A DNA stretch of 64,000 nt from Minisyncoccota bacterium (GTDB lineage Bacteria; Patescibacteriota; Minisyncoccia; JAHIHE01; JAGLIN01), in the NCBI GenBank assembly GCA_041661265.1, contig JBAZUT010000003.1, positions 15,191 through 79,190 on the forward strand, read 5' to 3'. This document shows, one piece after another, positions 1 through 64,000 of the stretch (position 1 is the stretch's first letter; each line of letters begins with the position of its first letter). Under the pieces are notes generated by a model. The model was not told where the DNA came from. It did not search any database and worked only from the letters and a program-made list of their open reading frames with translations. A program made the position numbers and the translations under genes.

Positions 1-327
1 CTTGGAGAATTTTCAAAAACAATGGTCGAGTCCGATTTTATCATCGCTCACAACATCAGTTTTGATGAAAAGATCATTGAGGCGGAATTCCTCAGGACCG
101 GAACGCAAAAAAGCCTTTTTTCACCGAAAAAAATGTGCACCAAGGACCTGTCCACGGAATTTTGCGCCATAGCCGGTACGTGCGGCTATAAATGGCCGTC
201 TTTGAAGGAGTTGCACATAAAGCTGTTTGGAGAGGATTTTGAAGATGCGCACGACGCTATGGTCGATGTGAAGGCTTGCGCGAGATGTTTCTTTGAGTTG
301 AAAAAACTTGGCGTTGTTTCCTGTTGA
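1..327 (+). CDS. DnaQ-like DEDDh 3'-5' exonuclease, C-terminal part (5' end outside window)
   Basis: Reading frame is open to the window start. Exo II-like 'AHNISFD' and Exo III-like 'HDAMVDVKA' motifs are present. Confidence 0.55.
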   Translation, partial: LGEFSKTMVESDFIIAHNISFDEKIIEAEFLRTGTQKSLFSPKKMCTKDLSTEFCAIAGTCGYKWPSLKELHIKLFGEDFEDAHDAMVDVKACARCFFELKKLGVVSC

Positions 328-345
328 AGATCAAATATCAAAATA

Positions 346-1011
346 ATGAAAAAAACGAAAATAAAGATTCTCCGTGCGGTTGCTGTCATGTTTGTATTTG
401 CGGCAATCGCGATCATTTCGATAAATTATATTGAAATAAAAAGCAGTGAAAGATCTGTATATAGGGATATAGGTGGTATTGAAACTAATCGGACGGCGAT
501 CGTGTTTGGGGCGAAGGTCCGCGGTGAAAATATGAGTTCGATGTTCGAGGACAGGGTTGTGTCGGCATTGGAACTATATCGTGCCCGGAAAATCGAAAAA
601 ATACTGGTGAGCGGTGACCATGGAAGGCCGGAATATGACGAAGTTAATGCGGCAAAAGATTATCTTGTGTCCAATGGAGCGGATGCGGATGATATTTTCA
701 CTGATTATGCGGGTTTTGACACATATGACACGCTGTATCGCGCAAAAGAGATCTTCGGTGTTGAAGGCGCAATTTTGGTAACACAGGAATTCCATTTGTA
801 TAGAGCGTTATTTATCGCGAAAAGCATAAATATGAATGTAGTCGGATATGCCTCAGACAGGCATGATTATCCAGGAAAAGAGATATATAGCGGAAGAGAA
901 CTGTTTGCCAGAGTCAAGGCGTATTTTGATGTAATATTGAAATCCAAGCCAAAGTTTCTGGGAGATAAAATTCCCATTGAGGGAGATGGAAGAGAAAGCT
1001 GGGATAATTGA
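346..1011 (+). CDS. DUF218 / SanA(YdcF)-like membrane-anchored protein
   Basis: 221 aa with an N-terminal TM helix. 'ILVSGDHGRPEYDEV' and 'GFDTYDT' resemble the DUF218 core. Confidence 0.5.
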   Translation: MKKTKIKILRAVAVMFVFAAIAIISINYIEIKSSERSVYRDIGGIETNRTAIVFGAKVRGENMSSMFEDRVVSALELYRARKIEKILVSGDHGRPEYDEVNAAKDYLVSNGADADDIFTDYAGFDTYDTLYRAKEIFGVEGAILVTQEFHLYRALFIAKSINMNVVGYASDRHDYPGKEIYSGRELFARVKAYFDVILKSKPKFLGDKIPIEGDGRESWDN

Positions 1012-1066
1012 TTTACAAATATGCATAATTATATTATAATTTTCATATAAATAAATAAGAAAAATT

Positions 1067-1510
1067 ATGGAAAAGAAATATCTGACTTTCTTGGGTCTTG
1101 CAGCTGTAATAATTATAATAATATCAATAACATTTATGAGCAACAAAGGTGATAAAAATGACAGCGAAAACGCTGAAAAGAGCGGAAATGAAACTGTCGA
1201 GAAGGCGAAGGATGATAAAACGGCAAGGGTGACGAAAGCCGGAGATGTAATTTCCGTTCATTATACCGGAAAATTGGCTGATGGCACGAAGTTCGATTCA
1301 AGCTTGGACAGGGGCGAGCCGTTCACATTCACTCTTGGCGCCGGCCAGGTCATTAAGGGGTGGGATCAGGGACTTGCGGGGATGAAGGTCGGAGAAAAGA
1401 AAACGCTCGTTCTGCCTCCGGAACTTGCATATGGCAAAAACGGATATCCTCCGGTGATCCCGCCGAATGCAACATTGACATTCGATGTCGAGCTGATATC
1501 CATAAAATAG
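1067..1510 (+). CDS. FKBP-type peptidyl-prolyl cis-trans isomerase with N-terminal membrane anchor
   Basis: FKBP domain signature '[16 protein letters not shown]...[33 protein letters not shown]'. Confidence 0.8.
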
Positions 1511-1550
1511 AACAGCTGACGAGATGCATTAATCCGGAAAATTACAAGCA

Positions 1551-2516
1551 ATGATGGAAAATAATAAATTTGAAAATAAGAATGAGTATGCTTTTGAGAA
1601 TTTGCTTGAAAAGTATAGGGAAGGCGGAGTCGAACTTCTGAAAGAGAGAAAATTCATCACCAAGGAAGAAATAGAGAATGGATTTAAAGACGAAAAAGTT
1701 CTTGTATGCGATGTTTATGTTAAGGATATAGAGAATCATAGGGAGGGCGATCATTTCAGAGACGGCAATATCTATAGTATAGATCATCATGCTCCATTGA
1801 AGGAATTCCAGCAAAAGATATCAAGCGCCAATATCGCCATAGAATATGTCAGAAATAACGGTCCGATCGGAAAAGATTTTAAAGTCATAACGAATCATAC
1901 CGATGCCGACAGTGTTCTGGCGTGCCTTATAATGCGCGGGGTTTTGCCGCCGGATGACAGATTTGCGAAAGCGGCCATTGCGGCAGACCATACGGGCGAG
2001 AAAAACGAAATTGCTGATCTTCTGCAGGCGATCCAATATGAGAGAGATATCGAACTTGCAGTCAGAAATCTGCAATTATTGCTTGACGGTGAGCCGCTTG
2101 AGAAAAGAGCCGCGGACCTTTTGAAAGAGAGGGATGAGGACCGCATTAAGGCGGAGAAAATGGTTGAAGAAGGAAATATCCAAGAGATCGGAGGCGTGAG
2201 CTATGTTGAACTTGAAAAAAAGATAGATCCGAATTTTTTCATCCCGATGATCCCGGGTGCCATGATCATTGTGACTTTCAGCAAGCATGGGGATTTTCCC
2301 GAACGGCTCGAGACGAGGGTGAGATTGGGGGAGGCCGGCCTGGAAAAGGGCGTGAGTCTGCTCGAACTCGGGATAGAAGACATTGATCCGAATTGGGGAG
2401 GCCGGTGGAATGCCGGTTCTGACAAAAGAGGCGGCGGGACTGACTTGCTGCCGGATGAATATGTCCGAAAGCTGAATGACAGATTGCAGGATCATTTGGA
2501 CAAAGAGGGTCAGTGA
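1551..2516 (+). CDS. hypothetical acidic protein (function unknown)
   Basis: 321-aa ORF. 'IDHH' and 'NHTDADS' motifs occur, but in the wrong order for a DHH phosphoesterase. Confidence 0.3.
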   Translation: MMENNKFENKNEYAFENLLEKYREGGVELLKERKFITKEEIENGFKDEKVLVCDVYVKDIENHREGDHFRDGNIYSIDHHAPLKEFQQKISSANIAIEYVRNNGPIGKDFKVITNHTDADSVLACLIMRGVLPPDDRFAKAAIAADHTGEKNEIADLLQAIQYERDIELAVRNLQLLLDGEPLEKRAADLLKERDEDRIKAEKMVEEGNIQEIGGVSYVELEKKIDPNFFIPMIPGAMIIVTFSKHGDFPERLETRVRLGEAGLEKGVSLLELGIEDIDPNWGGRWNAGSDKRGGGTDLLPDEYVRKLNDRLQDHLDKEGQ

Positions 2517-2574
2517 CCGCCCCGTTGTGGATAAAGGGTATTGACACGAATTTATTATGTGCTAGACTGGTATT

Positions 2575-2758
2575 GTAATTAAAAATATGAACTATTCAGC
2601 AGCACAATCAAATGAAGTAAGGATGACCAAAAAAGTTGGTCATGTTGTGGTTGTGGCAATTAAAAACCTACTAGTAAGGTAATTTGCTTTTGGCTTGATT
2701 AAGAGGAAACTACGTTAAGAATAAGGCTAAAAGCAAACTACTCGAAGTAGGTTTTTTG
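2575..2758 (+). ncRNA. candidate small RNA, copy A of a 4-member paralogous family (about 185 nt; ends approximate)
   Basis: Promoter TTGACA(2541-2546)-16-TAGACT(2563-2568). Core 'cttgattaagagg' is related to the cores of copies B, C and D. The distal stem acctact/agtaggt is followed by a T-run at 2751-2758. Confidence 0.4.
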
Positions 2759-3175
2759 TTTAATTATATATTTTCCCTGACTGATTGTATTGCTGCGAAG
2801 AATGCAGTTGTTAGTGAAAATATAGCTGCACATTGAGATCGCGATGATTTCCCATAAAGAGATCGTTAAAAAATGGCGTCAATCAAGCCGGAGGTTTTGA
2901 GCGAAATGCTACTACAATTGCGTTTTGCGGCAGGAAATATCTTTCAAGAAAGAAGCTTTGAATTTTCAGAGCAACACCATGGATCCCGCAACAACCGAAT
3001 CAATCTCAATTGTTTTCAGCCGTCACTAATCAATGCGGGATATGAAGAATAAAAAAAATATCTTCATATCCCAATCTCTCCCTTGTTTTTTTAAAACAGA
3101 TTTCTGAACAGTGGGATCAGAAATTTGCGTTAAAAAGATCAAAACGCGGTAAATTAAAAAAAAGGAGGATAAAAA

Positions 3176-3322
3176 ATGGTGTATTTTGCACAGGACGAGT
3201 CCGTAATAAACGGAATAGTGGACTCAAAAAAGAGCGAAGCCGACAAAGACAAGTATGGATTGCGCGATGAGCAATTCGATGTCGCAAGAAACACTGGCAA
3301 GGCACAAGAGTTTGGGGAATAG
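3176..3322 (+). CDS. small hydrophilic protein (48 aa), paralog of the 3513 ORF
   Basis: Strong RBS AAGGAGG 7 nt upstream. N-terminus MVYFAQDES and a G-L-R-DEQ motif are shared with the 3513 ORF. Missing from the ORF track because it is under 60 aa. Confidence 0.4.
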   Translation: MVYFAQDESVINGIVDSKKSEADKDKYGLRDEQFDVARNTGKAQEFGE

Positions 3323-3512
3323 GACTAAATATTCCCCGCTCGTATTTTAGAAAGTTTGTTTTTGTCCGCATGAAGCGAGCAGAAATAAGCTCTATAAAAG
3401 ACGGGCTTAAACAGGATGATAAGCATGCCATCACGGCGCTTATACTTTCACGACTTGGAAAAAAAGCCAAGCACGGCAAGATCCTTGAAAATAATAGAAA
3501 AGAGGGAAAAAT

Positions 3513-3635
3513 ATGGTAAGTTTTGCAAAAGAAGGTTCAAAAATAACCGCGTTTGAAATAGAAAAAGAAAGCAGAGAGCGTTTTGGAAGAAAGGATGAGC
3601 AGAACATAAACGGTAATTTTGAAAGAGGAAATTAA
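3513..3635 (+). CDS. small hydrophilic protein (40 aa), paralog of the 3176 ORF
   Basis: RBS AGAGGGA. MVSFAKEGS...GRKDEQ aligns with the 3176 ORF. The ATG overlaps the stop of an upstream 49-aa ORF (3371-3519). Confidence 0.35.
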   Translation: MVSFAKEGSKITAFEIEKESRERFGRKDEQNINGNFERGN

Positions 3636-3655
3636 ATAAACCATATAAACAATAA

Positions 3656-3692
3656 GGGAAGCGGAAACTTGACCGCTTCCCGGCCATTTTTC
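3656..3692 (+). terminator. intrinsic terminator
   Basis: Perfect 9-bp stem gggaagcgg/ccgcttccc, then 'ggccatttttc'. Confidence 0.55.
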
Positions 3693-4050
3693 ATATGATC
3701 CCGTCCATGCTTATAAGGTTTACAGGCACTGACGGGCTTAAAATGAAAAGCCCTTACACAAATAAGAGAGGTTAAACAACTAAAAAAAGTTGGGTGCTAT
3801 CCGACCAACATTCGGAAAAAGTTCCTGCCTCTCTTATACCAATCATCTGCGTGATAATTGCGAACCTATCCCTGTTTTAATGATTTAAACCGGAGATAGG
3901 CTCACAAAGCCGAGAGTTGCGGGGCATGGCCAAACATGCCATGAAGAAGTGAAAGCACTTTATTTCTTAAGGGAATTATTTTCCGACCCCAGCTCTAAAC
4001 ACTGATAACATTCCGTTATCGAACAAAATAAACAGAAAGAGGAGATAAAC

Positions 4051-4215
4051 GTGGCAAATAAAGACAAAGCAAATGAAGACACCGGTAATACCGATGAGAG
4101 AAAAAATAAGATCGAACACAACAATGAGGTTCATGAGAAAATGAAAAATAAAGATGCCGCCGGAATAATCGGCGACAAGTTCGTGGATGATCACTATGTA
4201 CCGAGGTGCTATTGA
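4051..4215 (+). CDS. small K/N/E-rich protein (54 aa, GTG start)
   Basis: RBS AAGAGGAG 8 nt upstream of GTG. Followed by the terminator at 4215-4238 (gaggaca/tgtcctc plus T7). Confidence 0.35.
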   Translation: MANKDKANEDTGNTDERKNKIEHNNEVHEKMKNKDAAGIIGDKFVDDHYVPRCY

Positions 4216-4242
4216 GGACAAAATGTCCTCATTTTTTTATGC

Positions 4243-4270
4243 TTGACATTATTATAAAATGTATTATACT
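4243..4270 (+). promoter_or_regulatory. sigma70-like promoter for the leader and LeuA/CimA-family gene
   Basis: TTGACA(4243-4248)-16-TATACT(4265-4270). Confidence 0.45.
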
Positions 4271-4290
4271 GAAACAAGTTAATAAAAAAT

Positions 4291-4362
4291 ATGACCGGAA
4301 ATCATAATACAATCATCAGCATTATCATTAACCGCGGGGCTTTGTCCTGTCGGCTATTTTGA
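4291..4362 (+). CDS. putative isoleucine-rich attenuation leader peptide (23 aa: MTGNHNTIISIIINRGALSCRLF)
   Basis: Five Ile codons within six consecutive codons (atc atc agc att atc att). First ATG after an in-frame stop. Lies in the 200-nt leader of a branched-chain pathway gene. Confidence 0.4.
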   Translation: MTGNHNTIISIIINRGALSCRLF

Positions 4363-4390
4363 TGCAAAAAAAATAGCACACAAGATAAAG

Positions 4391-4416
4391 TCCCGGGAAA
4401 GCGCCCGGGATTTTAA
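4391..4416 (+). terminator. attenuator-type terminator in the leader
   Basis: Stem tcccggg/cccggga followed by 'ttttaaatt', about 30 nt after the leader stop and about 50 nt before the structural gene RBS. Confidence 0.4.
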
Positions 4417-4468
4417 ATTATCAAGAAATAAAAATAAATATCAGAACAAAAAAAGGAGGAATAGAACA

Positions 4469-5974
4469 TTGACATTTAGAAAAGAAATAAAAATTCTGGA
4501 CACAACGCTTAGAGACGGAGAACAGACTCCGGGAATATCATTCAGCAAGGAAAGCAAGATGGCCATTGCTGAAAATCTTGATCTGTTGGGAGTCGATGTC
4601 ATCGAGGTCGGATCTGTTATAACCTCGGAAGGCGAGCGGGAATTCGCGAAAGAGATCACTAAAAAGAAACGCGAAGGAAAAATAAAAGCCGAGCTTTGCA
4701 CATATTCCAGGATAAGGAAAGAAGATATCGACTATGCCAAAGAATGCGGTCTTGATTCCGTTCATCTTGTGGTTCCGGTTTCCGATCTGCATATAACTGA
4801 AAAGTTGAAGCAGGACAGGAAAACGGTCATGAATACGGCAATTGAAATGGTGAAGTACGCCAAATCTCTCGGGCTGACAGTCGAACTCAGCGGAGAAGAC
4901 GCTTCGCGCGCGGATATGGTATTCCTGAAGGAATTATATAATGCGGGAATAGACGCAGGCGCAGACAGGCTGTGTTTCTGCGATACTGTCGGTATTCTGA
5001 CTCCGGAAAGGACATACGAGATATTTCTTGAGCTTTCAAAGCTTCGCGCCCCGATCAGTATACATTGCCATAATGATTTCGGAATGGCAACGGCTAATAC
5101 TGTCGCGGCACTCCGGGCTGGAGCCGCACAGGCCCACGTAACGATCAACGGGATCGGAGAGCGCGCAGGAAACACTTCTCTTGAAGAGGTTGTAATGACT
5201 CTCTATTCTTTATATAAGAAAGAGACGAATATAAAGACGAGAAACCTGTATAAATCCTCAAGGCTTGTCAGCAGGCTTAGCGGGATACCCGTTGCTCTCA
5301 ATAAGGCGATAGTCGGCGGAAATTCGTTCACGCATGAAGCGGGAATACACGTGCATGGCCTGAAGGCGAACACTGCGACATACGAGCCGATCACGCCGGA
5401 GCTTGTCGGACGCGAAAGAAGGATCCTTCTTGGAAAGCATGCTGGCAGAGCATCTGTCGAACTCGCAATGAGGGAACTTGGACTTACCGCGGATGACAAG
5501 CAGATAAATGAGATAACAAAGCGGGTAAAGGAGGTTGGAGACAAAGGCAAGCGCGTAACTGATGCCGATTTCGAAAAGATCGCCGAAGTGGTGCTCGGCA
5601 TATACAAAGAAGCAAAAGTCAAGCTCGAAGAACTGACGGTCGTTTCCGGGAATACAGTGATGCCGACGGCGTCGATCAAGATCCGCGTGAACGGAAAGCA
5701 GATCGTCGAGGCCGGAGTCGGCACAGGTCCCGTAGATGCGGCAAGAAATGCATTGGAAAAGGCTCTGAGTGCGATCGGAGACATCCGGCTTGAGGAATAT
5801 CATGTGGATGCCATCGAAGGCGGCACTAATGCGTTGGTCGAGGTCTGGGTGAAACTCAGCAAAGACGGAAAAACCATAACGGCGAAAGGCGCCAGGACGG
5901 ATATTATCATGGCTTCAGTCGAAGCGATGCTGGAAGGCATAAACCGCCTTTTGAACGGCAAGAATAAAGAATAA
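4469..5974 (+). CDS. 2-isopropylmalate synthase / (R)-citramalate synthase family (LeuA/CimA), TTG start
   Basis: HMGL-like N-terminus 'ILDTTLRDGEQTPG' and 'HCHNDFGMATANTVAALRAGA', plus a C-terminal LeuA-dimerisation-like region. RBS AGGAGG. The Ile-rich leader favours CimA. Confidence 0.8.
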   Translation: MTFRKEIKILDTTLRDGEQTPGISFSKESKMAIAENLDLLGVDVIEVGSVITSEGEREFAKEITKKKREGKIKAELCTYSRIRKEDIDYAKECGLDSVHLVVPVSDLHITEKLKQDRKTVMNTAIEMVKYAKSLGLTVELSGEDASRADMVFLKELYNAGIDAGADRLCFCDTVGILTPERTYEIFLELSKLRAPISIHCHNDFGMATANTVAALRAGAAQAHVTINGIGERAGNTSLEEVVMTLYSLYKKETNIKTRNLYKSSRLVSRLSGIPVALNKAIVGGNSFTHEAGIHVHGLKANTATYEPITPELVGRERRILLGKHAGRASVELAMRELGLTADDKQINEITKRVKEVGDKGKRVTDADFEKIAEVVLGIYKEAKVKLEELTVVSGNTVMPTASIKIRVNGKQIVEAGVGTGPVDAARNALEKALSAIGDIRLEEYHVDAIEGGTNALVEVWVKLSKDGKTITAKGARTDIIMASVEAMLEGINRLLNGKNKE

Positions 5975-6062
5975 TAAAGAAATAGAGAGCTTAAACGTAA
6001 GCTCCTTTTTTATTTTCTCAAAAAGTGATATTCTTAGTGTGTGAATAATTAATCATAAAAAT

Positions 6063-7211
6063 ATGGAATTTTCCGATAGGGCGAAACAGATGAAGGGTTC
6101 GGCAACTTTGTTTTGGGATATGAAGGTGAAAGAGGCGATGAAGCTGGATGCAAGCGTCATAAATCTTACTATCGGCCAGCCCGATTTCGATACTCCGGAA
6201 TTTCTTTCGCAGGCGATAAGGGCGGTTTCAGGCAAGACAGGCGTGAACCGATATGCGAATACGCAGGGAGAGCCGGAGCTGAGAAAGATATTAGCCGATA
6301 TATTGAAACAAAAGAAGGACGTGGAATACGATGAAAGCGAGATTATCTGGACGAGCTCCAAGGAGGCCATATTTCTGGCTGTCTCGGTTCTTGTCGGAAA
6401 AGGCGATGAGGTGATCTTGCTGAGTCCATGCTGGCCGACCTATGGCGAAGTTGTGAATTATTGCGACGGCAAGGCTGTGTACGTCGGGACTGACCGGAAT
6501 TTTCATCCTGTTGCGGAAGAAATAGAAAAAGCCGTGAACGAAAGAACGAAAGTGATAATCATCAACAGTCCGAATAATCCGTCGGGCGCGGTATATGGGG
6601 AACAAGAGATCGCCAAGATCGCCAAGATCGCGAAGGATCACGATCTTATTGTGATCTCTGATGAAGTTTACAGCAGCATTTTGTTTGATGGCGGGAAGCA
6701 TATTTCGATCGCAAGACTTGAGGGAATGAAGGAGAGAACGATAATCATCGAGGGATTCAGCAAAGGCCTTTCGGTTCCGGGTTTCAGGGCGGGCTATGCG
6801 GCGGGAGCAAAGGAAATTATCGGGAAAATAAGGGACCTTAAGAGCAATATCTCCGGCAACAGCGATTCGCTTATGCAGTATGCCATAATTGATTCGCTTT
6901 CAAACGGCCTGGAAGCTTATTTTGAATTTGAAAAAAAGCTCAAGGAGTCTTTTGAGAAGAGAAGGAATTTTTTCATTTCACATCTCAGCATACCGGGATC
7001 GATCGCGGCGCAGGGAGCATTCTATCTGTTCGCTCCGATCCCATCGAAAGTGTCGGGTTCAATGGAGTTTTGCGGTACAATGCTGGAGAAGAAGATCGGC
7101 ATCACGCCGGGCATATTCTTTCAGAAAGAAGGATATGCCAGAATCTCGTTCGCCGTTAAAGAGGAAAAACTTAAAATTGCGGCTGATATATTGCAAAATG
7201 AGTACAGATAG
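6063..7211 (+). CDS. class I/II PLP-dependent aminotransferase (aspartate/aromatic aminotransferase-like)
   Basis: 'INSPNNPSGAVY' and the PLP-lysine motif 'FSKGLSVPGFRAGY'. Confidence 0.75.
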   Translation: MEFSDRAKQMKGSATLFWDMKVKEAMKLDASVINLTIGQPDFDTPEFLSQAIRAVSGKTGVNRYANTQGEPELRKILADILKQKKDVEYDESEIIWTSSKEAIFLAVSVLVGKGDEVILLSPCWPTYGEVVNYCDGKAVYVGTDRNFHPVAEEIEKAVNERTKVIIINSPNNPSGAVYGEQEIAKIAKIAKDHDLIVISDEVYSSILFDGGKHISIARLEGMKERTIIIEGFSKGLSVPGFRAGYAAGAKEIIGKIRDLKSNISGNSDSLMQYAIIDSLSNGLEAYFEFEKKLKESFEKRRNFFISHLSIPGSIAAQGAFYLFAPIPSKVSGSMEFCGTMLEKKIGITPGIFFQKEGYARISFAVKEEKLKIAADILQNEYR

Positions 7212-7266
7212 AGCAGTTTTGCCGGGTGCTATTGACACGCGATTTCAGTCATGGTAATCTGAACTC

Positions 7267-7416
7267 AGTAAATAATAATCGTTATATGATAACACTGAAA
7301 AACCAAGCAATCTGTTGTTGTTGCGCTTTCTAAGAAGGCTGGTTTTATAGTGTTATGTAAATTATAATAAGATTTAGATGATACTGTGAAGCTGGTCTTT
7401 TTGGACCGGTTTTTTA
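7267..7416 (+). ncRNA. candidate small RNA, copy C of the paralogous family (about 150 nt)
   Basis: Promoter TTGACA(7232-7237)-17-TAATCT. Core 'ctttctaagaaggctggttttatagtgttatg' is homologous to copy B 'ccttccaataagataggtcgttttgtgatgag'. Terminator ggtct/ggacc plus T6 at 7394-7415. Confidence 0.45.
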
Positions 7417-7447
7417 GTTGTGTACATTGAAAAAGAGGTGAACATAC

Positions 7448-7567
7448 ATGCAGGAAGATAATGATAAGATCAATAAAAACAAAAATAAACAGGAGAATGA
7501 AGACGGATCAAAAAAAGATCTGAGAAAAAGAAAAAGGGGTTCGATCGCAGGTCCCGGCGGATGCTAG
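7448..7567 (+). CDS. small K-rich peptide (39 aa), speculative
   Basis: RBS AGAGGTG, then MQEDNDKINKNKNKQENEDGSKKDLRKRKRGSIAGPGGC. Composition resembles the 4051 ORF. Confidence 0.2.
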   Translation: MQEDNDKINKNKNKQENEDGSKKDLRKRKRGSIAGPGGC

Positions 7568-7596
7568 GACCGCTGAATCCGTCGAAAGAAACGTTT

Positions 7597-7713
7597 GCCG
7601 AGGTGGCCGAGAAGGATAGGCGGACTTCGTCTTGCTGAAAAGCCAGACTATGTCCCGCCAAAGGCAGAAGACAGCAGATCTTCAAAACACAGGTTCGAAT
7701 CCTGTCCTTGGCT
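7597..7713 (+). other. tRNA-like element, non-canonical (117 nt). Canonical 3' half, Leu-like 5' half, about 45-nt insertion between them
   Basis: Exact T-arm acagg-TTCGAAT-cctgt (7689-7705). The 3' acceptor strand ccttggc pairs with gccgagg at 7597-7603, allowing one G.U. 'tg' (U8, G9) and a D-arm gcc-gagaaGGata-ggc follow, like tRNA-Leu 'GCCGAGGTGG'. A stem-loop gaaga-cagcaga-tcttc (7667-7683) sits five nt before the T-arm. Confidence 0.35.
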
Positions 7714-7760
7714 TTCGAATTATTATTCAGAAAAAATAAAAAACAAAGGAGAAGATAAAA

Positions 7761-8435
7761 GTGGACGAAAATAAAAACAAGATCATATCTGTTCTCAACA
7801 GCCGCGGTGTAAGAAGAGAACAGCTCGACAGTGAAACGTTAAAAGACATCGAAAACATAATTTCCGCATGCGGAACAGAACCGATCAAGCTGGTCGGATA
7901 TTGGGGGGTCGGTGAAAAGCAAGAACCGACCGAGATAGACCGCAAAGCCCTAGATAAATTATCCGATATAATGAAGATGACCGACGATCGGATCAAAGTG
8001 CATCTGATATTGGCGGATAAGCATGGCGAGTTCAATGGCTATGAAAATGATATTTATCTCAATAAGATATCTTCAATAGCCGGAGAAAGGAATATCAGTA
8101 CCGCATTTCTGAGCGCGATATATCATGAAGTGGGCCTGGATGCCGCGGATCTTACAAATGTAAGCGATGACATCTGGAATAAATTTCCGGAATGTTACAG
8201 GTGTATTATCGAGAAAAGAGCGGGAATACATCAAAAGAAATGCGAAGCATCCGAAGATGCGAAAAGATATCTGCACATGACGCAGGTTGAAAAACAGAAA
8301 ATCGGAGCAGTTTATCCGAACTGCATATGGTTCACATATGGAGACATCAAGAACCTGAAGGATCTTTTTCCCAGGCCGGTAATTTCGATCTGGCCGATCA
8401 AAAGAGGGAAATCGGTACTGCCATGGTTCAGCTAG
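7761..8435 (+). CDS. hypothetical protein (224 aa, GTG start)
   Basis: RBS AAGGAG. No recognisable family. Followed by the terminator gggtgag/ctcaccc plus T6 at 8437-8470. Confidence 0.5.
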   Translation: MDENKNKIISVLNSRGVRREQLDSETLKDIENIISACGTEPIKLVGYWGVGEKQEPTEIDRKALDKLSDIMKMTDDRIKVHLILADKHGEFNGYENDIYLNKISSIAGERNISTAFLSAIYHEVGLDAADLTNVSDDIWNKFPECYRCIIEKRAGIHQKKCEASEDAKRYLHMTQVEKQKIGAVYPNCIWFTYGDIKNLKDLFPRPVISIWPIKRGKSVLPWFS

Positions 8436-8539
8436 CGGGTGAGATATAAACCAAACTCACCCTTTTTTATTTTAAATTATCTGATATAATTAACGTAATG
8501 CATGAACGAGAATGCTTATAAATCAACTAATTCAATTTT

Positions 8540-9355
8540 ATGGAAACTGCAGTAAGCAAATCTGTCTGGTTAAATGAACTTACCTGGCAGGACGTCGCGG
8601 AATATTTAAAACGGGACGATATTCTTATTATTCCGGTAGGTTCGACCGAACAGCATGGTCCAGCCGCTCCGCTGGGTCTTGATACATACGCCGCGATCGC
8701 ATTGGCCGATGATGCGGCCAAGAGAGCGAATGTCCTCTCTGCGCCGCCTTTGTGGTTCGGAGATTCATCTCATCATTCTAAATTTCCCGGCACAATATCC
8801 ATAAGGAGCGAAACATTGACTGAACTTATGAAAGATATTCTCAGGAACGTCATAAAAAATGGATTTAAGAAAGTGTTGATCATCAATGGCCACAAGAGCG
8901 CCAATCTGCCGGGCTTGATCAGCGCTGCGAAATATGTCCATGAGTATGATCATCCGAAAAGTTTTATTGCGGTGATCGATCCGATGAAGATCGCAAAAGG
9001 GATCGCAGCAAAAACTAAGGAAGAACCGGAGCATCATGCAGGGGAGCTGGAAACATCGCATCTTATGTATAAGTATCCGAATCTTATAGATAAGGAAAAG
9101 CTTTCCAAGAATAATATCGATGCGGAAAAGATTTTTTCCAAGTTTTTCAGTTTCGATCTGTTTGGCGGAGGAAAGGATGTCATAGATATCGTATGGAATT
9201 CCAGCGAGCAGCGCGAGTTCACGCCTTCGGGCGCATTTTCCGCTTCAAATAGGGCCTCTGCCGAAAAAGGAAAAGCGTATCATGATTACATGGTCGATAA
9301 TATCGTTGAATTTATTGGATGGCTTAGAAAGTATAATGGGCCTATCGGCAGATAG
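8540..9355 (+). CDS. creatininase-family amidohydrolase
   Basis: 'IIPVGSTEQHGP' and the 'LIINGHKS' fold signature. Confidence 0.65.
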   Translation: METAVSKSVWLNELTWQDVAEYLKRDDILIIPVGSTEQHGPAAPLGLDTYAAIALADDAAKRANVLSAPPLWFGDSSHHSKFPGTISIRSETLTELMKDILRNVIKNGFKKVLIINGHKSANLPGLISAAKYVHEYDHPKSFIAVIDPMKIAKGIAAKTKEEPEHHAGELETSHLMYKYPNLIDKEKLSKNNIDAEKIFSKFFSFDLFGGGKDVIDIVWNSSEQREFTPSGAFSASNRASAEKGKAYHDYMVDNIVEFIGWLRKYNGPIGR

Positions 9356-9388
9356 CAGTTTTATATGGATCAGGATTAATGAAACACA

Positions 9389-10330
9389 ATGAAATCAATA
9401 GAGATCGTACGAAAACTCGCGAGTCTTTCTCCGAGGCAGTTCGCCGGAGAGAAGCTAGCGAAAAATTATATAATCAAGATGCTCAAAGGGAATTCTGTGG
9501 ATTACAGTCTGCAGAACTTTGAAGTTGCCGTTCCGTCGTATGCGAAATATCATCTGAAGGCGGACGGGAAGAGCATAAAATGCATACCGACATCATTGGT
9601 CGGAGGAACGGTAGGGGAAGGATGCGATATAATAAGCTCATTGGATGCTTCATATGAAGGCGGTACATGCGGTAATATAAATTATAATCCTCATTCAGAC
9701 GGCATCTCACTGGCTAATTTCTATGATTCGCCGTCCTTTGCGGTTTCGAGGAGGGATGTGAAATTTATCAAAAATGCCGCAAAGATCGAGGGGCTGATAA
9801 AGATCAAAAAGCGAAAATATACATCATGCAATATTCTTGCGGGAAACAGGATCGATTCCAAAAATATATTTTTCGCCCACTACGACTGCTTTTTTGAAGG
9901 AGCGGTCGACAATGCCAGCGGCGTGGCAGTTTGTATGAGCTTGGTTAAAAATAATAAAAATATACTGAAAGATAATCTTATTGTTTTTTGCGGTGCGGAA
10001 GAGCTTTCGTACGATAGGCCTTTCTATTGGGGAAAGTGTTTCAGAGCTTTTGAGTCTAGGAACAGGAGGATAATGAAAAACGCAAAGAAGGTTATAATCG
10101 TAGATTGCGTCGGAACGGATAATGCCGAGGTTAGGAACGACGAGGAAGCGGTGTCTTTGTACTTTGCAAAGAAAAATAATGATAAAAAGAAGGTACTCGT
10201 GGTAACGTCGGTAGAAAGAAGACCTGAAAAATTTATGAGCGTGTATCATAGCAAGGCGGATCGTGCGAGCTGCGTTCGTGAGAAATATCTGCAGAACGCT
10301 TTCGAAAAATGTTTAAGCATAATCGAATAA
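9389..10330 (+). CDS. M28/M20-type zinc peptidase-like protein
   Basis: 'FFAHYDC', then 'GAVDNASGVA', then 'GAEELS' (HxD...D...EE metal-ligand pattern). Confidence 0.5.
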   Translation: MKSIEIVRKLASLSPRQFAGEKLAKNYIIKMLKGNSVDYSLQNFEVAVPSYAKYHLKADGKSIKCIPTSLVGGTVGEGCDIISSLDASYEGGTCGNINYNPHSDGISLANFYDSPSFAVSRRDVKFIKNAAKIEGLIKIKKRKYTSCNILAGNRIDSKNIFFAHYDCFFEGAVDNASGVAVCMSLVKNNKNILKDNLIVFCGAEELSYDRPFYWGKCFRAFESRNRRIMKNAKKVIIVDCVGTDNAEVRNDEEAVSLYFAKKNNDKKKVLVVTSVERRPEKFMSVYHSKADRASCVREKYLQNAFEKCLSIIE

Positions 10331-10331
10331 T

Positions 10332-11435
10332 ATGATCGGGGAACTGCAAAAATTGATAAGATTTAAGACGGTTGTCGGAAATCACAAAGAGAACGGCAAG
10401 GCTTTGAAGTGGGTCAGATCCGAATTAGCCGGTCTGGATGTCGATGTGAGGGAATTCGAGTCGGATGGATATCGATCGATCGTCATTACGACGCAAAAGA
10501 CTATGAAGCCTAAAGTTTTTCTGGCGGCTCACATGGATGTTGCCAAGGCATCAAATGATCTGTTTATTCCCAGGATATCCGGCGATAAATTGTTTGGACG
10601 AGGCGCATATGATATGAAATTCGCGATCGCTTGTTATTTGAGGTTATTGAAGGAGTTGAAGAAAGATCTTTTGAAATATGATCTGGGAATCATGATCACA
10701 TCAGATGAAGAGTGTGGAGGGAAGAACGGGGCCGGATATCTTCTTGGTAAAGGATACGGATGCGACGCTGTTGTGCTTCCCGATGGAAGCGAGAATTGGA
10801 AAATTGAAAAAGCTTCGAAAGGCGTGTGGTGTTTTGTCGTAAAAAGCTATGGAAAGTCGGCTCATCCGTCTATGCCGTGGAAAGGTATAAATGCGATCGA
10901 AGCATTGCTGGATTATTTCAGCGAGCTGCAGAAACCGTTCAAAACGGAACCGTGCGGAGATCCGCTGCATATCCATTCAACGATCGATATAAATGAATTC
11001 AATACGGGCCGTACGGGGGATAATCTTCCGGATTATGCGGAAGCAATGGCCGATATCTTCTTCATAAGCGGGAAAGAATATGAAAAGATCGTCAGAATGG
11101 AAAAAAGCATCAGAAAGAAATATTCCGGAATAAAGCTCATGACGACTATTTATAATCCGAGCGTAAGGATAAATATAAAAAACAGATTTGCGGATGAATT
11201 TTACCGGATCGCGCGGAATCTGTATGGCATAAGGAAAGAGGCGATGTTTACCCATGGAACATCCGACGCTCATTATTTTGTGGAAAAGAATATATCGGTT
11301 ATTGAAACGCGGCCAAAGGGCGGTGATTTTCATGGCGATGGAGAATGGATAGATCTTGTTGATCTGGAAAGGTTCTATCAGGTCCTGAAAGAATTTACGG
11401 TAAGAATGTCCGCGGTGGATAATGAGAAGATTTGA
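10332..11435 (+). CDS. M20 family peptidase (ArgE/DapE-like deacylase)
   Basis: 'AAHMDVA', 'GRGAYDMK', 'SDEECGG'. Confidence 0.65.
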   Translation: MIGELQKLIRFKTVVGNHKENGKALKWVRSELAGLDVDVREFESDGYRSIVITTQKTMKPKVFLAAHMDVAKASNDLFIPRISGDKLFGRGAYDMKFAIACYLRLLKELKKDLLKYDLGIMITSDEECGGKNGAGYLLGKGYGCDAVVLPDGSENWKIEKASKGVWCFVVKSYGKSAHPSMPWKGINAIEALLDYFSELQKPFKTEPCGDPLHIHSTIDINEFNTGRTGDNLPDYAEAMADIFFISGKEYEKIVRMEKSIRKKYSGIKLMTTIYNPSVRINIKNRFADEFYRIARNLYGIRKEAMFTHGTSDAHYFVEKNISVIETRPKGGDFHGDGEWIDLVDLERFYQVLKEFTVRMSAVDNEKI

Positions 11436-11487
11436 CAATATATTAAAATAGATATAAATTGACAATATAGAACTATATATATGAAAA

Positions 11488-11603
11488 TACATTCAATAAA
11501 CAGCTATTTCTTTTATTTTAGCCTTCCAATAAGATAGGTCGTTTTGTGATGAGGATAAAATAAAGAAAAAAGCAAAATGGCCTATCGGGGGCTGTTTTTT
11601 GTT
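11488..11603 (+). ncRNA. candidate small RNA, copy B of the paralogous family (about 115 nt)
   Basis: Two TTGACA -35 elements at 11432 and 11459. Core 'atttcttttattttagccttccaataagataggtcgttttgtgatgagg' is about 75% identical to copy D. The 3' hairpin is followed by T6 at 11595-11600. Confidence 0.5.
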
Positions 11604-11706
11604 ATGACATTGAAAACATATTATCGGTTTTAATACGGCATAAAACCGATAAAGTGGGTTCAAATGGACCTTGATAATCAAATAATACAAAAAAGGAGGA
11701 AAGAAG

Positions 11707-11988
11707 ATGATAGCGGGAAAGCCCAAAGATGAGATCGATGAGATGATCTATGCACTTCGCGAGATCTGCCCGGACGTCGGAATAATAAGAAAAAATGGAA
11801 AAATTATTATGACGGGAAATGGGATCATGCGCGTAAAAAAAACAGTGAAGATATTATCCGGAATAGAGAGGATCGAATCCATCAATAAATATGGCACACG
11901 GTGCATACTTGAGATGAAGGGCGACGAGGCGATCATAATGAATGTTGCCAGCAATGAACGAAGTGAGGAATTATGCGTTATAGCGTAA
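11707..11988 (+). CDS. hypothetical small protein (93 aa)
   Basis: Strong RBS AAGGAGG. First gene of a 4-gene small-protein cassette. Confidence 0.5.
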   Translation: MIAGKPKDEIDEMIYALREICPDVGIIRKNGKIIMTGNGIMRVKKTVKILSGIERIESINKYGTRCILEMKGDEAIIMNVASNERSEELCVIA

Positions 11989-12278
11989 TGGATATTGAAG
12001 ACGAAACATCTGAGCTGGTGGCCATGAAGAGGTCTGGAAGCGATGATTCGGCAGACATTCTCTGCTGGAGGATCGGCCAGATGCTGCCGGAAATCGCTAT
12101 CGGCCCAATGACAAGAAATGACAGGATAATGTCGGTGTTACAGAAAGTTGAAACGGCGATATGCTTCTTGTCGGACTCAAAAAACAAAAAAAATCTTGAG
12201 ATCGTGATCCGGAATAAAAAAGAAGAAATAAAAAAATCGGAGAGCCAAAGGGAAAATTTGGCTCTCCCCAACTTTTAA
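11973..12278 (+). CDS. hypothetical small protein (101 aa)
   Basis: Start overlaps the end of the upstream gene by 16 nt, which suggests translational coupling. Confidence 0.45.
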   Translation: MRYSVMDIEDETSELVAMKRSGSDDSADILCWRIGQMLPEIAIGPMTRNDRIMSVLQKVETAICFLSDSKNKKNLEIVIRNKKEEIKKSESQRENLALPNF

Positions 12279-12412
12279 TTTGATATGTTCAGCCATGGAC
12301 ACGGTTTTGCATCAGACGAAAGCTTTTAAAAAAGTTTCTGCCTGCGGCAAAAGCGGCTTGCGGGATAAGGCGATTGTCTTATTGAATTGAAAAAATAAAA
12401 GGAGGAAGAAAA

Positions 12413-12715
12413 TTGAAGGAAAAATGGAGCATAAGCGAAGAAGAAAAGATGATAATAGGTATGATAAGTGTTTATCGAAAGCGGATGAAGAAGTCAAAAA
12501 CGACCGCTAAAATGCTTTATTGCAGAGACCAGATGGATCGAAAAAAGGCTGAACTTGGCAGGCTGAGATCAAGGATCAGAGCGGCCGACTCGGAGAATGA
12601 GAACAGAAAAAGAAACAGGAATTATCCTCCGATGACGGATACGCCGGACCACTGTTCGACCTGCGACCAGAAGCTGAATGATACGTGGAATTGTCTCGGC
12701 TATCCCTCTGCATAA
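12413..12715 (+). CDS. hypothetical basic protein with Cys-rich C-terminus (100 aa, TTG start or internal ATG)
   Basis: RBS AGGAGG. Basic KRMKKSK stretch and C-terminal 'DHCSTCDQKLNDTWNC'. Confidence 0.4.
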   Translation: MKEKWSISEEEKMIIGMISVYRKRMKKSKTTAKMLYCRDQMDRKKAELGRLRSRIRAADSENENRKRNRNYPPMTDTPDHCSTCDQKLNDTWNCLGYPSA

Positions 12716-12746
12716 TGAATGTGACGATCGAAGAAGGTGAGTCAAA

Positions 12747-13091
12747 ATGGACAATATGGAATTAATGCCGCAATGGGCGAAAAATAGAGCTCCGTATTGG
12801 ATAAATGGCGATGAATGTCCCGCGTGCAACGGAGCGAACTATAAGATCGAGGTGATCGAGTGCAATGAATACCTGAAAACAGTCGAGATTCGCGCATTGT
12901 GCGGCGATTGTGGGCACCGGGAAAATAAATGTATATCGGAATGTTGGACGGAATGGGAGATCTGCCCCAGATGCAAAAAGAAAAGCGATGTAGCGGAAAA
13001 CAGTATTCCCGGAGGAGGGAATATCGTGCTGGCAGTGTCTTTCATATCCCGATGTTCCCATTGCGGATTTGAAGAATCATTCGGCTATTGA
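12747..13091 (+). CDS. zinc-ribbon-rich protein (114 aa, at least four CxxC pairs)
   Basis: CPACN, CGDCGH, CPRCKK and CSHCG motifs. RBS GAAGGTGAG. Confidence 0.5.
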   Translation: MDNMELMPQWAKNRAPYWINGDECPACNGANYKIEVIECNEYLKTVEIRALCGDCGHRENKCISECWTEWEICPRCKKKSDVAENSIPGGGNIVLAVSFISRCSHCGFEESFGY

Positions 13092-13555
13092 AAACAAAGA
13101 CGTGGTACAAAAGGCAGGCTTCAGGCTTGCCTTATTTATTATAACAAAAACCACCGGCGTTAGCCGGTGTGTGCGTTTAGAGCGATAGCTCTTGTGTAAC
13201 TGTAATATAGTAATTGCCATATTATCATTCTAGGTCGTGTCATCCTGAACTTGTTTCAGGATCTTCGTTACATTTCGTAAGAGTGATGTAGTAAAGCAAT
13301 AACGAAATAAAACGAGGATTCCGGATCCCTCCGGAGGCGGGCAGGCAAGTCCGGAATGACAAACAGGCAGATAATCGATTAAGACAGATCAGAAACTACA
13401 TAAAAAACCAAGATGTAAACAGAGTTGAATTAGCACAACAGACGTTATGGAAAAAACAGGCATAGCCTGCCAAGCAGATACCCTCGGCGTCAAGCCGGGG
13501 GTATGTTCATTATTTTCGACATTGACACATGCCTGCATTGTGCTATAATGGCAAA

Positions 13556-13683
13556 GTAAGCTCAAATATCATGAAATACGGTATAAATAACAATTTCTTC
13601 TTTTTTAGCTATAACTTCCTTAAAAGATAGGTTATTTTGTGATAATTCAGATGAAAATAGCCTGTCGAAGAGGCTGTTTTTTA
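13556..13683 (+). ncRNA. candidate small RNA, copy D of the paralogous family (about 128 nt)
   Basis: Consensus promoter TTGACA(13522-13527)-16-TATAAT(13544-13549). Core 'atttcttcttttttagctataacttccttaaaagataggttattttgtgataa'. Terminator agcct/aggct plus T6 at 13659-13682. Confidence 0.55.
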
Positions 13684-13854
13684 ATGATATAAAGAACCAT
13701 TCAGTTTTCCACGCGATGGAAGATTGAATGGTAAGTTAAATCTTGCCAATGTGCGCCTCGGTGGCTGAAAAGAGCGCCGGCATGAAACACCGGAATATGC
13801 GGATCAAAATTCCGCCCGAGGCAAAAAAATTAAAAAAATACAGGAGGAACCGAA

Positions 13855-14541
13855 TTGATACAAGGTTTGAAGATTTTCAATGACCCGGAAAAGCTTCCTC
13901 AGGGCCCTAACGAGCAAGGATTGGCATTGCGGTCGGAACTCGTAAAGAAAATAACATGTTTTGTTTTGGGTCCCATGGGAACCAATATGGAACAGGCCTG
14001 CGAGCAATGGATTCGGGAGATGGGAATCGAAAACAAAACAGAAATTGTTCTTTGTTCGACCCCGGAAGAGTCGATCGAAAAAGCAAGAAGTGTTACCAGT
14101 GAGGGGCATGTTGCAACATTTTGGACATGCGCAGTCTATAATTGCCTGTGCAATGTTTTTTTCCAAAACCCGGATACGCTCACGTTCTTTGCGGAGAAGG
14201 TGATGATGCTGGATGAAATGCAGCTTGCGACGCGGCGTGAAAAGATACATGAGATCAGAGACGGGATCCTTCCCGATTCGTGGATCATTGCATCGCACCC
14301 CTCTCCGGCGCCCCTGCTCAATGAAGTAAAGTGCAGCGTCAAGCTGACTACAAGCAATGCCAAGGCGGCAGAATTGTGCAGTGCGCTCGAGGCGGATGCG
14401 TGCATTACGACAGAAAGCGCAAGAAAGCTGAATGGACTCGAAACACTCCATGTTTTTGGAAGCCCGAAAATGGTTTTTTTTGCGGGGATCACGACTCACG
14501 GAGTGAGGGTTGTTTCAAAGGCATATAATGAGGCGAAATAA
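13855..14541 (+). CDS. prephenate dehydratase-like (PDT-fold) protein without ACT domain. Possibly a prephenate decarboxylase-like paralog. TTG start
   Basis: RBS AGGAGG. 'CFVLGPMGTNMEQA' is a PDT N-terminal motif and 'IASHPSPAPL' follows. The TRF-type motif is degenerate. Confidence 0.45.
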   Translation: MIQGLKIFNDPEKLPQGPNEQGLALRSELVKKITCFVLGPMGTNMEQACEQWIREMGIENKTEIVLCSTPEESIEKARSVTSEGHVATFWTCAVYNCLCNVFFQNPDTLTFFAEKVMMLDEMQLATRREKIHEIRDGILPDSWIIASHPSPAPLLNEVKCSVKLTTSNAKAAELCSALEADACITTESARKLNGLETLHVFGSPKMVFFAGITTHGVRVVSKAYNEAK

Positions 14542-14641
14542 CGCCTTATAAAAACAGGCATCGTGTGTTAGAATATAAACTATGAGCATGATGCCTTCAA
14601 TTTTATTTTAAACGACTTTATAATAATTTAAACAATATAAT

Positions 14642-16156
14642 ATGAAAATTGCTATTATCGGCGCGAACGGAGATATGGGAAAATTCCTGACCAGATTTCT
14701 GTCGCTACTGGGAGAGGTCAAGCCCATATCCAGGAATGTCTCGACTAAAGAAGACTGGCGCGAGGCATGGACTGCGGACGTGATCTGGCTTAGCATTCCG
14801 CGGGATGCGATCGATGGCCTGCTCGAGGGGAAGAAATTAGACAAGAGGCAGCTTATGGTCGATATCTGTTCGATCAAGAGAAATTTATCAGAGGTTATAA
14901 AGAAAACGGGAGCATCACATTTGTCTTTGCATCCTTTGCATGGTCCAAATATTCCCTTGAACGGTCAAAGATGGGCCGTCATAGACGGTTCAAGAAGGAG
15001 TGAACGGAATCAAAACGCCAAGAGAACTCTGGAGTTTCTGAAAGATCAGGGCATACAGCTTTTGGGCGCCAAATCCGAAGACTATCATGATTTTATGCTG
15101 GGATTAACTCTAAGTGTGCCGGAGCTGCTTACTGTCGTGATCGAGGAGCTGAAAAACGAATATATCAAAAATTGCAAAGAGATCAAGCCGACGAGGAGCG
15201 AGATGAATAAATGGTCTGTCCCGGCGTCCAATGCAATGTATGGGGCTTGTCATCATGTGATAAACAGCACGGCTTACTGGCTCAGGAAGGAGATTCTTTG
15301 TAATGCGCACAAGGACCTCTTGAAAAGCTCCAGGAAGGCTTTCTTAAGGCTTTCAAAATTAACCGATCAGGATATAAAGAAAAAATTCAAAGAACAGGAA
15401 AGAGATATAAAAACATTGTCGCCGGAAGAAAGGATCAAGATCAGATTGTGGATCGAGAATTGGTTCTCGGATGCGACGAAGTCCATATTTATGGAAAAGG
15501 ACTATTATAAGACAAAACCGGAGATCGCCATACAGTTCCAGGAGAACATTTCGGAAATATTTCCGGCTTCGACCGTGAAGCTTAGGGTCGGGATCCATGG
15601 CATAAAGGGGTGCTTTACGCATGAATCTATTCTTCGTTTTTGCGAAGAGGCCAAGGTCGATGAGACAAAACTGGATCTCAAGTTTCTTGTAACTGCCGAG
15701 AATGTTCTGCGCGAGCTGGATGAAGGCAAGATCGACAGGGGAATATTTGCGATGGCAAATTCCGGATCGGGGGCCTATGTTACAAGCATGGATCCCATGG
15801 GAAAATACACGTATAAGGTCATGGCTGTCTATGGGATGAAGATCATGCAGTGTCTTCTCTCGTATCCAAGCGAAAAAATAGAAAATATAAATGAAGTTTT
15901 CGGCCATCCGCAGGCCGTCAGCCAGTGCAAAAGAACCCTTGCAGAAAAATACCCATATCTGAAAATAACCTACGGAAAAGACGACGACGATACCGCTTTA
16001 TGCGCAAAGAGGATAGCGGAAGGCGAGCTTCCGAGAACGACAGCGACACTTGCGTCTCAGGTTGCGGCTAAGCTTTATAATTTGAACATATTGTCTTACA
16101 ATATGCACCATGATCCTTTCAATACGACAACTTTCTTGATTGTAAAAAAGCGGTAA
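14642..16156 (+). CDS. fused prephenate dehydrogenase (TyrA) and prephenate dehydratase (PDT) protein
   Basis: N-terminus 'MKIAIIGANGDMGKF' (NAD fold) with 'SLHPLHGP'. C-terminal PDT domain 'GIHGIKGCFTHE...FGHPQAVSQC...NTTTFLIV'. Confidence 0.7.
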   Translation: MKIAIIGANGDMGKFLTRFLSLLGEVKPISRNVSTKEDWREAWTADVIWLSIPRDAIDGLLEGKKLDKRQLMVDICSIKRNLSEVIKKTGASHLSLHPLHGPNIPLNGQRWAVIDGSRRSERNQNAKRTLEFLKDQGIQLLGAKSEDYHDFMLGLTLSVPELLTVVIEELKNEYIKNCKEIKPTRSEMNKWSVPASNAMYGACHHVINSTAYWLRKEILCNAHKDLLKSSRKAFLRLSKLTDQDIKKKFKEQERDIKTLSPEERIKIRLWIENWFSDATKSIFMEKDYYKTKPEIAIQFQENISEIFPASTVKLRVGIHGIKGCFTHESILRFCEEAKVDETKLDLKFLVTAENVLRELDEGKIDRGIFAMANSGSGAYVTSMDPMGKYTYKVMAVYGMKIMQCLLSYPSEKIENINEVFGHPQAVSQCKRTLAEKYPYLKITYGKDDDDTALCAKRIAEGELPRTTATLASQVAAKLYNLNILSYNMHHDPFNTTTFLIVKKR

Positions 16157-16188
16157 TAGAAGGCCTGTATTCATATTTGAGCATAATA

Positions 16189-16215
16189 AAAATAGCATTT
16201 AGAGATGCTATTTTT
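16189..16215. terminator. bidirectional terminator between convergent genes
   Basis: Perfect hairpin aaaatagcat/atgctatttt flanked by A and T runs. Confidence 0.55.
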
Positions 16216-16223
16216 ATATAGCA

Positions 16224-16790
16224 TTATTTTTCGACAGCGAGAAAACTCGTGAAATTGAATTTCAGGTCCTGAACGCCCTTTTCCATGATCATGAGCCCAA
16301 AAAGGGTGGCGCAGCTTTCGGGAGCAAGTATTGCAGTTTCATTGCCAAGCTTTCCTTCCGAAAGATCCCTTGCCGCCTTGGCCGTATCTTCCGTTTCTTT
16401 GAGATCTGCTTTTGACCATTGTTTTTTCAGATACATTTTGCATTGTTTCAGCGCCTGATCGTGAGACGCGATGCTTTTGATGTCATCCTTGGAAACGCCT
16501 TTTTTTGTCAGCAGGCAATGTATCACCGGGATCTCGAATATGTCCTTGATCTTGAAAATATATCTGCTCATTGCATATATGCTTTCGATAACTACTCCAC
16601 CATTCGAATTCTCGATTGGAAAAATGCCAAGGTCGATCTTCTTGTTCTCGAGCGAATTAAGGACTTTCTCGACCGAAATCAGATACACCAGTTCGTACTC
16701 GGTTATTTGATTCTTGCGGCAATATTCCACTGCGGCTTGCTCCGAAAAACTGCCTTCATCTCCCGAAATGCCGATCTTTATTTTTTCCAT
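16224..16790 (-). CDS. prephenate dehydratase (PDT domain only, 188 aa)
   Basis: 'IGISGDEGSFSEQAA', 'FPIENSNGGVV', 'SHDQALKQC', 'NFTSFLAV'. Confidence 0.7.
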   Translation of the reverse strand: MEKIKIGISGDEGSFSEQAAVEYCRKNQITEYELVYLISVEKVLNSLENKKIDLGIFPIENSNGGVVIESIYAMSRYIFKIKDIFEIPVIHCLLTKKGVSKDDIKSIASHDQALKQCKMYLKKQWSKADLKETEDTAKAARDLSEGKLGNETAILAPESCATLFGLMIMEKGVQDLKFNFTSFLAVEK

Positions 16791-17075
16791 ATATATTTAT
16801 CAAATTAATTATGCCTCAAACATATTATGAATATTATAAAAGGATAAAATAGGTCTTTAAAATAAGCATACTTATCCTTATGTTATTTTAACAAATATCC
16901 CTGATTCTGTTAATAAACCGCGGATAGTTACCAAAAATATATTTTCATGACATCATAATCGGCGAAAAAAGCCGAGATCGAAGCATTGATCGAAAAATTG
17001 AAGAGAATAAGAGAAGATGCAACGTCATAACAAAAAATCGTGAAATGATCACGACTTTTTTATGTATCTAAATAT

Positions 17076-19292
17076 CTATTTGCATTCTTTATTCGAACAC
17101 GCAACAGTGTCATTTTTTGCATAAAGCATTAGACTATTGCATTTGGGGCACAGCTCTCCCGTGGGTTTGGACCAAAGCGCGAATTTGCAATCCGGGTATC
17201 CGTTGCAGGCATAGAAGATCCTTCCTTGCTTCGATTTTTTTTCAACTATGTCATTTTTTTTGCATTGAGGGCATTTGACGCCGGTAGATTTTACGATCGG
17301 TTTTATGTTCTTGCAGTCGGGATAGCCGCTGCATCCCAGAAAAGTGCCATATCTTCCGCGCTTTACTTTCATGGGTTTTCCGCATTTATCGCAAATTTCA
17401 CCTGAAAATTCATCCTGCAGCGCTTTCTCGTCGCCGAACGGTTTTGTGGTTTTGCATTCGGGATAGTTCGTACATGCAAGGAACTTTCCAAATCTTCCAA
17501 GTTTAATGACCATGGGGGATCCGCATTTTTCGCATTTCTCGTCGGTTTTTTCTTCGGTGAGCTCCTTCTTGTCGATCGTTTTTTCCTTCTCTTTGAGATT
17601 TTTCGAGAATGGCTTATAGAATGCGCTGATCACCGGTACCCATTCTTTTTTATTCTCGGCTATCTCATCAAGTTCCGCTTCCATTTTTGCCGTGAATTGA
17701 ACATCGACGATCTCCGGAAAATTATCCACGAGAAGTCCATTCACAAGAACGCCGATCTCTTTCGGATGGAATCGTTTTTCGATCTTTTCGACATAGCCTC
17801 TTTCCTGGATCGTACTGATCGTCGGCGCATATGTCGAAGGTCTTCCAATGCCCAGCTGTTCAAGGGTCTTTACAAGACTTGCCTCGTTGAATCGAGCGGG
17901 CGGTTCAGTGAAATGTTGTTCATTTAAAATATCTTTCAGATCCAATATTTCGCCATTATCGATGACCGGGAGGATCGTATCTTCGGATTTGACCGGATAA
18001 ACTTTCAGGAATCCTTCGAATTTCAACACTGATCCGTTTGCCCTTAGTGCATATTTTTCACTGGCGCTGATGTCGATGCCTGTCTGGTCATATATGGCAC
18101 TGGACATTTGGGAGGCGATCATTCTTTGCCAGATGAGGTTGTAAACTTTGAATTGCTTGGGATCAAGGTGTTCCTTTATGGACTCAGGCGAAAGCGACGG
18201 GTTTGCCGGCCTGATGGCTTCATGCGCTTCCTGTGCGCCTTTCGATTTGGTCTTATAAAGCCGCTTCTCGTAATATTCATTGCCGAAATTTTCTTTTATG
18301 TATTTTTCCGCGTTCAGAAGCGAATCGTTGCTCAAATTCAATGAATCGGTTCTCATGTAGGTGATGAGTCCGGTAGCACCGCCTGAACCAAGTTCAATTC
18401 CTTCATAGAGCTGCTGGGCGATCATCATGGTCTGTTTCGAGCTATATCCCAGTCTGTTGTTTGCGGCCTGTTGAAGAGTACTGGTCGTGAAAGGCGGAAG
18501 GGGATTCTTTTTTGATTCCTTTTTTGTAATTGAAGAAACTTTATATTCGGAATTTTTCAGATCATTTTTGATCCTTTCGGATTCTTCTTTTGTCTTTATG
18601 CCGAGTTTTGGAATGCTTTTTCCGTTTTCCTTCATCAATTTTGCCCTGAAGAGTGCGCTTGGATCGTTCTTTCTGGAAAGATCTGTTTCGATCGTCCAAT
18701 ATTCTTCGCGTTTGAATTTATTGATCTCGTCTTCGCGTTCGACAATGAGCCTCACTGCGACCGATTGCACTCTTCCGGCAGAAAGTCCATATCTGATCTT
18801 TCGCCACAAAAGAGGAGACAGCTTGTAGCCCACGAGCCGGTCGAGTATCCTTCTCGCTTGCTGTGAATCGACAAGGTCCATGTCAATTTTTCTCGGATTT
18901 TCCAGCGCATCCTCTATCGCCTTTTTGGTTATTTCGTGAAAGACTATGCGTTTATAATCCTTGGCACCTTTTTTCTTTCCGAAATCACCCAAATTCAGCA
19001 TCTGTGCGATATGCCAAGCTATGGCTTCTCCTTCGCGGTCTTCGTCCGATGCGATTATAACCTCATCGCATTTTGTCGCGGCTTCTTTCAGTTCTGCGGC
19101 ATGTTTCTTGCTTTTCGGGCTGATAATGTATTCGGGTTCGAAGTTATTTTCAACGTCAACACCGAGCTTGCTCTTGGGAAGGTCGCGCAAGTGCCCGAAA
19201 GATGACTTTACTATATAATCCTTGCTAAGGAATCTTGAGATGGTTTTGGCCTTGGTGGGCGACTCAACGATAATAAGTTTTTTGCTTGGCAT
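17076..19292 (-). CDS. topA: DNA topoisomerase I
   Basis: TOPRIM N-terminus 'LIIVESPTKAKTI', the topoisomerase IA core, and C-terminal C4 zinc ribbons. Confidence 0.9.
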   Translation of the reverse strand: MPSKKLIIVESPTKAKTISRFLSKDYIVKSSFGHLRDLPKSKLGVDVENNFEPEYIISPKSKKHAAELKEAATKCDEVIIASDEDREGEAIAWHIAQMLNLGDFGKKKGAKDYKRIVFHEITKKAIEDALENPRKIDMDLVDSQQARRILDRLVGYKLSPLLWRKIRYGLSAGRVQSVAVRLIVEREDEINKFKREEYWTIETDLSRKNDPSALFRAKLMKENGKSIPKLGIKTKEESERIKNDLKNSEYKVSSITKKESKKNPLPPFTTSTLQQAANNRLGYSSKQTMMIAQQLYEGIELGSGGATGLITYMRTDSLNLSNDSLLNAEKYIKENFGNEYYEKRLYKTKSKGAQEAHEAIRPANPSLSPESIKEHLDPKQFKVYNLIWQRMIASQMSSAIYDQTGIDISASEKYALRANGSVLKFEGFLKVYPVKSEDTILPVIDNGEILDLKDILNEQHFTEPPARFNEASLVKTLEQLGIGRPSTYAPTISTIQERGYVEKIEKRFHPKEIGVLVNGLLVDNFPEIVDVQFTAKMEAELDEIAENKKEWVPVISAFYKPFSKNLKEKEKTIDKKELTEEKTDEKCEKCGSPMVIKLGRFGKFLACTNYPECKTTKPFGDEKALQDEFSGEICDKCGKPMKVKRGRYGTFLGCSGYPDCKNIKPIVKSTGVKCPQCKKNDIVEKKSKQGRIFYACNGYPDCKFALWSKPTGELCPKCNSLMLYAKNDTVACSNKECK

Positions 19293-19390
19293 AGAAAAAA
19301 AATTAAAATGAAAAAATAAAAGTGAAAAATGTTAATGATTTTCATGAAACAGAAATTCAATTGACATTTTTCATTTTGATTTTTAAAATT

Positions 19391-20485
19391 TTAATTTGCA
19401 ATAATATATCTCATCCCGCCAATATTTTTGACTTTACCTTTAATTTCCATCAGTGTCAATAAACTTGAAAGCGAGTTCATATTCATTTTAATGTTTTTTG
19501 AGAGCTGGTCAATGTGAGTGGCATTATCACGAGCCAGATTTTCCAGTATCAGTTTCTCGTCATCATTATCGGGAATTATATCTTTCAATTTCGATGCGTC
19601 AAGCGAAGTTTCAATGTCGAGCTCCTCAAGTATATCGCGGGGACGAGAAGCCAGTTTCGCTCCGAGCTTGATCAAATTGTTCGTACCGATCGAATTGCCG
19701 GAAAAAATACTGCCCGGAACCGCAAAAACATCTCTATTCTGTTCAAGTGAAAATTTGGCCGTTATAAGAGATCCGGAAGATTCAGATGCTTCGATAACAA
19801 GCACTCCTTTCGAGAGTCCGCTTATGATCCTGTTCCTTGCGGGAAAATGCTGTTTAAGCGGCGGGGTACCTATTGGGTATTCACTGATGAGGGCTCCAGA
19901 GCCGGAAATATCGCGCGCCAGCTTGCGATTGCTCAGGGGGTATATGCTTTTTTCGTCCAAGCCTCCTCCGAGAACTGCGATCGTACGTTTTTTTTGCTTC
20001 ACGCATTCAAGGTGAGCAACAGTATCTGCGCCGAAAGCAAGTCCGCTCACCAGAGTCAATCCGGATGCTGAAAGTTCCTTTGAGAGAAATGATGCGGCCT
20101 GAGTTCCATATGGCGAAAGCTTTCTTGATCCGACAACGGCAAGGCAGATGTCGCTATTGCTCAGAGAACCTTTTAGATATATCATGGCCGGACTGCTTGA
20201 TATTTCCAAAAGAAGATTTGGAAAGCGTTCATCCTTAAACGTCACCAGTTCTATGTTCTCTTCGGCAAGTTTTTCGTATTCTTTTTCCGGAGAGATATTC
20301 TTTTTGAAATCGATCATCCTCAGAACCGTTTTATTTTCGATGCCCGACGCCAGAAGATCATCAATGCCGGATCTCCAAGCATTTTCAAGAGATTTAAAAT
20401 GCGCCAGAAGCATTTTTAGTTTGGCCGGACCCATGAACGGCATGAGATTAAATGCGTTGTAATATTGACGCTCAGATATTGACAT
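19391..20485 (-). CDS. dprA: DNA processing protein DprA (Smf)
   Basis: Rossmann-like core 'LAVVGSRKLSPYG...VSGLAFGADTVAH...GLSKGVLVIEA'. The annotated start has no SD. Confidence 0.8.
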   Translation of the reverse strand: MSISERQYYNAFNLMPFMGPAKLKMLLAHFKSLENAWRSGIDDLLASGIENKTVLRMIDFKKNISPEKEYEKLAEENIELVTFKDERFPNLLLEISSSPAMIYLKGSLSNSDICLAVVGSRKLSPYGTQAASFLSKELSASGLTLVSGLAFGADTVAHLECVKQKKRTIAVLGGGLDEKSIYPLSNRKLARDISGSGALISEYPIGTPPLKQHFPARNRIISGLSKGVLVIEASESSGSLITAKFSLEQNRDVFAVPGSIFSGNSIGTNNLIKLGAKLASRPRDILEELDIETSLDASKLKDIIPDNDDEKLILENLARDNATHIDQLSKNIKMNMNSLSSLLTLMEIKGKVKNIGGMRYIIAN

Positions 20486-20507
20486 ATAAAATATAATATG
20501 CTATACT
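20479..20507 (+). promoter_or_regulatory. consensus sigma70-type promoter, antisense to the dprA start codon
   Basis: TTGACA(20479-20484)-17-TATACT(20502-20507). Confidence 0.45.
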
Positions 20508-20513
20508 GGGATG

Positions 20514-20888
20514 TTAATAAAAATCTGGAGGTTTTTTATTTTGCTGCATTTACAATCGGAAGCAACTAGGATTTTATGGGCGGCATTCTGTCTATGAGCT
20601 GTGAAAGCACAATAATCCCTCCTAATATTGTGCGAGTAGCTTAAGTCTAGGCATGTATTTCTTGTAAATACAGGCCTTACGCTTATAGGCAGTATGCCGG
20701 ATGTAAAAGATGGCAATGCCATGCACTTTTCTGTCTATGAGCGGCTATGATGCAACAATACCTCCTATAGTTGCATAACGGCCTAATGTTCAGGTCTTTA
20801 TTTCTTGTAAATACAGATCTTACGCTTATAGGCAGTAAAGTTTATGGCAGAAAACAGAAAAAGAAAGGGTCTCAGATCCTTTCTTTTA
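20514..20888 (+). ncRNA. candidate regulatory RNA of about 370 nt carrying the tandem repeats (strand uncertain)
   Basis: Bounded by the promoter at 20479-20507 and the bidirectional terminator at 20859-20888 (agaaagg/cctttct plus T). Loops read CCUCC on + and AGGAGG on -. Confidence 0.35.
20586..20871. repeat. two tandem direct repeats of about 143 nt (units start at 20586 and 20729)
   Basis: 'ttctgtctatgagc...cttgtaaatacag..cttacgcttataggcagta' is conserved in both units. Each unit holds a hairpin with CCTCC in the loop (20607-20633 and 20751-20775) and a gtattt/aaatac hairpin. Confidence 0.75.
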
Positions 20889-21399
20889 TATTGTCACGGA
20901 TCTTATCCGTAATTCCGTTTAAGATATCCGATTCGGCGGCCGATAAATTTGCGAGAACAAAATCTTCTGATGCCATATTGCCGCGGTCGGATTCTATGCC
21001 TATTCTGTATCGGGTGAAATCTTTTGTTCCAAGAGTATCGATTATCGATTGTATCCCTTTGTGACCTGCCGAGCTCCTGTCTTTTGTTACCTTAAATTCT
21101 CCGATCGCGATATCGAGCTCATCCTGGATCACCAACAGATCATTGTTCGATATTTTATAATAATCCATTGCCGATCTCACGGACGCGCCTGAACTGTTCA
21201 TAAATGTTTGCGGTTTCAGAAGCAACACCTTTTCGCCGCTTATGTTCCCGAAAGAAAGAAGCGCATTAAATTTTTTTTCGAATGCAAAGGGTTCAAAATT
21301 GAAAGATCCGGCTATTTTGTCGATCGCAATAAATCCCACGTTGTGCCTTGTTCGCTCGTATTCCTTTCCCGGATTGCCGAGGCCGACTATCAGTTTCAT
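20872..21399 (-). CDS. pth: peptidyl-tRNA hydrolase
   Basis: 'MKLIVGLGNPGKEYERTRHNVGF'. Confidence 0.9.
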   Translation of the reverse strand: MKLIVGLGNPGKEYERTRHNVGFIAIDKIAGSFNFEPFAFEKKFNALLSFGNISGEKVLLLKPQTFMNSSGASVRSAMDYYKISNNDLLVIQDELDIAIGEFKVTKDRSSAGHKGIQSIIDTLGTKDFTRYRIGIESDRGNMASEDFVLANLSAAESDILNGITDKIRDNIKERI

Positions 21400-21497
21400 A
21401 AATTGTAATAATTATTGATAAAGATAAAATACAAAATGAAAATTAATTACGGATATTTTGCATTGTTAATACCATTCCAATGCTTAGGTTTTAATTT

Positions 21498-22799
21498 TCA
21501 GAATCCTTTACCGAGGAGTATGACAAAATCCGCTTTACTATCCGAGATATCCGCTCCATCTTCAAGCATCGCGAGAAACTTGCTTTTGAGGATGGAAAGG
21601 GTCAGCGGCTTGAGGCCATTGGAATTGTTCAATATTTTTACTCCCGAAGCCGTCTCATCCGCTGTGTTTGTCGAATTGATTATCCTGAATCCGTAAGATT
21701 CAAGGTCCCTTGCAACCGTATTTGCAACATCAGGCGTTCCGGTGGCATTTTTAATTTCAATGGTGGCACTTTCTTTTTTTATGGAATCTCGTTCCTCATC
21801 GCTCATGGAAAGAGTGAAAATGTCTTCGCTGAATTTTTTGATGTTCTCATAATCTTTTGATTTTGTATCGAGGGTGTATCCCAGTCCGACATACGACCGC
21901 GCAAGATAGTTGCTCGTGTCTATGGATTCCGTTGTGATCTTGTGATTTCCGATATCTTTCGCTATTTTGTAGAATCTCGGGATCTCTTTCGGTTCGATGT
22001 CCGTTTGCAGATGGTCTCCCAGGTCGGTCAATATGTTTTTGAATGCCATGATGTCGACACTGGAATATTTTTCAAATATTTTCTGCCTGAACGCCTTGAG
22101 AATATTCTGCTGTCTTTTTATTCTGTCGAAATCTCCCATTTTGCTGTGCCTCGATCTTGCGACTTTGAGAGCGAGTGCTCCGTCAAGGTGATGCAAGCCC
22201 TTTTTTATATAGAATGGGTCGTATCCATTGGAAAAATTGGGATATGTCGGATCATTAATGTCGTTTTCAAGCTCAATGTCTATTCCGCCCACATCATCAA
22301 TGATCTTCGTGAACCCGCTAAAATCCAGTTGCAGATAATAATTGATCTTTTGGCCGGATATTTCCTCGATCGTATTCTTCAGAAGGAGCATGCCATCTTT
22401 GCCATTTTTGTCGCCGAGCGCCTTGACAGCATTGATCTTTGTTCCGATGTTCAATTCCGTAACATGGACGAAAAGATCCCTGGGTATCGAAATAAATGCG
22501 GCTTCTTTTTTTTGCGGCTTTATTCTTGCGATCATGATTGTATCTGTGAGATCTCCTCCATTGTGGTGTTTTCCTCCGATCCCAAGAAGGAGTATGTTGA
22601 TGCTGTCTTCATTTTCACCATCAAGGGATTGCGCCGGACTGAAGATCATTTCTGAAAATTGCTTGATTATGGAATCAGAACCTTCTTTCTTCGAAAATAT
22701 CTTATTTCCGGTCTGAAAAAATTCATATGAAAAACCAACGAGCGGTATGAGTGCAAGTAAAAGCATCAGAAAAAAGAATTTTACGGCAATCTTCAGCAT
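21498..22799 (-). CDS. LytR-CpsA-Psr (LCP) family cell-envelope protein
   Basis: N-terminal TM helix. 'ILLLGIGGKHHNGGDLTDTIMIARI...SIPRD'. Confidence 0.7.
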   Translation of the reverse strand: MLKIAVKFFFLMLLLALIPLVGFSYEFFQTGNKIFSKKEGSDSIIKQFSEMIFSPAQSLDGENEDSINILLLGIGGKHHNGGDLTDTIMIARIKPQKKEAAFISIPRDLFVHVTELNIGTKINAVKALGDKNGKDGMLLLKNTIEEISGQKINYYLQLDFSGFTKIIDDVGGIDIELENDINDPTYPNFSNGYDPFYIKKGLHHLDGALALKVARSRHSKMGDFDRIKRQQNILKAFRQKIFEKYSSVDIMAFKNILTDLGDHLQTDIEPKEIPRFYKIAKDIGNHKITTESIDTSNYLARSYVGLGYTLDTKSKDYENIKKFSEDIFTLSMSDEERDSIKKESATIEIKNATGTPDVANTVARDLESYGFRIINSTNTADETASGVKILNNSNGLKPLTLSILKSKFLAMLEDGADISDSKADFVILLGKGF

Positions 22800-22988
22800 A
22801 TGGAATTCAGTTCAATTTTATTCTACAATAATGCGGTGGAAGTGTCTAATGAAAAGCGGCATTGCGCGGCGAGGTGCGATAAATTAGGCAAAAAAAGAAG
22901 CAGGAGAATATTTGACTCGCGGGTCTAAAAGTTGTATTCTGTAGTTATCATGTAAAAATTAATTCATAATGAAATTGGAAAATATCGT

Positions 22989-23591
22989 ATGGATCAAGGG
23001 GAAAAAAAATCGAGCGGATTAAGATTGATCATTGAAGATATATTGGGATTATCAGCTGAAACTGCAAAGATCGTGATAATAAGTCTTGTTGTCATAATAG
23101 GCATCAGAACTTATGTAATGCAGCCTTTTTTTGTGAGCGGAAGCAGCATGGAGCCTAATTTCCATGATGGCGATTATTTGATAGTCGACGAGCTAAGCTA
23201 TGAGATCGGTGAGCCAAAAAGAGGAGATGTCATAATATTCAAATATCCGAAAAATCCTAACGAATATTTTATTAAGAGGATAATTGGATTGCCGGGTGAA
23301 AAAATTGAAATATCAAACAACACTATACGGATCTATAATAATGCAAGGCCGGAGGGGTTTGTTGTCGGTGAAGATAAATACATACCGCAGACAACCGTCA
23401 CTACGGGTAATTATATTGCCGAGCTTAAGAATGACGAATATTACGTTCTGGGAGATAACAGAGTTGCGAGCGCGGATTCAAGATGGTGGGGCGTTTTGGA
23501 TAGACATTTTATTGTCGGAAAGGCACTGATCAGAGCGTGGCCGTATAATGATCTTGCGATATTCGAAGGGGCACAATACGAGAATCCGTAA
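22989..23591 (+). CDS. lepB: signal peptidase I
   Basis: 'GSSMEPNFHDGD', 'KRIIGLPGE', 'VLGDNRVASADSRWWG'. Confidence 0.85.
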   Translation: MDQGEKKSSGLRLIIEDILGLSAETAKIVIISLVVIIGIRTYVMQPFFVSGSSMEPNFHDGDYLIVDELSYEIGEPKRGDVIIFKYPKNPNEYFIKRIIGLPGEKIEISNNTIRIYNNARPEGFVVGEDKYIPQTTVTTGNYIAELKNDEYYVLGDNRVASADSRWWGVLDRHFIVGKALIRAWPYNDLAIFEGAQYENP

Positions 23592-23612
23592 TCGCTTTAA
23601 TAAAATAATTTC

Positions 23613-24152
23613 GTGAATATGAAAATAATTGCTTTTTGCGGCAGTGCGAGAAAGGGAAATACCGAATATATTCTGAATAAAGTGCTGACAAAGGCGGACA
23701 GGATGGGGCATCAAACGGACCTGATTCTTCTCCGCGAGAAAAGGATCGAGCTTTGCGACGGATGCTTTGAATGCGATGCTACCAATAAATGCAAGATCAA
23801 AGACGGCATGCAGGACATATATGACAGGATGGAGAGAAGCGATCTCGTGATATTCGCGAGTCCGAATTATTTCGACAGCTATACGGGCCTTATGAAAAAT
23901 TTCATTGACAGATTGAGGCCATATTGCACAAGCGGGAAGATGAATGGAAAAAAAATGGTAGTGATCTCTGTCGGCGGAGGCGGTCCTATTTCAACTAAAC
24001 GCCTAAATTCGAATTTTGATGTCGTTGCGGATAAGCTTGGAATGATCCTGGTGGGTGATCTGGATTTTATCGCAAAGGGACCGAACGATGTTGAGAATGA
24101 TCCTGAAAATATCAGCAAAATAGAGAATTTCATTCAAGGCGTATTGTCTTAA
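23613..24152 (+). CDS. flavodoxin-like NAD(P)H-dependent FMN reductase family protein
   Basis: 'KIIAFCGSARKGNTE...VIFASPNYF' flavodoxin-like fold with Cys-rich inserts. Confidence 0.5.
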   Translation: MNMKIIAFCGSARKGNTEYILNKVLTKADRMGHQTDLILLREKRIELCDGCFECDATNKCKIKDGMQDIYDRMERSDLVIFASPNYFDSYTGLMKNFIDRLRPYCTSGKMNGKKMVVISVGGGGPISTKRLNSNFDVVADKLGMILVGDLDFIAKGPNDVENDPENISKIENFIQGVLS

Positions 24153-24176
24153 TTTTATAAAGTAAATTTCAAATAA

Positions 24177-25505
24177 ATGCCAAGAGTTAAAAAGATCGAA
24201 AAAAAAGAAGAAAAGAAACCGCGAAAGAAGACAAATCCTATACAAACCGTAAGGGGAATGAAGGATGTTTTGCCGCCGGAACAGATGCTCTGGGATTATG
24301 TGATCAGTGAGAGCAGGAGGCTGTGCCAGAATTTCGGTTTTGGAAGAATTGAAACGCCCGTTGTTGAATTCGCAGATTTGTTCGAACGCGGAGTTGGCGA
24401 GCTGACGGATATAGTTGAGAAGGAAATGTTCGTTTTTGAGACCAAGGGTGATGAAAAAGTTGCATTAAGGCCCGAAGGGACTGCCGGCATAGTGAGGTCG
24501 TATATAGAGAATGGCATGAGCAAGTGGTCACAGCCCGTGAGGCTTTATTATGAGGGTCCGATGTTCAGATATGACAGGCCTCAGACGGGAAGATACAGAG
24601 AGTTCCATCAATTCGGGTTTGAGGTGTTCGGAGATGCCTGTCCTGCAGTTGATGCGCAGGTTATCTATCTGGCATGGAAGATTTTCCAGAGAATCGGTTT
24701 GAAAAATGTGACGATTCAGATCAATAGCATAGGATGCAAGGAATGCAGATCGAACTACAAGAATGTTCTGACGGATTATTATGAAATGAAAATCAATAAA
24801 TTATGCACCGACTGCAAAAGGAGATTGCTTAAAAACCCGCTAAGGCTTTTGGATTGCAAAGAAGAAAAATGCATGCAAGTCGCATCATCAGCGCCTCAAA
24901 TAATCGACAGTTTATGTACGGGATGTCATGATCACTTCAAGAACGTACTTGAATTCCTTGATGAGTTGGAGCTTCCCTATGTATTGAATTCCAGTCTGGT
25001 GAGGGGCCTTGATTATTACACAAAAACAGTGTTTGAGATCTGGGCGGCGGATCCGGAGGGCGGTTCAAGGCAGCTGTCTCTCGGGGGCGGCGGCAGGTAT
25101 GATAATCTCGTACAGTCGCTGGGCGGCGAACCTACGGCTGCTGTGGGATATTCATTCGGCCTCGAGAGGGTGATCGAGCAGCTTATCAGAGCAAAGATAA
25201 GTATTGATATGAAAATCAAAAAGGAAGTATTTCTGGTGCAGCTCGGAGATAAAGCCAGAAAAAAAATATTAAAGCTATTCGACAAGCTAATAGATGCGAA
25301 TATATCCGTTGGTGAATCTGTGGGGCGGGGCAGCATAAAGTCGCAGCTTCGGATCGCAAACAGGTATAGCAGCAAGCTAGCTCTTATAATCGGTCAGAAG
25401 GAAGCATTGGACAATACGGTTATAATAAGGGATATGGAAAGCGGGATGCAGGAGGTTGTGACATTGGAAGACGCGGTTACTGAAGTCAAAAGAAGACTCG
25501 CATAA
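24177..25505 (+). CDS. hisS: histidine--tRNA ligase
   Basis: Class II motifs 'RLYYEGPMFRYDRPQ' and 'GGGRYD', plus an anticodon-binding C-terminus. Contains a Cys-rich insertion (about 8 Cys). Confidence 0.9.
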   Translation: MPRVKKIEKKEEKKPRKKTNPIQTVRGMKDVLPPEQMLWDYVISESRRLCQNFGFGRIETPVVEFADLFERGVGELTDIVEKEMFVFETKGDEKVALRPEGTAGIVRSYIENGMSKWSQPVRLYYEGPMFRYDRPQTGRYREFHQFGFEVFGDACPAVDAQVIYLAWKIFQRIGLKNVTIQINSIGCKECRSNYKNVLTDYYEMKINKLCTDCKRRLLKNPLRLLDCKEEKCMQVASSAPQIIDSLCTGCHDHFKNVLEFLDELELPYVLNSSLVRGLDYYTKTVFEIWAADPEGGSRQLSLGGGGRYDNLVQSLGGEPTAAVGYSFGLERVIEQLIRAKISIDMKIKKEVFLVQLGDKARKKILKLFDKLIDANISVGESVGRGSIKSQLRIANRYSSKLALIIGQKEALDNTVIIRDMESGMQEVVTLEDAVTEVKRRLA

Positions 25506-25526
25506 ATTTATCAAATAAAAACAAAA

Positions 25527-25874
25527 ATGGATTGCATATTCTGCAAAATATCAAAAAAAGAAATACCTGCAAACGTGGTATTTGAGAATGAAGACATAAT
25601 AGCCTTTAAGGACATCAATCCCGTTGCGCCGGTGCACGTTCTGGTCATTCCCAAAAAACATATTGAATCTGTCGTTGACGTAAAAGATAGCGACGAGGCT
25701 CTGATGGGCAAGATGATAATAGCAGCAAAGAAAATAGCCGAGCAGATGAAGATATCCGAAAGTGGATACAAGCTTCTGGTAAGGGTCGGAAAAAATGGCG
25801 GACAGGAGATCGGGCATATTCATATGCATTTGCTGGGCGGAGCGCGGCTTTATGAAAATATCAGACCGGCATAG
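25527..25874 (+). CDS. HIT family (histidine triad) protein
   Basis: 'GHIHMHLLGG' triad. Confidence 0.85.
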   Translation: MDCIFCKISKKEIPANVVFENEDIIAFKDINPVAPVHVLVIPKKHIESVVDVKDSDEALMGKMIIAAKKIAEQMKISESGYKLLVRVGKNGGQEIGHIHMHLLGGARLYENIRPA

Positions 25875-25978
25875 TCCCGAATAGCATTTTCGGGTGAGGG
25901 TATTGCCAAGCTAAGTTAATGTGTTATAATCAACTCAGTCGATTTTTATTATAAATATTAATTTTTTAGGGGTGTAAA

Positions 25979-26212
25979 ATGATTGAAGTTAAAAGAAAAG
26001 ACAATGAAAGCGTCGGAAGCCTGCTGAGAAGATTTTCCAAAAAAGTACAGCAGAGCGGTCTTCTTATCCAAGCGCGAAATTCAAGGTTCAAGGAAAAGAC
26101 AAAGAGCCGGACCGAGAGAAGAAAAAGCGCACTCAGGAGAAATGAGATCGTGAGCGAAAAGGAAAGATTGAGAAAATTGGGCAAGCTTGAAGAAGAATAC
26201 AGCAAGTATTAA
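25979..26212 (+). CDS. rpsU: 30S ribosomal protein S21
   Basis: 77 aa, basic. 'ALRRFSKK...GLL' S21-like. Confidence 0.65.
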   Translation: MIEVKRKDNESVGSLLRRFSKKVQQSGLLIQARNSRFKEKTKSRTERRKSALRRNEIVSEKERLRKLGKLEEEYSKY

Positions 26213-26237
26213 TTTATTTCCGCAATAAATTAAATAA

Positions 26238-26690
26238 ATGGGCTTAAAAGATAAAATTAGGAGTGATCTCAAGGCTTCCATGAAAAATCAAGACAAGATA
26301 TCTTTGTCAGTTTTGAGGTTGCTGAATTCGGATATACGGAACAAGGAGATTGAGCTCATAAAGGAGATCGGTGACGACGATGTTGTAAAGATAATTAAAA
26401 GCAATGTAAAAAAAAGAAAAGATTCTGTGGAAATGTATAAACAGGGAAAACGAGAAGATCTTGTTAAGCAGGAAGAAAGTGAAATCGTAATTTTACAGAA
26501 GTATCTTCCGGAGGAAATGGGCGAAGAGGCGATAAGAACTATCGTAAAGAATGTTATATCAAAAACCGGCCTCGGCAAATCTTCCGATTTCGGCGGACTC
26601 ATGAAAGAAGTTATGAAAGAAACGGGAGGCAATGCGGATGGCAAAACCGTAAGCTCTATTGTCAGAGATGAGCTTGGAAAAATCCAATAA
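26238..26690 (+). CDS. GatB/YqeY domain protein
   Basis: 'LKASMKNQDKISLSVLRLL' YqeY-like. Confidence 0.75.
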   Translation: MGLKDKIRSDLKASMKNQDKISLSVLRLLNSDIRNKEIELIKEIGDDDVVKIIKSNVKKRKDSVEMYKQGKREDLVKQEESEIVILQKYLPEEMGEEAIRTIVKNVISKTGLGKSSDFGGLMKEVMKETGGNADGKTVSSIVRDELGKIQ

Positions 26691-26702
26691 GGACATTTAT
26701 AT

Positions 26703-27146
26703 ATGCCGTTTCATATAAGATATTTATCAAGAAAAACTGTCAATGAGGCATACATTAAACATATAGTTGAAAGCAGTTTGAGATCGATGCATAAAGATGA
26801 TGCGGAATTCGACTTGGTGTTCATCGGAAAAAAAAGAATGAGAGATCTCAATAGAATTTACAGAGGAAAGGACAAGGTAACTGACGTGCTGTCTTTCGGA
26901 AATACTTACGGAAGCAAGAAAGATCCGTTTGTCAGCCCCCGCGATATTCCTGAAAATTTAGGTGAAATATTCATTTGCACTGAGCGTGCCAAAGAGCAAG
27001 CGAAACAGAAGGGGCATAGCTTAAAAAAGGAGCTGTCAATACTTTTAATTCACGGAATATTGCATCTCGCGGGATTCGATCATGAGGATGATAAAGATGC
27101 GCGCATTATGCAACGGACTGAAAACAGGTTGCTTTCGGAACTGTAA
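26703..27146 (+). CDS. ybeY: rRNA maturation RNase YbeY
   Basis: 'HGILHLAGFDHEDD' metal-binding motif. Confidence 0.85.
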   Translation: MPFHIRYLSRKTVNEAYIKHIVESSLRSMHKDDAEFDLVFIGKKRMRDLNRIYRGKDKVTDVLSFGNTYGSKKDPFVSPRDIPENLGEIFICTERAKEQAKQKGHSLKKELSILLIHGILHLAGFDHEDDKDARIMQRTENRLLSEL

Positions 27147-27167
27147 TATCTTAAGGATCAAAATACG

Positions 27168-27527
27168 ATGCCATTCAGTATAAAAAATTTTTACAGGAGC
27201 TTAATAAACGCTTCAAGGGGGATTAAATATGCGGCAAAAGAGCAAAATTTCAGGATACAGATAATAATTTCGACGATTGTTATTTTTTTTGCTCAATATT
27301 TTGATGTTCGGGCGTGGGAAAAATTGACTTTGGTCCTTATAATAGTGCTGATCCTGGTGCTAGAAATTCTGAATAGTGTATTTGAAAGGGTTGTGGATAT
27401 TCTTGAGCCCAGAGTTCATCCATACGCGAAGATCATAAAGGACATGATGGCTGCAGCGGTTCTTATTTCGGCCATTGGCGCTGTGATCATTGGTTTGATA
27501 ATTTTTGGTCCTCGTATCGGAGTATAA
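27168..27527 (+). CDS. dgkA: diacylglycerol/undecaprenol kinase
   Basis: 119 aa, three TM helices, DgkA-like 'EILNSVFERVVD'. Confidence 0.75.
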   Translation: MPFSIKNFYRSLINASRGIKYAAKEQNFRIQIIISTIVIFFAQYFDVRAWEKLTLVLIIVLILVLEILNSVFERVVDILEPRVHPYAKIIKDMMAAAVLISAIGAVIIGLIIFGPRIGV

Positions 27528-27641
27528 AAGCTTTTTATTTTTTTTGTTTTGTATTATAATGTAATGTATAACTCGATAGAATTCGAAGTTAATTGTTTTT
27601 AGTTAAAACGATAATTGCAGCGGAGGTAAAAAACAAATATT

Positions 27642-28889
27642 ATGTCAAAAGACGATATCATAGTCGGGCTGGATATAGGGACAAGTTCGGTCAGGACCGT
27701 AATTGCCCAAAAACAAAGCGATACTTCAAAGCTTATGGTGCTGGGCGTTGGAGTTGCACCGTCGAACGGGTTGAACGGGGGTATTGTTGTTGACGTGGAA
27801 GAAGTAATAAGGTCAATCGTCGAGTCGAAGGAACTGGCCGAGAGAACGGCGGGAATTCCGGTTGAGCATGCTATAGTAAGCATTAACGGAAGTCATATTT
27901 TTTCGCAATTTTCAAAAGGTGTTGTTGCCGTATCCAGGGCGGATGGCGAGATAAGCGAGGACGACGTGGCGCGCGTCATAAATGCGGCTCAGGCCATATC
28001 GATCCCCAATAACAAAGAGATAATTAATCTTTTTCCCTGCAATTATACAATAGACGGGCAGGAAAAAATAAAGGATCCTGTGGGAATGAATGGCGTCAGG
28101 CTGGAGGTCAATGCTCTGGTTGTTGAAGGAACGACGCCGTTTATAAAGAATCTGAATAAATGCGTAGAACGGTCGGGAATAGATGTTGAATGTATTGTGT
28201 TCTCAAATCTTGCAGCAGCTAAGGCGGTTTTGACAAAAAGGCAGAAAGAATTGGGTGTTGTAGTTGTTGATATTGGAAAGGGAATTACAGGGATATCGGT
28301 ATATGAGGATGGAAACATATTGCTATCGTGCGTCATACCGGTGGGTGCGGGGCACATTACGAATGATGTTGCGATCGGACTCAGGACGTCGATCGACGTT
28401 GCAGAGAAGATCAAACTTGAATATGGAACAGTGCAGTCGTCGGATGTCGGTAAGAATGAAAAGATCGTACTTTCTGAATTCGATGAAAATGAAGAAGGGG
28501 AGTTCAGTCGCAAGTATCTTGCGGAAATAGTCGAGGCGAGGGTGGATGAAATCTTTTCAATGGTTGACGACGAGTTGAAAAAGATCGATAAAAGCGGGAT
28601 GCTTCCTTCGGGGGTCGTTATAACCGGAGGCGGAGCAAAGCTTCCGGGAATCGTGAATCTTGCGAAAAAAGCGTTAAGGCTTCCGGCGCAGATCGGATAT
28701 CCGAAGGAGATGGATGGCATCATTGATCGCGTCGATGATCCTTCGTTTGCGACCTCTATCGGATTGATTTTGTGGGAGTCTGATGAGAACGGTTATTTTC
28801 AGTCAAGTTCGAGCGGTATGATGGATAAGATATCCATCGATAAAATAGGAAAAAAGATCAGGAAATTATTCAAAACATTGCTGCCTTGA
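27642..28889 (+). CDS. ftsA: cell division protein FtsA
   Basis: Actin-like 'IIVGLDIGTSSVRTVIAQ', directly upstream of ftsZ. Confidence 0.9.
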   Translation: MSKDDIIVGLDIGTSSVRTVIAQKQSDTSKLMVLGVGVAPSNGLNGGIVVDVEEVIRSIVESKELAERTAGIPVEHAIVSINGSHIFSQFSKGVVAVSRADGEISEDDVARVINAAQAISIPNNKEIINLFPCNYTIDGQEKIKDPVGMNGVRLEVNALVVEGTTPFIKNLNKCVERSGIDVECIVFSNLAAAKAVLTKRQKELGVVVVDIGKGITGISVYEDGNILLSCVIPVGAGHITNDVAIGLRTSIDVAEKIKLEYGTVQSSDVGKNEKIVLSEFDENEEGEFSRKYLAEIVEARVDEIFSMVDDELKKIDKSGMLPSGVVITGGGAKLPGIVNLAKKALRLPAQIGYPKEMDGIIDRVDDPSFATSIGLILWESDENGYFQSSSSGMMDKISIDKIGKKIRKLFKTLLP

Positions 28890-28968
28890 AAACGAAAAAA
28901 TATGGATTTGCGTGAAAATAAAAAAAAATGTAATATGAAATTAGAATATAATAATTTATGAATATATT

Positions 28969-30303
28969 ATGAAAGAAATTAAGCCGGAACTTGAAACATT
29001 TGCGAGGATCAAGGTTATTGGGGTGGGCGGAGGCGGAAATCATGCGATAAGCCGCATGGCTGAGGCGAATCTGAAAGGCATAGATTTTATTGCAGTCAAT
29101 ACTGATGCTCAGGATCTGCATCATTGCAGGGTGACTGAAAAAATTCATATAGGAAAGAACTTAACTAGAGGTCTGGGAGCAGGAATGAATCCTGACATGG
29201 GACGGCAAGCTGCGGAAGAAAATAAAGACGAGATTCAGGATGCTCTGAAAAATTCAGATATGGTTTTTGTTACATGCGGACTTGGCGGAGGAACAGGCAC
29301 GGGAGCTGCTCCGATAATTGCTGAAGTTGCAAAGGAAAGCGGTGCATTGACCGTTGCAGTGGTCACGAGGCCTTTTTTGTTCGAGGGGATACAGCGAAGA
29401 AGGATAGCTGACGAAGGGCTTGAAATATTAAGAAGACAGGTTGATGCGATCATTACGATCCCCAATGACAAATTGTTGCAGATAATAGACAAAAAAACAT
29501 TGCTTCTTGATTCATTTAAGATAGTAGATGATGTACTCAGGCAAGCCGTACAGGGAATTTCGGATCTTATAACAATTCCCGGCATCGTTAATGTGGATTT
29601 CGCGGATGTGAAGGCTGTCATGGAAAACACGGGAACGTCGCTGATGGGGATCGGGCGGGCAAGCGGTGAAAATAGAGCAAGTGAAGCGGCAAAACAGGCG
29701 ATAAACAGCCCTCTTTTGGATATTTCGATACATGGAGCAAAGGGTGTGTTGTTCAACATAAGCGGAGGGTTGGACCTTACTATGATGGAAGTGAATGAAG
29801 CGGCAAACGTGATCGTTGAATCCATAGACCCTGATGCAAAAGTCATATTCGGAGCCATTACCGACGAAACATTGAAGAAGGGAGAGATAAAGGTTACGGT
29901 TATCGCCACCGGATTCGGAGACGAGGTCCATAAAAAAATTATCTCGCGAAGCAGTTTTCGTCCGAGCTTGGGATTGAAAAAAAGCGAAAGTAGAATCGAG
30001 AAATTTTTCGAAAAAGAAGGACTAAAGCGCGAAGAAAGTGAAAATGTTCCCGAAAAGCCAGTTAATCAGGTGCCGTCGAAAAAAATGAATGTTGAAGCTC
30101 AGAACTCAGATCTTATTTCAAAGACGATCCCTGCTCAGGAAAGCAAGAAATATGATGAGCCTGTGTTTGAAAGAATTGCTGAGGAAAAAGAAGAAAAAAC
30201 ATTTGAATCCAAAATTAATCCTCTTAAGTATAACGACGAAATAGATATTCCGGCATTTATAAGAAGAAAAATGATCAAAAAGGATTACGAAGACGAAGAT
30301 TGA
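28969..30303 (+). CDS. ftsZ: cell division GTPase FtsZ
   Basis: '[10 protein letters not shown]' tubulin signature. Confidence 0.95.
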
Positions 30304-30461
30304 AAAATTAAAAAAACAAAAACAAATTAGACATAAAATAAAAAGATCTGTCCTTTATTTTGAATAATATTGAGCAGAAATTATAAAGGCAGTTTTTTGT
30401 TGAGCATTAACGGGTATTGGATCATAGCATTTTTATTAGGTAAGCCATTAATAAAAAATAG

Positions 30462-32204
30462 ATGAACGAGAAAAAAACAAAAGTGACCAAAATCAGGAAA
30501 CGAGACGGCAGGGTTGTCAGGTTTGATAAGGCAAAGATCACAAGTGCGATACATAAAGCGCTGACTGCTACGGGCGAAGGCGGAAAGAGGAATGCGCAGG
30601 AACTGGCAAAAAAGATCGAACATGAAGTGAATAAGCGTTTCTATGTTCGGAACGGCGGCGGAAAATTCAAGGCCGAAATTCCGACCGTTGAAGAAATGCA
30701 GGATATCGTCGAGGATTATTTGATCCGCGAAAATTATTTGGATACTGTAAAGGCTTACATTATATACAGAGAACAGCACAGATTGATACGTGAAAATCAT
30801 GATGTTCTGAAAAAATCCATTGATCTCGTTGATGATTACTTGAGCGAAGCTGACTGGCAAGTCAAAGAGAATAGTAATATGTCATATTCATTGCAGGGAT
30901 TGAACAATTATATTTCCAATGTAATTACTTCGAAGTATTGGCTCGAGAAGATCTATCCGCCGGAAATAAGAGAGGCGTATGTGAGTGGAGATTTTCATAT
31001 CCATGATCTCGGACTTTTGTCCGTGTATTGCTGCGGATGGGACCTGAAAGACCTCCTGACGAGGGGTTTTGGAGGCGTAAAGGGCAAAATTGACAGCAAG
31101 CCGCCCAAGCATTTCAGAAGCGCATTGGGGCAGGTTGTGAATTTTTTCTATACACTTCAGGGAGAAGCTGCGGGAGCGCAGGCTTTCTCGAATTTCGATA
31201 CTCTTTTGGCACCATATATCAAATACGATCAGCTGACATACAGGGATGTGAAACAGGCAATGCAGGAATTTGTCTATAACATGAATGTTCCGACCAGAGT
31301 TGGTTTCCAGACGCCTTTTACGAATATAACAATGGATCTGAAGGCGCCTTCAAATCTTGCGGATGAACCTGTGATCATCGGCGGAGTCATACAAAAGGAG
31401 CAATATAAGGACTTTTCAAACGAGATAAGCCTCATAAACAAGGCATTTGCAGAAGTGATGTATGAAGGCGACGCTTCGGGACGGGTCTTTACGTTTCCGA
31501 TCCCAACTTATAATATTACGAAGGATTTTGACTGGGATGACCCTAATCTTGAACCGATCTGGGAAATGACCGCTAAGTATGGAATTCCTTATTTCGCGAA
31601 CTATGTTAACAGCGACATGAAGCCTGAGGATGCGAGATCAATGTGCTGCAGACTAAGGCTTGATACGAGAGAACTTTATAAAAGAGGCGGAGGGCTTTTC
31701 GGAGCTCATCCTCTTACGGGTTCCATCGGAGTTGTCACCATCAACTTGCCAAGATTGGGATATTTGTCGAAAAATAAGGCCGATTTCTTCGTCCGGCTGG
31801 AAAAAATGATGGATCTGGCCAAAGAAAGTCTTGAAATCAAGAGGAAGACGCTTGAAAATTTCACGGAGAAAGGATTGTATCCCTACTCGAAATATTATCT
31901 GTCGAATATTAAACTTCAAAGGGGCGAATTCTGGGGAAATCATTTCTCAACTATCGGAATAATAGGAATGAATGAAGCACTGTTGAACTTTATGGGAAAA
32001 AAGTCGGGCATAATCACTGAAAAGGGAAATAAATTTGCCGAGGAAGTGCTCATGTTTATGAGGGATAAAATGGTTAAATATCAGGAAGAAACAGGTAATT
32101 TATATAATCTCGAAGCGACTCCGGGAGAAGGAACATCTTACAGGCTTGCCAAGAAAGACGTGGAGAGATACCCGAATATAATAACCGCAGTAGTCGAATA
32201 TTAA
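30462..32204 (+). CDS. nrdD: anaerobic ribonucleoside-triphosphate reductase NrdD, apparently missing the C-terminal glycyl-radical domain (possible pseudogene or truncation)
   Basis: ATP-cone N-terminus plus an NrdD core ending at '...LYNLEATPGEGTSYRLAKKDVERYPNIITAVVEY*'. No Zn-ribbon or RVCGY-type Gly-radical motif in any downstream frame. A 175-nt non-coding gap precedes nrdG. Confidence 0.7.
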   Translation: MNEKKTKVTKIRKRDGRVVRFDKAKITSAIHKALTATGEGGKRNAQELAKKIEHEVNKRFYVRNGGGKFKAEIPTVEEMQDIVEDYLIRENYLDTVKAYIIYREQHRLIRENHDVLKKSIDLVDDYLSEADWQVKENSNMSYSLQGLNNYISNVITSKYWLEKIYPPEIREAYVSGDFHIHDLGLLSVYCCGWDLKDLLTRGFGGVKGKIDSKPPKHFRSALGQVVNFFYTLQGEAAGAQAFSNFDTLLAPYIKYDQLTYRDVKQAMQEFVYNMNVPTRVGFQTPFTNITMDLKAPSNLADEPVIIGGVIQKEQYKDFSNEISLINKAFAEVMYEGDASGRVFTFPIPTYNITKDFDWDDPNLEPIWEMTAKYGIPYFANYVNSDMKPEDARSMCCRLRLDTRELYKRGGGLFGAHPLTGSIGVVTINLPRLGYLSKNKADFFVRLEKMMDLAKESLEIKRKTLENFTEKGLYPYSKYYLSNIKLQRGEFWGNHFSTIGIIGMNEALLNFMGKKSGIITEKGNKFAEEVLMFMRDKMVKYQEETGNLYNLEATPGEGTSYRLAKKDVERYPNIITAVVEY

Positions 32205-32379
32205 TCCAAATCAATGGGATTTCTGTTTCAAATGGTAGCATATTCAAATGCTGTACAAAAAAGCATCTTATGATGTTTTTTTGTTTTGCCGGCAGCGGAG
32301 GCATAAAATTGAACAAAAATGATTATAGTGCTATATTGTTAACAGTGGTAAACGAATTTAACCGGGAAACGAATATAAC

Positions 32380-33105
32380 ATGATCATAGGCGGAATGCAA
32401 AAATTTACCCTGCTTGATTATCCGGGCAAAATATCGGCAATTGTTTTTACGAAAGGCTGCAATTTGAGGTGCCCTTATTGCCATAATCCCGAAATAGTCG
32501 ATCCCAAAAAGATAGATTATGAAAATAATATAAGCGAACAAGACGTTATTAAGTTCCTCGAAACAAGAAAGGGTGATCTTGACGGGGTTTGCATAACGGG
32601 AGGGGAGCCTACCCTGCAGATAGGATTAAGCGGTTTCATCAGGAAAATAAAAGATATGGGTTTTTTGGTCAAGCTCGATACGAATGCGACTCAGTTGGGA
32701 ACCGTCAAGAATCTGGTAAAGGACGACATTGTCGACTATTGGGCGGTGGATATAAAAACGGTACCGAAAAAATATATAATTCTGGGCGGCGGCGATGGCG
32801 TTGTAAAAAATATTGAAAAAAGCCTGGGTCTGATGATCAATAGCGGCAAAAAACTTGAACTCAGGACAACGGTTGTCAGGGGGCTGGTGAATGAGGGTGA
32901 TATAGATGTAATGATGGCGTGGCTGAATGGCATTAATAAGGAGATACTCAAAAAGATAGACAGATATTCACTCCAGGGATTCAGGCCGGAGAAGACTCTG
33001 CTTGCCGGATATGCAGCAGTCGTGCCCTATCCCAGGGAAATGCTTGAAATAATGGCTGAAAAAATAAAGCCATTTTGCAGGAATGTAATAATTATGTCTG
33101 ATTAA
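32380..33105 (+). CDS. nrdG: anaerobic RNR activating radical-SAM protein
   Basis: 'CNLRCPYCHN' radical-SAM cluster motif with a 'DGVCITGGEP' glycine-rich SAM motif. Confidence 0.8.
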   Translation: MIIGGMQKFTLLDYPGKISAIVFTKGCNLRCPYCHNPEIVDPKKIDYENNISEQDVIKFLETRKGDLDGVCITGGEPTLQIGLSGFIRKIKDMGFLVKLDTNATQLGTVKNLVKDDIVDYWAVDIKTVPKKYIILGGGDGVVKNIEKSLGLMINSGKKLELRTTVVRGLVNEGDIDVMMAWLNGINKEILKKIDRYSLQGFRPEKTLLAGYAAVVPYPREMLEIMAEKIKPFCRNVIIMSD

Positions 33106-33108
33106 AAC

Positions 33109-33381
33109 ATGAAATTTAGATGCAAGGTCATCACCAGGTCATCAAGGAATGAGGTGGTGGGTATCGACAATTTATATCGGCTTGATCTTGGTTTTAAGGG
33201 AAGGGCGAAAGATGACGAACTTCCGATGCTGAGAATATATCTGACGGCCGTTCCGGAAAATGGAAAAGCGAATAAGAAGCTGGTTGAGGTTTTGTCCGAA
33301 GCAATGGATATCAGTAGGAGCAGGATCAGTATCATTAAAGGTGAAAAAAGCCATGAGAAGGTCATAGAGATCGATGACTAG
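33109..33381 (+). CDS. DUF167 (YggU-like) protein
   Basis: 'IYLTAVPENGKANKKLVEVLSEAMDISRSRISIIKGEKS'. Confidence 0.6.
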   Translation: MKFRCKVITRSSRNEVVGIDNLYRLDLGFKGRAKDDELPMLRIYLTAVPENGKANKKLVEVLSEAMDISRSRISIIKGEKSHEKVIEIDD

Positions 33382-34879
33382 GTCGGAATTATTTTTAGTT
33401 CTTTGCGGAGCATTCATATCCGGAGTGCTGCTTGGATCGTATTGTTTTGTTGAGATCTGGCTATTGATATTTTATTCAGGCATCGCGGCGATGCTGTTTT
33501 TTATTTTCAGAAAAGGCAATGCCGCGAAATTATCGCTTGTAATACTGATCATTCTGGCAGGAGCAGTCAGCATAGAAATGCGCGTGAAAAATGATGAGGC
33601 TGCAGTAAAATTAAATGGATTTGAGGAGGGGCGAAAAATTAAAATCGAGGGCAGAATGGCGCATATTGGAACTGCAAAGAACAGTGATCAGGAAATAGTG
33701 CTTGATAGTCTGAAGAACTCGGCAAGCGGAAGTGCAATTCCTGGAAAAATCATCGTATATCTTCCCCACTATCCCGCCTATAAGGCATGCAGCGCTATTG
33801 TTATTGAGGGGAAGATCAATATGCCAAGTAATTTCAGCGGCTTTGACTACAGGATGTATCTTGCGTCAAAAGGTATATATTATACAATGTATTATCCCAA
33901 AATAGAATCCGTAAAGAATACCACAGATCTTTTGTGCGGGTATTCCGCAGGAATCAGAGATTTTGCATCCGAGCTCAATAAAAAGATATATCCCCAGCCG
34001 CAATCCGCCATTATGAATGCTCTGATATTGGGCATCGAATCGGATATAAGCGAAGAAGTGATAAACGCTTTCAATAAAACGGGAACGCGTCATCTTCTCG
34101 CAATATCCGGCTTTAATATTTCCATAATTGCGATCATTCTGATGAGTCTTCTGCTGTCGTTGGGAATAAGGAGGGACAGAGCATTTTATTTTTCATCGAT
34201 CGGGATCATACTTTATGTTATGATCATAGAAAGTTCGTCTTCGTCGATCAGAGCCGGTATAATGGGCGAATTAGTGCTTGTAGCGTTCAAGCTTGGCAGG
34301 CTTCCTTCGGCTCTGAACGCCATTGTTTTTGCGGCCAGCGCAATGCTTCTTGAAAATCCTTATCTGCTCCGATATGACGTGGGATTTCAGCTTTCATTTC
34401 TTGCGGTGATGGGTCTGATGTTCATCTATCCGAAATTTGATAAACATCTGTCCGGCATCAGGGACATATTCGGCATGAAGACGATATTTATGGCAACGAT
34501 TTCCGCACAGATCGCGGCTTTGCCGATACTGTTGTATAATTTCGGGAACGTATCGGTCCTTTCTGTTGTTTCGAATATGCTTGTATTGCCGTTTGCCATA
34601 GCTGTCATGATCGGAGGATTTGCCATAATATTCATAGGGACGTTCAGCTTGTATCTTGCAAGGGTTCTGTCATGGCCCATCTGGCTTCTGATCGAATATC
34701 AAGTGGAGACGATCAAATATATCTCAAAAATAGATTTGTTCGCTATAAGATATGACGATCCGAATTATTTATTCGTGCCCGCATATTATATGATTTTGAT
34801 AGGATTACTTCGGGGTAAAACATTTTTGAATAGCATAATGTCCGGAAACGCAAACAATAAAAAAATCCCGAAGCCTTGA
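33374..34879 (+). CDS. comEC: ComEC/Rec2 competence channel protein (DUF4131 plus competence domain, without the beta-lactamase domain)
   Basis: Polytopic membrane protein with 'GTRHLLAISGFNIS'. Confidence 0.7.
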   Translation: MTRSELFLVLCGAFISGVLLGSYCFVEIWLLIFYSGIAAMLFFIFRKGNAAKLSLVILIILAGAVSIEMRVKNDEAAVKLNGFEEGRKIKIEGRMAHIGTAKNSDQEIVLDSLKNSASGSAIPGKIIVYLPHYPAYKACSAIVIEGKINMPSNFSGFDYRMYLASKGIYYTMYYPKIESVKNTTDLLCGYSAGIRDFASELNKKIYPQPQSAIMNALILGIESDISEEVINAFNKTGTRHLLAISGFNISIIAIILMSLLLSLGIRRDRAFYFSSIGIILYVMIIESSSSSIRAGIMGELVLVAFKLGRLPSALNAIVFAASAMLLENPYLLRYDVGFQLSFLAVMGLMFIYPKFDKHLSGIRDIFGMKTIFMATISAQIAALPILLYNFGNVSVLSVVSNMLVLPFAIAVMIGGFAIIFIGTFSLYLARVLSWPIWLLIEYQVETIKYISKIDLFAIRYDDPNYLFVPAYYMILIGLLRGKTFLNSIMSGNANNKKIPKP

Positions 34880-34898
34880 GCTTGGGATGCTTTGAAGA

Positions 34899-35198
34899 TC
34901 AACTGAACATCGGCATTCCTGTCTCCAGTTTTTTCTTAGATGTCTTTTTTATCGGATTAAGCGGGTCCATTGCGCTTTCATCGCACTCTTCCATGTCTTT
35001 ATCATATTCTGCGATCTCGCTGCGTATAGAGCGTAATTTGCTCGCTGAAACGTTTTTGTGTTTCGTTATGCTGCCCGATCCGGGATGAAATTCATGAAGT
35101 ATTTTTTTTCCTTTATTTTCGCGAAGATAAACAAACGTATCGCCATATCGCTCATCGAACCTGATCCCGAGAAATGTCGTGAAAGGCACATTTATCAC
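34899..35198 (-). CDS. hypothetical protein (99 aa, GTG start), speculative
   Basis: Only sizeable ORF in the gap between the two comEC parts. Weak RBS. Confidence 0.2.
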   Translation of the reverse strand: MINVPFTTFLGIRFDERYGDTFVYLRENKGKKILHEFHPGSGSITKHKNVSASKLRSIRSEIAEYDKDMEECDESAMDPLNPIKKTSKKKLETGMPMFS

Positions 35199-35319
35199 TA
35201 CTCCATTTATCGGAATTATCTCGATTTTCTCGTCAATCGTCTTTCTTTTTGTTTTTTTGGGAATATCAACACCTCCATATGATAAATCATAATCTTTAAG
35301 GATATTTTGTCAACGAAAT

Positions 35320-36144
35320 ATGATGGCATTGTTCAAAAATATAAGGACTGTATTGATTATATTTCTTGGAATTGTAAACTTCTTTATTTTGATGGTTTTT
35401 GGAAGCGATATGCAAAGCGTTCGTGCGAAGATCGTATTTCTGGATGTGGGCCAGGGCGATGCGACTCTGATTCTGGCGGAAAACGATGACCAGGTGCTGA
35501 TAGACGGCGGCGATGGAAAGAGGATAATGGATGAATTGGGAAAAAATATGCCTTTTTATGATCATACGATCGAATTAGTTGTTATAACGCATCCGGACAG
35601 CGATCACGCAGGAGGATTGATCGAGGTGCTGAAATATTATGAGGTTGACGAGATTCTTCAGACGAGATATTCCTGCGATACTCAGATCTGCAAAGAGCTT
35701 GACGCGGTCATATCGGAAAAAGGAATTAAAAGACGTTATGCCCAATTCGGCCAAATGATCCATGCAGGCGATCAAAGTGCCGAGATTTTGCATTTCGGAG
35801 ATGCCGGCACGGGTGCCAGCGATGACAATAACGATTCTATCGTCTTAAAGGCGTCGATCAATGGAAAAACCATATTGCTCATGGGTGATGCGGGATCGCT
35901 TGTTGAAAGCGATCTGATAAGACGCGGCATTGATATCGACTCGGATATATTGAAAGTGTCGCATCATGGAAGCAAGTCTGCCACATCCGCAGAATTCATT
36001 GAAAAAGTATCTCCTCAAAAAGCCATTATATCCGTCGGAAAGAACAAATACGGGCATCCATCGGATGATGTTCTGAACAGATTGAAAAATGTGAACATTG
36101 AGGTATTAAGAACGGATATTTCGGGCGATGTTGCCGTCGAGTGA
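35320..36144 (+). CDS. ComEC-type metallo-beta-lactamase-fold protein with its own N-terminal TM anchor
   Basis: 'LDVGQGDATL...VITHPDSDHAGG...KVSHHGSK' MBL motifs. Confidence 0.7.
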   Translation: MMALFKNIRTVLIIFLGIVNFFILMVFGSDMQSVRAKIVFLDVGQGDATLILAENDDQVLIDGGDGKRIMDELGKNMPFYDHTIELVVITHPDSDHAGGLIEVLKYYEVDEILQTRYSCDTQICKELDAVISEKGIKRRYAQFGQMIHAGDQSAEILHFGDAGTGASDDNNDSIVLKASINGKTILLMGDAGSLVESDLIRRGIDIDSDILKVSHHGSKSATSAEFIEKVSPQKAIISVGKNKYGHPSDDVLNRLKNVNIEVLRTDISGDVAVE

Positions 36145-36212
36145 AGTATTTACTTTTGAACTATTAATTGCTATTATGAACTATGTAGGGTGCGAATAAT
36201 AATTTATTTGAT

Positions 36213-36842
36213 ATGGATACTAAAAATATCGAGATCGAGATTCGCGGGCCGCTTGACGATGAATCGCATAAGCAACTTTTGAAATATATCGACAAGAACG
36301 GAAGGCTTTTGAAAAAACAGAGCCGATTTCTTGTTGATTATTCCACGTTTCTTGAGGGCATCGGGGATAGGAAGTCGGATATCCGTCTCAGGGTGACAAA
36401 TGGAAAGATCGAACTGATCGTTAAGAAGGGAAAGTTCGGAGCTTTTGCCAGGGAGGAGGCATCTGTTTTTGTGGAAGGCGGCGATCTGAAAAATGCTTTT
36501 TCGTTCATGGCTCTTTTGGGATTTAGAAAAGGCGTGGCAGCGGTCAGAAAAATTCTGAGATATGACGTTGACGGTGTTGAGATCGCAATTCAGGATGTGA
36601 TCAGATACGGTACAAAAGATGAGATACACTCCAGATTCTATGAAGCTGAAGTAATGACGAGCAAAACGGACGCTGAAAAGGGAAAAAACCGGATAATCGC
36701 ATTGCTAGACAAGATCGGTCTGAAAAAGTTCGGCGAAGAAGACTGGAACGAGTATATAGCGAAATTGAACAAAGAGGCTAATGGAGTGTATGACTATGAC
36801 AAAGACAATGCAGATTCTCTGAAAAGCATGCCGGGTCTTTAA
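36213..36842 (+). CDS. CYTH-domain (triphosphate tunnel metalloenzyme) protein
   Basis: N-terminal 'IEIEIRGPL' ExExK-type motif. Confidence 0.55.
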   Translation: MDTKNIEIEIRGPLDDESHKQLLKYIDKNGRLLKKQSRFLVDYSTFLEGIGDRKSDIRLRVTNGKIELIVKKGKFGAFAREEASVFVEGGDLKNAFSFMALLGFRKGVAAVRKILRYDVDGVEIAIQDVIRYGTKDEIHSRFYEAEVMTSKTDAEKGKNRIIALLDKIGLKKFGEEDWNEYIAKLNKEANGVYDYDKDNADSLKSMPGL

Positions 36843-36870
36843 TCAATATTTAATAAATAAACGAATTACA

Positions 36871-37476
36871 ATGGAAAAACATCCAAAAAAAGAACGAACA
36901 CTGGTAATTATTAAACCTGATGGCATCCAGAGGTCGCTAGTCGGAGATATTATAGGACGATTGGAGAGAGTCGGTTTGAAGTTTGTGGCTTTTAAATTTG
37001 TCATACCGAAGGAAGATCAATGCTGGGCGCATTATAACAAGAATGATGCGTGGTTTCAGATCAAGGGCGAGAGACAGGTGAATGAAAGGAAGGAACTCGG
37101 ATTGAAGGTCGAAAAGTCGGCGATAGAATATGGAAAAGATATATTGAGAGCGAATATTGACTTCTTTATGTCGGGACCCGTTCTTGTGATACTGCTAGAA
37201 GGCAATCAGGCGGTGGGGATCACCAAAAAACTTGTGGGCGGAACCGAACCGCTGACTTCTGATGTTGGAACGATAAGGGGAGATCTGACGCTGGATTCCT
37301 ATAGTGTTGCCGGGATCGACGGAAGAGCTGTCAGAAATCTCATACACTGTTCAGACAGTCCGATCGAGGCTGAAAGAGAATCGAAGATCTGGTTAAAAGA
37401 CGGTGATGTAATTGAATACAGGCTCGTTCAGGATCAGATCCTGTATGATGTTAATTTGGACGGCATATTAGAATAA
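36871..37476 (+). CDS. ndk: nucleoside diphosphate kinase (with about 50-aa insertion)
   Basis: 'LVIIKPDG', 'NLIHCSDS'. Confidence 0.8.
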   Translation: MEKHPKKERTLVIIKPDGIQRSLVGDIIGRLERVGLKFVAFKFVIPKEDQCWAHYNKNDAWFQIKGERQVNERKELGLKVEKSAIEYGKDILRANIDFFMSGPVLVILLEGNQAVGITKKLVGGTEPLTSDVGTIRGDLTLDSYSVAGIDGRAVRNLIHCSDSPIEAERESKIWLKDGDVIEYRLVQDQILYDVNLDGILE

Positions 37477-37494
37477 AAAATAAACGAGAAATCA

Positions 37495-39780
37495 ATGTAT
37501 CTAAAAAGGATAGAAACATCCGGCTTCAAATCATTTGCAAACAAGACAGATCTTGATTTTCCGAAAGGAGTCACGGGGATCGTAGGCCCGAACGGATCCG
37601 GAAAATCCAATATTGCCGATGCGGTGAAGTGGGTGCTGGGAGAGCAGAGCATGAAAAGTCTCCGAAGCAAGAAAGGAGAAGATGTTATATTCACGGGAAG
37701 CAGTAAGAAGGCGAAAATGAGCGCTGCGTCAGTTTCGCTTTTTCTTGATAATAATGATAAAAAGATCCCTATAGATTATGATGAAGTTGTGCTGACGAGA
37801 AAATTATTCAGAAACGGAGACAGTGAATATCTGATAAACAAGAACAGGGTCAGGCTTTCGGACATTGTCGATCTTCTCGTGAAGTCCGGCGTAAGCCAGA
37901 GAGGTTATTGCGTAATAAATCAGGGTATGGCTGATTCCATTTTGGCGGCATCTCCGACCGAAAGGATGGTTATTTTCGAGGAAGCGACAGGGGTTCGGGC
38001 ATTCCAGATCAAGAAAAACCATACGATAAAGAAACTTGATGCAACGAAAAGAAACATGGTGAGGGTAACCGATCTTCTTGTTGAGATCGAGCCAAGGCTT
38101 GCTTTTCTGAAAAGACAGGCTTCAAGAGCGCTGAAGCGCGGAGAGGTTGAAAAGGAGTTGCGTGATGAACAGAATAGGCTTTATGGCGCTATATGGAAAA
38201 AATTGAACAAAGACAATGAGATATACAGGCAGCAGAAGGATGAAGTTGAGAAGGTGCTCGGTGGAAGCGAGAAAGAGATCGAGGAACTGAAAAAGCAATT
38301 GGAGGCATGTGATGGCAAGGATGTTGATTATAGCGGCGAATTCGAGAAGCTCAGGAATGAAATTGATTCGATACAAGTCACGATGAATGACCTGAGAAAG
38401 CACCTTTCGATGACTGAAGGCAGGATAGAGATCGAGAACGAAAGAAAGGTAAAAATAGAGAATCCCGACTTTCTGCCTATAAATCTGAAATACGTGAAAG
38501 AAAAGCTTACGAATATCATGGGTATTTTCAATAAATTGGCCTCAATTCTTGAGAATTTCGATAACCCCGAGAAGATCAATGAAGCGAGAAAAGAAGGCGC
38601 GGAAATAAAAGCCTTGATAATCGATCTATATGATGAAGTTCAGTCCGGAAAGATAAGCCAGAAGAAGCACGATATTCAATTTGACGACTCGAAGCTGAAG
38701 GAGCTGGAGAAAGAAAAGGGGCATATCGGCGGAAAAATCGAGGATCACCGGAAAAAATATGAAGAGGTCAGGAAGAAGATCGGCGAACTTAGCGACGAGG
38801 AAAAGGAAAAAAGAAAAGCGTTCTATGAATATGAAAGCAGGCTTCGCATCAGACAGGAAGAGATGAACAGATTGAAGGATAATATGAACCGGATAGGGAT
38901 CGAGCTGGCGAAATTCGAGGTCAGAAAAGAGGATCTTACGAATGAAGTGCGGGATGAGCTCGGGACCGCAAACCCTGTTTATGAGAGAATAGAAAAAAAC
39001 ATAATCAATGGAGGATCGGAGCTTGAAAATATAAATATCGATGAATCAAGGCAAAAGGTCAGAAGGTTAAAGGTCCAATTCGAGCAGATCGGAGGCATTG
39101 ATCCGCTTGTAGTGGAGGAATATGAGGAAACGGAAAAACGATTCGAATTTCTGACTGCGCAATCCAAAGATCTTGATCAGGCATCAGAGTCCATGAGGAG
39201 GATCATAGGGGAGCTGGATGAAAAAATAGAAAAACGTTTTAAGAGCTCGTTTAAGAATATCAGCGATGAATTTGACAGATATTTCAAGATAATCTTTTCC
39301 GGTGGAAAGGCGAATTTGTCGATAAGATATGAAGCTGAAAGCGAGGCCGCTGCCGGCGAAGAGGGTTCCGAGGAACAAGAATCAGGCGGTGAAGCTGATG
39401 AAATGGAAAGCGCGGAAAAAAAGCAAAGGATAGCGGGTATTGAAGTGAATGTTGCGCCTCCCGGAAAAAAGATCGCAAGTCTCGATATGCTTTCGGGCGG
39501 TGAAAGGGCGCTGACATCTATAGCTATACTGTTTGCTATCATTGCCAATAATCCGCCGCCATTTTCGGTTTTGGACGAGATAGATGCTGCATTGGATGAG
39601 GCAAATTCCGCGAAGCTATCTACAATAATAAAGGAAGTTTCAAAGAGTACGCAGTTTATTCTGATAACCCACAACCGAGAAATGATGAAGCAGGCCGATA
39701 TACTTTATGGAGTCACTATGCACGATGACGGCGTTTCGAAAATAATATCGATCAAACTCGAGGAAATAAAGGAAAAATAG
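37495..39780 (+). CDS. smc: SMC-family chromosome segregation ATPase (short, 761 aa)
   Basis: N-terminus 'IVGPNGSGKSNIADAVKWVLGEQS'. C-terminus 'LSGGERALTSIAILFAI...FSVLDEIDAALD'. Confidence 0.7.
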   Translation: MYLKRIETSGFKSFANKTDLDFPKGVTGIVGPNGSGKSNIADAVKWVLGEQSMKSLRSKKGEDVIFTGSSKKAKMSAASVSLFLDNNDKKIPIDYDEVVLTRKLFRNGDSEYLINKNRVRLSDIVDLLVKSGVSQRGYCVINQGMADSILAASPTERMVIFEEATGVRAFQIKKNHTIKKLDATKRNMVRVTDLLVEIEPRLAFLKRQASRALKRGEVEKELRDEQNRLYGAIWKKLNKDNEIYRQQKDEVEKVLGGSEKEIEELKKQLEACDGKDVDYSGEFEKLRNEIDSIQVTMNDLRKHLSMTEGRIEIENERKVKIENPDFLPINLKYVKEKLTNIMGIFNKLASILENFDNPEKINEARKEGAEIKALIIDLYDEVQSGKISQKKHDIQFDDSKLKELEKEKGHIGGKIEDHRKKYEEVRKKIGELSDEEKEKRKAFYEYESRLRIRQEEMNRLKDNMNRIGIELAKFEVRKEDLTNEVRDELGTANPVYERIEKNIINGGSELENINIDESRQKVRRLKVQFEQIGGIDPLVVEEYEETEKRFEFLTAQSKDLDQASESMRRIIGELDEKIEKRFKSSFKNISDEFDRYFKIIFSGGKANLSIRYEAESEAAAGEEGSEEQESGGEADEMESAEKKQRIAGIEVNVAPPGKKIASLDMLSGGERALTSIAILFAIIANNPPPFSVLDEIDAALDEANSAKLSTIIKEVSKSTQFILITHNREMMKQADILYGVTMHDDGVSKIISIKLEEIKEK

Positions 39781-40131
39781 ATAAGAAAATGATACATTCG
39801 AATATCTTATTATTTGGAGTGAAACGAAAATATATAAATACAAAGAACGGCAGCAACATTTGACAATATAACTATAATGCGTTATTGTGATGTGTTTTGC
39901 GGTGATGCGTTATATTTTATCAAATACGGCGCCTCGTCAGCAGAACGAGCAGTATAATATCAAGCGGTAATGTTTTTTAAGTCCGTAATATTTTCTCTAA
40001 TCCGATAAAATGTTATTGATTTTAAAAATTTCTGAATAAATCGATTCAGAAAGGATCCCGTTCTTTGATACAATACATCAGAAGAAAAACGATTCATGTT
40101 GACCGAAGTCGGTTTTGGGAGGTGAATTGGC

Positions 40132-40782
40132 ATGAAAATTATTCTCGATTTTGATGATGCGATATTTAATATGTATGCGATGATGGCTGAATTCAAAATG
40201 ATATTCCATAGATCAGGATTTACATGTGACGAGTTCGATAAACTCTATAAAATTTGCAAAGAGATGACCGGCGGAAGTTTTGATTCCGAATTGATGGTTG
40301 ATCTGTTTGAAAGAATCAGGCCGTACAACAAAAGATCAGCTCTGGATGAGATAAATTCGATCATACACAGATCAAGGGATTTCGTTTATGCGGATTTCTA
40401 TGAGTTTATTAATTATTTCAGGCAAAACGAACTTATTTTGCTTTCATTCGGCACTACCAGGTTTCAGTACGAAAAGATCAATAATTCCGGTATTGCTGAT
40501 AATTTCGGGAAAAGGATAATAACTGCAAAAGATAAATCCGAGGAAATTGAATTGCTGATGAGCGATCCGCGCGATGATATTGCGTTTTTCATAGACGATA
40601 AAGCGATCGTGATCGATAAGGTAAAAAGACGATTTCCCGAAATTATTGCTATGAAAATAGAGCGACCCCAGGGCGGTCATATCAGCAAAAAATCAATGTG
40701 CGCCGATTACAGGATCCGTGATCTGTATGAAGCGAGGCAAATAATAAATGCAACCATAAGAATAAGCGTTAGTGCAGGTTAA
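40132..40782 (+). CDS. HAD-superfamily hydrolase-like protein
   Basis: Motif I 'ILDFDDAIF', late 'FFIDDK'. RBS GGGAGGTG. Confidence 0.45.
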   Translation: MKIILDFDDAIFNMYAMMAEFKMIFHRSGFTCDEFDKLYKICKEMTGGSFDSELMVDLFERIRPYNKRSALDEINSIIHRSRDFVYADFYEFINYFRQNELILLSFGTTRFQYEKINNSGIADNFGKRIITAKDKSEEIELLMSDPRDDIAFFIDDKAIVIDKVKRRFPEIIAMKIERPQGGHISKKSMCADYRIRDLYEARQIINATIRISVSAG

Positions 40783-40962
40783 AGACCGATGCGGTCGGGG
40801 GAAACGGCCTTAACGGATTGTTTTTCTTCTTCTTTTTTAACAAGTATTATAGATTGATTTATATATCTGGAAAAATCGAATCAGATGTCGAAATGCTATG
40901 ATAGTTTGACATTATCGTAGAAATGAATTAGTATATAATATGTTAATAAATAACGGTATAAT

Positions 40963-41310
40963 ATGCTGAAAATAAGATTAAACAGGATAGGGAAAAAGAA
41001 CAGGGCTAGCTTCCGGGTTACAGTATCTGATTCGAGAAGGGCTCCGGGAGGAAAATTTATTGAAATTCTGGGTTATTACGATCCGCTCACAAAAGAAAAG
41101 TCATTTAATAAAGAGAGAATACTCTATTGGATGTCAAAAGGCGCTCAAACATCGGCAACCATGAATAATTTTTTTGTAGATGCGGGAATAATAAAAGGCG
41201 AAAAGGTTGTTGTATGGAGGCCAAAAAAGAAAGAGGAAGACAAGGGTAAGACATCGCCGGCGGCTACGGCAGCTCCTGCAGCAAAGCCGAAAGAAGAGGC
41301 CAAGAAATAA
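40963..41310 (+). CDS. rpsP: 30S ribosomal protein S16
   Basis: 'MLKIRLNRIGKKNRASFRVTVSDSRRAPGGKFIEILGYYDP'. Promoter TTGACA...TATATAAT upstream. Confidence 0.9.
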   Translation: MLKIRLNRIGKKNRASFRVTVSDSRRAPGGKFIEILGYYDPLTKEKSFNKERILYWMSKGAQTSATMNNFFVDAGIIKGEKVVVWRPKKKEEDKGKTSPAATAAPAAKPKEEAKK

Positions 41311-41535
41311 ACAAAAAAAGCAACAATAAAAGTGCAATATTGACAAAATCCCGAAATTTGATATAATTATATTACAAAATGTGCAGTTTAATTATAATAA
41401 GCACATATTTCGTCTTTACGAAGCGAATAAAAGGTCGTAAGTTATAAAAAAGCTGCTGTGATTTACAGAAAGAATAATCAGTTAAACAGTGATTCCAAGC
41501 AATTTTGGCTGGAAGCTAATGAAGGAAAAAACAGA

Positions 41536-41853
41536 ATGGAAAAAGATAAAGAGTTTGTTGAATTTGTAGTAAAATCAATCGTCGATCATCCGGAAGATGT
41601 TAGGATCGAAAGATCAGTCGATGAAATGGGAGTGCTGATCACTCTCAATATCAACCCTGAGGATATGGGCCAAGTCATTGGCAGGCAGGGTACTACCGCT
41701 AAGTCAATCAGGAACCTCTTGAGAGTTATCGGAGCAAAGAACAATGCCCGAGTAAATTTCAAGATCGTGGAACCGGAAGGTTCATTGAGATCAAGAGCTC
41801 CAAGAGAGAGAGAAACGAATGTTGACGACGTGGTAAACGATCTCAAATTGTAA
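41536..41853 (+). CDS. KH-domain RNA-binding protein (YlqC/UPF0109-like)
   Basis: 'GQVIGRQGTTAKSIRNLL' KH GxxG motif. The start was moved to the ATG with an AAGGA RBS. Confidence 0.7.
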   Translation: MEKDKEFVEFVVKSIVDHPEDVRIERSVDEMGVLITLNINPEDMGQVIGRQGTTAKSIRNLLRVIGAKNNARVNFKIVEPEGSLRSRAPRERETNVDDVVNDLKL

Positions 41854-41879
41854 TTTCTCTGGATTTACAATAAGGAAAA

Positions 41880-41916
41880 ACCGTGCTATTTTCTAAATAG
41901 ACGGTTTTTTGTGTGT
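41880..41916 (+). terminator. intrinsic terminator
   Basis: Stem aaaccgt..ctattt/aaatag..acggttt plus T6. The extended -10 promoter TGTGTGTATAAT follows. Confidence 0.55.
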
Positions 41917-41996
41917 ATAATGTTTGTAATGAAATATTACAAATCTATTATGAATTGATAATATGAGTATTTATAAGAGAAAAATTTGGAGAAAAT

Positions 41997-43025
41997 GTGA
42001 ATTATTCTGATAAAAAACCAGATATAGATCATGTGAATAATTTCCTGCACAATGATGATAAAAAAGAAAAGCCTGGATTCAGACGTGAAAAGTTTTATTT
42101 TGCAGAAAAATCAACAACAAAATTGCCATCATTGCTTTCTCGGGAAACCATCAAGGAGGAAGTTGATAAAATTGTTAATGAAAAAATAAAATTAACAAAA
42201 CAAGATCTTAAAGAAGAATTTGGAATGGAAGAAACACCAGAAATGATCGAGAACAGAAATAATCTGAAAGATAGGTTGAAGATCAGGCTGATTAAATTTG
42301 CGCAAGAAAGAGGTCTTAATGTAAAAGACCGCTTAGCTGAAAACGATGATATATATTTTCTCAATAAAAAAGGATATGAAGATATCGGCGGAGATATAAA
42401 TGAGCATGGCTGTAATATAGGCAATGATATTTTTGTTCGAGGTGAAAACAATGCAGATGAGAATACGATGCTACAGCACGAGTTAGTTCATTCTGCCTGT
42501 CTCCATAAGTTCTATATAAGCAATAATCCTGTGAAGGAAAATAATAAAACTCACGTAATAAGCTCGGGGTATGCCTCTTGTGTAGGAAATAAATATCTCA
42601 AGTATTTTAATGAAGGACTTACGGAGGTTACGGCGCTACAAATAAGTATGGAAAATAAGGATATATCTTATTCTAAGGGTGGGTATCGACCTCACGTAAT
42701 TCTTATAACGGAGTTAGTTAGGGATGTCGCTGAAAAGTTAAGCGAAAGAGAAAATATGAATATCACACAAAAGGATATTTTAACCCATTTACAAATTGGA
42801 ATGTTTCAAGCAAAAAGGGGTTATTTGGGCATAATTTCGGATATATATGGAAAAGGAGCACTTGAGTCGTTAATGAAAATGGGGATGGAAAAACAGGATG
42901 TGATTGAAGTTTCGAGAATTTTCAAATTATTATCGGCTGAAAAGAAAATTACTGATTATTATAATAACAAAGAAACAAGAATTCATATGGGAGATTCGGA
43001 CATCGTATTTAATTCTGAAGATTAA
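41997..43025 (+). CDS. hypothetical HExxH zinc-metallopeptidase-like protein (342 aa, GTG start), occupying the usual rimM position
   Basis: 'LQHELVHSACLH', then 'FNEGLTE' about 40 aa later (gluzincin-like). Strongly K/N-rich, which reflects AT-rich codons. Confidence 0.45.
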   Translation: MNYSDKKPDIDHVNNFLHNDDKKEKPGFRREKFYFAEKSTTKLPSLLSRETIKEEVDKIVNEKIKLTKQDLKEEFGMEETPEMIENRNNLKDRLKIRLIKFAQERGLNVKDRLAENDDIYFLNKKGYEDIGGDINEHGCNIGNDIFVRGENNADENTMLQHELVHSACLHKFYISNNPVKENNKTHVISSGYASCVGNKYLKYFNEGLTEVTALQISMENKDISYSKGGYRPHVILITELVRDVAEKLSERENMNITQKDILTHLQIGMFQAKRGYLGIISDIYGKGALESLMKMGMEKQDVIEVSRIFKLLSAEKKITDYYNNKETRIHMGDSDIVFNSED

Positions 43026-43038
43026 TTTATTTATATAT

Positions 43039-43743
43039 ATGCAATTCGACATTATAACAATTTTTCCGAAGATTTTTGAATCATACTTTAATGAAAGTAT
43101 TTTAGGTAGAGCGCAGAAGAATAAAATGGTAAGGATTGCAATTCATGATCTGAGAGATTTTGCTCACGATAAACACAAAACAGTTGATGATTCGACGTAT
43201 GGCGGGGGAGCCGGAATGGTTCTGAAGATTGAACCTATTTTTGAAATGCTTAAACACTTAAAGATAATAAAAAAAGACGGTACAAGGGTCAAGAGATCTT
43301 CGAATGATACTAAAGTTATCCTAATGTCCGCAAAAGGAGAAATATATAATCAGAAAATAGCCGTTGAAATGTCTAAGATAAAAAGAGTAGTAATTATTTG
43401 CGGAAGATACGAAGGAGTTGATGAAAGGGTGTCGAAATATTTGGTGGATGAAGATATCTCGATCGGAAAATATGTGTTAACGGGCGGCGAGATCCCTGCT
43501 ATGGCATTGGTTGATTCCATTTCTCGATTGATTCCGGGCGTTGTCGGGAATAAAGAATCAATAGAGGATGAATCTTTTTCAAAAGAAGGATATCTTGAAT
43601 ATCCGCAATACACAAGGCCGGAATTGTTCTCTCCGGTAAAGGGCGTGAATTGGAGAGTCCCCGGAGTCTTGCTGTCGGGGGATCATTCAAAGATCAAAGA
43701 GTGGAGAGAAAAAATGTCAGTGAACGGGAACAAAATAAATTAA
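43039..43743 (+). CDS. trmD: tRNA (guanine37-N1)-methyltransferase
   Basis: 'MQFDIITIFP', 'YGGGAGMVL', 'IICGRYEGVDERV'. The start was trimmed from the 42904 ORF. Confidence 0.9.
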   Translation: MQFDIITIFPKIFESYFNESILGRAQKNKMVRIAIHDLRDFAHDKHKTVDDSTYGGGAGMVLKIEPIFEMLKHLKIIKKDGTRVKRSSNDTKVILMSAKGEIYNQKIAVEMSKIKRVVIICGRYEGVDERVSKYLVDEDISIGKYVLTGGEIPAMALVDSISRLIPGVVGNKESIEDESFSKEGYLEYPQYTRPELFSPVKGVNWRVPGVLLSGDHSKIKEWREKMSVNGNKIN

Positions 43744-43747
43744 AAAA

Positions 43748-44512
43748 ATGGAGCGGAACAAGGCGGGCTGTCAAAAGCCGGCCGAGGGAAATATCTATGC
43801 AGGAATCGGGCATTTACTAATGGTTTTTTTGTGCGCATTGATATTGTTCAATCAGCTGCTTATCATAAACATAAAGACGAAGCTTGGGATAGACGGCTAT
43901 TTTTCAAAAATGGTTTATAATGTCATTTATACAAGGACAAATGAAACTCCTGCGGGCAGAGATCTGAAGCTGACGGGAAATATCCAAAAAGATGCGATTG
44001 AGATCGTTATGATTAAAGGACAGCCTGATCTGTATGGGAAAAAATTAAATGTATCTTTTGACAGGGTGCAGGAATCAATAGATATAATGAAAAAATACGA
44101 TCCGAATATTAATATTTTTACTGAGCTGGAATTTGAAAGATATGCCGAAATAACAGGAAAAATATCATGTGAATTTTGCTGTCCGGTAACAGCGTTAACT
44201 TATGCCGATGGAAAACCCACATGCAATTGCGATCATGCCAAGGCAATGAGAGGTCTTGCCGCGCATTTGATCAAGAATTACGGCAATAAATTCAGCGATG
44301 ATGAGATCTTGCGGGAACTTGCAAGATGGAAGGGATTATTCTTTCCGAAACAGATGATAAGTAAACTCATAGGCGAGATCAAAAGCGGAAAATTATCCCC
44401 GGATATCGCTGCGGTTTTAAACGGGATACAATTACCAAAATATGATCTTACCGATCAGAATATGAATAATGGCGAAATGGAAAATGTTCCCGACATGGTT
44501 GGAGGATGTTAA
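43748..44512 (+). CDS. hypothetical membrane-anchored Cys-rich protein
   Basis: 'CEFCCP...CNCDHAKAM...GGC'. Confidence 0.4.
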   Translation: MERNKAGCQKPAEGNIYAGIGHLLMVFLCALILFNQLLIINIKTKLGIDGYFSKMVYNVIYTRTNETPAGRDLKLTGNIQKDAIEIVMIKGQPDLYGKKLNVSFDRVQESIDIMKKYDPNINIFTELEFERYAEITGKISCEFCCPVTALTYADGKPTCNCDHAKAMRGLAAHLIKNYGNKFSDDEILRELARWKGLFFPKQMISKLIGEIKSGKLSPDIAAVLNGIQLPKYDLTDQNMNNGEMENVPDMVGGC

Positions 44513-44529
44513 ATTAATAATATATAAAA

Positions 44530-44742
44530 ATGAACAATATAAATGATAAAGACCGTGCGAGTGAAGAAAATAATACATCCGAGGTAGCAGCAGCCGAGAT
44601 GAATAGGGCAGTACCTTTGTGCGATCGGAGCAACAGATGGCTGATCATTGTTTTGATCATTATCCTGATCATTACGACGTTGCAAATGTCGGAATTATTG
44701 AAAATATTGGATGCTTTGAGAAAAATGAACGGAAATTTGTAA
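44530..44742 (+). CDS. small membrane protein (70 aa)
   Basis: One TM helix 'LIIVLIIILIITTL'. Confidence 0.35.
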   Translation: MNNINDKDRASEENNTSEVAAAEMNRAVPLCDRSNRWLIIVLIIILIITTLQMSELLKILDALRKMNGNL

Positions 44743-44788
44743 TAATTTCATATAGAGAGCCAATCGCTCAATTGATTAAGAAAATCGG

Positions 44789-45589
44789 ATGAATTGTATG
44801 ATAAAAAAATCTCTTAATGGGAATAGGTTCGAAGTCGCCTTGGCAGCAATCATTGCCATTGTTTCGATTTTCAGTTTATTGACTGTGTTTGAGTCCGACA
44901 AGGCGTTAAATGGCATGCTGACTAAATATCAGGAGAAAAACAGACCGGCAAATCTTGATATTGTTCTGATAAAGGACAATAATTGTCCATATTGTTATGA
45001 TGCAGCCGAACTGATAAGTGAAATAGAGACTGAGAATGTCAATATGGTATCAAGGCACGTTTTGGATTACCGGAGCAATGAAGCAAAGGAGATAATAATG
45101 AAATACCGAATTGAAAAAGTTCCGGCTGTTATAATCAAGGGCGAGATCGATAAGGTCGGTAATTTATACAATAAGTTCAAGGATATCGGCGAGATCATGG
45201 ATGACGTTTTCATCTTTCGAGATGCCATGATGCCTTACGTCGATATCAAGTCCGGAAAATCCGTCGGAAATGTAAAAGTTGTATTGATGACGGCTGATGG
45301 TTGTGCTGATTGCTATAATTACGATAAATATATAGCAGAACTGAAAATACTTGGAATACCGACGTCGAACAGAGAGATAATCGATTATAAGTCGAATTCG
45401 GGGCAGGTCATGGTGAAAGCCAATGCGATCGAAAATGTGCCGACATTCATACTTACAGGAGATCTTGGGCGGTATCCGGCGCTTAAAAAGATACAGGACT
45501 ATGACGATAATATATTCGTCTTAAGGAACGTGATCAAGCCGTATCTGAATATAGGCGACGGAAAGGTTTATACAAAAACGGATCAATAA
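44789..45589 (+). CDS. membrane-anchored tandem thioredoxin-fold protein with two CxxC motifs
   Basis: 'NCPYCYDA' and 'DGCADCYNYD', each followed by a thioredoxin-like segment. Confidence 0.5.
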   Translation: MNCMIKKSLNGNRFEVALAAIIAIVSIFSLLTVFESDKALNGMLTKYQEKNRPANLDIVLIKDNNCPYCYDAAELISEIETENVNMVSRHVLDYRSNEAKEIIMKYRIEKVPAVIIKGEIDKVGNLYNKFKDIGEIMDDVFIFRDAMMPYVDIKSGKSVGNVKVVLMTADGCADCYNYDKYIAELKILGIPTSNREIIDYKSNSGQVMVKANAIENVPTFILTGDLGRYPALKKIQDYDDNIFVLRNVIKPYLNIGDGKVYTKTDQ

Positions 45590-45629
45590 AAAAAACAGCC
45601 TCGGGCTGTTTTTCGCCGTATGAAATGAT

Positions 45630-47210
45630 TTATTCCGTGGGCAGATTATCCAGTATGCTTCGTCCGGTCATTTCATCCGGTTTTTGAAGTCCCAGAACGG
45701 CAAGAACTGTTGGTGCGACATCGCTAAGCATTCCGCCGACCCGCATATCTATATCATATTTCCGGGGCGTTGCAAATTTATTGTTTTTGCTTATAACAAT
45801 AAAAGGAACCGGATTCGTCGTGTGTTCAGTCATGATTTCGCCGGTTTTGGGATTGAACATTTCTTCAGCATTGCCATGATCCGCAGTGATCAGAAGCGTA
45901 ACATCGTTTCGCATGCAAGCCTCATAAATTCTGCCGAGGCAAATATCAATGATCTCTATGGCCTTTATTGTTTGTTTGAAATTTCCGGTATGACCCACCA
46001 TGTCAGCATTGGCATAATTAAGCAGAATAAAATCAAATCTTCCTGAGTCCATGTCTTTAACAACGGTTTCAGTCAGCGTATCAGCGCTCATTTCCGGCGT
46101 TTGGTCATATGTTGAAACAGAAGGCGATGGTACAAGCGTCCGGTATTCGTTTTCAAATGGCGATTCTTTTCCGCCATTGAAGAAATATGTCACGTGTGCG
46201 TATTTTTCTGTTTCCGCGATCCTTAATTGTCTTAATCCATTATCGCTTATGACCCTTCCAAGCGGGTTTTCTACGATTTCGGGCGGAAAAACGACATTTA
46301 CGGGAAGACCTTTCTCATATTCCATCATTGTGGCAATATATAGGTTTTCAATTTTTGCGCCCCTGTCGAAATTATCGAATTTATCGAGAGCGAATGCTTT
46401 TGTAAGCTGTCTCGCACGATCTTCTCTGATATTGTAATATATAATCGAATCATTTTCCTTTATTGGCGCGTAATTATTGAATTTGTCTGGAAAAATGGCC
46501 GGTTTAATGAATTCATCGGTCACATTCTGGGCATAGCTTTTTTCAAGTGCCAATTTCGGATCCAATTCCTTTATGCCGACCAGGTTTGCCAGGCAATAAT
46601 ATGCCATCTTCGTTCTGTCCCATGTCTGATTACGGTCCATTGCATAATATCTACCCATAATACTTGCAACATGGCCCGGCCAATTTTCTTCTTTAAGATT
46701 CCGCGTAAGTTCGGATAAATATTTCAGTCCTGCTGTTGTTTCAGTATCCCGGCCGTCAGTGAATATGTGTATAAATACTTTTTCGGTAGCAATATTGTGC
46801 ATTTTAAGCATTTCCAATATGGCATAAAGGTGGTCGATGTGGCTATGGACCCCGCCGTCACTAAGCAGTCCCATTACATGAATATTGGAATTATTGTCTA
46901 TTGAATGGGCTATGGCGTTAAGCAGCACGTCGTTGGAATAAAAAGTTTTGTCCTGGATAGACAGCGAGACGCGGGGCAAATTCTGATATAAGGTCTTTCC
47001 TGCGCCAAGTATAAGATGCCCTACTTCAGAATTTCCCATCTTTCCCCAAGGCAGTCCTGCTGCAATTCCAGATGCCTGAAGTATGGTATTGGGATAATAT
47101 TTTATGAATGCGTCCATATTGGGAGTGGATGCATTCAGAATAGCGTTACCGCTTTGTTCGGGGCTGATTCCCCATCCGTCCAATACTACCAACATTGCTT
47201 TCTTGTTCAT
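45630..47210 (-). CDS. gpmI: 2,3-bisphosphoglycerate-independent phosphoglycerate mutase
   Basis: 'VLDGWG...NAI', 'GNSEVGHL', 'TADHGN'. Confidence 0.9.
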   Translation of the reverse strand: MNKKAMLVVLDGWGISPEQSGNAILNASTPNMDAFIKYYPNTILQASGIAAGLPWGKMGNSEVGHLILGAGKTLYQNLPRVSLSIQDKTFYSNDVLLNAIAHSIDNNSNIHVMGLLSDGGVHSHIDHLYAILEMLKMHNIATEKVFIHIFTDGRDTETTAGLKYLSELTRNLKEENWPGHVASIMGRYYAMDRNQTWDRTKMAYYCLANLVGIKELDPKLALEKSYAQNVTDEFIKPAIFPDKFNNYAPIKENDSIIYYNIREDRARQLTKAFALDKFDNFDRGAKIENLYIATMMEYEKGLPVNVVFPPEIVENPLGRVISDNGLRQLRIAETEKYAHVTYFFNGGKESPFENEYRTLVPSPSVSTYDQTPEMSADTLTETVVKDMDSGRFDFILLNYANADMVGHTGNFKQTIKAIEIIDICLGRIYEACMRNDVTLLITADHGNAEEMFNPKTGEIMTEHTTNPVPFIVISKNNKFATPRKYDIDMRVGGMLSDVAPTVLAVLGLQKPDEMTGRSILDNLPTE

Positions 47211-47336
47211 TTTTGTTTTAAGCTAGATTTTTTATCATTTGACATTTCATATTATATCATTTATTCTATGTTTATACAAGAAAATTCAGCTTTATCAAGA
47301 ACATATATATTTAATTTATGTTATTGGTAATAAATT

Positions 47337-47537
47337 ATGAAAGAATGTCAAAATTGCGGCATGCCCATGGTGAAAAATGAGGATTTCGGGAATAGCGACC
47401 CGAAAAGTGTTTTGTGCAGACTGTGTTTTTCCGATAAAAGTGCGGACGAAGAGAAAAAGGCAAGAGTTCCTGAGAAGGAAATTAAAATAATTGAACTGGT
47501 GGATCTGGACAGGCTGGATAGCGGAGATCTATTTTAA
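47337..47537 (+). CDS. small zinc-ribbon protein (66 aa)
   Basis: 'CQNCGMP...CRLCF'. Own terminator agacc/ggtct plus T7 at 47556-47578. Confidence 0.4.
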   Translation: MKECQNCGMPMVKNEDFGNSDPKSVLCRLCFSDKSADEEKKARVPEKEIKIIELVDLDRLDSGDLF

Positions 47538-47623
47538 GCTTTCGATAGGCGATAGACCTTATGCAGGTCTTTTTTTGTTGCAAATAATGACGAAAATCGT
47601 TATAATTATAACAATAGAAATAA

Positions 47624-48454
47624 ATGAATAATAAATTCATATTAGCAATAATTGTTGTTGTCAGCGCACCGATGGTTGCGGCTTATTTGTGGTATAAGAC
47701 TGACGAACTGTCCCCGGAACCTGTTAAAGAAAACATGTCCTATTATGAGATTGTAAAAGAAGACGAAAAATGCGCTGACAATTGTTTTTTGGAATATATC
47801 GTTATGTCAGATGGCGTGGTCATGGAGAAATATATAAAAGATTTCAACAATAAAGAAAAGAACGGAATAAGGATGCTGAATGCGGGTGTTGAAGTGGAAA
47901 AGCTATTCGAAAAAGTTGCGTTATTTTTTAATAAATACGGAACAAATGACGGCATCAGCTGCGAGAGCTGTTCGTCATATCATTTATATTACTCGGGACG
48001 CGACGGCAGGAGATCGTTCGCGACAATAGAAGGAAGCAACGATTCGGAGGTCGTGAATATTCTTAGCGCCACTATGGATCTCATTGCAAAAGCAAGCGAG
48101 GGTAATGTTGATTTTTTTCATTTTTATTACGGCAAAAAAGACGGCGGATATCTTGATTATCATATTTTCACGGATGGCGTGATAATCCGTGAGGTGTTCG
48201 GCAAACGGAACGGCCAACTTCTGGAGTCGGATATTTATCGGTCAGATGGCAAAAGGATAGCTGATGTCATAAATTTAACGAAGGCGGATTTTTTTAATGA
48301 GAATAGTGAAATCAAGTTTTGCAACAACAGGGAGTTTCTATGGGGTTATCTTGAAGTAAAAACGCGAGAAAGCTATAATTACATATATACATGCGGCGAC
48401 GGAAAGAATGATTCCGACATAATCTTCGATTATTTATATAATAATTTTGAATAG
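47624..48454 (+). CDS. hypothetical secreted or membrane-anchored protein (276 aa). First gene of a 4-gene operon
   Basis: N-terminal anchor. Stop overlaps the next start (TAGATG). Promoter TTGCAA-17-TATAAT upstream. Confidence 0.5.
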   Translation: MNNKFILAIIVVVSAPMVAAYLWYKTDELSPEPVKENMSYYEIVKEDEKCADNCFLEYIVMSDGVVMEKYIKDFNNKEKNGIRMLNAGVEVEKLFEKVALFFNKYGTNDGISCESCSSYHLYYSGRDGRRSFATIEGSNDSEVVNILSATMDLIAKASEGNVDFFHFYYGKKDGGYLDYHIFTDGVIIREVFGKRNGQLLESDIYRSDGKRIADVINLTKADFFNENSEIKFCNNREFLWGYLEVKTRESYNYIYTCGDGKNDSDIIFDYLYNNFE

Positions 48455-49369
48455 ATGAAATATACGGCAATATCCATATCGATTATCGCTGTTTGTTTCG
48501 CAAAAATTGCGGAAGCGATCATTATAGTCCCTCCGATCATTTATATTGCCACCTTTTCCGTCGGATCATTTGTATTGAATACATTTATGATGACGGCCGT
48601 CTATATGGCTGGCCGGGGACTTGTGGATCGTTTTTATCTCGGGAAGCAGATGCATGAAATTGTCGGCATTGCGTTTTCATATCTGGGATATATATTTGTT
48701 ATTATAGTTACGTCATTTGTTTCCATAGCCATCTTTGATCCGATCGATGCGCGAAGCCTGTTCTATGCGAGCGTTTTCTCTACCTTTTTGAGCTTTCTTA
48801 TGATGGCTCTGAATAATTTCAGAAAATACACGCTTGCAGATTCGCACAAGAGGAATGAGATTGTTCTGCCGATGATAGTTTTTTCTGTGATCGTTTTTAT
48901 AATAACGTTCGTGTCTGCATATTTCTCGATCAGTACCAGCATTATAAAAAAACAGGACCTTCCGAAAAAAACGGCGGTAACCGAGGATGTGTCAAATGCT
49001 CCCAGTGTTAATTTCGGAATTAATTTTGAAGCGAGCAAGAAAATGGCCGGTGAATACAAGAAGCAGGATGCGTCCGTTGCGGCGCCTGAAACCAAGGAAG
49101 ATATTTGGTTCTATCCGTATATGAATGGAACATGCGAGATATACGTGGGAGGACGGCTCATCAAAGCTGAAATGCCATCGGGAAAATGCTTCTATTACGA
49201 TAACAGCAATAATACGAGAAGAATGATATGTCCTATATATCTGACATTTGAAGAACTGAGCAGGTCACAGCCCAAGAAGAGCGCGTTAATGCAAATAGAA
49301 GGAAGGGGTTCGTGTCTCGACAGCTACAGGGTATATATAACCGAGAGCGGATTTAAATATGTTCAATAG
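48455..49369 (+). CDS. hypothetical polytopic membrane protein with Cys-containing C-terminal extracytoplasmic domain
   Basis: About 4 TM helices, then a 130-aa soluble domain. Confidence 0.5.
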   Translation: MKYTAISISIIAVCFAKIAEAIIIVPPIIYIATFSVGSFVLNTFMMTAVYMAGRGLVDRFYLGKQMHEIVGIAFSYLGYIFVIIVTSFVSIAIFDPIDARSLFYASVFSTFLSFLMMALNNFRKYTLADSHKRNEIVLPMIVFSVIVFIITFVSAYFSISTSIIKKQDLPKKTAVTEDVSNAPSVNFGINFEASKKMAGEYKKQDASVAAPETKEDIWFYPYMNGTCEIYVGGRLIKAEMPSGKCFYYDNSNNTRRMICPIYLTFEELSRSQPKKSALMQIEGRGSCLDSYRVYITESGFKYVQ

Positions 49370-49372
49370 AAA

Positions 49373-51802
49373 ATGAAAACAAAATTGAGACAAATAAAAA
49401 TTAAGGGTCTCGGAAAATTGAATATTTACGGGACGGGCGAAGGCGATGTTGTTGTGTTGGAGAAAGATGAGAATTCTTACTTTATGGGCGCGTCAAAAGA
49501 ATGTACGCAAGATTTTTTTGATAGAATATATGATGAAAATGGGCCTTTCTGGAGGCTTTATGCGAATGCAGGATTTGCGGTCAGGCCGCAACAGACCAAA
49601 TATGCCGTATATGTCGGCAACGCCTTATATTTCAGGAAAAGCGTTGAGGAAAGGTATATGTATAATGCCGGTATTGAGAAGGATTATGCCATAAAAAACA
49701 ATTACCTCATAAGAAAAACGAAATGGGATTTGCGCAATCTGATATATCTGCTGACATTGCCCTTTGATGAGGCAAGACAATTTGTAAACATGATAAAATT
49801 CAGCTTTTATGCGAATGAAATGATCCGAGGATATGAAAGATCATACAGAAGCGCCATTGAATTTTATAATTTTTATTCAAGTGAAGGAAATATTTATGAT
49901 CCTGCAAAGACGGCAAAAGAGGCAATGGAACGAGCTGTGGAAATGATGGAATATTCAATTGCGGCTTTTATATGCAATAAATACGGAATAAAATTAAAGC
50001 ATTCAAAATATATCGACGAATGCGAGCTTGAAAAGCTGTCGACTTATATCGAAACGAATAACACGATGGCGATCCTGGATGAGTTCGAATTTTATTCGCT
50101 CAATCCCTATGACATATCTGTGCCCCGGCTCTTCGAGGACGATTTTAGGATCAATAAATTTTCAGGTTTCAAGGTGCCCGGCGATAATTCATTAAGATGG
50201 AGAGAAAATGTAAAATTCATAGTTGCGAGATACATGCATATAATGAGGATGTGCTATAAACTGATAGGAGACAATAGTAAAATGGGCGATCTTATATTCT
50301 ATTTGAAGATAAATGAATTAAGCAAAATCGATCCGGATGCGGAAGGATCGGTCCGGGACCTCATTGATGTTGCGCTAAAAAGAAAAAATGATCTTGAAAC
50401 GATAAGGAATATCGGATTGCCAAGCGTTCTGGTGTATAAGAATGAAAAATATTATGAAAAGGCGGGAATCGATCTTGCCGATAAATCGAAAAATAGGCTG
50501 AACGCGATAAGTGTATCGTCAAAGAAAAGTGTCAGCGGACCCATAGTCAATATAAACAGCATGGGTGATTATGAAAAATGCGCAGAGGGTTCCATAATAC
50601 TTTCAAAAACATTATCTCCGAATCTTGTGATCCTGTTCAAGAAGGCTGCAGGGATCATAGCTGAAAGCGGGGGATCGCTGTGCCATGCCGCAATAATAGC
50701 TCGAGAGATGAATTTGCCGTGCCTGATACAATTAAAGACGAAGAACGGCATCCCGGATGGAAGCATTGTAAGGCTGGACGGCAAAAATGCGACAGTTACG
50801 ATATTGGATGCTGAAAAAAAGGCTGAAAAAGAAACAACTCACAACGAACTGAACAAAGCTAGTGCAGAGCTGGAGACCGCGCGCAAAAATCCGGATCAGT
50901 CCGTGCACGAAAGAATTGTTCTTAACAAAGGTCAAAAGGTGGATTTTTATATGTTGAGCGGCGGAAAGCTTCAAAGCAAAAGCGCAGGAAACAAGGCGGC
51001 TAATCTTTCAGAGATATATTCTCATTTCAATGTCCCTGATGGGTTCGTCATCGACTCTGAGTATTTTAGAAAATTGAACGGCTTTGAAAGGATCGGATCC
51101 ATAGTGAGAGAAATTAATAAGGCCAATGCGTCGGAAATAGCGAAATTGGAGGAGCATTACAATGTTTTGAAAAATGAATTTTCGAATATAGAATTCTCCA
51201 GAAAATTGGCGGATGAACTTGGACTGTTCTATGAAAAACTGGCCTCACGGCTGGTTGCGGCAAGGTCCAGTTCTTCCAGTGAGGATAGCGCCAAGGCGTC
51301 TTTTGCGGGACAATTCGATTCATACATCAATATCGGCGACATTAACAATCTTGAGTATGCGATAAAGAGCTGCTGGGCTTCGTTCTATTCCCCAAGGTCT
51401 GTTGTATATAGGAAAGAAAACAGAATTAAAAATGATAGCGCAAATATGGCGATATTGGTTCAAAAAATGATCGAAGCGAAATATTCCGGAATAGCATTTT
51501 CAAAGGACATAATGAATGATAATGCAATGTCTATAGAGGTTATTCCCGGTACATGTGAAAAACTGGCATCAGGAGAGGTTTCACCGAATGTTTATATTAT
51601 CGAAAGAGAAAGCATGTCGGTGTTGAAGGTTAATGCAAATTTTGATTTCGATGACAATCTTGTCACAGGTCTTGCAACAGAGGTTCTAAAGCTCGAAAAT
51701 TATTTCAAGGCGCCGCAAGATGTCGAATGGTGCATAGATAATGAGAATAAGATATGGATAATTCAAACCAGGCCGATAACTTCGGCGTGTAAAATCAAAT
51801 AA
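49373..51802 (+). CDS. PEP-utilising-enzyme family protein with permuted domain order (unknown N-domain, then His-swivel domain, then PPDK_N ATP-grasp domain)
   Basis: 'GGSLCHAAIIAREMNLP' (phospho-His swivel) at about aa 430-450. 'GGKLQSKSAGNKAANLSE...VEWCIDNENKIWIIQTRPIT' (nucleotide-binding domain) at about aa 505-809. Confidence 0.6.
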   Translation: MKTKLRQIKIKGLGKLNIYGTGEGDVVVLEKDENSYFMGASKECTQDFFDRIYDENGPFWRLYANAGFAVRPQQTKYAVYVGNALYFRKSVEERYMYNAGIEKDYAIKNNYLIRKTKWDLRNLIYLLTLPFDEARQFVNMIKFSFYANEMIRGYERSYRSAIEFYNFYSSEGNIYDPAKTAKEAMERAVEMMEYSIAAFICNKYGIKLKHSKYIDECELEKLSTYIETNNTMAILDEFEFYSLNPYDISVPRLFEDDFRINKFSGFKVPGDNSLRWRENVKFIVARYMHIMRMCYKLIGDNSKMGDLIFYLKINELSKIDPDAEGSVRDLIDVALKRKNDLETIRNIGLPSVLVYKNEKYYEKAGIDLADKSKNRLNAISVSSKKSVSGPIVNINSMGDYEKCAEGSIILSKTLSPNLVILFKKAAGIIAESGGSLCHAAIIAREMNLPCLIQLKTKNGIPDGSIVRLDGKNATVTILDAEKKAEKETTHNELNKASAELETARKNPDQSVHERIVLNKGQKVDFYMLSGGKLQSKSAGNKAANLSEIYSHFNVPDGFVIDSEYFRKLNGFERIGSIVREINKANASEIAKLEEHYNVLKNEFSNIEFSRKLADELGLFYEKLASRLVAARSSSSSEDSAKASFAGQFDSYINIGDINNLEYAIKSCWASFYSPRSVVYRKENRIKNDSANMAILVQKMIEAKYSGIAFSKDIMNDNAMSIEVIPGTCEKLASGEVSPNVYIIERESMSVLKVNANFDFDDNLVTGLATEVLKLENYFKAPQDVEWCIDNENKIWIIQTRPITSACKIK

Positions 51803-51806
51803 AAAC

Positions 51807-52967
51807 ATGATATTAAAAGATCCTCTTTACGGTTTTATCTCAATCGGCGAGCCTTTCAAGAGCCTGATGGATACCGAGCAATTCCAGCGTTTGCGGAATA
51901 TAAAGCAGCTCGGACAAAGCTATATTGTTTATTCATCTGCAAATCATACGAGATTCGAGCATTCGATCGGAACATATTATCTTGCTCAAAAGGTCGCAGA
52001 AAATAATGCAATTGAAAATAAAGATGAATTCATTGCGGCAGCTTTATTGCATGATATCGGGCATTATCCATTCTCACATTCCATTGAGAAGGCCGTCAGG
52101 CAATTGACGGAGAAGGGCCACGAGCAGCAAAGCATTGAGATCATCAGAAATACGAATATTTCAAAAATATTAAGAGATCATGGATTGGATATTGAGCTTA
52201 TCTGCAATTATATAGAAGGAAAAGGGAAATATGCCAGCCTGATCTCGGGTCAGATCGACGTTGACCGTATGGATTATCTGAAAAGAGATTCATATTATAC
52301 GGGCGTAGCTTACGGGATTATTGAATCTGATGTTATTATCAATAATTATACGATAAAAGGCGACGACTATATAGCCGATATCAAATATCTGCCGGCATTT
52401 GAGTCCGTTCTAATCGCCAGATACCTGATGTATTCAATGGTATATATGCACCATAGGACCATAATTGCGAATACAATGCTCCGCAGCGCATTTATTGAAG
52501 CTCTTAATAACGGCGATTTTAAGATCGAAAAGCTCATTGAATTCGATGATATTGATCTCATAAGCAGATTCAGATCGTCTTCTTCTCCCGCAAAACAACT
52601 TATGGATGCCATTACGAAAAGAAATTTATACAAGGAAGCCATTATTTTCAGCAAAGATGATTTTGAAGATGCAGGTAAGATGATAGGATACGATAAAGTG
52701 CAGGAAGTCGAGGCGTTGATCGCTAAAGAATTGAAATTAAATCGGTATGAGGTGCTGATTAATATCATGGGATTTCCAAAATCAAACAAAAGCAGGATAC
52801 TGATCAGTCCTTCGATGAAAAAACTTGAGGATATATCGCCGATCGTAAGCTCTCTGAATATGGCAGAATGGAATCACTGGTTTGCCGGAGTTTATTGCCA
52901 GGAAAAGGATATTGATAAAATCCGGCAAAAAAAAGATATGATCAGGTCATATCTTATAGGAAAATAG
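51807..52967 (+). CDS. HD-domain phosphohydrolase (dGTPase-like)
   Basis: 'FEHSIGTYYLAQ', 'LLHDIGHYPFSH', 'DVDRMDYLKRD'. Confidence 0.65.
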   Translation: MILKDPLYGFISIGEPFKSLMDTEQFQRLRNIKQLGQSYIVYSSANHTRFEHSIGTYYLAQKVAENNAIENKDEFIAAALLHDIGHYPFSHSIEKAVRQLTEKGHEQQSIEIIRNTNISKILRDHGLDIELICNYIEGKGKYASLISGQIDVDRMDYLKRDSYYTGVAYGIIESDVIINNYTIKGDDYIADIKYLPAFESVLIARYLMYSMVYMHHRTIIANTMLRSAFIEALNNGDFKIEKLIEFDDIDLISRFRSSSSPAKQLMDAITKRNLYKEAIIFSKDDFEDAGKMIGYDKVQEVEALIAKELKLNRYEVLINIMGFPKSNKSRILISPSMKKLEDISPIVSSLNMAEWNHWFAGVYCQEKDIDKIRQKKDMIRSYLIGK

Positions 52968-52984
52968 CACTGAAGGATAATGTT

Positions 52985-54334
52985 CTATATAGCATTATCC
53001 TTTTTCATTATCTCAATAGCTTCTATCACCGAAAAAGCCGCGCGAGTAATGCCCATACTTCTCATATCGGCGTCAGTACCGACTAAATACAGTCCTTTAA
53101 TGGGCACTTTGGGTGAGGGAAATTCTATATTGACCTTTATGGCGCCTTTTTCCGGTATTATGGTTTGAACATGCTCAAACTCGACATTCTGTTCCGCGTT
53201 CGGGATTGCTTTGAAAATACATTCTTTCAGGTTCTTAAGCTGTTTTTCAAAACTGCTTTCTTTGAATATCGTTGTAAATCCAACCAGCTGCTTGTTCTTG
53301 GGGCATAAAGTGTTATCGTAATTAGACGAAGGAACTGCCCAAAAAGGCGTTTCTGAATCGAAAAATATTTCAGAACCTATATATGCAAACTCTGGTAATT
53401 TTTTTTTAAAACCGAGCCAAAGAGTAAAGCTAAGCGTTTGCTCGATTTTTTTCAACTGATCCGAGAACTTAGCGGGCAAGGCCCTGCAGAGGCGGGGAAG
53501 GTCTTTGGCGTAGCCTGAAAAAATCACAAGATCTGATCGATAAACCTCCTTGTGTGTTCGGACGGAGTATATCGATCCTTCTTTTGTAATAAGCTCAGTC
53601 ACATCTTCAGCCAAATGTATCTCGACATTAGGTTTATTGAATGAATTTATTGCGCAGGACGTTATGCTCTGAATGCCTCCAAGCGGATATCCCTGGGAAG
53701 AAAAATCCTGTCTTGCGATCTTCATGAATTTGCGTAAATGGCTTGTGGCGCTGCCGGTATCGCCATCCAAATATCCCGACCCGCCGAGAATCCTCCATGC
53801 AGGAGTTTCTTTTATGGATTTGCCGCTTAGGAAATATGAAACCGCATCCAGAAATCTGATCGATTTCGGCGACATATTATATTTTCCTATGAAGCTGTAT
53901 ACGCTCTGGTTCAGTATATTCTTATTGAGCGAGGAGTTAGCAACGGCGTCTATGAGAGCCCCCGAGAGCAGCAGCCGGTCTTTTTTCGAGAGAATATCGA
54001 ATTTTGCAAGCTGGATCAGCGTTAGAGGAAACTCCTGGAATTTATTCTGATATCTGACATAATACATTCCGAACGGCACGAAGCGAGGGATCACCGTAAA
54101 ATATTTTTTCATGATGAATGTTAGCGGGCCTTTCACTAAGTCCGTAATTGCGTGAGGCCCCGTGTCCACAAAATATCCATCGATCTCATAAGTACGGCAA
54201 TTCCCTCCCAAATAAGAGTTTTTTTCTATTATCAGTACTTTCTTGCCTTCCTTGGAAAGGATCAGTGCGGACAATAGACCGCTGATACCGCCCCCGACAA
54301 CTATTGCGTCATATTTTTTATTTTCAGAATTCAT
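52985..54334 (-). CDS. FAD-dependent oxidoreductase (phytoene-desaturase/amine-oxidase-like)
   Basis: 'YDAIVVGGGISGLLSALIL...GGNCRT'. Confidence 0.6.
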   Translation of the reverse strand: MNSENKKYDAIVVGGGISGLLSALILSKEGKKVLIIEKNSYLGGNCRTYEIDGYFVDTGPHAITDLVKGPLTFIMKKYFTVIPRFVPFGMYYVRYQNKFQEFPLTLIQLAKFDILSKKDRLLLSGALIDAVANSSLNKNILNQSVYSFIGKYNMSPKSIRFLDAVSYFLSGKSIKETPAWRILGGSGYLDGDTGSATSHLRKFMKIARQDFSSQGYPLGGIQSITSCAINSFNKPNVEIHLAEDVTELITKEGSIYSVRTHKEVYRSDLVIFSGYAKDLPRLCRALPAKFSDQLKKIEQTLSFTLWLGFKKKLPEFAYIGSEIFFDSETPFWAVPSSNYDNTLCPKNKQLVGFTTIFKESSFEKQLKNLKECIFKAIPNAEQNVEFEHVQTIIPEKGAIKVNIEFPSPKVPIKGLYLVGTDADMRSMGITRAAFSVIEAIEIMKKDNAI

Positions 54335-54428
54335 TTTCGGAATTATTTATAATTACAGATTAATATTATGACAGATCGCATAAAAAATCAAATTGACATA
54401 TGACGGGATATGCGGATATAATTGAAAA

Positions 54429-55952
54429 ATGATAATATCAAACAAAAGATTATATCTCATAGTATTCATTACTGGCGCGATCGTCATGATCTTGGAATTG
54501 GTCGGATCGAGGATACTTGCGCCGACACTGGGAACGTCGATTTATGTCTGGACGAGTCTGATCGGAATCATTTTGGGAGCTATGAGCCTTGGATATTATC
54601 TGGGCGGACGTTTGTCCGACAAAGATCCCAATACGCAGACATTTTCGAATTTGTTGTTGATCTCCGGTCTTTTTGTTTTTTTTATCATAGTAATGAAAAA
54701 GCCCGTTCTTGATGCAAGTATTCATTTAGAATTAAAATATGCCGCTATATTTGCCGCATTGACGCTATTTTCTATCCCAGGAATATTATTAGGTGCCATA
54801 TCTCCATATTCCGTAAGACTTGCTATGAAAAATGTGGAAACCTCCGGAAACACTGTAGGCAATCTTTACGCCGTATCAACATTCGGCAGTATTATCGGCA
54901 CTTTTTTGGCCGGTTTTTATTTCATACCGAATTATGGAAGTACGAATATACTTTACGGACTCGCCATCGGTCTATGTGTCATATCACTGATCGCTAATAG
55001 CAAGAAGGATAAAGCGATAAGATTAATGCTCGTCTTTTTTTTGGCTATTGGCGTCTCCGTAGTTGCTGGCGCTTCGGAAACAAATAAATACTTAGTTGAT
55101 GAGGATAGCGAATATAATCACATAAGGGTATATGATACGACAGGTTCCGATGGAAAAACATTGCGCATCATGTCTGTCGAGAATGCCTTTGATTCCGGAA
55201 TGTATTTGGATTCAGATGAGCTGGCGTTCGCTTATTCGAAATATTTCAGACTTGCGGACCTATTCAATCGAAAAATGAAGAAAGTTGCTGTGTTCGGGGG
55301 AGCCGCTTATACAATACCCAAGGACATACTAAAAAGACATGAGGCTACTTTTGTTGATGTTGTTGAAATAGATCCAAAAACGACAAAAATCGCGGAGGAA
55401 TATTTCAATCTTGATCGGAATAATGAACGACTCGGCACATACCATATGGACGCGAGGAAGTTTCTGAACGAAAAGAGCGGTGCCGTTTCGGAAAAATACG
55501 ATGCGATCTATAATGACGCTTTCAGCTCGACTTGCACAGTACCCTTTCAATTGACAACACTGGAGGCGGTGAAGCAAATATCAGGCATGCTTAATGACGA
55601 AGGAGTATACGTAATGAATGTAATATCTTCGATAAGAGGAGAGAAGTCGGAATTTTTCAGATCTGAATTCAGAACGATGAAATCAGTGTTCAAGAACGTT
55701 TATGTGTTTGCGACGGTATCCAATGAAGAAAAATATTCCGAAATTAATCAGAATCTGGTTGTTATTGCGGTGAAAAAGGACTATGATATTGGAAATATGG
55801 CAGCGGAGAATATCGGAAACGAGTATGGCGAGATGATCACAAAGTATTGGAATGGAGGCATCGAAATCGGCGATGCGATAATATTAACTGACGACTATGC
55901 GCCCGTGGAGCATTTCACTTCAAAGCTGTGCCAGGTCGTAAACAGAAATTGA
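54429..55952 (+). CDS. spermidine-synthase-family methyltransferase fused to an N-terminal membrane domain
   Basis: Multi-TM N-terminus. C-terminus 'VAVFGGAAYT...VDVVEIDP...YDAIYNDAFS'. Confidence 0.55.
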   Translation: MIISNKRLYLIVFITGAIVMILELVGSRILAPTLGTSIYVWTSLIGIILGAMSLGYYLGGRLSDKDPNTQTFSNLLLISGLFVFFIIVMKKPVLDASIHLELKYAAIFAALTLFSIPGILLGAISPYSVRLAMKNVETSGNTVGNLYAVSTFGSIIGTFLAGFYFIPNYGSTNILYGLAIGLCVISLIANSKKDKAIRLMLVFFLAIGVSVVAGASETNKYLVDEDSEYNHIRVYDTTGSDGKTLRIMSVENAFDSGMYLDSDELAFAYSKYFRLADLFNRKMKKVAVFGGAAYTIPKDILKRHEATFVDVVEIDPKTTKIAEEYFNLDRNNERLGTYHMDARKFLNEKSGAVSEKYDAIYNDAFSSTCTVPFQLTTLEAVKQISGMLNDEGVYVMNVISSIRGEKSEFFRSEFRTMKSVFKNVYVFATVSNEEKYSEINQNLVVIAVKKDYDIGNMAAENIGNEYGEMITKYWNGGIEIGDAIILTDDYAPVEHFTSKLCQVVNRN

Positions 55953-55954
55953 CC

Positions 55955-57241
55955 ATGAAAAACAGAATCGAGCTCCTTGCGCCAGCCGGAAGCTATGAAA
56001 AAATGATCTATGCATTGGAATACGGAGCAGATGCCGTTTATGCGGGACTGCCTGATTTCAGTTTGAGAGCGAGAATCAATAAATTCGATGAAAATAAGAT
56101 CATTGAAGCTATTGATTATGTTCATAGAAAAAAGAGGAAAATATATATTACAGTGAATGTATTTGCTCATAATTCCCATATAAAAAAAATCGAGGCATTC
56201 TTGAAGTTATTAAAAACTCACAGACCTGATGCCATTATTGCAAGTGATCCGGGTGTGATCGAAATGATAGGCAAGCAACTTCCCGGCATGGACGTGCATC
56301 TTTCAACACAAGCGAACACTACGAACTGGCGGAGCGTGAAATTCTGGAAAGCGCAAGGAGTGAAAAGGATCATTCTTGCACGTGAATTGAATCTGGGCGA
56401 AATAGCCGAGATCCACAGGAATGTACCGGGCATCGAGTTGGAATATTTCGTACATGGAGCGATGTGCATGGCCTATTCCGGACGCTGCCTCCTCAGCTCA
56501 TGGATGACCGGAAGAAGTTCGAATCTCGGAGATTGTTCACAGAATTGCCGGTGGAGATATGACTTGGTCGAAGAAAAAAGCCCGAATGAATATATTCCCG
56601 TTGAGCAAGATATGCACGGGTCATATTTATTGAATTCAAAAGATATATGTCTTATCGATCATCTCGATGAGCTTGGGAAGGCAGGAATATCTTCATTTAA
56701 GATCGAGGGCAGGGCGAAAAGCGCGTATTATCTTGCCCAAGTGGTTAAATCTTACAGGGAAGCTATGGATATAAAGGAAAAAGGCAAGAAGAAGATCGCG
56801 AAGATCAGGGCTATAAAGCATAATCTCAGTAAACTGCAGAACAGGAGCTATAGCACAGGGTTTCTTTTTGATGAGTGTGAAAAGAAAGGATTCGAAACCA
56901 GATATTCCCATACGAGCGAAGAGCATGTTTTTGTCGGTGAAGTGATGGAGATTAAAAATGAAAAGTTAAAAATGAAAAAAGAAAATCCGGAAGACAATAG
57001 AAATCAATTAAATAATAATCTTGTGAAAATAAAAGTTCACAATGCGTTATATAAAGGAGATAAGGTTGAGATCATCAGCCCCAAAGGCAAAAACATGACC
57101 TCCAGAATTAAAAAGATCATTGAAATCGATTCCATGCAAGAATCCGATTCGGCGCATGGGGGCCAGAACAAAATGGTTTATGTCAGCTTGGGGGTGAAAC
57201 CTGAAAAATATAGCATAATAAGAAAATACAAACACAGCTAG
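55955..57241 (+). CDS. U32 family peptidase-like protein
   Basis: 'IELLAPAGSYEKMIYALEYGADAVYAG'. The start was moved to the ATG after the upstream stop. Confidence 0.7.
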   Translation: MKNRIELLAPAGSYEKMIYALEYGADAVYAGLPDFSLRARINKFDENKIIEAIDYVHRKKRKIYITVNVFAHNSHIKKIEAFLKLLKTHRPDAIIASDPGVIEMIGKQLPGMDVHLSTQANTTNWRSVKFWKAQGVKRIILARELNLGEIAEIHRNVPGIELEYFVHGAMCMAYSGRCLLSSWMTGRSSNLGDCSQNCRWRYDLVEEKSPNEYIPVEQDMHGSYLLNSKDICLIDHLDELGKAGISSFKIEGRAKSAYYLAQVVKSYREAMDIKEKGKKKIAKIRAIKHNLSKLQNRSYSTGFLFDECEKKGFETRYSHTSEEHVFVGEVMEIKNEKLKMKKENPEDNRNQLNNNLVKIKVHNALYKGDKVEIISPKGKNMTSRIKKIIEIDSMQESDSAHGGQNKMVYVSLGVKPEKYSIIRKYKHS

Positions 57242-57317
57242 ATCTGTGCTTATTGACTTTGTTGAAGACATGGGCTATGCTATTTTCATTCGATAAATTC
57301 GAAGCTGGAAGTGAAAA

Positions 57318-57449
57318 ATGGTAAAAGTAAAATTATTTGAAAGGATGGATTGTTCGGTTTGCGGAGGGGGAGGAATAAAGAATGGCAAGTGGTGCACTAA
57401 TTGTAGCGGCAACGGGGAAATAACTGTAATCTTTTCATTACATAAATAA
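57318..57449 (+). CDS. DnaJ-like CxxCxGxG zinc-finger mini-protein (43 aa), speculative
   Basis: 'CSVCGGGG' and 'CTNCSGNG'. Confidence 0.25.
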   Translation: MVKVKLFERMDCSVCGGGGIKNGKWCTNCSGNGEITVIFSLHK

Positions 57450-57523
57450 TGCTCTTGCCGATCCTACTATCCATTGCGCTTATTCAAAAAGCTGCAATTC
57501 GGTAGTTTTTTTATTTTGTGAGA

Positions 57524-57553
57524 AGGTTATTGACAGAAAATGCAAATCTGCTA
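57524..57553 (+). promoter_or_regulatory. consensus promoter upstream of nusA
   Basis: TTGACA-17-TATAAT. About 100-nt leader with hairpin gcgac/gtcgc and a T7 run just before the nusA start. Confidence 0.45.
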
Positions 57554-57658
57554 TAATAGGTATGTAATGAATACTGAACCGAAGCGACTTTTCGTCGCAA
57601 GAACCTAAGCCGGAAGCGGATGGGTTTTTTTAAAATCATAATCAATTTAAGAAATAAT

Positions 57659-58912
57659 ATGGAACAGAAACAATTTATCATGGCGATCAACCAGATCTGC
57701 GATGAAAAAGGAATTCCGAAGGAAAAAGCAATGGAGATAGTTGAAGCTGCTCTTGCTGCCGCATATAAAAAAGATTACGGCAAAAAGGGGCAGGTTATCA
57801 CGGTAAAATTTGATGAGAAAACCGGAGGTATGGAAGTTTATCAGATCAAAACCGTTGCGGAAGAAGTTCCCGAAGGCGAGATCGAAGATGAATCTGAATC
57901 CGTTGAGGCTGATGAAAAAAGCGATAAAAAGAGATTCAATCCGGACAAGAATATAACTGTCGAGGAAGCAAAGAAATATCTCGATGATCCGAAGATTGAC
58001 GATGAAGTCAGGATCGAACTTCCGGTACATACTGAATTCGGTCGAATCGCAGCTCAGACTGCAAAGCAGGTCATGATACAAAGAATAAGAGAAGCTGAAA
58101 AGGAGGCCATATTCAATGAATTCAAAGACAAAGAGGGCGAAGTTGTGAATGGGATCGTACAGAGAATTGAAGGACGAAATGTTTTTGTCGACGTTGGCAA
58201 AGCGATCGGGGTGATCTATCCGATGGAACAGATATACGGAGAACATTACAGGATCGGTCAGAGACTGAAGGTATATATCGCGAAGATCGACAAAGAGACA
58301 AAAGATTCCAATCTCGTATTGTCGAGAACAAATGCAAATATCATAAAAAAAATGTTCGAGATCGAAGTGCCTGAGATCAGCAATAAAACCGTCGAGATCA
58401 AGTCGATCGCGAGGGAAGCTGGATCGAGAACAAAGATAGCGGTAACATCAAATGAAGAGGGAATTGACCCCGTAGGTTCATGCGTGGGTCAGCGTGGATC
58501 AAGGATTCAGACCATAATAAACGAACTTGGGGGCGAGAAAATTGATATTATTGAATGGAATGAGAATGTCAAAAAGTTCATTCAGCACGCACTTTCTCCG
58601 GCCAAGGTGTCTCGAATTGATATCGACGAAAAGACAAAATCCGCAATGGCTTTTGTTGCGGGAGATCAGTTATCGCTTGCGATCGGAAAACAGGGACAGA
58701 ATGTCCGGCTTGCAGCAAAGCTGACCGGCTGGAAGATCGATGTTGTTGAGAAAAGAGAAAGCGACACCGAGAATGAGAGCAAGCAGGAAGCCGCTAAGGC
58801 CAACGATGACGTGGCGGTAAAAAGCGAAAAAACGGAAGCACCTGAAAAAGACGAAGAAAAGTCAGATGAGTCGAAGAAAAAGAAGAGAAAAAGCAAAAAA
58901 AATGCGGAATAA
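57659..58912 (+). CDS. nusA: transcription termination/antitermination factor NusA
   Basis: 'GIPKEKAMEIVEAAL...S1 domain...KH domains 'GSCVGQRGSRIQ'. Acidic and basic tail. Confidence 0.85.
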   Translation: MEQKQFIMAINQICDEKGIPKEKAMEIVEAALAAAYKKDYGKKGQVITVKFDEKTGGMEVYQIKTVAEEVPEGEIEDESESVEADEKSDKKRFNPDKNITVEEAKKYLDDPKIDDEVRIELPVHTEFGRIAAQTAKQVMIQRIREAEKEAIFNEFKDKEGEVVNGIVQRIEGRNVFVDVGKAIGVIYPMEQIYGEHYRIGQRLKVYIAKIDKETKDSNLVLSRTNANIIKKMFEIEVPEISNKTVEIKSIAREAGSRTKIAVTSNEEGIDPVGSCVGQRGSRIQTIINELGGEKIDIIEWNENVKKFIQHALSPAKVSRIDIDEKTKSAMAFVAGDQLSLAIGKQGQNVRLAAKLTGWKIDVVEKRESDTENESKQEAAKANDDVAVKSEKTEAPEKDEEKSDESKKKKRKSKKNAE

Positions 58913-58963
58913 GTATTTGAAGGTCTGTTTTGGGTTTAATCAAATAATAACATAATCAAAAAA

Positions 58964-61045
58964 ATGAGTACGACAATCGCAGAAGGAGCTTTAAGCGGGA
59001 ATACCTTACTGTATTCTGCTCCGGTAGCCGCTATGATCGGTTTAGCGGTCGCAGTATATCTTGTTTATTATATTATGAAGCTTGATGCCGGGACTGACAG
59101 AATGAAGCAGATCGCATCGGCTATTCAGGAAGGTGCAATGGCATATCTGAAAAGACAATACAAGACCGTTGCTATAATCGCAGCTATATTGTCGGTCGTA
59201 ATTGCCATTGCCATTAACGTCGAAACAGCGATCGCATTTGTGATCGGAGCGGTTATGTCCGCAGGCGCAGGATTTCTCGGTATGAGTATTTCAGTAAGAA
59301 GCAATGTGAGATGCGCAAACGCTGCAAAGGGAGGTATGAAAAAAGCTCTCGATGTAGCATTTAAGGGTGGCGCGGTTACAGGATTGTCGGTTGCAAGCCT
59401 TGCACTTCTCGGTGTCAGCGGTCTTTTTATATTTTTTGGAGCCAATGAAGGAGCTGTGGAAAAGATCGTAGGATTCGGTTTCGGCGCTTCGCTTATCAGC
59501 CTTTTCGCCAGGATAGGCGGAGGGATCTTCACTAAAGCGGCTGATGTCGGTACGGATCTTGTTGGAAAAGTTGAGGCGGGAATTCCGGAAGACGATCCAA
59601 GAAATCCCGGAGTCATTGCGGACAATGTCGGCGATAATGTCGGCGATTGCGCGGGTATGGCAGCTGACCTATTTGAGACCTATGCGGTCACTGCGCTTGG
59701 CGCAATGCTCATCGGAGTCACGGTTATCAGCACATATCCGAATGCGATCATATACCCCTTGGTCCTCGGTGCGGCTGCGATAATCGCTTCGATCGTCGGC
59801 ATATTTTTTGTAAAACTCGGAAGATCCGGGAATATCATGGGCGCGATGTATAATGGTGCGATCATTGCAGGAGTTATATCTCTGCTGTTCTTTTATGAGA
59901 TAACTGTAGTTTTGATGAAAGGTGATATGAATTTATTCATCAGCGCTCTTGTAGGTCTTGGCGTGACAGCGGCAATGATCATAATCACTGAGTATTATAC
60001 TTCAACGGAATACGGTCCCGTCAGAGCGATCGCAAATGCTTCGGTTACCGGCCCCGGAACGAATGTTATCACGGGCCTTGCTGTCGGACTTCAGAGCACT
60101 GCATTGCCGGTGCTGGTGATATGCGCAGGAACATTGATCTCATATACTGTTATGGGAGGCGGAGTGCTTGGTCTATATGGCGTTTCCGTTGCAGCGGCAG
60201 CAATGTTGTCTGTTACGGGTATAATTATCGCTATAGATTCATATGGACCTATAACTGATAATGCCGGCGGAATTGCGGAAATGGCTGAATTATCCAAAGA
60301 GGTCAGGGACATAACCGATCCATTGGATGCTGTCGGAAATACGACAAAGGCGGTAACAAAAGGTTATGCGATCGGTTCAGCCGCGCTTGGCGCACTTGCG
60401 CTATATTCGGCATATAGCAGCGAGATAACGAAACTGAGCGGAGGAGTGCCATTGGAATTAAAACTTTCGGATCCCATGGTGCTTGTCGGGTTGCTTATCG
60501 GAGGCATGATACCATTCCTTTTCGCCAGCTTTCTGATGGGCGCAGTTGGAAGAGCCGCGACAACCATCGTTACGGAAATAAGAAGACAGTTTAAAGAAAT
60601 TAAAGGCATAATGGATGGAACCGGAAAACCTGATTATGGACGATGTGTTGACATTGTTACAATAGCCGCTCAGAAAGAAATGATAATTCCGGGACTGCTT
60701 TCCGTACTTTCTCCGCTCGTGGTCGGTTTCATTCTCGGTCCGGTGGCATTGGGGGGCCTTCTTATTGGCGTGATCATTTCGGGTCTCTTGCTTGCTCTCA
60801 TGATGACGACTGGAGGTGCTGCATGGGACAACGCAAAGAAATACATCGAATCAGGTCATCTTGGAGGCAAGAAATTGCCGGATGGAAGCAAAAACCCGAC
60901 GCATGCAGCCGCTGTTGTGGGTGATACGGTCGGAGATCCGACAAAAGATACAGCAGGCCCCGCGATCAATCCGTTGATCAAAGTAATGAACATTGTTGCC
61001 ATATTATTCGCTGCTGCCATACTGAAATACCATATCTTCGGATAG
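58964..61045 (+). CDS. hppA: membrane-bound ion-translocating pyrophosphatase
   Basis: '[22 protein letters not shown]' and multiple TM helices. Confidence 0.9.
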
Positions 61046-61104
61046 TTGAAATAATACTATCGCAGAATAGGCAATATTAACGACTGAATTAACTAAAATA
61101 ATGC

Positions 61105-61521
61105 ATGAGTAAAAAAACGAAATTCAGCAATACTGCATATTTGTTGTTATCATTGTCGTTTTTATCGGCCATAATCTATGACGTAAGAATAGTATCTATC
61201 GAACAAATAAGCGAATATTTCGGTTTTATTCCCTATATTCCATATTTATTTATTTTTACGATTATCGTTTCGCTATTCGCATCTCAAAAAATAATCGATC
61301 TTTATGAAAAAAGTGCAATGTCGTATTGGGAAGACCTTATCTTAATATTCCCAAGTATTATTATTACGCTGATTTCATATTCGTTATTATTTTCATTTCA
61401 CATTATTTCTTTCGAAATAGCCTCAGACAAAATGGTATATCTGTTTATGTTTTGGTTTTTTGTTTATAAACTCGGAATAAGTGCTAAAATACATAGAAGA
61501 GAAGACCTCTCAGATAAATAA
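61105..61521 (+). CDS. hypothetical membrane protein (138 aa)
   Basis: Four predicted TM helices. Confidence 0.4.
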   Translation: MSKKTKFSNTAYLLLSLSFLSAIIYDVRIVSIEQISEYFGFIPYIPYLFIFTIIVSLFASQKIIDLYEKSAMSYWEDLILIFPSIIITLISYSLLFSFHIISFEIASDKMVYLFMFWFFVYKLGISAKIHRREDLSDK

Positions 61522-61545
61522 TTAAATTACTAAATAATAAATATA

Positions 61546-62835
61546 ATGAAAATATCGGTTAAAAAGCTTCCAAAGTCATTGGTCGAAATATCGGTCGAGG
61601 TCGGGAGCGAAGAGATGTCTAAGAATATGGATGCTTCAGCGAAGAAAATGGCGGCGGCGGGTACATTTGACGGTTTCAGACAGGGAAAAGCTCCGGTTGA
61701 TGTCGTTTATCAGAGGATTGGCAAGCAGAAGATATTTGAGGATGCTGTTCAGACGACGATCGAAAGATCATATGGCAGCGCGGTAAAAGACAATAAGCTG
61801 ATCCCGATCGGTTATCCGAAAGCTGAGATCAAAAAAGCGGCTATCGGGAATGAGCTGATCTTCGATCTTGTTGTAACTGTACTTCCGGAAGTTAGATTGG
61901 GAGATTATAGCAAGATAAAAGGAAAGGCAGAGGCGAAAAAAGTTACAAGCGAGGACGTTGAAACTGAGCTTAAGGCGCTGCAAAAAAAACGCGCAAAATA
62001 TATCACAAAAGAAGAGCCGGCTTCAAAAGGCGACAGAATTGAGATCGATTTTGAGTCGAGGTTGAACGGCGTAAAGGTTGAGGGCGGAGAAAGCAAGAAT
62101 CATCCATTGGTTCTTGGCAACGGGATGTTCGTTCCAGGTTTTGAAGATAATCTCGCGGGCATGAAGAAAGATGAATCGAAAGAATTCAATATTATATTTC
62201 CAAAGGATTATTATAAAAAAGAGCTTGCTGAAAAGAATGTGAATTTCAAAGTTACTATGAAGCTGGTTCAGAAGGTCGAGCTTCCGGAGCTTAATGATGA
62301 GTTTGCGAAGTCTATCGGTAAATTTGACACTCTCGAAATCCTCAAAAAGAACATTGAAGAGGGGATCAGCATGGAGGAGAAAATGAAAGCAAAAAATGAG
62401 ATCAGAAAAAAACTTATCGATGAGATCGTTGAATCGTCTAAAACCGAGATCCCGGATGTTTTGATAGAGTCGGAAAAGGATAATATGATTCATGAATTGG
62501 AACATAATGTATCTCATATGGGAGTTGAGTTCGACATATACCTCAAAAGTGTGAATACGAGCATAGAAAAATTACGGTCCGAATGGTCCGAGCAGGCTGA
62601 GAAAAGAGTTAAGGCGAATCTTGTGATTGGAGAGATCGCCAAAAAAGAAGAAATAAAAGCTACTGAACAGGAGATAGAAGAAAAGGCGAACGAAACGCTG
62701 AGATGTTATCCGAACGAGGAAGAAGTGAGAAAAAAAATAGATATAAACAAGTTTAAAGACTATATTGCAGGAACTATCATAAATGAGAAAGTTTTTGAAC
62801 TCCTGGAAGACATCGCACAAAGGAATGCCAAATAA
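61546..62835 (+). CDS. tig: trigger factor
   Basis: N-terminal ribosome-binding domain 'FDGFRQGKAP' and central FKBP-like domain. Upstream of clpP. Confidence 0.85.
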   Translation: MKISVKKLPKSLVEISVEVGSEEMSKNMDASAKKMAAAGTFDGFRQGKAPVDVVYQRIGKQKIFEDAVQTTIERSYGSAVKDNKLIPIGYPKAEIKKAAIGNELIFDLVVTVLPEVRLGDYSKIKGKAEAKKVTSEDVETELKALQKKRAKYITKEEPASKGDRIEIDFESRLNGVKVEGGESKNHPLVLGNGMFVPGFEDNLAGMKKDESKEFNIIFPKDYYKKELAEKNVNFKVTMKLVQKVELPELNDEFAKSIGKFDTLEILKKNIEEGISMEEKMKAKNEIRKKLIDEIVESSKTEIPDVLIESEKDNMIHELEHNVSHMGVEFDIYLKSVNTSIEKLRSEWSEQAEKRVKANLVIGEIAKKEEIKATEQEIEEKANETLRCYPNEEEVRKKIDINKFKDYIAGTIINEKVFELLEDIAQRNAK

Positions 62836-62859
62836 AAAAAATAGGCAAGCACGTTTTTA

Positions 62860-63078
62860 TTATGCTTCCCTATATGAAACGCCCGAAATATCATTGATAT
62901 GGACCCATCCTTTGTGAGTCTGGTATTTGTTAGCGTCGAGCTTGAGATAGACTATGTTGTTTTCGATTTTTAATATGACGCCTTCCAGTTTATGGCCCCC
63001 GGACAAAAGCAGGGTTATATCAAACTTATTGCTTGCGAGAGCCTTGAGTTCTTTCAATGCAGTTTTGGTTGCTTTCAT
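62860..63078 (-). CDS. small conserved protein (72 aa), possibly Veg-like
   Basis: Internal Met of the 164-aa track ORF, which otherwise overlaps clpP. RBS GGAGGA 7 nt upstream. 'LLLSGGHKLEGVILKIENNIVYLKLD'. Confidence 0.45.
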   Translation of the reverse strand: MKATKTALKELKALASNKFDITLLLSGGHKLEGVILKIENNIVYLKLDANKYQTHKGWVHINDISGVSYREA

Positions 63079-63213
63079 TCGATTATCCTCCGTATCGATA
63101 AAAAGAACGTAACACAACTTAATTAATTTGTCAATAGCATGTTTTGTAATAAACATTGAGTGAGCGTATGTAGTTTTATAAAAATACACTTTAAATAAAA
63201 TAAAATAAATAAT

Positions 63214-63789
63214 ATGAATCTGATACCAACAGTCATTGAAAAGACGAATTATGGAGAAAGAGCTTATGACATATATTCCAGGCTTCTGAAGGAAAGGATC
63301 ATTTTTCTGGGCGGCCCGATCGATGATAGTGTGGCAAATACGATCATCGCGCAACTCCTATTCCTGGAAAAACAGGATCCGAAATCCGATGTGATGTTTT
63401 ACATAAATTCTCCAGGAGGTGTTGTGACCTCGGCGCTGGCGATCTATGACACCATGAACTATATCAAGTGCGATGTCTCGACGGTTTGCGTCGGCATGGC
63501 AGCTTCGGCAGCATCGCTGCTTCTTTCAAGTGGAGCGAAAGGAAAGAGACTTATCCTTCCAAATGCCGAGGTTTTGATCCATCAGGTGATGGGTGGCGCT
63601 GAAGGACAAGCAAGTGATATCGATATTTCGGCGCGACACATTCTGAAAATGAAAGAGAGGCTGAATAAGATCCTGGCGCACAACACGGATCAGCCGATCG
63701 AGAAGATCGAGAAAGATTCGGACAGGGATTTCTACATGACCGCGGAAGAAGCTAAGAAATACGGGATCGTGGATAAGATATTGAAATAG
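63214..63789 (+). CDS. clpP: ATP-dependent Clp protease proteolytic subunit
   Basis: '[18 protein letters not shown]...[11 protein letters not shown]' Ser-His-Asp triad context. Confidence 0.95.
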
Positions 63790-63838
63790 ATTTAGAGGAC
63801 GCATATGCGTCCCTAGTTTAAAATGTTAGTTAAAAATA

Positions 63839-64000
63839 ATGAAATATAAATTCAATGATCTATTTGATGAAAGTGATGGAACTTTAATGCCCAAAAAAAC
63901 TATTAAATTAAAATCCGTTACTCTCAGTCCATCAATAACCTTTAAAAAGGGAGTCTCATTTAGCGGAATAGATATATTTGATTTTAAAGATATGGATATT
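63839..64000 (+). CDS. hypothetical protein, N-terminal fragment (continues past window end)
   Basis: Open frame from ATG 63839 to the window end. Not clpX-like. Confidence 0.25.
   Translation, partial: MKYKFNDLFDESDGTLMPKKTIKLKSVTLSPSITFKKGVSFSGIDIFDFKDMDI

Follow-up and report, generated by a model that had tools for sequence, protein, structure and literature searches.

Five probable leader-peptide transcription attenuators in a Paceibacterota bacterium

Results

Five elements in the window (the whole stretch of 64,000 nucleotides analysed here, from a Paceibacterota bacterium of the candidate phyla radiation, CPR) are, with high probability, ribosome-mediated (leader-peptide) transcription attenuators. 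Each has a mini-ORF rich in codons for a single amino acid, or for one class, between its promoter and its terminator, and this presumably translated mini-ORF, not an RNA motif, is the information carrier. The mechanism is classical ribosome-mediated attenuation, of a known kind, and what is unusual is confined to the host lineage and to some features nearby; thus, the suggestion of the original prediction that the elements are of a new kind does not hold. Four of them (B, C, D and the Ile element) conform to the classical design. Element A has the same parts as the other four, with uncertain polarity, because its competing helix engages the 3' arm of the terminator.

Under the proposed mechanism, a sigma-70-type promoter would yield a transcript whose first 45–95 nt encode a peptide of 15–31 residues with a codon run for one amino acid or class, namely, Val/Ile/Leu, Ile, Cys, Tyr/Phe or Phe. 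A shortage of the corresponding charged tRNA would stall the ribosome on the run; the RNA from at or near the leader stop codon onwards could then pair with the terminator 5' arm, and the antiterminator formed in this way would allow RNA polymerase to read into the operon. With ample amino acid, translation would proceed as far as the stop codon, where the ribosome would cover the 5' strand of the antiterminator, the terminator hairpin followed by the U run would form, and a leader RNA of approximately 130–185 nt would be released. We infer translation of the leader ORFs, ribosome stalling, and conditional termination in vivo.

The original prediction described four paralogous elements (A–D) with a promoter, a common core and a terminal hairpin, tied to small-protein genes. 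All four loci are intergenic and lie at the predicted places, with small ORFs downstream of each copy; a fifth element at 4243–4416 was missed, as was the short ORF inside every element, and the start given for copy B, 11488, falls within its leader ORF (11481–11537). The similarity of B and D is real, with 78 identities at 91 aligned positions of the local alignment (about 68% with gaps counted), a score reached in none of 300 shuffles (z = 13.5). Elements A and C are not paralogues by this measure, as their similarity to B, D and each other is at the chance level (z from –0.6 to 2.3). A search of the window for the common core CTTNNAWTAAGAKRGGNTTTTGTGAT, with up to three mismatches allowed, gave no match, and cttgattaagagg, quoted for A, is in a hairpin loop, away from the place that corresponds to the B/D core. 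Sigma-70-type promoters were recovered by the promoter scan for A, B, and D, and a hairpin with a T run is present in C (7388–7413), B (11574–11598), and D (13658–13676); the promoter of C, TTGACA with a weak –10 box, was read by eye, and A has only a weak 5-bp hairpin (2738–2750).

All features described below are on the forward (+) strand. The fifth element, of the Ile type, has the architecture of the other four. Its promoter, TTGACA-16-TATACT (4243–4270, promoter scan, 11 out of 12 matches), is followed by the leader ORF MTGNHNTIISIIINRGALSCRLF* (4291–4362, found by ORF reading and in relatives) with Ile codons at 4312–4329. IISIII is kept in five out of five Ile leaders compared, the changes among the relatives being synonymous (ATC/ATT) or the addition of one Ile, and a bacterial MAG (L059) has MTLINKQQNIIISIIISRGILSCRSV 5' of its CimA-like gene. 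Folding of 4333–4415 gives an antiterminator (4333–4356 with 4371–4396) with the stop codon in its apical loop, and a terminator (4390–4397:4404–4411) followed by the T run. According to domain matches, the genes after this leader (4469–7211) encode a CimA/LeuA-like (citramalate/isopropylmalate synthase-like) synthase (4469–5974; HMGL-like, HCS_D2, LeuA_dimer) and a class I/II aminotransferase (6063–7211; Aminotran_1_2), a content that matches the sensed amino acid. The CimA-like gene has its nearest relatives in Methanoperedens archaea, and the regulated CimA is of the archaeal type.

Element A starts with a TG-extended promoter, TTGACA-16-TAGACT (2541–2568, promoter scan); TTGACA and a –10 box of the TGnTAnAnT type are conserved in the relatives L001, L002, and L003. 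The same three relatives keep the leader ORF MNYSAAQSNEVRMTKKVGHVVVVAIKNLLVR* (2587–2682, ORF reading and relatives), in which an indel of 3 nt preserves the frame and the N-terminus varies; its codons include a Val run (2644–2655), Ile (2659–2661), and Leu-Leu-Val (2668–2676). Folding predicts competing structures at 2665–2757: a helix of 2665–2672 with 2746–2752, formed around the hairpin 2684–2697:2724–2738, and, alternatively, a 5-bp hairpin 2738–2742:2746–2750 (–3.4 kcal/mol, a weak terminator), with the U run from 2752. The competitor uses the 3' arm of the terminator and hence also abuts the U run, which counts against the attenuator reading and makes the direction of regulation by A ambiguous. 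The region 3' of A is also a point against it: about 300 nt of non-coding sequence and then tiny ORFs, not ilv or leu genes, with no link known to the sensed amino acids.

The promoter of element C, TTGACA at 7233 with a weak –10 box (7233–7260), is not listed by the promoter scan of the forward strand; its relatives have better –10 boxes (TATCAT, TAGAAT or TAATAT) at the same spacing as in the window. The leader ORF MITLKNQAICCCCAF* (7286–7333, ORF reading and relatives) contains the Cys codons (CCCC) at 7313–7324, and CCC or CCCC is kept in six out of six sequences, that is, the window and five relatives, with all indels in frame. Folding (7329–7418) shows a long antiterminator, whose 5' strand from 7329 pairs with 7376–7405, and a terminator (7388–7398:7403–7413) with the T run; the 40-pair antiterminator is kept in the six sequences. 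Domain and RNA searches of the region following the leader (7448–11435) identified a 39-aa ORF (7448–7567), a tRNA-Cys-like RNA (7597–7713), a 224-aa orphan with the PvcA/TyrRS fold (7761–8435), a creatininase-family gene (8540–9355), an M28-like gene (9389–10330), and an M20 peptidase (10332–11435).

Element B has the promoter TTGACA-17-TAAATT (11432–11460, promoter scan), with equivalents in L001 and L002, and the leader ORF MKIHSINSYFFYFSLPIR* (11481–11537, ORF reading and relatives) with Tyr/Phe codons (YFFYF) at 11505–11519; YFFYF or FYFYFYF is kept at the B-type leader in L001, L002, and L087. Folding (11503–11603) yields a 1:2 helix (11503–11520 with 11555–11573), present only in B among the five elements, an antiterminator (11533–11546 with 11573–11586) containing the stop codon UAG (11535–11537), and a terminator (11574–11583:11589–11598) with the T run. 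The first gene after B encodes a 93-aa orphan (11707–11988) conserved in L001, L002, and L087; for orphan small proteins as targets, no connection with the sensed amino acids is known, and this counts against the attenuator reading.

The promoter of element D, TTGACA-16-TATAAT with TG, matches in 12 out of 12 positions (13522–13549, promoter scan). The leader ORF MKYGINNNFFFFSYNFLKR* (13571–13630, ORF reading and relatives) has four Phe codons (FFFF) at 13595–13606, and folding (13626–13682) predicts an antiterminator (13626–13638 with 13657–13669) enclosing the stop codon UAG (13628–13630), and a terminator (13658–13663:13671–13676) with the T run. Domain matches in the genes after this leader (13855–16156) identify a PDT-like (prephenate dehydratase) gene (13855–14541) and a PDH_N+PDT fusion (14642–16156), again fitting the sensed amino acid. 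A link to small-protein genes as a class, proposed in the original prediction, is thus not seen, as two elements precede ordinary amino acid enzymes (CimA/LeuA-like; prephenate dehydratase/dehydrogenase). A tRNA-Phe-like RNA (13755–13823) with the anticodon GAA, lacking G18G19 and T-Psi-C, lies after the D terminator and before the PDT-like gene. The anticodons of both tRNA-like RNAs, Cys-like and Phe-like, match their attenuators.

YFFYF, FFFF or FYFYF is kept in nine out of nine Tyr/Phe-type leaders. In the nine B/D-type leaders, 89% of cells are paired in the antiterminator, vs. 33–50% with the partner slid, and 96% in the terminator, vs. 44–69% when slid. Both-sided changes occur at three antiterminator pairs; a point against the attenuator reading is that covariation in these leaders is not significant vs. 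shuffled columns, the helices showing almost no variation. Among 48 PDT-like loci, distant homologues on other Parcubacteria metagenome contigs, 23 have, on the upstream side, an F/Y-rich mini-ORF and, after it, a terminator, e.g., MIKTNQSYFFFFFRLFTREVGLSI; both are found also in L092 (Staskawiczbacteria) and L090.

Leader ORFs, their conservation, alternative helices, and the dependence of folding on ribosome occupancy were all computed here. In syntenic metagenomic relatives (57–95% protein identity in the 224-aa protein family), the leaders and their codon runs are conserved as peptides; three indels inside leader ORFs are all multiples of three, and loop indels have arbitrary length. Four out of five elements have an antiterminator whose pairing partner is the terminator 5' arm. 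In the folding test, with 28 nt masked by the ribosome, placing the A-site on the codon run gave a terminator probability of 0.00 for A, B, C, and D, and 0.22–0.33 for the Ile element (Ile codons 8–11), vs. 0.82 (A), 0.93 (B), 0.77 (C), 0.94 (D), and 0.66 (Ile) with the A-site on the stop codon. Untranslated RNA of A, C, D, and the Ile element folds into the antiterminator (terminator probability at most 0.02), and so these four would be constitutively on without efficient translation. A Shine-Dalgarno (SD) sequence is absent before all five leader ORFs, while the structural genes have strong AGGAGG sites; therefore, initiation of leader translation is assumed. The folding of the untranslated RNA and the missing SD sequences both weigh against the attenuator reading.

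Discussion

Three other explanations have to be weighed against attenuation. It is very unlikely that each promoter-to-terminator unit is a stand-alone gene of a trans-acting sRNA family pairing with other mRNAs. Each unit does have its own promoter and terminator, no Rfam family scores above the threshold, and terminated attenuator RNAs can act in trans, e.g., rnTrpL of Sinorhizobium (PMC6614838); a discrete RNA of 130–185 nt would also be expected, but discrete 115–185-nt transcripts fit sRNAs and attenuators alike, since attenuation likewise produces terminated leader RNAs of this length. However, homology is limited to B and D, a shared core is absent, conservation lies in the reading frame and its codon runs, with indels that keep the frame and with synonymous changes, and the elements always lie directly upstream of operons in the same orientation, with terminators overlapping antiterminators. 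The original prediction offered an sRNA family and a cis-regulatory leader family as alternatives; the latter is upheld in outline, as cis-acting 5' leaders with conditional terminators, and its specifics are not.

Conservation of the ORFs and the invariant C-terminal halves of the Ile (NRGALSCRLF) and A (IKNLLV) peptides could indicate independent micro-protein genes, the mini-ORFs encoding functional small hydrophobic peptides and the hairpins being only their terminators; leader peptides, e.g., peTrpL, can act in trans (PMC7298713). We consider this highly improbable, since the invariant C-terminal parts are also nucleotide-invariant and coincide with RNA helices, the N-terminal parts drift freely, ribosome-binding sites are absent, and across distant lineages only the single-amino-acid run, matching the downstream pathway, is kept. 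Similarly, there is little chance that the ORFs are incidental to translation-independent leaders (a riboswitch, a protein-mediated or a T-box-like attenuator): although the ORFs lack SD sequences, tRNA-like RNAs are nearby, and untranslated RNA prefers the antiterminator in four elements, so that another factor could tip the balance, searches with a cutoff as loose as E ≤ 10 match no riboswitch or T-box, no core resembling a ligand pocket is conserved among the elements, and codon runs and frames are conserved across lineages with otherwise different RNA sequence.

As ribosome-mediated attenuators, the elements resemble those of enterobacteria (trpL, pheL, hisL, leuL, thrL, ilvL/ivbL) in the order of their parts, namely, a promoter, a short ORF containing an end-product codon run, an antiterminator overlapping the 5' arm of an intrinsic terminator, and biosynthetic genes after it; B also shares the 1:2 helix, which enforces termination when the leader is untranslated. 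Among amino acid leader families of Rfam, Phe_leader (RF01859) is the best non-tRNA match of B (34.1 bits), which favours the attenuator reading, but the scores of this family here (34.1 and 17.6, gathering threshold 55) and of His_leader (RF00514; 22.9, threshold 49) are below the thresholds, and thus indicate no sequence homology to enterobacterial leaders. The elements differ from them also in the lack of SD sequences at the leader ORFs, the lack of a 1:2 anti-antiterminator in four out of five cases, the Paceibacterota (CPR) host, and regulated genes that include archaeal-type CimA, orphan proteins, and tRNA-like RNAs.

Element C is similar to actinobacterial Cys-rich leaders, where an operon is preceded by a short ORF in which consecutive Cys codons lie close to the stop codon, as in cys and cbs operons (PMC1262725) and mycobacterial polycysteine uORFs (bioRxiv 10.1101/834739). 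Those leaders have no recognisable terminator hairpin, and Rho-dependent or translational mechanisms have been proposed for them, whereas C has a clear intrinsic terminator as well as its 40-pair antiterminator, and, in place of cysK or cysE, its operon carries genes for peptidase-like and PvcA-fold proteins.

For element A and the Ile element, in turn, the parallel is with Gram-positive BCAA attenuators, in which a leader peptide rich in Val/Ile/Leu and several hairpins precede the operon, as known for Corynebacterium ilvBNC and for Staphylococcus and Listeria ilv-leu leaders (PMC11857589, PMC5794164, PMC5864092). Unlike these, A is not located before ilv/leu genes and its competing helix uses the terminator 3' arm, and the Ile element precedes a CimA-like gene closest to those of Methanoperedens.

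Leader ORFs, Promoters, and Terminators

The intergenic forward-strand elements A, B, C, and D, recognized by reading the sequence, and a fifth one, the Ile element (4243–4416), overlooked in the original prediction, are very probably ribosome-mediated (leader-peptide) transcription attenuators and not an sRNA family. Each contains a promoter-proximal short ORF of 15–31 codons, which starts with ATG, lies between the promoter and the terminator, and is co-oriented with the operon. These leader ORFs, all on the forward strand, occupy positions 2587–2682 in A (MNYSAAQSNEVRMTKKVGHVVVVAIKNLLVR), 4291–4362 in the Ile element (MTGNHNTIISIIINRGALSCRLF), 7286–7333 in C (MITLKNQAICCCCAF), 11481–11537 in B (MKIHSINSYFFYFSLPIR), and 13571–13630 in D (MKYGINNNFFFFSYNFLKR), and carry codon runs VVVV, IISIII, CCCC, YFFYF, and FFFF, respectively.

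TTGACA-type promoters were found by the consensus scan at 2541 (A), 4243 (the Ile element, promoter 4243–4270), 11432 (B), and 13522 (D). The promoter of C has a good −35 box, TTGACA at 7233, and a weak −10 box in the window; in its relatives, the −10 box is TATCAT, TAGAAT, or TAATAT, with the spacing unchanged. Since the −10 boxes of all five elements end 18–25 nt before the ATG, leaderless translation of the mini-ORFs was ruled out. A Shine–Dalgarno sequence is missing before the leader ORFs, though the structural genes carry one, and this is a caveat on leader translation.

An intrinsic terminator separates the leader ORF from the first structural gene in B, C, D, and the Ile element. Hairpins followed by a T run were detected by the consensus scan at 7388–7413 (C) and 11574–11598 (B), folding yielded the terminator of D at 13658–13676, and that of the Ile element is at 4390–4411, the stability of these four ranging from −7 to −15 kcal/mol. 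The terminator of A is weak, a 5-bp hairpin at 2738–2750 with −3.4 kcal/mol in folding.

According to the original prediction, A–D are paralogous copies with a conserved core common to all of them, belonging to a multicopy sRNA family or a cis-regulatory leader family. This holds only for the similarity of B and D, which have 78 identities in 91 aligned positions (~68% with gaps counted; z = 13.5, none of 300 shuffles being as high); all other pairs among A, B, C, D, and the fifth element align at the chance level (z ≤ 3.0 against shuffles), and the proposed core has no matches in the window even if three mismatches are allowed. Thus, paralogy of all four copies was rejected, and the original observation is confirmed in part: the architecture is indeed common to the copies, and the sequence is common to B and D only. 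The scan with the full Rfam set at both gathering and permissive thresholds identified no riboswitch, T-box, or sRNA family, and nothing in any family scored above the threshold except for matches to the tRNA model.

At the permissive threshold, the Phe_leader model (RF01859) matched B with 34.1 bits and D, weakly, with 17.6 bits, compared to the gathering threshold of 55, and the His_leader model (RF00514) matched the Ile element with 22.9 bits, compared to 49. Because these scores are under the Rfam thresholds, the elements are functional analogues of Phe_leader and His_leader and not members of these families. Their design is like that of classical enterobacterial attenuators and of Gram-positive and actinobacterial leader peptides (PMC3082878, PMC1262725, PMC11857589, PMC5794164), with one difference: actinobacterial Cys leaders have no terminator, whereas element C has a clear intrinsic one. 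Leader-peptide attenuation being a textbook mechanism, our main result is a correction, no new sRNA family being involved, and the five attenuators, clustered within 11 kb of a Paceibacterota genome, extend this known mechanism into an unusual lineage. A full-text literature search found no paper joining “leader peptide,” “attenuation,” and “candidate phyla radiation,” and Patescibacteria were absent from the top-ranked matches of a looser search on Patescibacteria, leader peptides, and attenuators.

Conservation of the Leader Peptides

Syntenic relatives were taken from contigs encoding homologues of the 224-aa protein of the Cys operon (L001–L006) or homologues of the prephenate dehydratase (PDT)-like protein encoded downstream of D (L087–L089). 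For the 224-aa protein, a search of 5.8 billion clusters yielded only nine homologues; identity to the window proteins is 57–95% for the 224-aa homologues and 64–80% for the three PDT-like ones.

The codon runs are retained in four to nine relatives per element. The Cys leaders read MKTLNNQAICCCNL, MNKTLKNQSICCCCAF, MKTLNHQAICCCNL, MKTLNYQAIICCCNL, and MNKTLKNQAICCCCAF. All five Ile leaders have IISIII or IIISIII, the differences being ATC/ATT or ACA to ATA; nine leaders of the B/D type feature YFFYF, FYFYFYF, FFFF, FYFFFF, or WFYFYF; and four A leaders conform to GH(V/I)V(V/I)... IK(N/S)LLV, with the N-terminal half varying freely. Indels within the ORFs are all of 3 nt, and those in the downstream loops are of any length. 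These comparisons place the conservation of the leaders at the peptide level.

Searching outside this clade with a profile of the PDT-like protein yielded 54 metagenomic loci, of which 48 had enough upstream sequence; in 23 of the latter, the PDT-like gene is preceded by an F/Y-rich mini-ORF and then a terminator (e.g., MQNVTNRNYFYFYFFSFFQREVGLSI, MIKTNQSYFFFFFRLFTREVGLSI, and MILTANNSYFAFYFIN). The same arrangement was observed in a Staskawiczbacteria contig and in “bacterium CG10_46_32.” Phe/Tyr leaders recur across Parcubacteria. The attenuator leaders reveal which amino acids are sensed by these reduced, probably host-dependent bacteria.

Alternative RNA Structures and Ribosome Occupancy

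All elements but A can form an antiterminator that captures the 5′ arm of the terminator, the two structures being mutually exclusive. In B, positions 11533–11546 (GAUAGGUCGUUUUG), containing the stop codon UAG, form 14 bp with 11573–11586, the 5′ arm of the terminator; in D, 13626–13638 pair with 13657–13669; in C, a helix of ~28–40 bp is formed by the region from 7329 onward and 7376–7405; and in the Ile element, 4333–4356 pair with 4371–4396, the stop codon being in the apical loop. Four elements have no anti-antiterminator. In B, the Tyr/Phe codons at 11503–11520 pair with 11555–11573, and the resulting 1:2 helix prevents the antiterminator from forming in the absence of the ribosome.

We then calculated partition functions for the RNAs, truncated where the terminator stem ends, with 28 nt masked to represent the ribosome. 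When the codon run occupies the A-site, the terminator pairs form with a mean probability of 0.00 in A, B, C, and D, and of 0.22–0.33 in the Ile element (codons 8–11); when the stop codon does so, these values rise to 0.82 (A), 0.93 (B), 0.77 (C), 0.94 (D), and 0.66 (Ile element). In the ribosome-free RNA, the antiterminator prevails in all elements except B, where the probability of the terminator is 0.59. In this thermodynamic modeling, a ribosome stalled on the codon run would spare the antiterminator, and one at the stop codon would mask it.

Element A differs in that, upon folding, the competing strand (2665–2672) pairs with the 3′ arm of its weak terminator, so that no antiterminator capturing the 5′ arm is formed and it is the long-range helix that lies next to the U run. 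The folding is consistent with A having an inverse polarity, or it may work in an altogether different way.

In the alignment of nine B/D-type sequences, 89% of the antiterminator cells are paired, compared to 33–50% in slid controls, with three pairs altered on both sides, and 96% of the terminator cells are paired, compared to 44–69%. The pairing is kept, and the covariation exceeds that in column shuffles for neither helix, because both are almost invariant. Therefore, the case for attenuation rests on the peptide-level conservation and the occupancy folding.

Genes Downstream of the Ile, Phe, and Cys Leaders

The genes following two of the leaders fit the pathways of the sensed amino acids. 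The Ile element precedes a synthase with HMGL-like, HCS_D2, and LeuA_dimer domains (similar to citramalate/isopropylmalate synthases, CimA/LeuA-like) and then an aminotransferase; the Phe leader, D, precedes the PDT-like protein and then a prephenate dehydrogenase/dehydratase (PDH_N+PDT) fusion. The CimA-like gene (4469–5974, forward strand) is 73–77% identical to proteins of Candidatus Methanoperedens, the closest among GTDB species representatives; a bacterial-type Ile leader stands before a gene with its closest relatives in Methanoperedens. The Ile leader is absent from the Methanoperedens CimA loci, and a homologous one is present in a bacterial MAG (L059), whose CimA-like protein is 65% identical. 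The similarity to the Methanoperedens proteins suggests transfer of the CimA-like gene between archaea and CPR. It also raised the question of an archaeal origin of the entire window, which was rejected, as TopA (TopA_bact), DprA, FtsA, FtsZ, the LCP transferase, and ComEC, encoded here along with SMC, are bacterial, and the MAG with exact matches to the proteins of the window is named Candidatus Paceibacterota bacterium at NCBI, where it is placed in the phylum Minisyncoccota, taken here as CPR/Patescibacteria.

The operon under the Cys attenuator comprises a 39-aa ORF, a tRNA-Cys-like RNA, a 224-aa orphan, a creatininase-family protein, and M28-like and M20 peptidases. In an auxotroph, Cys could be supplied from peptides through the action of these peptidases. 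The 39-aa ORF (7448–7567, forward strand) is Lys-rich and has a strong RBS; L002, L003, and L087 share its C-terminal sequence GS-I-(A/T)-GPGG-(C/S). The arrangement of this ORF with the creatininase-family, M28-like, and M20 genes resembles a putative peptide-scaffold or RiPP-like pathway.

The 224-aa orphan (7761–8435, forward strand), encoded directly after the tRNA-Cys-like RNA, has no Pfam match. Comparison of its family profile with PDB sequences yielded nothing meaningful, and only the fold search was informative: the AlphaFold model, of good quality (pLDDT 83), resembles PIsnA/PvcA isonitrile synthases, catalytic domains of TyrRS, and cyclodipeptide synthases. The model thus assigns to this protein a predicted amino-acid-binding, class-I-aaRS-like fold. 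The leaders mark unannotated genes predicted to respond to Cys or Phe/Tyr limitation, among them orphans, peptidases, and this PvcA-fold protein.

tRNA-Like RNAs

The Rfam tRNA model matched two RNAs on the forward strand, 7597–7713 and 13755–13823, with 43.7 bits each; ARAGORN called neither. Both depart from the features of a tRNA, that is, a cloverleaf with U33, the G18G19/T-Psi-C elbow, and no large insertions. The first one, within the operon under the Cys attenuator, carries GCA (Cys) in the anticodon loop CAGCAGA, with A33, and is extended by an insertion of ~44–47 nt that follows the D arm. In L087 (3411–3483) and L001 (9873–9945), the orthologues look canonical and are called tRNA-Cys(gca) by ARAGORN; those in L002 (9228–9302) and L003 (8659–8761) retain the acceptor and T stems, with insertions in the T loop and a degenerate anticodon arm; L004 lacks the element entirely.

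The second one, located after the Phe attenuator and before the gene that follows it, carries GAA (Phe) in the loop AUGAAAC and lacks both G18G19 and UUC in the T loop (no T-Psi-C motif). U33-GAA-A37 and the C31·A39 mismatch are conserved, and in the orthologues from L087 (9896–9965) and L001 (15976–16047), base changes in the acceptor, anticodon, and T stems are compensatory, demonstrating selection on the structure. In L001, the gene after this RNA is a 75-aa Lys-rich ORF instead of the PDT-like gene. A covariance model searched against 65 sources recovered only the three sequences from which it had been built, none being found in more distant Parcubacteria loci; hence this RNA is specific to the clade.

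In a tempting, if rather doubtful, reading, the Cys and Phe attenuators would govern not only enzymes but also one tRNA-like RNA each, with the anticodon for the sensed amino acid, and these RNAs would be dedicated non-translational adaptors. Produced in a genome-reduced CPR symbiont when that amino acid is scarce, they could feed tRNA-dependent amino-acid salvage or modification, or else provide feedback on their own charging. These anticodon-matched RNAs and their neighbors are worth further study.

Regions Downstream of B and A

The gene following B encodes a conserved 93-aa orphan, which in L087 is located directly upstream of a D-type leader and the PDT operon. The orphan has only three homologues in the databases and no Pfam match at E ≤ 1; its AlphaFold model is poor (pLDDT 65), and Foldseek found nothing with E < 0.2. 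Between the terminator of B and the RBS of this gene (11604–11706, forward strand) there are two hairpins, TTATCGG...CCGATAA and GGTTCAAATGGACC. Both recur in L001, L002, and L087, differing in the loops, and may form a second regulatory or processing element.

Element A is followed by ~300 nt of conserved non-coding sequence and then by tiny ORFs at 3176–3322, 3513–3635, and 4051–4215 (forward strand; 48, 40, and 54 aa), each with a strong AGGAGG and a terminator of its own. None of the three has a Pfam match. L001 and L002 have ORFs of similar size at the corresponding sites, and a 44-aa ORF of L087 is clearly related, sharing the GIVDS motif. The three ORFs do not seem to be controlled by a leader peptide.

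The ~300 nt after the terminator of A (2760–3063, forward strand) are also conserved in L001, and a long hairpin (3027–3063) with a T run closes the segment. This stretch, together with 3640–3960 on the same strand, is rich in non-coding sequence, for which no Rfam match was found. Conserved hairpin modules, e.g., gggcttaaaatgaaaagccc and aataagagagg...cctctcttatacc, are common to these regions and L003 (4490–4640), and may be other structured RNAs.

Follow-up and report, generated by a model that had tools for sequence, protein, structure and literature searches.

A Putative Isoleucine-Specific Leader-Peptide Attenuator Upstream of an Archaeal-Type Citramalate Synthase Gene in a Paceibacterota Bacterium

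Introduction

In enterobacteria, leader attenuators are located upstream of the operons for branched-chain amino acids and threonine, i.e., ilvL before ilvGMEDA, ivbL before ilvBN, and thrL before thrABC. In delta-proteobacteria, Ile-specific T-box leaders precede leuA-like or cimA genes. Candidate ilvB leader peptides are described in Actinobacteria (PMC1262725), and the ilv-leu operon of Staphylococcus aureus is reported to have a Leu-rich attenuator peptide (PMC5794164). In Streptomyces coelicolor, mutants of the leader-like ORFs upstream of ilvB and leuA did not behave like classical attenuators (PMC1262725), which is a warning for a purely computational attenuator call such as that made here for cimA.

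Patescibacteria usually lack amino-acid biosynthesis and are regarded as amino-acid auxotrophs (PMC12455944), and a full-text literature search found no paper tying them to leader-peptide attenuation or citramalate synthase. Here, we describe a conserved leader within a 64-kb stretch of DNA (the window). Based on sequence comparison and fold modeling, this leader is probably a ribosome-mediated, Ile-specific leader-peptide attenuator of cimA, which forms a unit of its own in a CPR (Paceibacterota) bacterium (Table 1).

Host and the cimA Gene

The window encodes the bacterial proteins FtsA, FtsZ, DprA, ComEC, LytR, TopoI, NusA, trigger factor, and ClpP, and its NusA matches the protein of a Candidatus Paceibacterota MAG with 100% identity. 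Judged by these sequences, the host is a CPR (Paceibacterota) bacterium with a small genome, and because it is bacterial, sigma-70 promoters and hairpin terminators are applicable to the locus. An archaeal host is ruled out by the bacterial genes for cell division, competence, NusA, trigger factor, and ClpP, and by the Paceibacterota-identical NusA sequence; the reading of the promoter as a TATA box, with its doubt over hairpin termination, fell together with it. The idea of an archaeal host had come from the closest CimA relatives, all of which are from Methanosarcinales, and from an oversized tRNA-like gene hinting at an intron. A Borg or other Methanoperedens element was rejected on the basis of GC content (41%), tandem repeats (only three, all trivial), and bacterial gene content, and a chimeric assembly was rejected because six independent assemblies show cimA with the same bacterial neighbors.

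The 501 amino acid product of cimA contains HMGL-like (PF00682), HCS_D2 (PF22617), and LeuA_dimer (PF08502) domains. It is 56% identical over 493 residues (full length) to the characterized (R)-citramalate synthase CimA of Methanocaldococcus jannaschii (MJ1392, UniRef100_Q58787), and it passes the NCBIfam models NF002085 (604 bits; cut-off 517) and TIGR02090 (504 bits; cut-off 485), with the NCBIfam models ranked in the order seen for MJ1392. Scores for the bacterial CimA equivalogs are below the cut-offs (TIGR00977, 243 vs. 450; NF042433, 273 vs. 950), and a PDB sequence search could not tell CimA apart from LeuA or homocitrate synthase. The protein is 73-77% identical to Methanoperedens proteins and is nested inside Methanoperedenaceae CimA (about 76% identity), and the Methanoperedens/Methanosarcinales orthologs are named citramalate synthase by JGI and in part by NCBI. 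Within a comparison that covers CimA sequences, sequence similarity supports placement in the archaeal CimA ortholog group and a predicted role in the committed step of an Ile-only route. The earlier assignment of the LeuA homolog as a probable citramalate synthase is supported to this extent.

From its sequence relationships, cimA appears to have been taken recently by the CPR bacterium from a methane-oxidizing archaeon. The archaeal relatives have no leader and only a spacer of about 45 nt upstream of cimA, and the attenuator would therefore have been added after the inter-domain transfer. The preliminary description had pointed to ilv and leu genes as a check; none is present in the window or in the 10-kb flanks on each side (about 84 kb around cimA). 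This absence weighs against the attenuator reading and makes the metabolic purpose of cimA less obvious than was assumed. The auxotrophic habit of Patescibacteria (PMC12455944) likewise makes Ile control of cimA hard to account for.

Promoter, Leader ORF, and Conservation

The arrangement predicted in the preliminary description, in which a consensus-like promoter is followed by a 23-codon ORF with five Ile codons in six positions and by an AGGAGG ribosome-binding site, is present (Table 1). The promoter (TTGACA-16-TATACT) matches the consensus at 11 of 12 positions and is the top match of a 3-kb scan. In four distinct relatives, both hexamers are unchanged, with 11 of the 16 spacer positions varying. 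Transcription would start at about 4277 (about 7 nt past the -10 box), giving a leader transcript of about 192 nt up to the TTG start codon, on the same strand as cimA. The leader ATG lies 20 nt past the -10 box, so that about 13 nt precede it. The upstream terminator, which is kept in relatives (alignment A1), shields the unit from upstream transcription, and the terminator 3' of cimA makes it a single-gene unit. Only one position in 4454-4471 varies among four relatives. Translational control of cimA by Shine-Dalgarno (SD) sequestration was rejected, as the leader contains no anti-SD sequence and every predicted fold leaves AGGAGG free.

Table 1. Features of the cimA unit and the related leader units (window coordinates)
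Feature	Position	Strand	Details
Upstream terminator	4213-4238	+	UGAGGACAAAAUGUCCUCA then U7; 8-bp stem; ends the preceding small-ORF unit
Sigma-70-type promoter	4243-4270	+	-35 TTGACA, 4243-4248; 16-nt spacer; -10 TATACT, 4265-4270
Leader-peptide ORF	4291-4362	+	23 codons, MTGNHNTIISIIINRGALSCRLF; ATG 4291, TGA 4360-4362
Regulatory codon run	4312-4329	+	AUC AUC AGC AUU AUC AUU (I I S I I I), codons 8-13
Hairpin A-ext (anti-antiterminator)	4319-4365	+	core hairpin A, 4332-4340/4344-4353; outer stem, 4319-4324/4360-4365
Antiterminator AT	4332-4397	+	4332-4350 pairs with 4380-4397; hairpin B enclosed
Hairpin B	4353-4377	+	GCUAUUUU / AAAAUAGC; dG -7.1; overlaps leader stop codon
Intrinsic-terminator-like hairpin T	4386-4415	+	UAAAGUCCCGGG aaagcg CCCGGGAUUUUA; 12-bp stem, 4386-4397/4404-4415; dG -19.3
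Shine-Dalgarno of cimA	4454-4459	+	AGGAGG; unpaired in every predicted fold
cimA homolog	4469-5974	+	TTG start; 501 aa; archaeal-type (R)-citramalate synthase homolog, LeuA/CimA family
Terminator 3' of cimA	5987-6010	+	GAGCUUAAACGUAAGCUC then U6
Val leader (Val/BCAA)	2540-2765		Val codon run, same design
Cys leader	7233-7416		Cys codon run, same design
Tyr/Phe leader	11432-11600		Tyr/Phe codon run, same design
Phe leader	13522-13686		Phe codon run, same design

The leader is found in every CPR relative that reaches it (L083, L084, L089, L091, L085, and L087; partly in L081 and L082), and the CimA proteins of CPR relatives are 92-97% identical. Identity of the segment 4291-4414 is 95-97% for L083 and 85-89% for L085, compared with 80% for cimA, 52% for its third-codon positions, and 63-65% for other intergenic DNA. 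At the sequence level, this conservation is the decisive evidence that the leader is more than a chance arrangement. A pattern scan of metagenomes for the leader added a single new variant (L087); the remaining matches were two duplicates and eight that arose by chance, and no copy lay in another gene context.

The regulatory codons are exclusively Ile. Taken alone, this run is only mildly unusual: six windows with at least five Ile codons in six were observed, vs. 1.5 in Markov simulations (64 kb, six frames). Among relatives, the run has undergone at least four substitutions, all synonymous (codon 8 is ATC, ATA, or ATT, and ATC is changed to ATT at codons 9 and 12); the chance of a synonymous outcome is about 0.2 per substitution and about 0.002 jointly. 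Codons 2, 3, and 7 change non-synonymously, and in L085 the T7I change adds a sixth Ile at codon 7. The Ile-specific control proposed from the composition of the run is consistent with its retention by synonymous changes. The 33 nt from codon 14 to the stop codon are unchanged, suggesting that this part of the sequence is constrained by RNA structure. Another promoter-proximal ORF (MCSLIIISTYF... at 41380) was rejected as a leader, as it sits before ordinary genes.

Including the Ile unit, there are five amino-acid leader units (Val/BCAA, Ile, Cys, Tyr/Phe, and Phe) within about 12 kb. In each of the four sister leaders, the ATG is 18-24 nt past the -10 box and the ORF is followed by a hairpin and U6. 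Relatives conserve all four, with indels that stay in frame and codon runs that are retained. The Phe-type peptides are MKYGINNNFFFFSYNFLKR, before a gene with a prephenate-dehydratase domain, and MKIHSINSYFFYFSLPIR; these Phe leaders follow the classical scheme of 1:2, 2:3, and 3:4 pairings, in which region 2 lies across the stop codon. The absence of an SD sequence before the leader ATG at 4291, which had been counted as weakening the attenuator call, is confirmed; as a weakness peculiar to this unit it does not stand, because all four sister leaders equally lack one. Indirectly, translation of the leader is suggested by the purely synonymous variation of the Ile run and by the SD-less sister leaders, which hold their frames through 3-nt indels.

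Alternative RNA Folds

The leader folds better than shuffled sequences (z = -3.2; 1 of 200 shuffles was as good). The search for mutually exclusive folds proposed in the preliminary description identified two, A-ext with T and AT with hairpin B. Folding of the growing transcript exposed the antiterminator.

A-ext is the first to form during transcription and is the MFE structure of transcripts ending at 4352-4388 (dG -18.3). The 5' half of its outer stem is inside the Ile codons, and its pairs are 100% kept in all relatives. A-ext is followed by the U-rich sequence CUAUUUU, which is pause- or terminator-like and was also flagged as such in a terminator scan. Hairpin B excludes the outer stem of A-ext, all of its pairs are kept in relatives, and it is proposed to nucleate the antiterminator. 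AT with B is the MFE structure of transcripts ending at 4394-4412 (dG -32.8 to -34.1; P = 1.0), up to the point where the 3' arm of T has been transcribed. Because AT ties up the entire 5' arm of T, AT and T are mutually exclusive. AT cells are 100% paired across relatives: A4380G and A4389G in L085 keep the pairing, and AT accommodates every L085 change in 4366-4391.

The stem noted earlier at 4391-4414 (tcccggg/cccggga plus UUUU) is present and extends to the 12-bp stem of T, with a GC core at 4391-4397/4404-4410 (6 bp) and a U tract at 4411-4414. The tract has only 4 U, vs. 6-7 at the other terminators of the window. Pairing in T is kept in relatives, and a G.U pair becomes G-C in L085. The four distinct leader sequences contain no double compensatory change and so provide no covariation support.

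At full length, the MFE structure is A-ext with T (-37.6 to -38.9), compared with -32.8 for AT with B. Masking of the Ile-codon strand lowers the findpath barrier for refolding of A-ext into AT from 10.9 to 5.5-6.0 kcal/mol; by this calculation, a ribosome sitting on the Ile codons would favor the antiterminator, in line with the ribosome-mediated attenuation initially proposed. In simulations with a bound ribosome, AT can form while the A site is no further along than codon 11, and a ribosome with its A site anywhere in codons 13-21 prevents it. Once the A site has reached codons 22-24 (the stop region), the antiterminator core forms again (P = 0.6-1.0), and the outcome under Ile-replete conditions therefore depends on timing. 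At full-length equilibrium, the GC core of T persists at every ribosome position simulated. As the equilibrium folds with ribosome masks all keep T, the argument for attenuation is kinetic.

Proposed Mechanism and Alternatives

In the proposed mechanism, transcription would start about 7 nt past the -10 box, the 23-codon leader would be translated from a short, A/U-rich 5' end without an SD sequence, and A-ext would fold first on the emerging RNA. If A-ext is undisturbed, T would form and transcription would end before cimA. When Ile-tRNA is scarce, a ribosome would stall on codons 8-13, covering the 5' side of the outer A-ext stem and letting hairpin B form; from B, the helix 4332-4350:4380-4397 would zip up and hold the 5' arm of T, so that RNA polymerase would read into cimA. 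When Ile is plentiful, the ribosome would run through 4332-4362 and cover the 5' strand of AT while T is being made, and T would form. That the leader is translated, that transcription ends at T, and that the response runs in this direction is what we infer from the elements and folds described above.

Sensing by something other than a ribosome is an unlikely alternative. In such an RNA switch, a metabolite, protein, or tRNA would be recognized and the short ORF would be incidental, which fits the extreme, riboswitch-core-like nucleotide conservation of 4330-4397 and the lack of an SD sequence before the ORF. However, known RNA families were not detected: Rfam at gathering score gave no match in the window except one tRNA, thereby excluding the Leu, His, Thr, Trp, and Phe leader families and the T-box at that threshold, and a search at E <= 10, T-box included, returned only noise-level matches and no T-box (in permissive mode, His_leader scored 22.9 bits vs. 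the 49 required). The leader also has no Stem-I-like domain, and its Ile codons vary only synonymously. In addition, a metabolite aptamer leaves unexplained the different amino-acid runs found at the same place in the four sister units, with frame-preserving indels.

A reversal of the logic is distinctly improbable. Finished translation of the leader would then free 4332-4344 for pairing with 4386-4397 and cause read-through, and an Ile stall would cause termination, such that Ile starvation would turn cimA down or cimA would merely report translational capacity. Both the return of the antiterminator core with the A site in the stop region and the full-length equilibrium, in which a stall at Ile8/Ile9 leaves A, B, and T all formed, are compatible with this scheme. 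It makes no physiological sense, however, for a committed Ile-only enzyme behind Ile codons, and it conflicts with the lowered barrier to the antiterminator upon masking of the Ile-codon strand. A helix bridging a bound ribosome would also be sterically and entropically costly, and the neighboring Phe leaders have the classical layout.

It is highly improbable that there is no conditional control, i.e., that a structured 5' UTR is transcribed from a strong promoter, with hairpins that only stabilize or process the mRNA and an Ile run that is an A/T-rich by-product: Ile codons are A/T-rich, Ile-rich hexacodon windows do arise by chance, and the U tract of T is short, but stability has no need of two folds that exclude each other, are conserved to the same degree, and have similar energies, conservation is far above that of other 5' regions, the Ile run agrees with the product of the downstream enzyme, and the same design recurs with other amino acids.

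Beyond Ile-specific attenuation of cimA as such, a wider scenario is possible and is offered tentatively: the CPR lineage may have acquired cimA from an archaeon of the Methanoperedenaceae that was possibly its host or neighbor, and either built the Ile attenuator or used an existing one, this being one of five such units in about 12 kb, most of which would act on small or unannotated genes and not on complete pathways. If so, reduced bacteria would monitor the charging of individual tRNAs to steer a partial, possibly host-complementing amino-acid metabolism, and attenuators could be assembled quickly on foreign genes.

Implications

As the mechanism is a textbook one, the regulatory prediction is directly testable. 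The attenuator would also provide independent, regulation-based support for a role of the LeuA homolog in Ile synthesis. The setting is unusual, in that a lineage of supposed auxotrophs (PMC12455944) carries a cimA of archaeal derivation and at least five leader-peptide sensors. A leader gained after an inter-domain transfer would be a dated example of the quick fitting of a switch to a new gene, and the SD-less design with a short 5' end that is common to the five leaders is informative on translation initiation in this group.

Comparison With Known Systems

The enterobacterial attenuators share with the cimA leader the order of promoter, short ORF with a regulatory run, alternative antiterminator and terminator hairpins, and biosynthetic gene, and in thrL and ilvL, as predicted for the cimA leader, Ile codons sense the charging of Ile-tRNA. 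The cimA leader differs in containing Ile only, whereas Leu, Val, and Ile codons are combined in ilvL and Thr and Ile codons in thrL; in having a lone cimA as its target instead of the ilv or thr operons; and in lacking an SD sequence, with only the short 5' end ahead of the ATG. Its antiterminator is a long helix that encloses hairpin B and whose 5' strand folds on itself (hairpin A), unlike a plain 1:2, 2:3, 3:4 ladder, and there is no sequence or Rfam similarity to the enterobacterial attenuators.

The Phe units of the window share the layout of the gamma-proteobacterial pheL/pheA leader (PMC3082878), with no match to Rfam Phe_leader at gathering score. By this analogy, they show that the lineage uses the leader-peptide mechanism generally; they concern another amino acid and other genes, and bear on cimA as paralogous evidence only. 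The actinobacterial and S. aureus cases are examples of branched-chain leader control outside Proteobacteria that were predicted from codon-run ORFs overlapping terminator hairpins; they come from different phyla and have mixed or Leu runs, in contrast to the Ile-only leader of cimA.

The delta-proteobacterial T-box leaders have a common logic with the cimA leader, as an Ile-specific sensor marks the LeuA homolog as a citramalate synthase of the pyruvate route. The T-box reads uncharged tRNA directly, whereas the cimA leader is a translated ORF by the present prediction and a T-box is undetectable in it. MJ1392 and the Methanoperedens orthologs share all three Pfam domains and the NCBIfam score profile with the 501 amino acid protein; the gene of the latter lies in a CPR chromosome with a bacterial promoter, SD sequence, and putative attenuator, whereas the archaeal genes are leaderless. 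The mechanism proposed for the leader is classical and of an already-known kind, and the unusual part is the host.

Elements of the Ile Leader Unit

The promoter, 23-codon leader ORF, GC-rich hairpin with UUUU and AGGAGG motif that the preliminary description placed ahead of cimA, which encodes a 501-amino-acid LeuA/CimA-family protein, are all present (see table). The leader RNA folds more stably than shuffled sequences (z = −3.2); the U tract of the terminator hairpin (T, 4386–4415) has only four U. Taken alone, a hexacodon window rich in Ile is not rare (six observed in all frames of the window versus 1.5 in simulations), and the case for an attenuator must therefore rest on more than the codon run.

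Positions of leader-unit elements and associated genes
Feature	Position	Leader ORF	Sequence or peptide	Remarks
Ile unit −35	4243–4248		TTGACA	16-nt spacer to −10; highest-ranking sigma-70 match over the 3 kb scanned
Ile unit −10	4265–4270		TATACT	part of the same match
Ile unit leader	4291–4362	ATG start, 23 codons	MTGNHNTIISIIINRGALSCRLF	
GC-rich hairpin + UUUU	4391–4414			extends to a 12-bp stem, 4386–4397/4404–4415
cimA Shine-Dalgarno (SD)	4454–4459		AGGAGG	
cimA start	4469		TTG	501-aa LeuA/CimA-family protein
Val/BCAA unit	2540–2765 (promoter to terminator)	2587–2682	MNYSAAQSNEVRMTKKVGHVVVVAIKNLLVR	downstream: small ORFs
Cys unit	7233–7416	7286–7333	MITLKNQAICCCCAF	downstream: small ORF, tRNA-like element, 224-aa protein
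Tyr/Phe unit	11432–11600	11481–11537	MKIHSINSYFFYFSLPIR	downstream: four small ORFs
Phe unit	13522–13686	13571–13630	MKYGINNNFFFFSYNFLKR	downstream: prephenate-dehydratase-domain gene
Prephenate-dehydratase-domain genes (three)	13855–14541; 14642–16156; 16224–16790(−)			

Alternative Folds of the Leader RNA

The minimum free energy fold of the full-length leader (−38.9 kcal/mol) consists of T and the hairpin A-ext (4319–4365), and T was never lost when ribosome-footprint masks were applied to this RNA. Unlike such masking, folding of the growing transcript exposes a switch. A-ext is the best fold for transcripts up to about 4388, and in those ending at 4394–4412 the segment 4332–4350 pairs with 4380–4397, forming an antiterminator (ΔG −32.8 to −34.1 kcal/mol; probability 1.0) that encloses hairpin B (4353–4377) and occupies the whole 5′ arm of T. 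A-ext plus T is favored, by about 5 kcal/mol, only once the 3′ arm of T emerges (at 4418 or beyond). The mutually exclusive folds for which a check had been proposed are thus found in the leader.

In simulations, the antiterminator is still possible as long as the ribosomal A site is no further than codon 11 and is abolished with the A site at codons 13–21; with the ribosome at the stop codon, its core can re-form behind the ribosome. The outer stem of A-ext, whose 5′ half lies in Ile codons 10–13, is incompatible with hairpin B. With its 5′ strand masked, refolding of A-ext into the antiterminator has a computed barrier of 5.5–6.0 kcal/mol instead of 10.9, which would correspond roughly to seconds versus milliseconds. 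Sequence changes in relatives are all compatible with both folds; they are one-sided only, showing no covariation, and so yield no covariation statistic.

Conservation of the Leader

The leader is found in all relatives among the Patescibacteria (CPR) with 92–97% protein identity (alignments A1 and A3), and a pattern scan of metagenomes brought the distinct versions to four by adding L087. Segment 4291–4414 is 95–97% identical in the relative locus L083 and 85–89% in L085, compared with 80% for cimA DNA, 52% for third positions and 63–65% for other intergenic regions. Both promoter hexamers are unchanged, and the spacer varies at 11 of 16 positions. Leader codons 2, 3 and 7 show amino-acid changes, and in one variant (L085) the change at codon 7 yields a sixth Ile. 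Changes in Ile codons are synonymous only (codon 8, ATC/ATA/ATT; codons 9 and 12, ATC to ATT), with at least four substitution events in the run, all silent, where about one-fifth would be expected to be silent for random changes. Not one of the 33 nt from codon 14 to the stop varies, which points to constraint on RNA structure rather than on the peptide. Judged from these alignments, fixed hexamers, a synonymous Ile run and frozen codons 14 to stop are together what an attenuator leader would be expected to show.

Segment 4450–4476 (AAGGAGGAATAGAACATTGACATT: SD, spacer and first cimA codons) is nearly invariant in all six relatives and the codons just beyond it vary, a hint that translation initiation from the TTG codon may constrain this sequence.

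Sister Leader Units

Four further units of the same build lie in the window, each with a near-consensus promoter, an ATG 18–24 nt past the −10 element, no SD, a codon run, and a hairpin followed by U6. Their codon runs are retained in relatives, so that this lineage clearly appears to use leader-peptide control. The lack of an SD, already recognized in the Ile leader, is shared by all four sister leaders, and would be a feature common to the leaders rather than a defect of the Ile unit.

The Val/BCAA leader (...GHVVVVAIKNLLVR) is conserved in L083 and L085, where 3-nt indels leave the reading frame intact; the region after it (2780–4215) holds small hydrophilic ORFs (40–59 aa, strong SDs) with no Pfam match, and no ilv genes. 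The Cys leader is conserved in L085 and L086 (variants MNKTLKNQSICCCCAF and MMHTQENQAICCCVL). Downstream of it lies an SD-led 39-codon ORF (7449–7568) ending in ...RKRGSIAGPGGC, a C-terminus shared by L085, and then a 117-nt tRNA-like gene (7597–7713; Rfam tRNA, 43.7 bits) with canonical acceptor and T arms. Default ARAGORN misses this gene, which is degenerate in L085; with introns allowed, the call becomes tRNA-Gly(ccc), a doubtful assignment that includes a 22-nt intron and a long extra arm.

The Phe unit has a perfect promoter (TTGACA-16-TATAAT), an antiterminator (AGGUUAUUUU:AAAAUAGCCU) and terminator (AAAAUAGCCU...AGGCUGUUUUUU) after the ORF, and a downstream gene starting with TTG at 13855; a diverged copy (MNYISNNIFFFFDCLSR) lies at 6423–6565 of L086, ahead of a different, 108-aa gene. 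The Tyr/Phe leader is a paralogue of the Phe unit; relative to that unit, both partners of one pair in its 2:3 helix have changed, in compensatory fashion, from U-A to C-G. In both leaders the classical region 2 spans the stop codon. The Tyr/Phe leader lies upstream of an ATG at 11707 and is followed by four ORFs (93–114 aa) that have no Pfam match. Hairpin B (GCUAUUUU...AAAAUAGC, over the stop codon) resembles the Phe 2:3 antiterminator (13628–13667; GGUUAUUUU...AAAAUAGCC, also at the stop codon), and the Ile and Phe leaders may go back to a common ancestor through duplication. One of the three prephenate-dehydratase genes encodes a 504-aa fusion protein whose N-terminal half is unannotated; L086 instead carries prephenate dehydratase and prephenate dehydrogenase on the minus strand, and aromatic-branch gene content thus differs between close relatives.

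Probable Identity and Origin of the CimA Homologue

The 501-aa protein, encoded at 4469–5974, contains HMGL-like, HCS_D2 and LeuA_dimer domains and passes NCBIfam models at subfamily level only, with the same score pattern as its Methanoperedens orthologues and MJ1392, the characterised CimA of Methanocaldococcus jannaschii (UniRef100_Q58787, (R)-citramalate synthase). It is 56% identical to MJ1392 across 493 residues, and orthologues are named citramalate synthase by JGI and by part of NCBI; the earlier assignment to citramalate synthase is therefore probable.

The closest enzyme relatives are all Methanosarcinales, Candidatus Methanoperedens first (73–77% identity). At first this suggested that the window was archaeal, and a sigma-70 promoter and hairpin terminator would then have no meaning. 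This possibility is ruled out by gene content: outside cimA the window is unmistakably bacterial, encoding FtsA, FtsZ, DprA, ComEC, LytR-CpsA-Psr, bacterial topoisomerase I, full-length NusA, trigger factor, ClpP, peptidyl-tRNA hydrolase, signal peptidase and TrmD. The NusA has an identical counterpart, attributed by NCBI to a Candidatus Paceibacterota MAG (208-kb contig), and its next relatives come from Patescibacteria and Pacebacteria. A chimeric assembly is likewise ruled out, because the same bacterial genes flank cimA in six independent assemblies.

In a neighbor-joining tree rooted with M. jannaschii CimA (no bootstraps), the CPR proteins group in a single clade within Methanoperedenaceae, with the genus Methanoperedens as its sister group, which implies that cimA was acquired from such an archaeon by a fairly recent transfer. 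The leader would then have been added after this inter-domain transfer. Methanoperedens cimA genes have no leader, the upstream gene being only about 45 nt away.

Proposed Mechanism and Comparison With Known Systems

With its elements, selective conservation, coding signature and competing folds, 4243–4468 is quite likely a ribosome-mediated transcription attenuator that controls cimA and is specific for Ile; leader translation, termination at T and the direction of the response are what we infer from these features. A ribosome stalled at Ile codons 8–13 would free hairpin B, allowing the antiterminator to zip up, an unhindered ribosome would mask the antiterminator strand during T formation, and A-ext plus T would form without translation. 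The ilv/leu partner genes proposed as a further check did not turn up: there are no others in about 84 kb around cimA.

Amino-acid synthesis is normally absent from this phylum (PMC12455944), and full-text searches turned up no paper that connects Patescibacteria with attenuation by leader peptides or with a citramalate synthase. Streptomyces leaders that resemble the Ile unit failed mutational tests (PMC1262725), which weakens the attenuator reading, as do the four-U tract after T, the lack of covariation, the antiterminator core that can re-form at the stop codon, and the missing ilv/leu genes in a phylum normally without amino-acid synthesis. The mechanism itself is classical and already known. 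Its setting stands out on three counts: the host organism, the archaeal source of the gene under control, and the clustering of five predicted attenuators in an island.

Follow-up and report, generated by a model that had tools for sequence, protein, structure and literature searches.

Two elements, B and D, as probable paralogous leader-peptide attenuators with Phe/Tyr codon runs, each heading its own operon

The window, meaning the whole 64,000-nucleotide stretch of DNA analyzed here, derives from a metagenome-assembled genome of Candidatus Paceibacterota and carries two related elements, B and D. Sequence analysis indicates that B and D are probably paralogous transcription attenuators of the leader-peptide type that sense charged tRNA-Phe/tRNA-Tyr, that each heads its own operon, and that a probable insertion of about 375 nt lying between them is a separate matter. 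An earlier sequence-only reading had described two sRNA-like elements in direct orientation about 2.1 kb apart, and this arrangement was recovered. The elements do have the makings of regulatory RNAs, but they appear to be cis-acting leader-peptide attenuators and not sRNA genes, and the module that they were thought to frame gives way to two operons with B and D as their respective 5′ leaders. Comparisons were made with close relatives (L003 to L007), a distant member of the Patescibacteria (L002), and a contig of the same strain from an independent assembly (L001).

B and D align with 76% column identity, and the longest block common to both is 20 nt with two differences. When 64 kb was scanned, exact copies of the block AAGATAGGTNNTTTTGTGAT were found only in B and D, and a third match had 3 mismatches (chance expectation, 0.13). 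The parts of the two elements are as follows.

11432-11600, + strand: element B, in direct orientation relative to D and about 2.09 kb from it
11432-11460, + strand: B promoter (−35 TTGACA at 11432-11437, 17-nt spacer, −10 TAAATT at 11455-11460)
11481-11537, + strand: B leader peptide open reading frame, translated as MKIHSINSYFFYFSLPIR and stop
11533-11586, + strand: B antiterminator, in which 11533-11546 (GAUAGGUCGUUUUG, holding the leader stop UAG) pairs with 11573-11586 (CAAAAUGGCCUAUC)
11574-11600, + strand: B intrinsic terminator, a 10-pair stem and then TTTTTT at 11595-11600
11621-11652, + strand: conserved hairpin between the B terminator and gene 1
13522-13682, + strand: element D, alignable with B
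13522-13549, + strand: D promoter (TTGACA, 16-nt spacer, TATAAT with an upstream TG; 12/12 consensus positions)
13571-13630, + strand: D leader peptide open reading frame, translated as MKYGINNNFFFFSYNFLKR and stop, with FFFFSYNF within 19 residues
13626-13638 paired with 13654-13666, + strand: D antiterminator, the 5′ strand of which (13626-13638) holds the stop UAG
13659-13675 with a T-run at 13677-13682, + strand: D terminator, predicted to be intrinsic

The regulatory codons of B lie at 11505-11519 and read TAT TTC TTT TAT TTT, which places Tyr-Phe-Phe-Tyr-Phe (YFFYF) within 18 residues. The B leader peptide is identical in sequence in three relatives, and the D leader of L003 is MKYGISNNFFFFSYNFPKR, with one synonymous change in a Phe codon. 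Relatives that have diverged at 35-57% of the synonymous sites in their genes retain 95% identity across the B region. The −35 TTGACA of B is kept in L004, L005, and L007, but a second TTGACA at 11459 is not, and substitutions in L004 and L005 turn U-A pairs of the 11621-11652 hairpin into U-G pairs, which would be tolerated only in RNA of the + strand. Neither leader frame is preceded by a Shine-Dalgarno sequence, and the predicted 5′ untranslated regions are only about 10-18 nt long; leader translation would therefore need Shine-Dalgarno-independent initiation, whereas the structural genes here have strong GGAGG sites.

Alternative folds were simulated with a ribosome placed on the leader. 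A ribosome on the Phe/Tyr codons left the antiterminator as the best fold (−19.5 kcal/mol for B and −15.5 for D), and one on the stop codon allowed the terminator alone to form (−9.7 and −12.8, respectively). In B, the 5′ arm of the terminator is also part of the antiterminator. Folded without a ribosome, B paired its Phe/Tyr codons with an A-rich spacer and formed the terminator, the classical 1:2 plus 3:4 state; D kept the antiterminator, and 1:2 pairing was not evident. The antiterminator is 97% paired across B, D, and their orthologues, with a C-G/U-A compensatory double change between B and D, and the terminators are 100% paired in five sequences. Since the covariation comes from these five sequences and effectively from one duplication event, it carries little statistical weight, and 45/500 shuffles did as well. 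Each element thus combines a predicted leader frame bearing a regulatory codon cluster, a terminator between that frame and the structural genes, and a mutually exclusive antiterminator that, in the predicted folds, is blocked by a ribosome at the stop and free when the ribosome stalls upstream.

We infer that leader translation governs termination at both elements, in the following way. Each element would be transcribed from its own sigma-70 promoter and would encode a peptide of 18-19 residues with a run of Phe/Tyr codons. When charged Phe- and Tyr-tRNA are plentiful, the ribosome would reach the UAG, which is situated within the antiterminator's 5′ strand, and would thereby cover that strand, such that the terminator hairpin and U-run would form and transcription would end after about 120-130 nt. 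When they are scarce, the ribosome would stall on YFFYF (B) or FFFF (D), 14-20 nt upstream, and the antiterminator strand, left free, would pair with the terminator's 5′ arm and allow RNA polymerase to read through. By this account, D would govern prephenate-dehydratase-like genes, the expected target, and B would be a duplicate of the same attenuator that now governs an operon restricted to this lineage, which encodes four small proteins poor in Phe.

Downstream of D lie the following.

13755-13823, + strand: tRNA-Phe-like cloverleaf within the D leader, with 31 nt between it and the start codon of the PDT-like gene
13855-14541, + strand: PDT-like protein
14642-16156, + strand: fusion of prephenate dehydrogenase-N and prephenate dehydratase

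PDT-family genes behind D are the cognate target for a Phe leader, whereas the genes behind B have no family match. The same PDT-like gene pair is found in L002 behind a Phe leader of its own; the PDT-like protein there is 58% identical, and the leader, unrelated in sequence, encodes MQIKLNNNFFFTFFFNRFLRSSVV (FFFTFFF) and is followed by a terminator. The cloverleaf is the minimum-free-energy fold of 13755-13823, is conserved in L003, and has the anticodon GAA in the anticodon loop AUGAAAC. It scored 43.7 bits against the Rfam tRNA model (gathering score, 29), but ARAGORN was silent at its default setting and called tRNA-Phe(gaa) only at a 90% threshold. With that default result, a D-loop of AAAA where GG is canonical, and a T-loop of UCAAAAU where UUC is, the structure does not qualify as a genuine tRNA gene.

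The closest known counterpart is the pheL-pheA leader, the enterobacterial phenylalanine leader peptide attenuator (Rfam RF01859; PMC3082878). In common with it, B and D have a short frame with a run of Phe codons and a terminator with a 5′ arm that has an alternative upstream partner, D has a prephenate dehydratase gene downstream, and the alignment of B to the Rfam model runs from end to end. The match to B in a 2.6-kb search was full length at 34.1 bits (E = 0.003) and fell short of the gathering threshold of 55, such that there is no sequence homology to pheL-pheA to speak of; D was not reported by the model in that search. Unlike pheL-pheA, the elements reside in a Patescibacteria/CPR host, mix Tyr with Phe codons, and lack a Shine-Dalgarno sequence; B heads four orphan small proteins and no biosynthetic enzyme, and D has the additional cloverleaf between terminator and gene.

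The T-box riboswitch also senses tRNA charging and chooses between terminator and antiterminator at amino acid genes, and it is the usual Gram-positive solution. B and D would share both the signal and the choice, but neither had a T-box match in Rfam, and no specifier loop or T-box sequence was seen in either. Moreover, sensing in B and D would proceed via a translated frame, and the tRNA-like structures here lie in the mRNA itself instead of being bound in trans.

The operon proposed to be under B control, and the stretch that separates it from D, comprise the following.

11707-11988, + strand: gene 1, 93 aa, orphan, without Phe (NCBI WC788_02870, hypothetical)
11973-12278, + strand: gene 2, 101 aa, orphan, overlapping gene 1 by 16 nt
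12239-12267, + strand: predicted hairpin at the 3′ end of gene 2 (GGAGAGCC...GGCUCUCC)
12413-12715, + strand: gene 3, 100 aa, TTG start, orphan, without Phe
12747-13091, + strand: gene 4, 114 aa, orphan, with two tandem CxxC...CxxC zinc-ribbon-like units
13111-13133, + strand: intrinsic terminator of the gene 1-4 operon
13137-13512, no strand assigned: probable hairpin-rich insertion of about 375 nt, an indel relative to L003/L006 (boundaries within about 5 nt)

The four genes were present at the sizes and with the overlap that had been reported. A GGAGG-type ribosome-binding site precedes each, and all are under purifying selection, with dN/dS values of 0.20-0.22 for gene 1, 0.21 for gene 2, 0.14-0.16 for gene 3, and 0.13-0.14 for gene 4; together with equal lengths in relatives, these values argue that the genes are real. 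The conserved N terminus M(R/H)YSV of gene 2 supports its upstream start codon. The hairpin at the end of gene 2, in which the outer G-C pair is A-U in L004, may act as a processing site or, weakly, as a terminator. An internal promoter may also lie ahead of gene 1 or gene 3.

As had been noted, the proteins belong to no recognizable family: Pfam, PHROGs, PADLOC, and NCBIfam returned nothing for genes 1 to 4. Homologues number 2-3 per protein among 5.8 billion clusters and occur only in a few close relatives, and an exhaustive HMMER search found one true homologue of gene 3. Structure prediction, proposed in the sequence-only reading, gave an alpha/beta AF2 model for gene 1 (pLDDT 65) that matched no PDB fold in Foldseek (best E, 0.2) and a poor model for gene 4 (pLDDT 55). 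The protein of gene 3 is helical and rich in Lys/Arg in its N-terminal part and has a CxxC...C motif in its C-terminal part. The four-CxxC description of gene 4 was confirmed, as its motifs CPAC, CGDC, CPRC, and CSHC are invariant in its two homologues; Pfam Zn_ribbon_4 matched it below threshold (E = 0.048). Phe makes up 1.2% of the cassette, and its share in 46 other window genes is 4.3% (binomial P = 4e-4). A content this low is what would be expected of proteins synthesized under Phe limitation. Genes 1 to 3 of relatives are also Phe-poor, but gene 4 is not. Under the control of B, genes 1 to 4 would be made on aromatic amino acid starvation, and we infer a starvation-related role for them.

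The stretch at 13092-13520 was described earlier as dense in hairpins and free of open reading frames, and both properties hold. It has no convincing open reading frame, the named hairpins lie at 13152-13169, 13242-13262, 13318-13357, and 13478-13504, and it folds far better than shuffled sequences on both strands (z = −5.3 on + and −4.3 on −). Its first hairpin, however, is the gene 4 terminator (13111-13133), which has an orthologue in L003 and L006 that there abuts the D promoter. The following 13137-13512 is absent from these two relatives, the ones that cover the junction of gene 4 and D, which makes it a probable lineage-specific insertion and not, as had been proposed, a structured RNA integral to a module. 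Most of the sequence that separates gene 4 from D is probably an insertion of its own, outside the control system.

That 13137-13512 is a functional noncoding RNA gene of the module seems unlikely; the alternative is an inserted element, for instance a MITE or the remnant of an IS. The very stable structure predicted on both strands and terminator-like minus-strand hairpins at 13169-13152 and 13471-13455 speak for an RNA gene; besides its absence from L003/L006, the lack of an internal consensus promoter and of any Rfam match, even at E up to 10, speaks against one. The sequence ATTAT stands on both sides, and GC hairpins near the ends (13152-13169 and 13478-13504) are similar, although weakly so, as 11-16/500 shuffles reached that similarity. 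Furthermore, the L001 contig ends 35 nt inside, as assemblies do at multicopy sequences. MITEs and IS200/IS605-derived palindrome-associated elements are short noncoding insertions with end hairpins, short identical flanks, and presence/absence polymorphism. The stretch resembles MITEs in its length, end hairpins, ATTAT flanks, and polymorphism but has no demonstrated second copy, cognate transposase, or clear terminal inverted repeat. Counting against an insertion, a second copy was not found in the window, in plasmids, or in one exact 24-mer scan of metagenomes, and with three lineages compared, L003 and L006 may have lost the stretch by deletion.

A reading of genes 1 and 2 as a type II toxin-antitoxin pair, which would be compatible with control by B, is improbable. 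Like such operons, the two genes are small and adjacent, have overlapping frames, and are patchily distributed, and they evolve comparatively fast (63-78% amino acid identity in relatives versus 89% for the neighboring M20 peptidase). Nevertheless, the toxin-antitoxin likeness did not extend beyond the 16-nt overlap on which it had been based: no toxin or antitoxin family was matched in Pfam, NCBIfam, or PADLOC, there is no recognizable DNA-binding fold, and the pair always shares a single unit, headed by the leader, with genes 3 and 4. Toxin-antitoxin modules are not known to be controlled by Phe/Tyr attenuators.

It is quite improbable that B and D are small genes in their own right, which encode trans-acting sRNAs of about 120 nt or hydrophobic type I toxin-like peptides and lie ahead of operons only incidentally. 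Each has its own strong promoter and a terminator that make a transcript of about 120-130 nt the default product, the leader peptides are hydrophobic, and the attenuated transcript could also act in trans. The 5′ arm of the terminator is nonetheless complementary to the stop-codon segment in both copies despite their sequence differences, the same architecture with Ile, Cys, and Val runs precedes other operons of the window, and the Ile and Phe runs match the pathway of the downstream gene. Moreover, L002 retains the Phe run and not the sequence, and no antisense partner or target complementarity was seen.

Least probable of all is an accessory cassette that runs from B to D, is mobile or prone to recombination, and has these two elements as its direct terminal repeats, since the narrow distribution, the presence in L002 of a single Phe leader without the cassette, and the greater likeness of B to D than of D to its L002 counterpart are outweighed by repeats only about 76% alike, an attenuator function that accounts for every part of each copy, the lack of an integrase, transposase, or relaxase between or adjoining B and D and of a target-site duplication around them, and cassette proteins without a match in phages or PHROGs. 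The proposed comparison across relatives went against the segment moving as a unit: the order M20 peptidase, B, genes 1 to 4, D, PDT-like gene is constant in all close relatives recovered (L003 to L007), and L002 is not an empty site, because its upstream neighbors differ. We conclude that the cassette is accessory, being confined to a few close relatives, and that its supposed mobility is not borne out.

Paralogous attenuators sensing Phe/Tyr would not stand alone. Five leader-peptide attenuators, for Val, Ile, Cys, Phe/Tyr, and Phe, are predicted within 14 kb of the window. The Ile-rich leader (TIISIII) is ahead of a gene of the isopropylmalate/citramalate-synthase family, and the Val leader heads orphan small open reading frames at 2873-4215. 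Behind the Cys leader (CCCC) stands a degenerate tRNA-like cloverleaf with the anticodon GCA, just as the GAA cloverleaf stands behind Phe leader D (FFFF), and in both cases the anticodon matches the amino acid of the leader. Leader-peptide attenuators have been predicted outside the Proteobacteria, in Actinobacteria (PMC1262725) and as the His leader of bacilli (PMC2965389), and attenuator "hopping" and duplication have been described (PMC2965389). The present elements follow the same logic beyond the Proteobacteria, with paralogous copies before different genes, but differ in that five fall within 14 kb and two head operons of orphan small open reading frames only.

The attenuation mechanism itself is already known. 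Novelty appears to lie in the phylum, in the regulon of orphan genes, and in the tRNA-like structures that two leaders carry with a cognate anticodon; a full-text literature search found no paper in which a leader peptide and attenuation, or an attenuator, come together with the Patescibacteria or the Candidate Phyla Radiation. We tentatively raise the possibility of a Paceibacterota starvation regulon in which attenuators were duplicated onto orphan small-protein operons and a cognate tRNA mimic adds a layer of control or processing in two 5′ untranslated regions. If so, the small proteins behind the Phe/Tyr and Val leaders would be previously unrecognized proteins, effectors or regulators, with which an episymbiotic CPR cell responds to starvation, and the cognate tRNA mimic would be a second, so far undescribed layer of control within the same 5′ untranslated region.

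The paired elements B and D each combine a promoter, a short open reading frame (ORF) rich in Phe and Tyr codons, and a hairpin ahead of a U-run, the arrangement of a leader-peptide transcription attenuator:

11432-11600 (+), element B: promoter, Phe/Tyr-rich ORF, hairpin then U-run
11481-11537 (+), leader ORF of B, encoding MKIHSINSYFFYFSLPIR, rich in Phe and Tyr
11533-11546 with 11573-11586 (+), predicted antiterminator pairing of B, GAUAGGUCGUUUUG with CAAAAUGGCCUAUC
13522-13682 (+), element D: promoter, Phe/Tyr-rich ORF, hairpin then U-run
13571-13630 (+), leader ORF of D, encoding MKYGINNNFFFFSYNFLKR, rich in Phe and Tyr
13626-13638 with 13654-13666 (+), antiterminator of D, the equivalent pairing

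The promoters match the sigma-70 consensus at 12/12 positions in D and 10/12 in B. As proposed from sequence inspection, B and D lie in the same orientation and can be aligned. Within the window, the shared block AAGATAGGTNNTTTTGTGAT has exact copies in B and D only (a third match carries 3 mismatches), against a chance expectation of 0.13. The antiterminator has the conserved 20-nt block as its 5′ strand, within which the UAG stop of the leader falls, and in B CAAAAUGGCCUAUC also serves as terminator 5′ arm and loop. A metagenome scan for the B/D block AAGATAGGTNNTTTTGTGMTRA gave 10 matches, 9 of which were due to chance and had neither leader ORF nor terminator; the other was the known contig L005 of a close relative.

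The ribosome was placed at several positions, and the RNA left accessible behind it was folded. A ribosome stalled on the Phe/Tyr codons is predicted to leave the antiterminator (−19.5 kcal/mol in B and −15.5 kcal/mol in D), and one at the stop codon only the terminator (−9.7 and −12.8 kcal/mol, respectively). In B without a ribosome, the predicted fold pairs the Phe/Tyr codons with an A-rich spacer and includes the terminator. In a comparison of B, D, and the orthologues of both, a statistically weak set of five sequences, 97% of antiterminator pairs are formed, including one double change from C-G to U-A between B and D; further changes are compatible with wobble pairing, and the terminator is 100% paired. 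Moreover, the B leader is 95% identical in relatives from promoter to ribosome-binding site, where the genes have a dS of 0.5 to 1.1, and is therefore constrained more than synonymous sites. The enterobacterial Rfam model Phe_leader matches B over its full length at 34.1 bits, below its gathering score of 55, so B would work in the same way but fall outside that family. Rfam searches of the region and spacer, at gathering as well as permissive thresholds, returned only this sub-threshold match and a tRNA-like match. We conclude that B is, as judged by predicted folds, a classical four-segment attenuator.

The spacer between the last of four small genes and D (13092 to 13520) has no credible ORF and contains the hairpins listed by the sequence-only reading; it folds far more stably than shuffles (z = −5.3 on the + strand and −4.3 on the − strand). 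That reading had made the internal structured RNA part of a module, but about 375 nt are missing from the close-relative contigs L003 and L006 and are not a conserved component. In both contigs the D promoter lies within ~15 nt of the gene 4 terminator, so roughly 13137 to 13512 is extra in the window. The stretch is possibly an inserted, perhaps repeated, element: ATTAT occurs on either side, GC hairpins near the two ends resemble each other (the likeness of the ends was matched by only 11 to 16 of 500 shuffles), and L001, assembled independently from the same strain, stops 35 nt into it. Searches of the window, of plasmids (blastn), and of metagenomes by one exact-word scan gave no second copy, and no Rfam family matched 13095 to 13530. 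The scan, with an exact 24-mer, gave 0 matches and missed the source contig itself, and hence carries little information. Inverted- and direct-repeat alignments of the ends score equally, as each end is palindromic on its own, and are not decisive. Alternatively, with three lineages compared, the ~375 nt may have been deleted in the relatives. Elsewhere in the window, a ~110-nt intergenic unit is duplicated in tandem at 20586 to 20837 (+) between a dprA-like gene and the next gene (143-nt spacing, segments 74 to 84% identical), and the intergenic region that separates the topoisomerase I gene from the dprA-like gene contains an AT-rich 38-nt inverted repeat (19299 to 19397), whose arms are 79% complementary and 23 nt apart.

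Element D heads genes of the prephenate dehydratase (PDT) family, with a cloverleaf in the 5′ untranslated region (UTR):

13755-13823 (+), tRNA-like cloverleaf between the D terminator and the PDT-like gene
13855-14541 (+), PDT-like gene
14642-16156 (+), prephenate dehydrogenase-N/PDT fusion gene

The anticodon loop of the cloverleaf, AUGAAAC, contains GAA (Phe), cognate to the FFFF leader. The element scores 43.7 bits with the Rfam tRNA model, is called by ARAGORN at the 90% threshold only, and lacks the D-loop GG, the T-loop UUC, and CCA; the cloverleaf is the minimum-free-energy fold. It is kept in L003, where it scores 35 bits, and missing from L002, a distant Patescibacteria relative and the only one found in the genome collection. 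L002, whose PDT-like protein is 58% identical, carries the same two PDT genes behind a leader of unrelated sequence that codes for MQIKLNNNFFFTFFFNRFLRSSVV and has a strong terminator after it, and the four-gene cassette between B and D is absent from it. A long-range helix around the cloverleaf and the PDT-like start codon, present in the minimum-free-energy fold, was rejected with 2 pairs broken in L003, and a low-threshold ARAGORN tRNA-Arg at 84 to 162 (−) was taken as a false positive in apparent coding sequence. Separately, a third PDT gene (16224 to 16790, −; 188 amino acids [aa], lacking an ACT domain) gives the strongest PDT match (148.6 bits) and is oriented convergently to the D-controlled operon. 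In L003 the PDT-like gene is followed by an rve-family integrase (IS element, 1945 to 2886), in the place taken by the fusion gene in the window.

The same architecture recurs further upstream in the window with other amino acids:

2543-2760 (+), region of the Val attenuator with terminator
2623-2682 (+), Val leader ORF, peptide MTKKVGHVVVVAIKNLLVR, then orphan small ORFs
4243-4413 (+), Ile attenuator, promoter at 4243, terminator at ~4385-4413
4291-4362 (+), Ile leader ORF, peptide MTGNHNTIISIIINRG... / MTGNHNTIISIIINRGALSCRLF
7233-7410 (+), region of the Cys attenuator with terminator
7286-7333 (+), Cys leader ORF, peptide MITLKNQAICCCCAF
7597-7713 (+), tRNA-like element downstream of the Cys attenuator

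Five attenuators (Val, Ile, Cys, Phe/Tyr, and Phe) thus lie within 14 kb. The Ile attenuator is directly 5′ of an isopropylmalate/citramalate-synthase (IPMS/CimA)-family gene (4469 to 5974, +), which is followed by an aminotransferase gene, and the Ile codons in the leader suggest that the former is a citramalate synthase of the Ile pathway. The genes after the Cys leader are one of 224 aa, one of the creatininase family, and two for peptidases (M28 and M20). The tRNA-like element of this leader has a canonical T arm and a 47-nt insertion, and Rfam and ARAGORN agree in parsing its anticodon as GCA (Cys). It is a second putative case of a leader with a cognate tRNA mimic. Between it and the Cys terminator, a 39-aa ORF with a ribosome-binding site, MQEDNDKINKNKNKQENEDGSKKDLRKRKRGSIAGPGGC (7448 to 7567, +), is called as a gene on L001. 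Downstream of the Val attenuator, ~1.4 kb (2873 to 4215, +) contains small ORFs only (40 to 59 aa), several with good ribosome-binding sites and two starting MV(Y/S)FA; a Pfam search gave no match to them. The Val attenuator is the second predicted attenuator ahead of an orphan small-protein cassette, B being the first. Other short ORFs with amino-acid runs (at 40818, 44653, 47587, and others) were rejected as terminator U-runs or as lying inside or overlapping genes. A Shine-Dalgarno sequence is absent from 5/5 leader ORFs (2577 to 13571), with predicted 5′ UTRs of ~10 to 18 nt, unlike the structural genes with their strong GGAGG sites, suggesting that the leader ORFs may be initiated independently of it. 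That B and D are instead independent small RNA or toxic-peptide genes is unlikely given the stop-codon/antiterminator geometry and the sister leaders with other amino acids. Because the Phe leader is matched to PDT and the Ile leader to IPMS/CimA, a regulatory reading of B, D, and the sister leaders seems hard to avoid.

Four small ORFs lie between B and D, each after a GGAGG-like ribosome-binding site and of the lengths first proposed:

11707-11988 (+), gene 1, 93 aa
11973-12278 (+), gene 2, 101 aa
12413-12715 (+), gene 3, 100 aa
12747-13091 (+), gene 4, 114 aa

All are annotated as hypothetical (WC788_02870 to WC788_02885 of the Candidatus Paceibacterota MAG) and, as the sequence-only reading had noted, none has a recognisable family: searches of Pfam, PHROGs, PADLOC, and NCBIfam gave no match. 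Word-indexed searches with genes 1, 2, and 4 and exhaustive HMMER with gene 3 returned only close orthologues and low-complexity matches to giant proteins, and a tblastn search of phages with genes 1 and 4 gave no match. AlphaFold models were of low confidence, and no PDB neighbour was found for that of gene 1. A chorismate mutase/ACT-domain identity, considered for genes 1 to 3 because the Phe operon has neither, was rejected without Pfam support, the genes being absent from L002. Homologues occur on a few metagenome contigs only, at 63 to 85% identity; the order M20 peptidase, B, genes 1 to 3 is kept in L004, L005, and L007, and genes 3 and 4, D, the tRNA-like element, and the PDT-like gene in L003 and L006. 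With dN/dS of 0.13 to 0.22 at dS of 0.5 to 1.1 and identical lengths in relatives, the genes are evidently under purifying selection. Phe makes up 5/408 cassette residues (1.2%) versus 4.3% in 46 other genes (P = 4e-4), and Phe plus Tyr 3.9% versus 8.0% elsewhere (P = 7e-4); genes 1 to 3 of relatives are also depleted in Phe. A Phe-poor cassette would fit proteins needed when Phe-tRNA is limiting, which is only suggestive. The gene 3 protein is basic and helical with a C-terminal CxxC...C, and the gene 4 protein has two zinc-ribbon-like units, its four CxxC motifs being invariant in homologues as first described; both look like candidate nucleic-acid or protein binders. Genes 1 and 2 do overlap by 16 nt, but nothing beyond this favours the suggested toxin-antitoxin pair, and the cassette proteins match no family, defence system, or phage. 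Nor is the earlier idea of a mobile cassette bounded by direct repeats supported, as mobility genes were not found, synteny is constant in relatives, and attenuator function accounts fully for the repeats.

Leader-peptide attenuation is a classical, textbook mechanism. The genomes of Candidate Phyla Radiation (CPR) bacteria are tiny, how these cells regulate their genes has hardly been explored, and the general view is that most of their amino-acid biosynthesis is missing. Attenuation has been documented mainly in Proteobacteria and predicted in Actinobacteria and a few Firmicutes (PMC2965389, PMC1262725); PMC2965389 names Proteobacteria and Actinobacteria and adds bacilli. A full-text literature search found no paper on it in Patescibacteria/CPR, and the phylum appears to be new for the mechanism. 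A duplicated Phe/Tyr attenuator apparently recruited to an orphan small-protein operon also appears to be new, as do degenerate tRNA-like cloverleaves with cognate anticodons in Phe and Cys leaders; a literature search found no paper describing tRNA-like structures in attenuator leaders. For annotation, a false lead (a mobile cassette or small RNA repeats) is removed, and short Phe-rich ORFs in such genomes are best regarded as regulatory leaders. Hypothetical genes downstream of an attenuator also gain a functional clue from it: the four small proteins are predicted to be induced by Phe/Tyr limitation. Together, the five attenuators would show that CPR cells monitor the charging of individual tRNAs.
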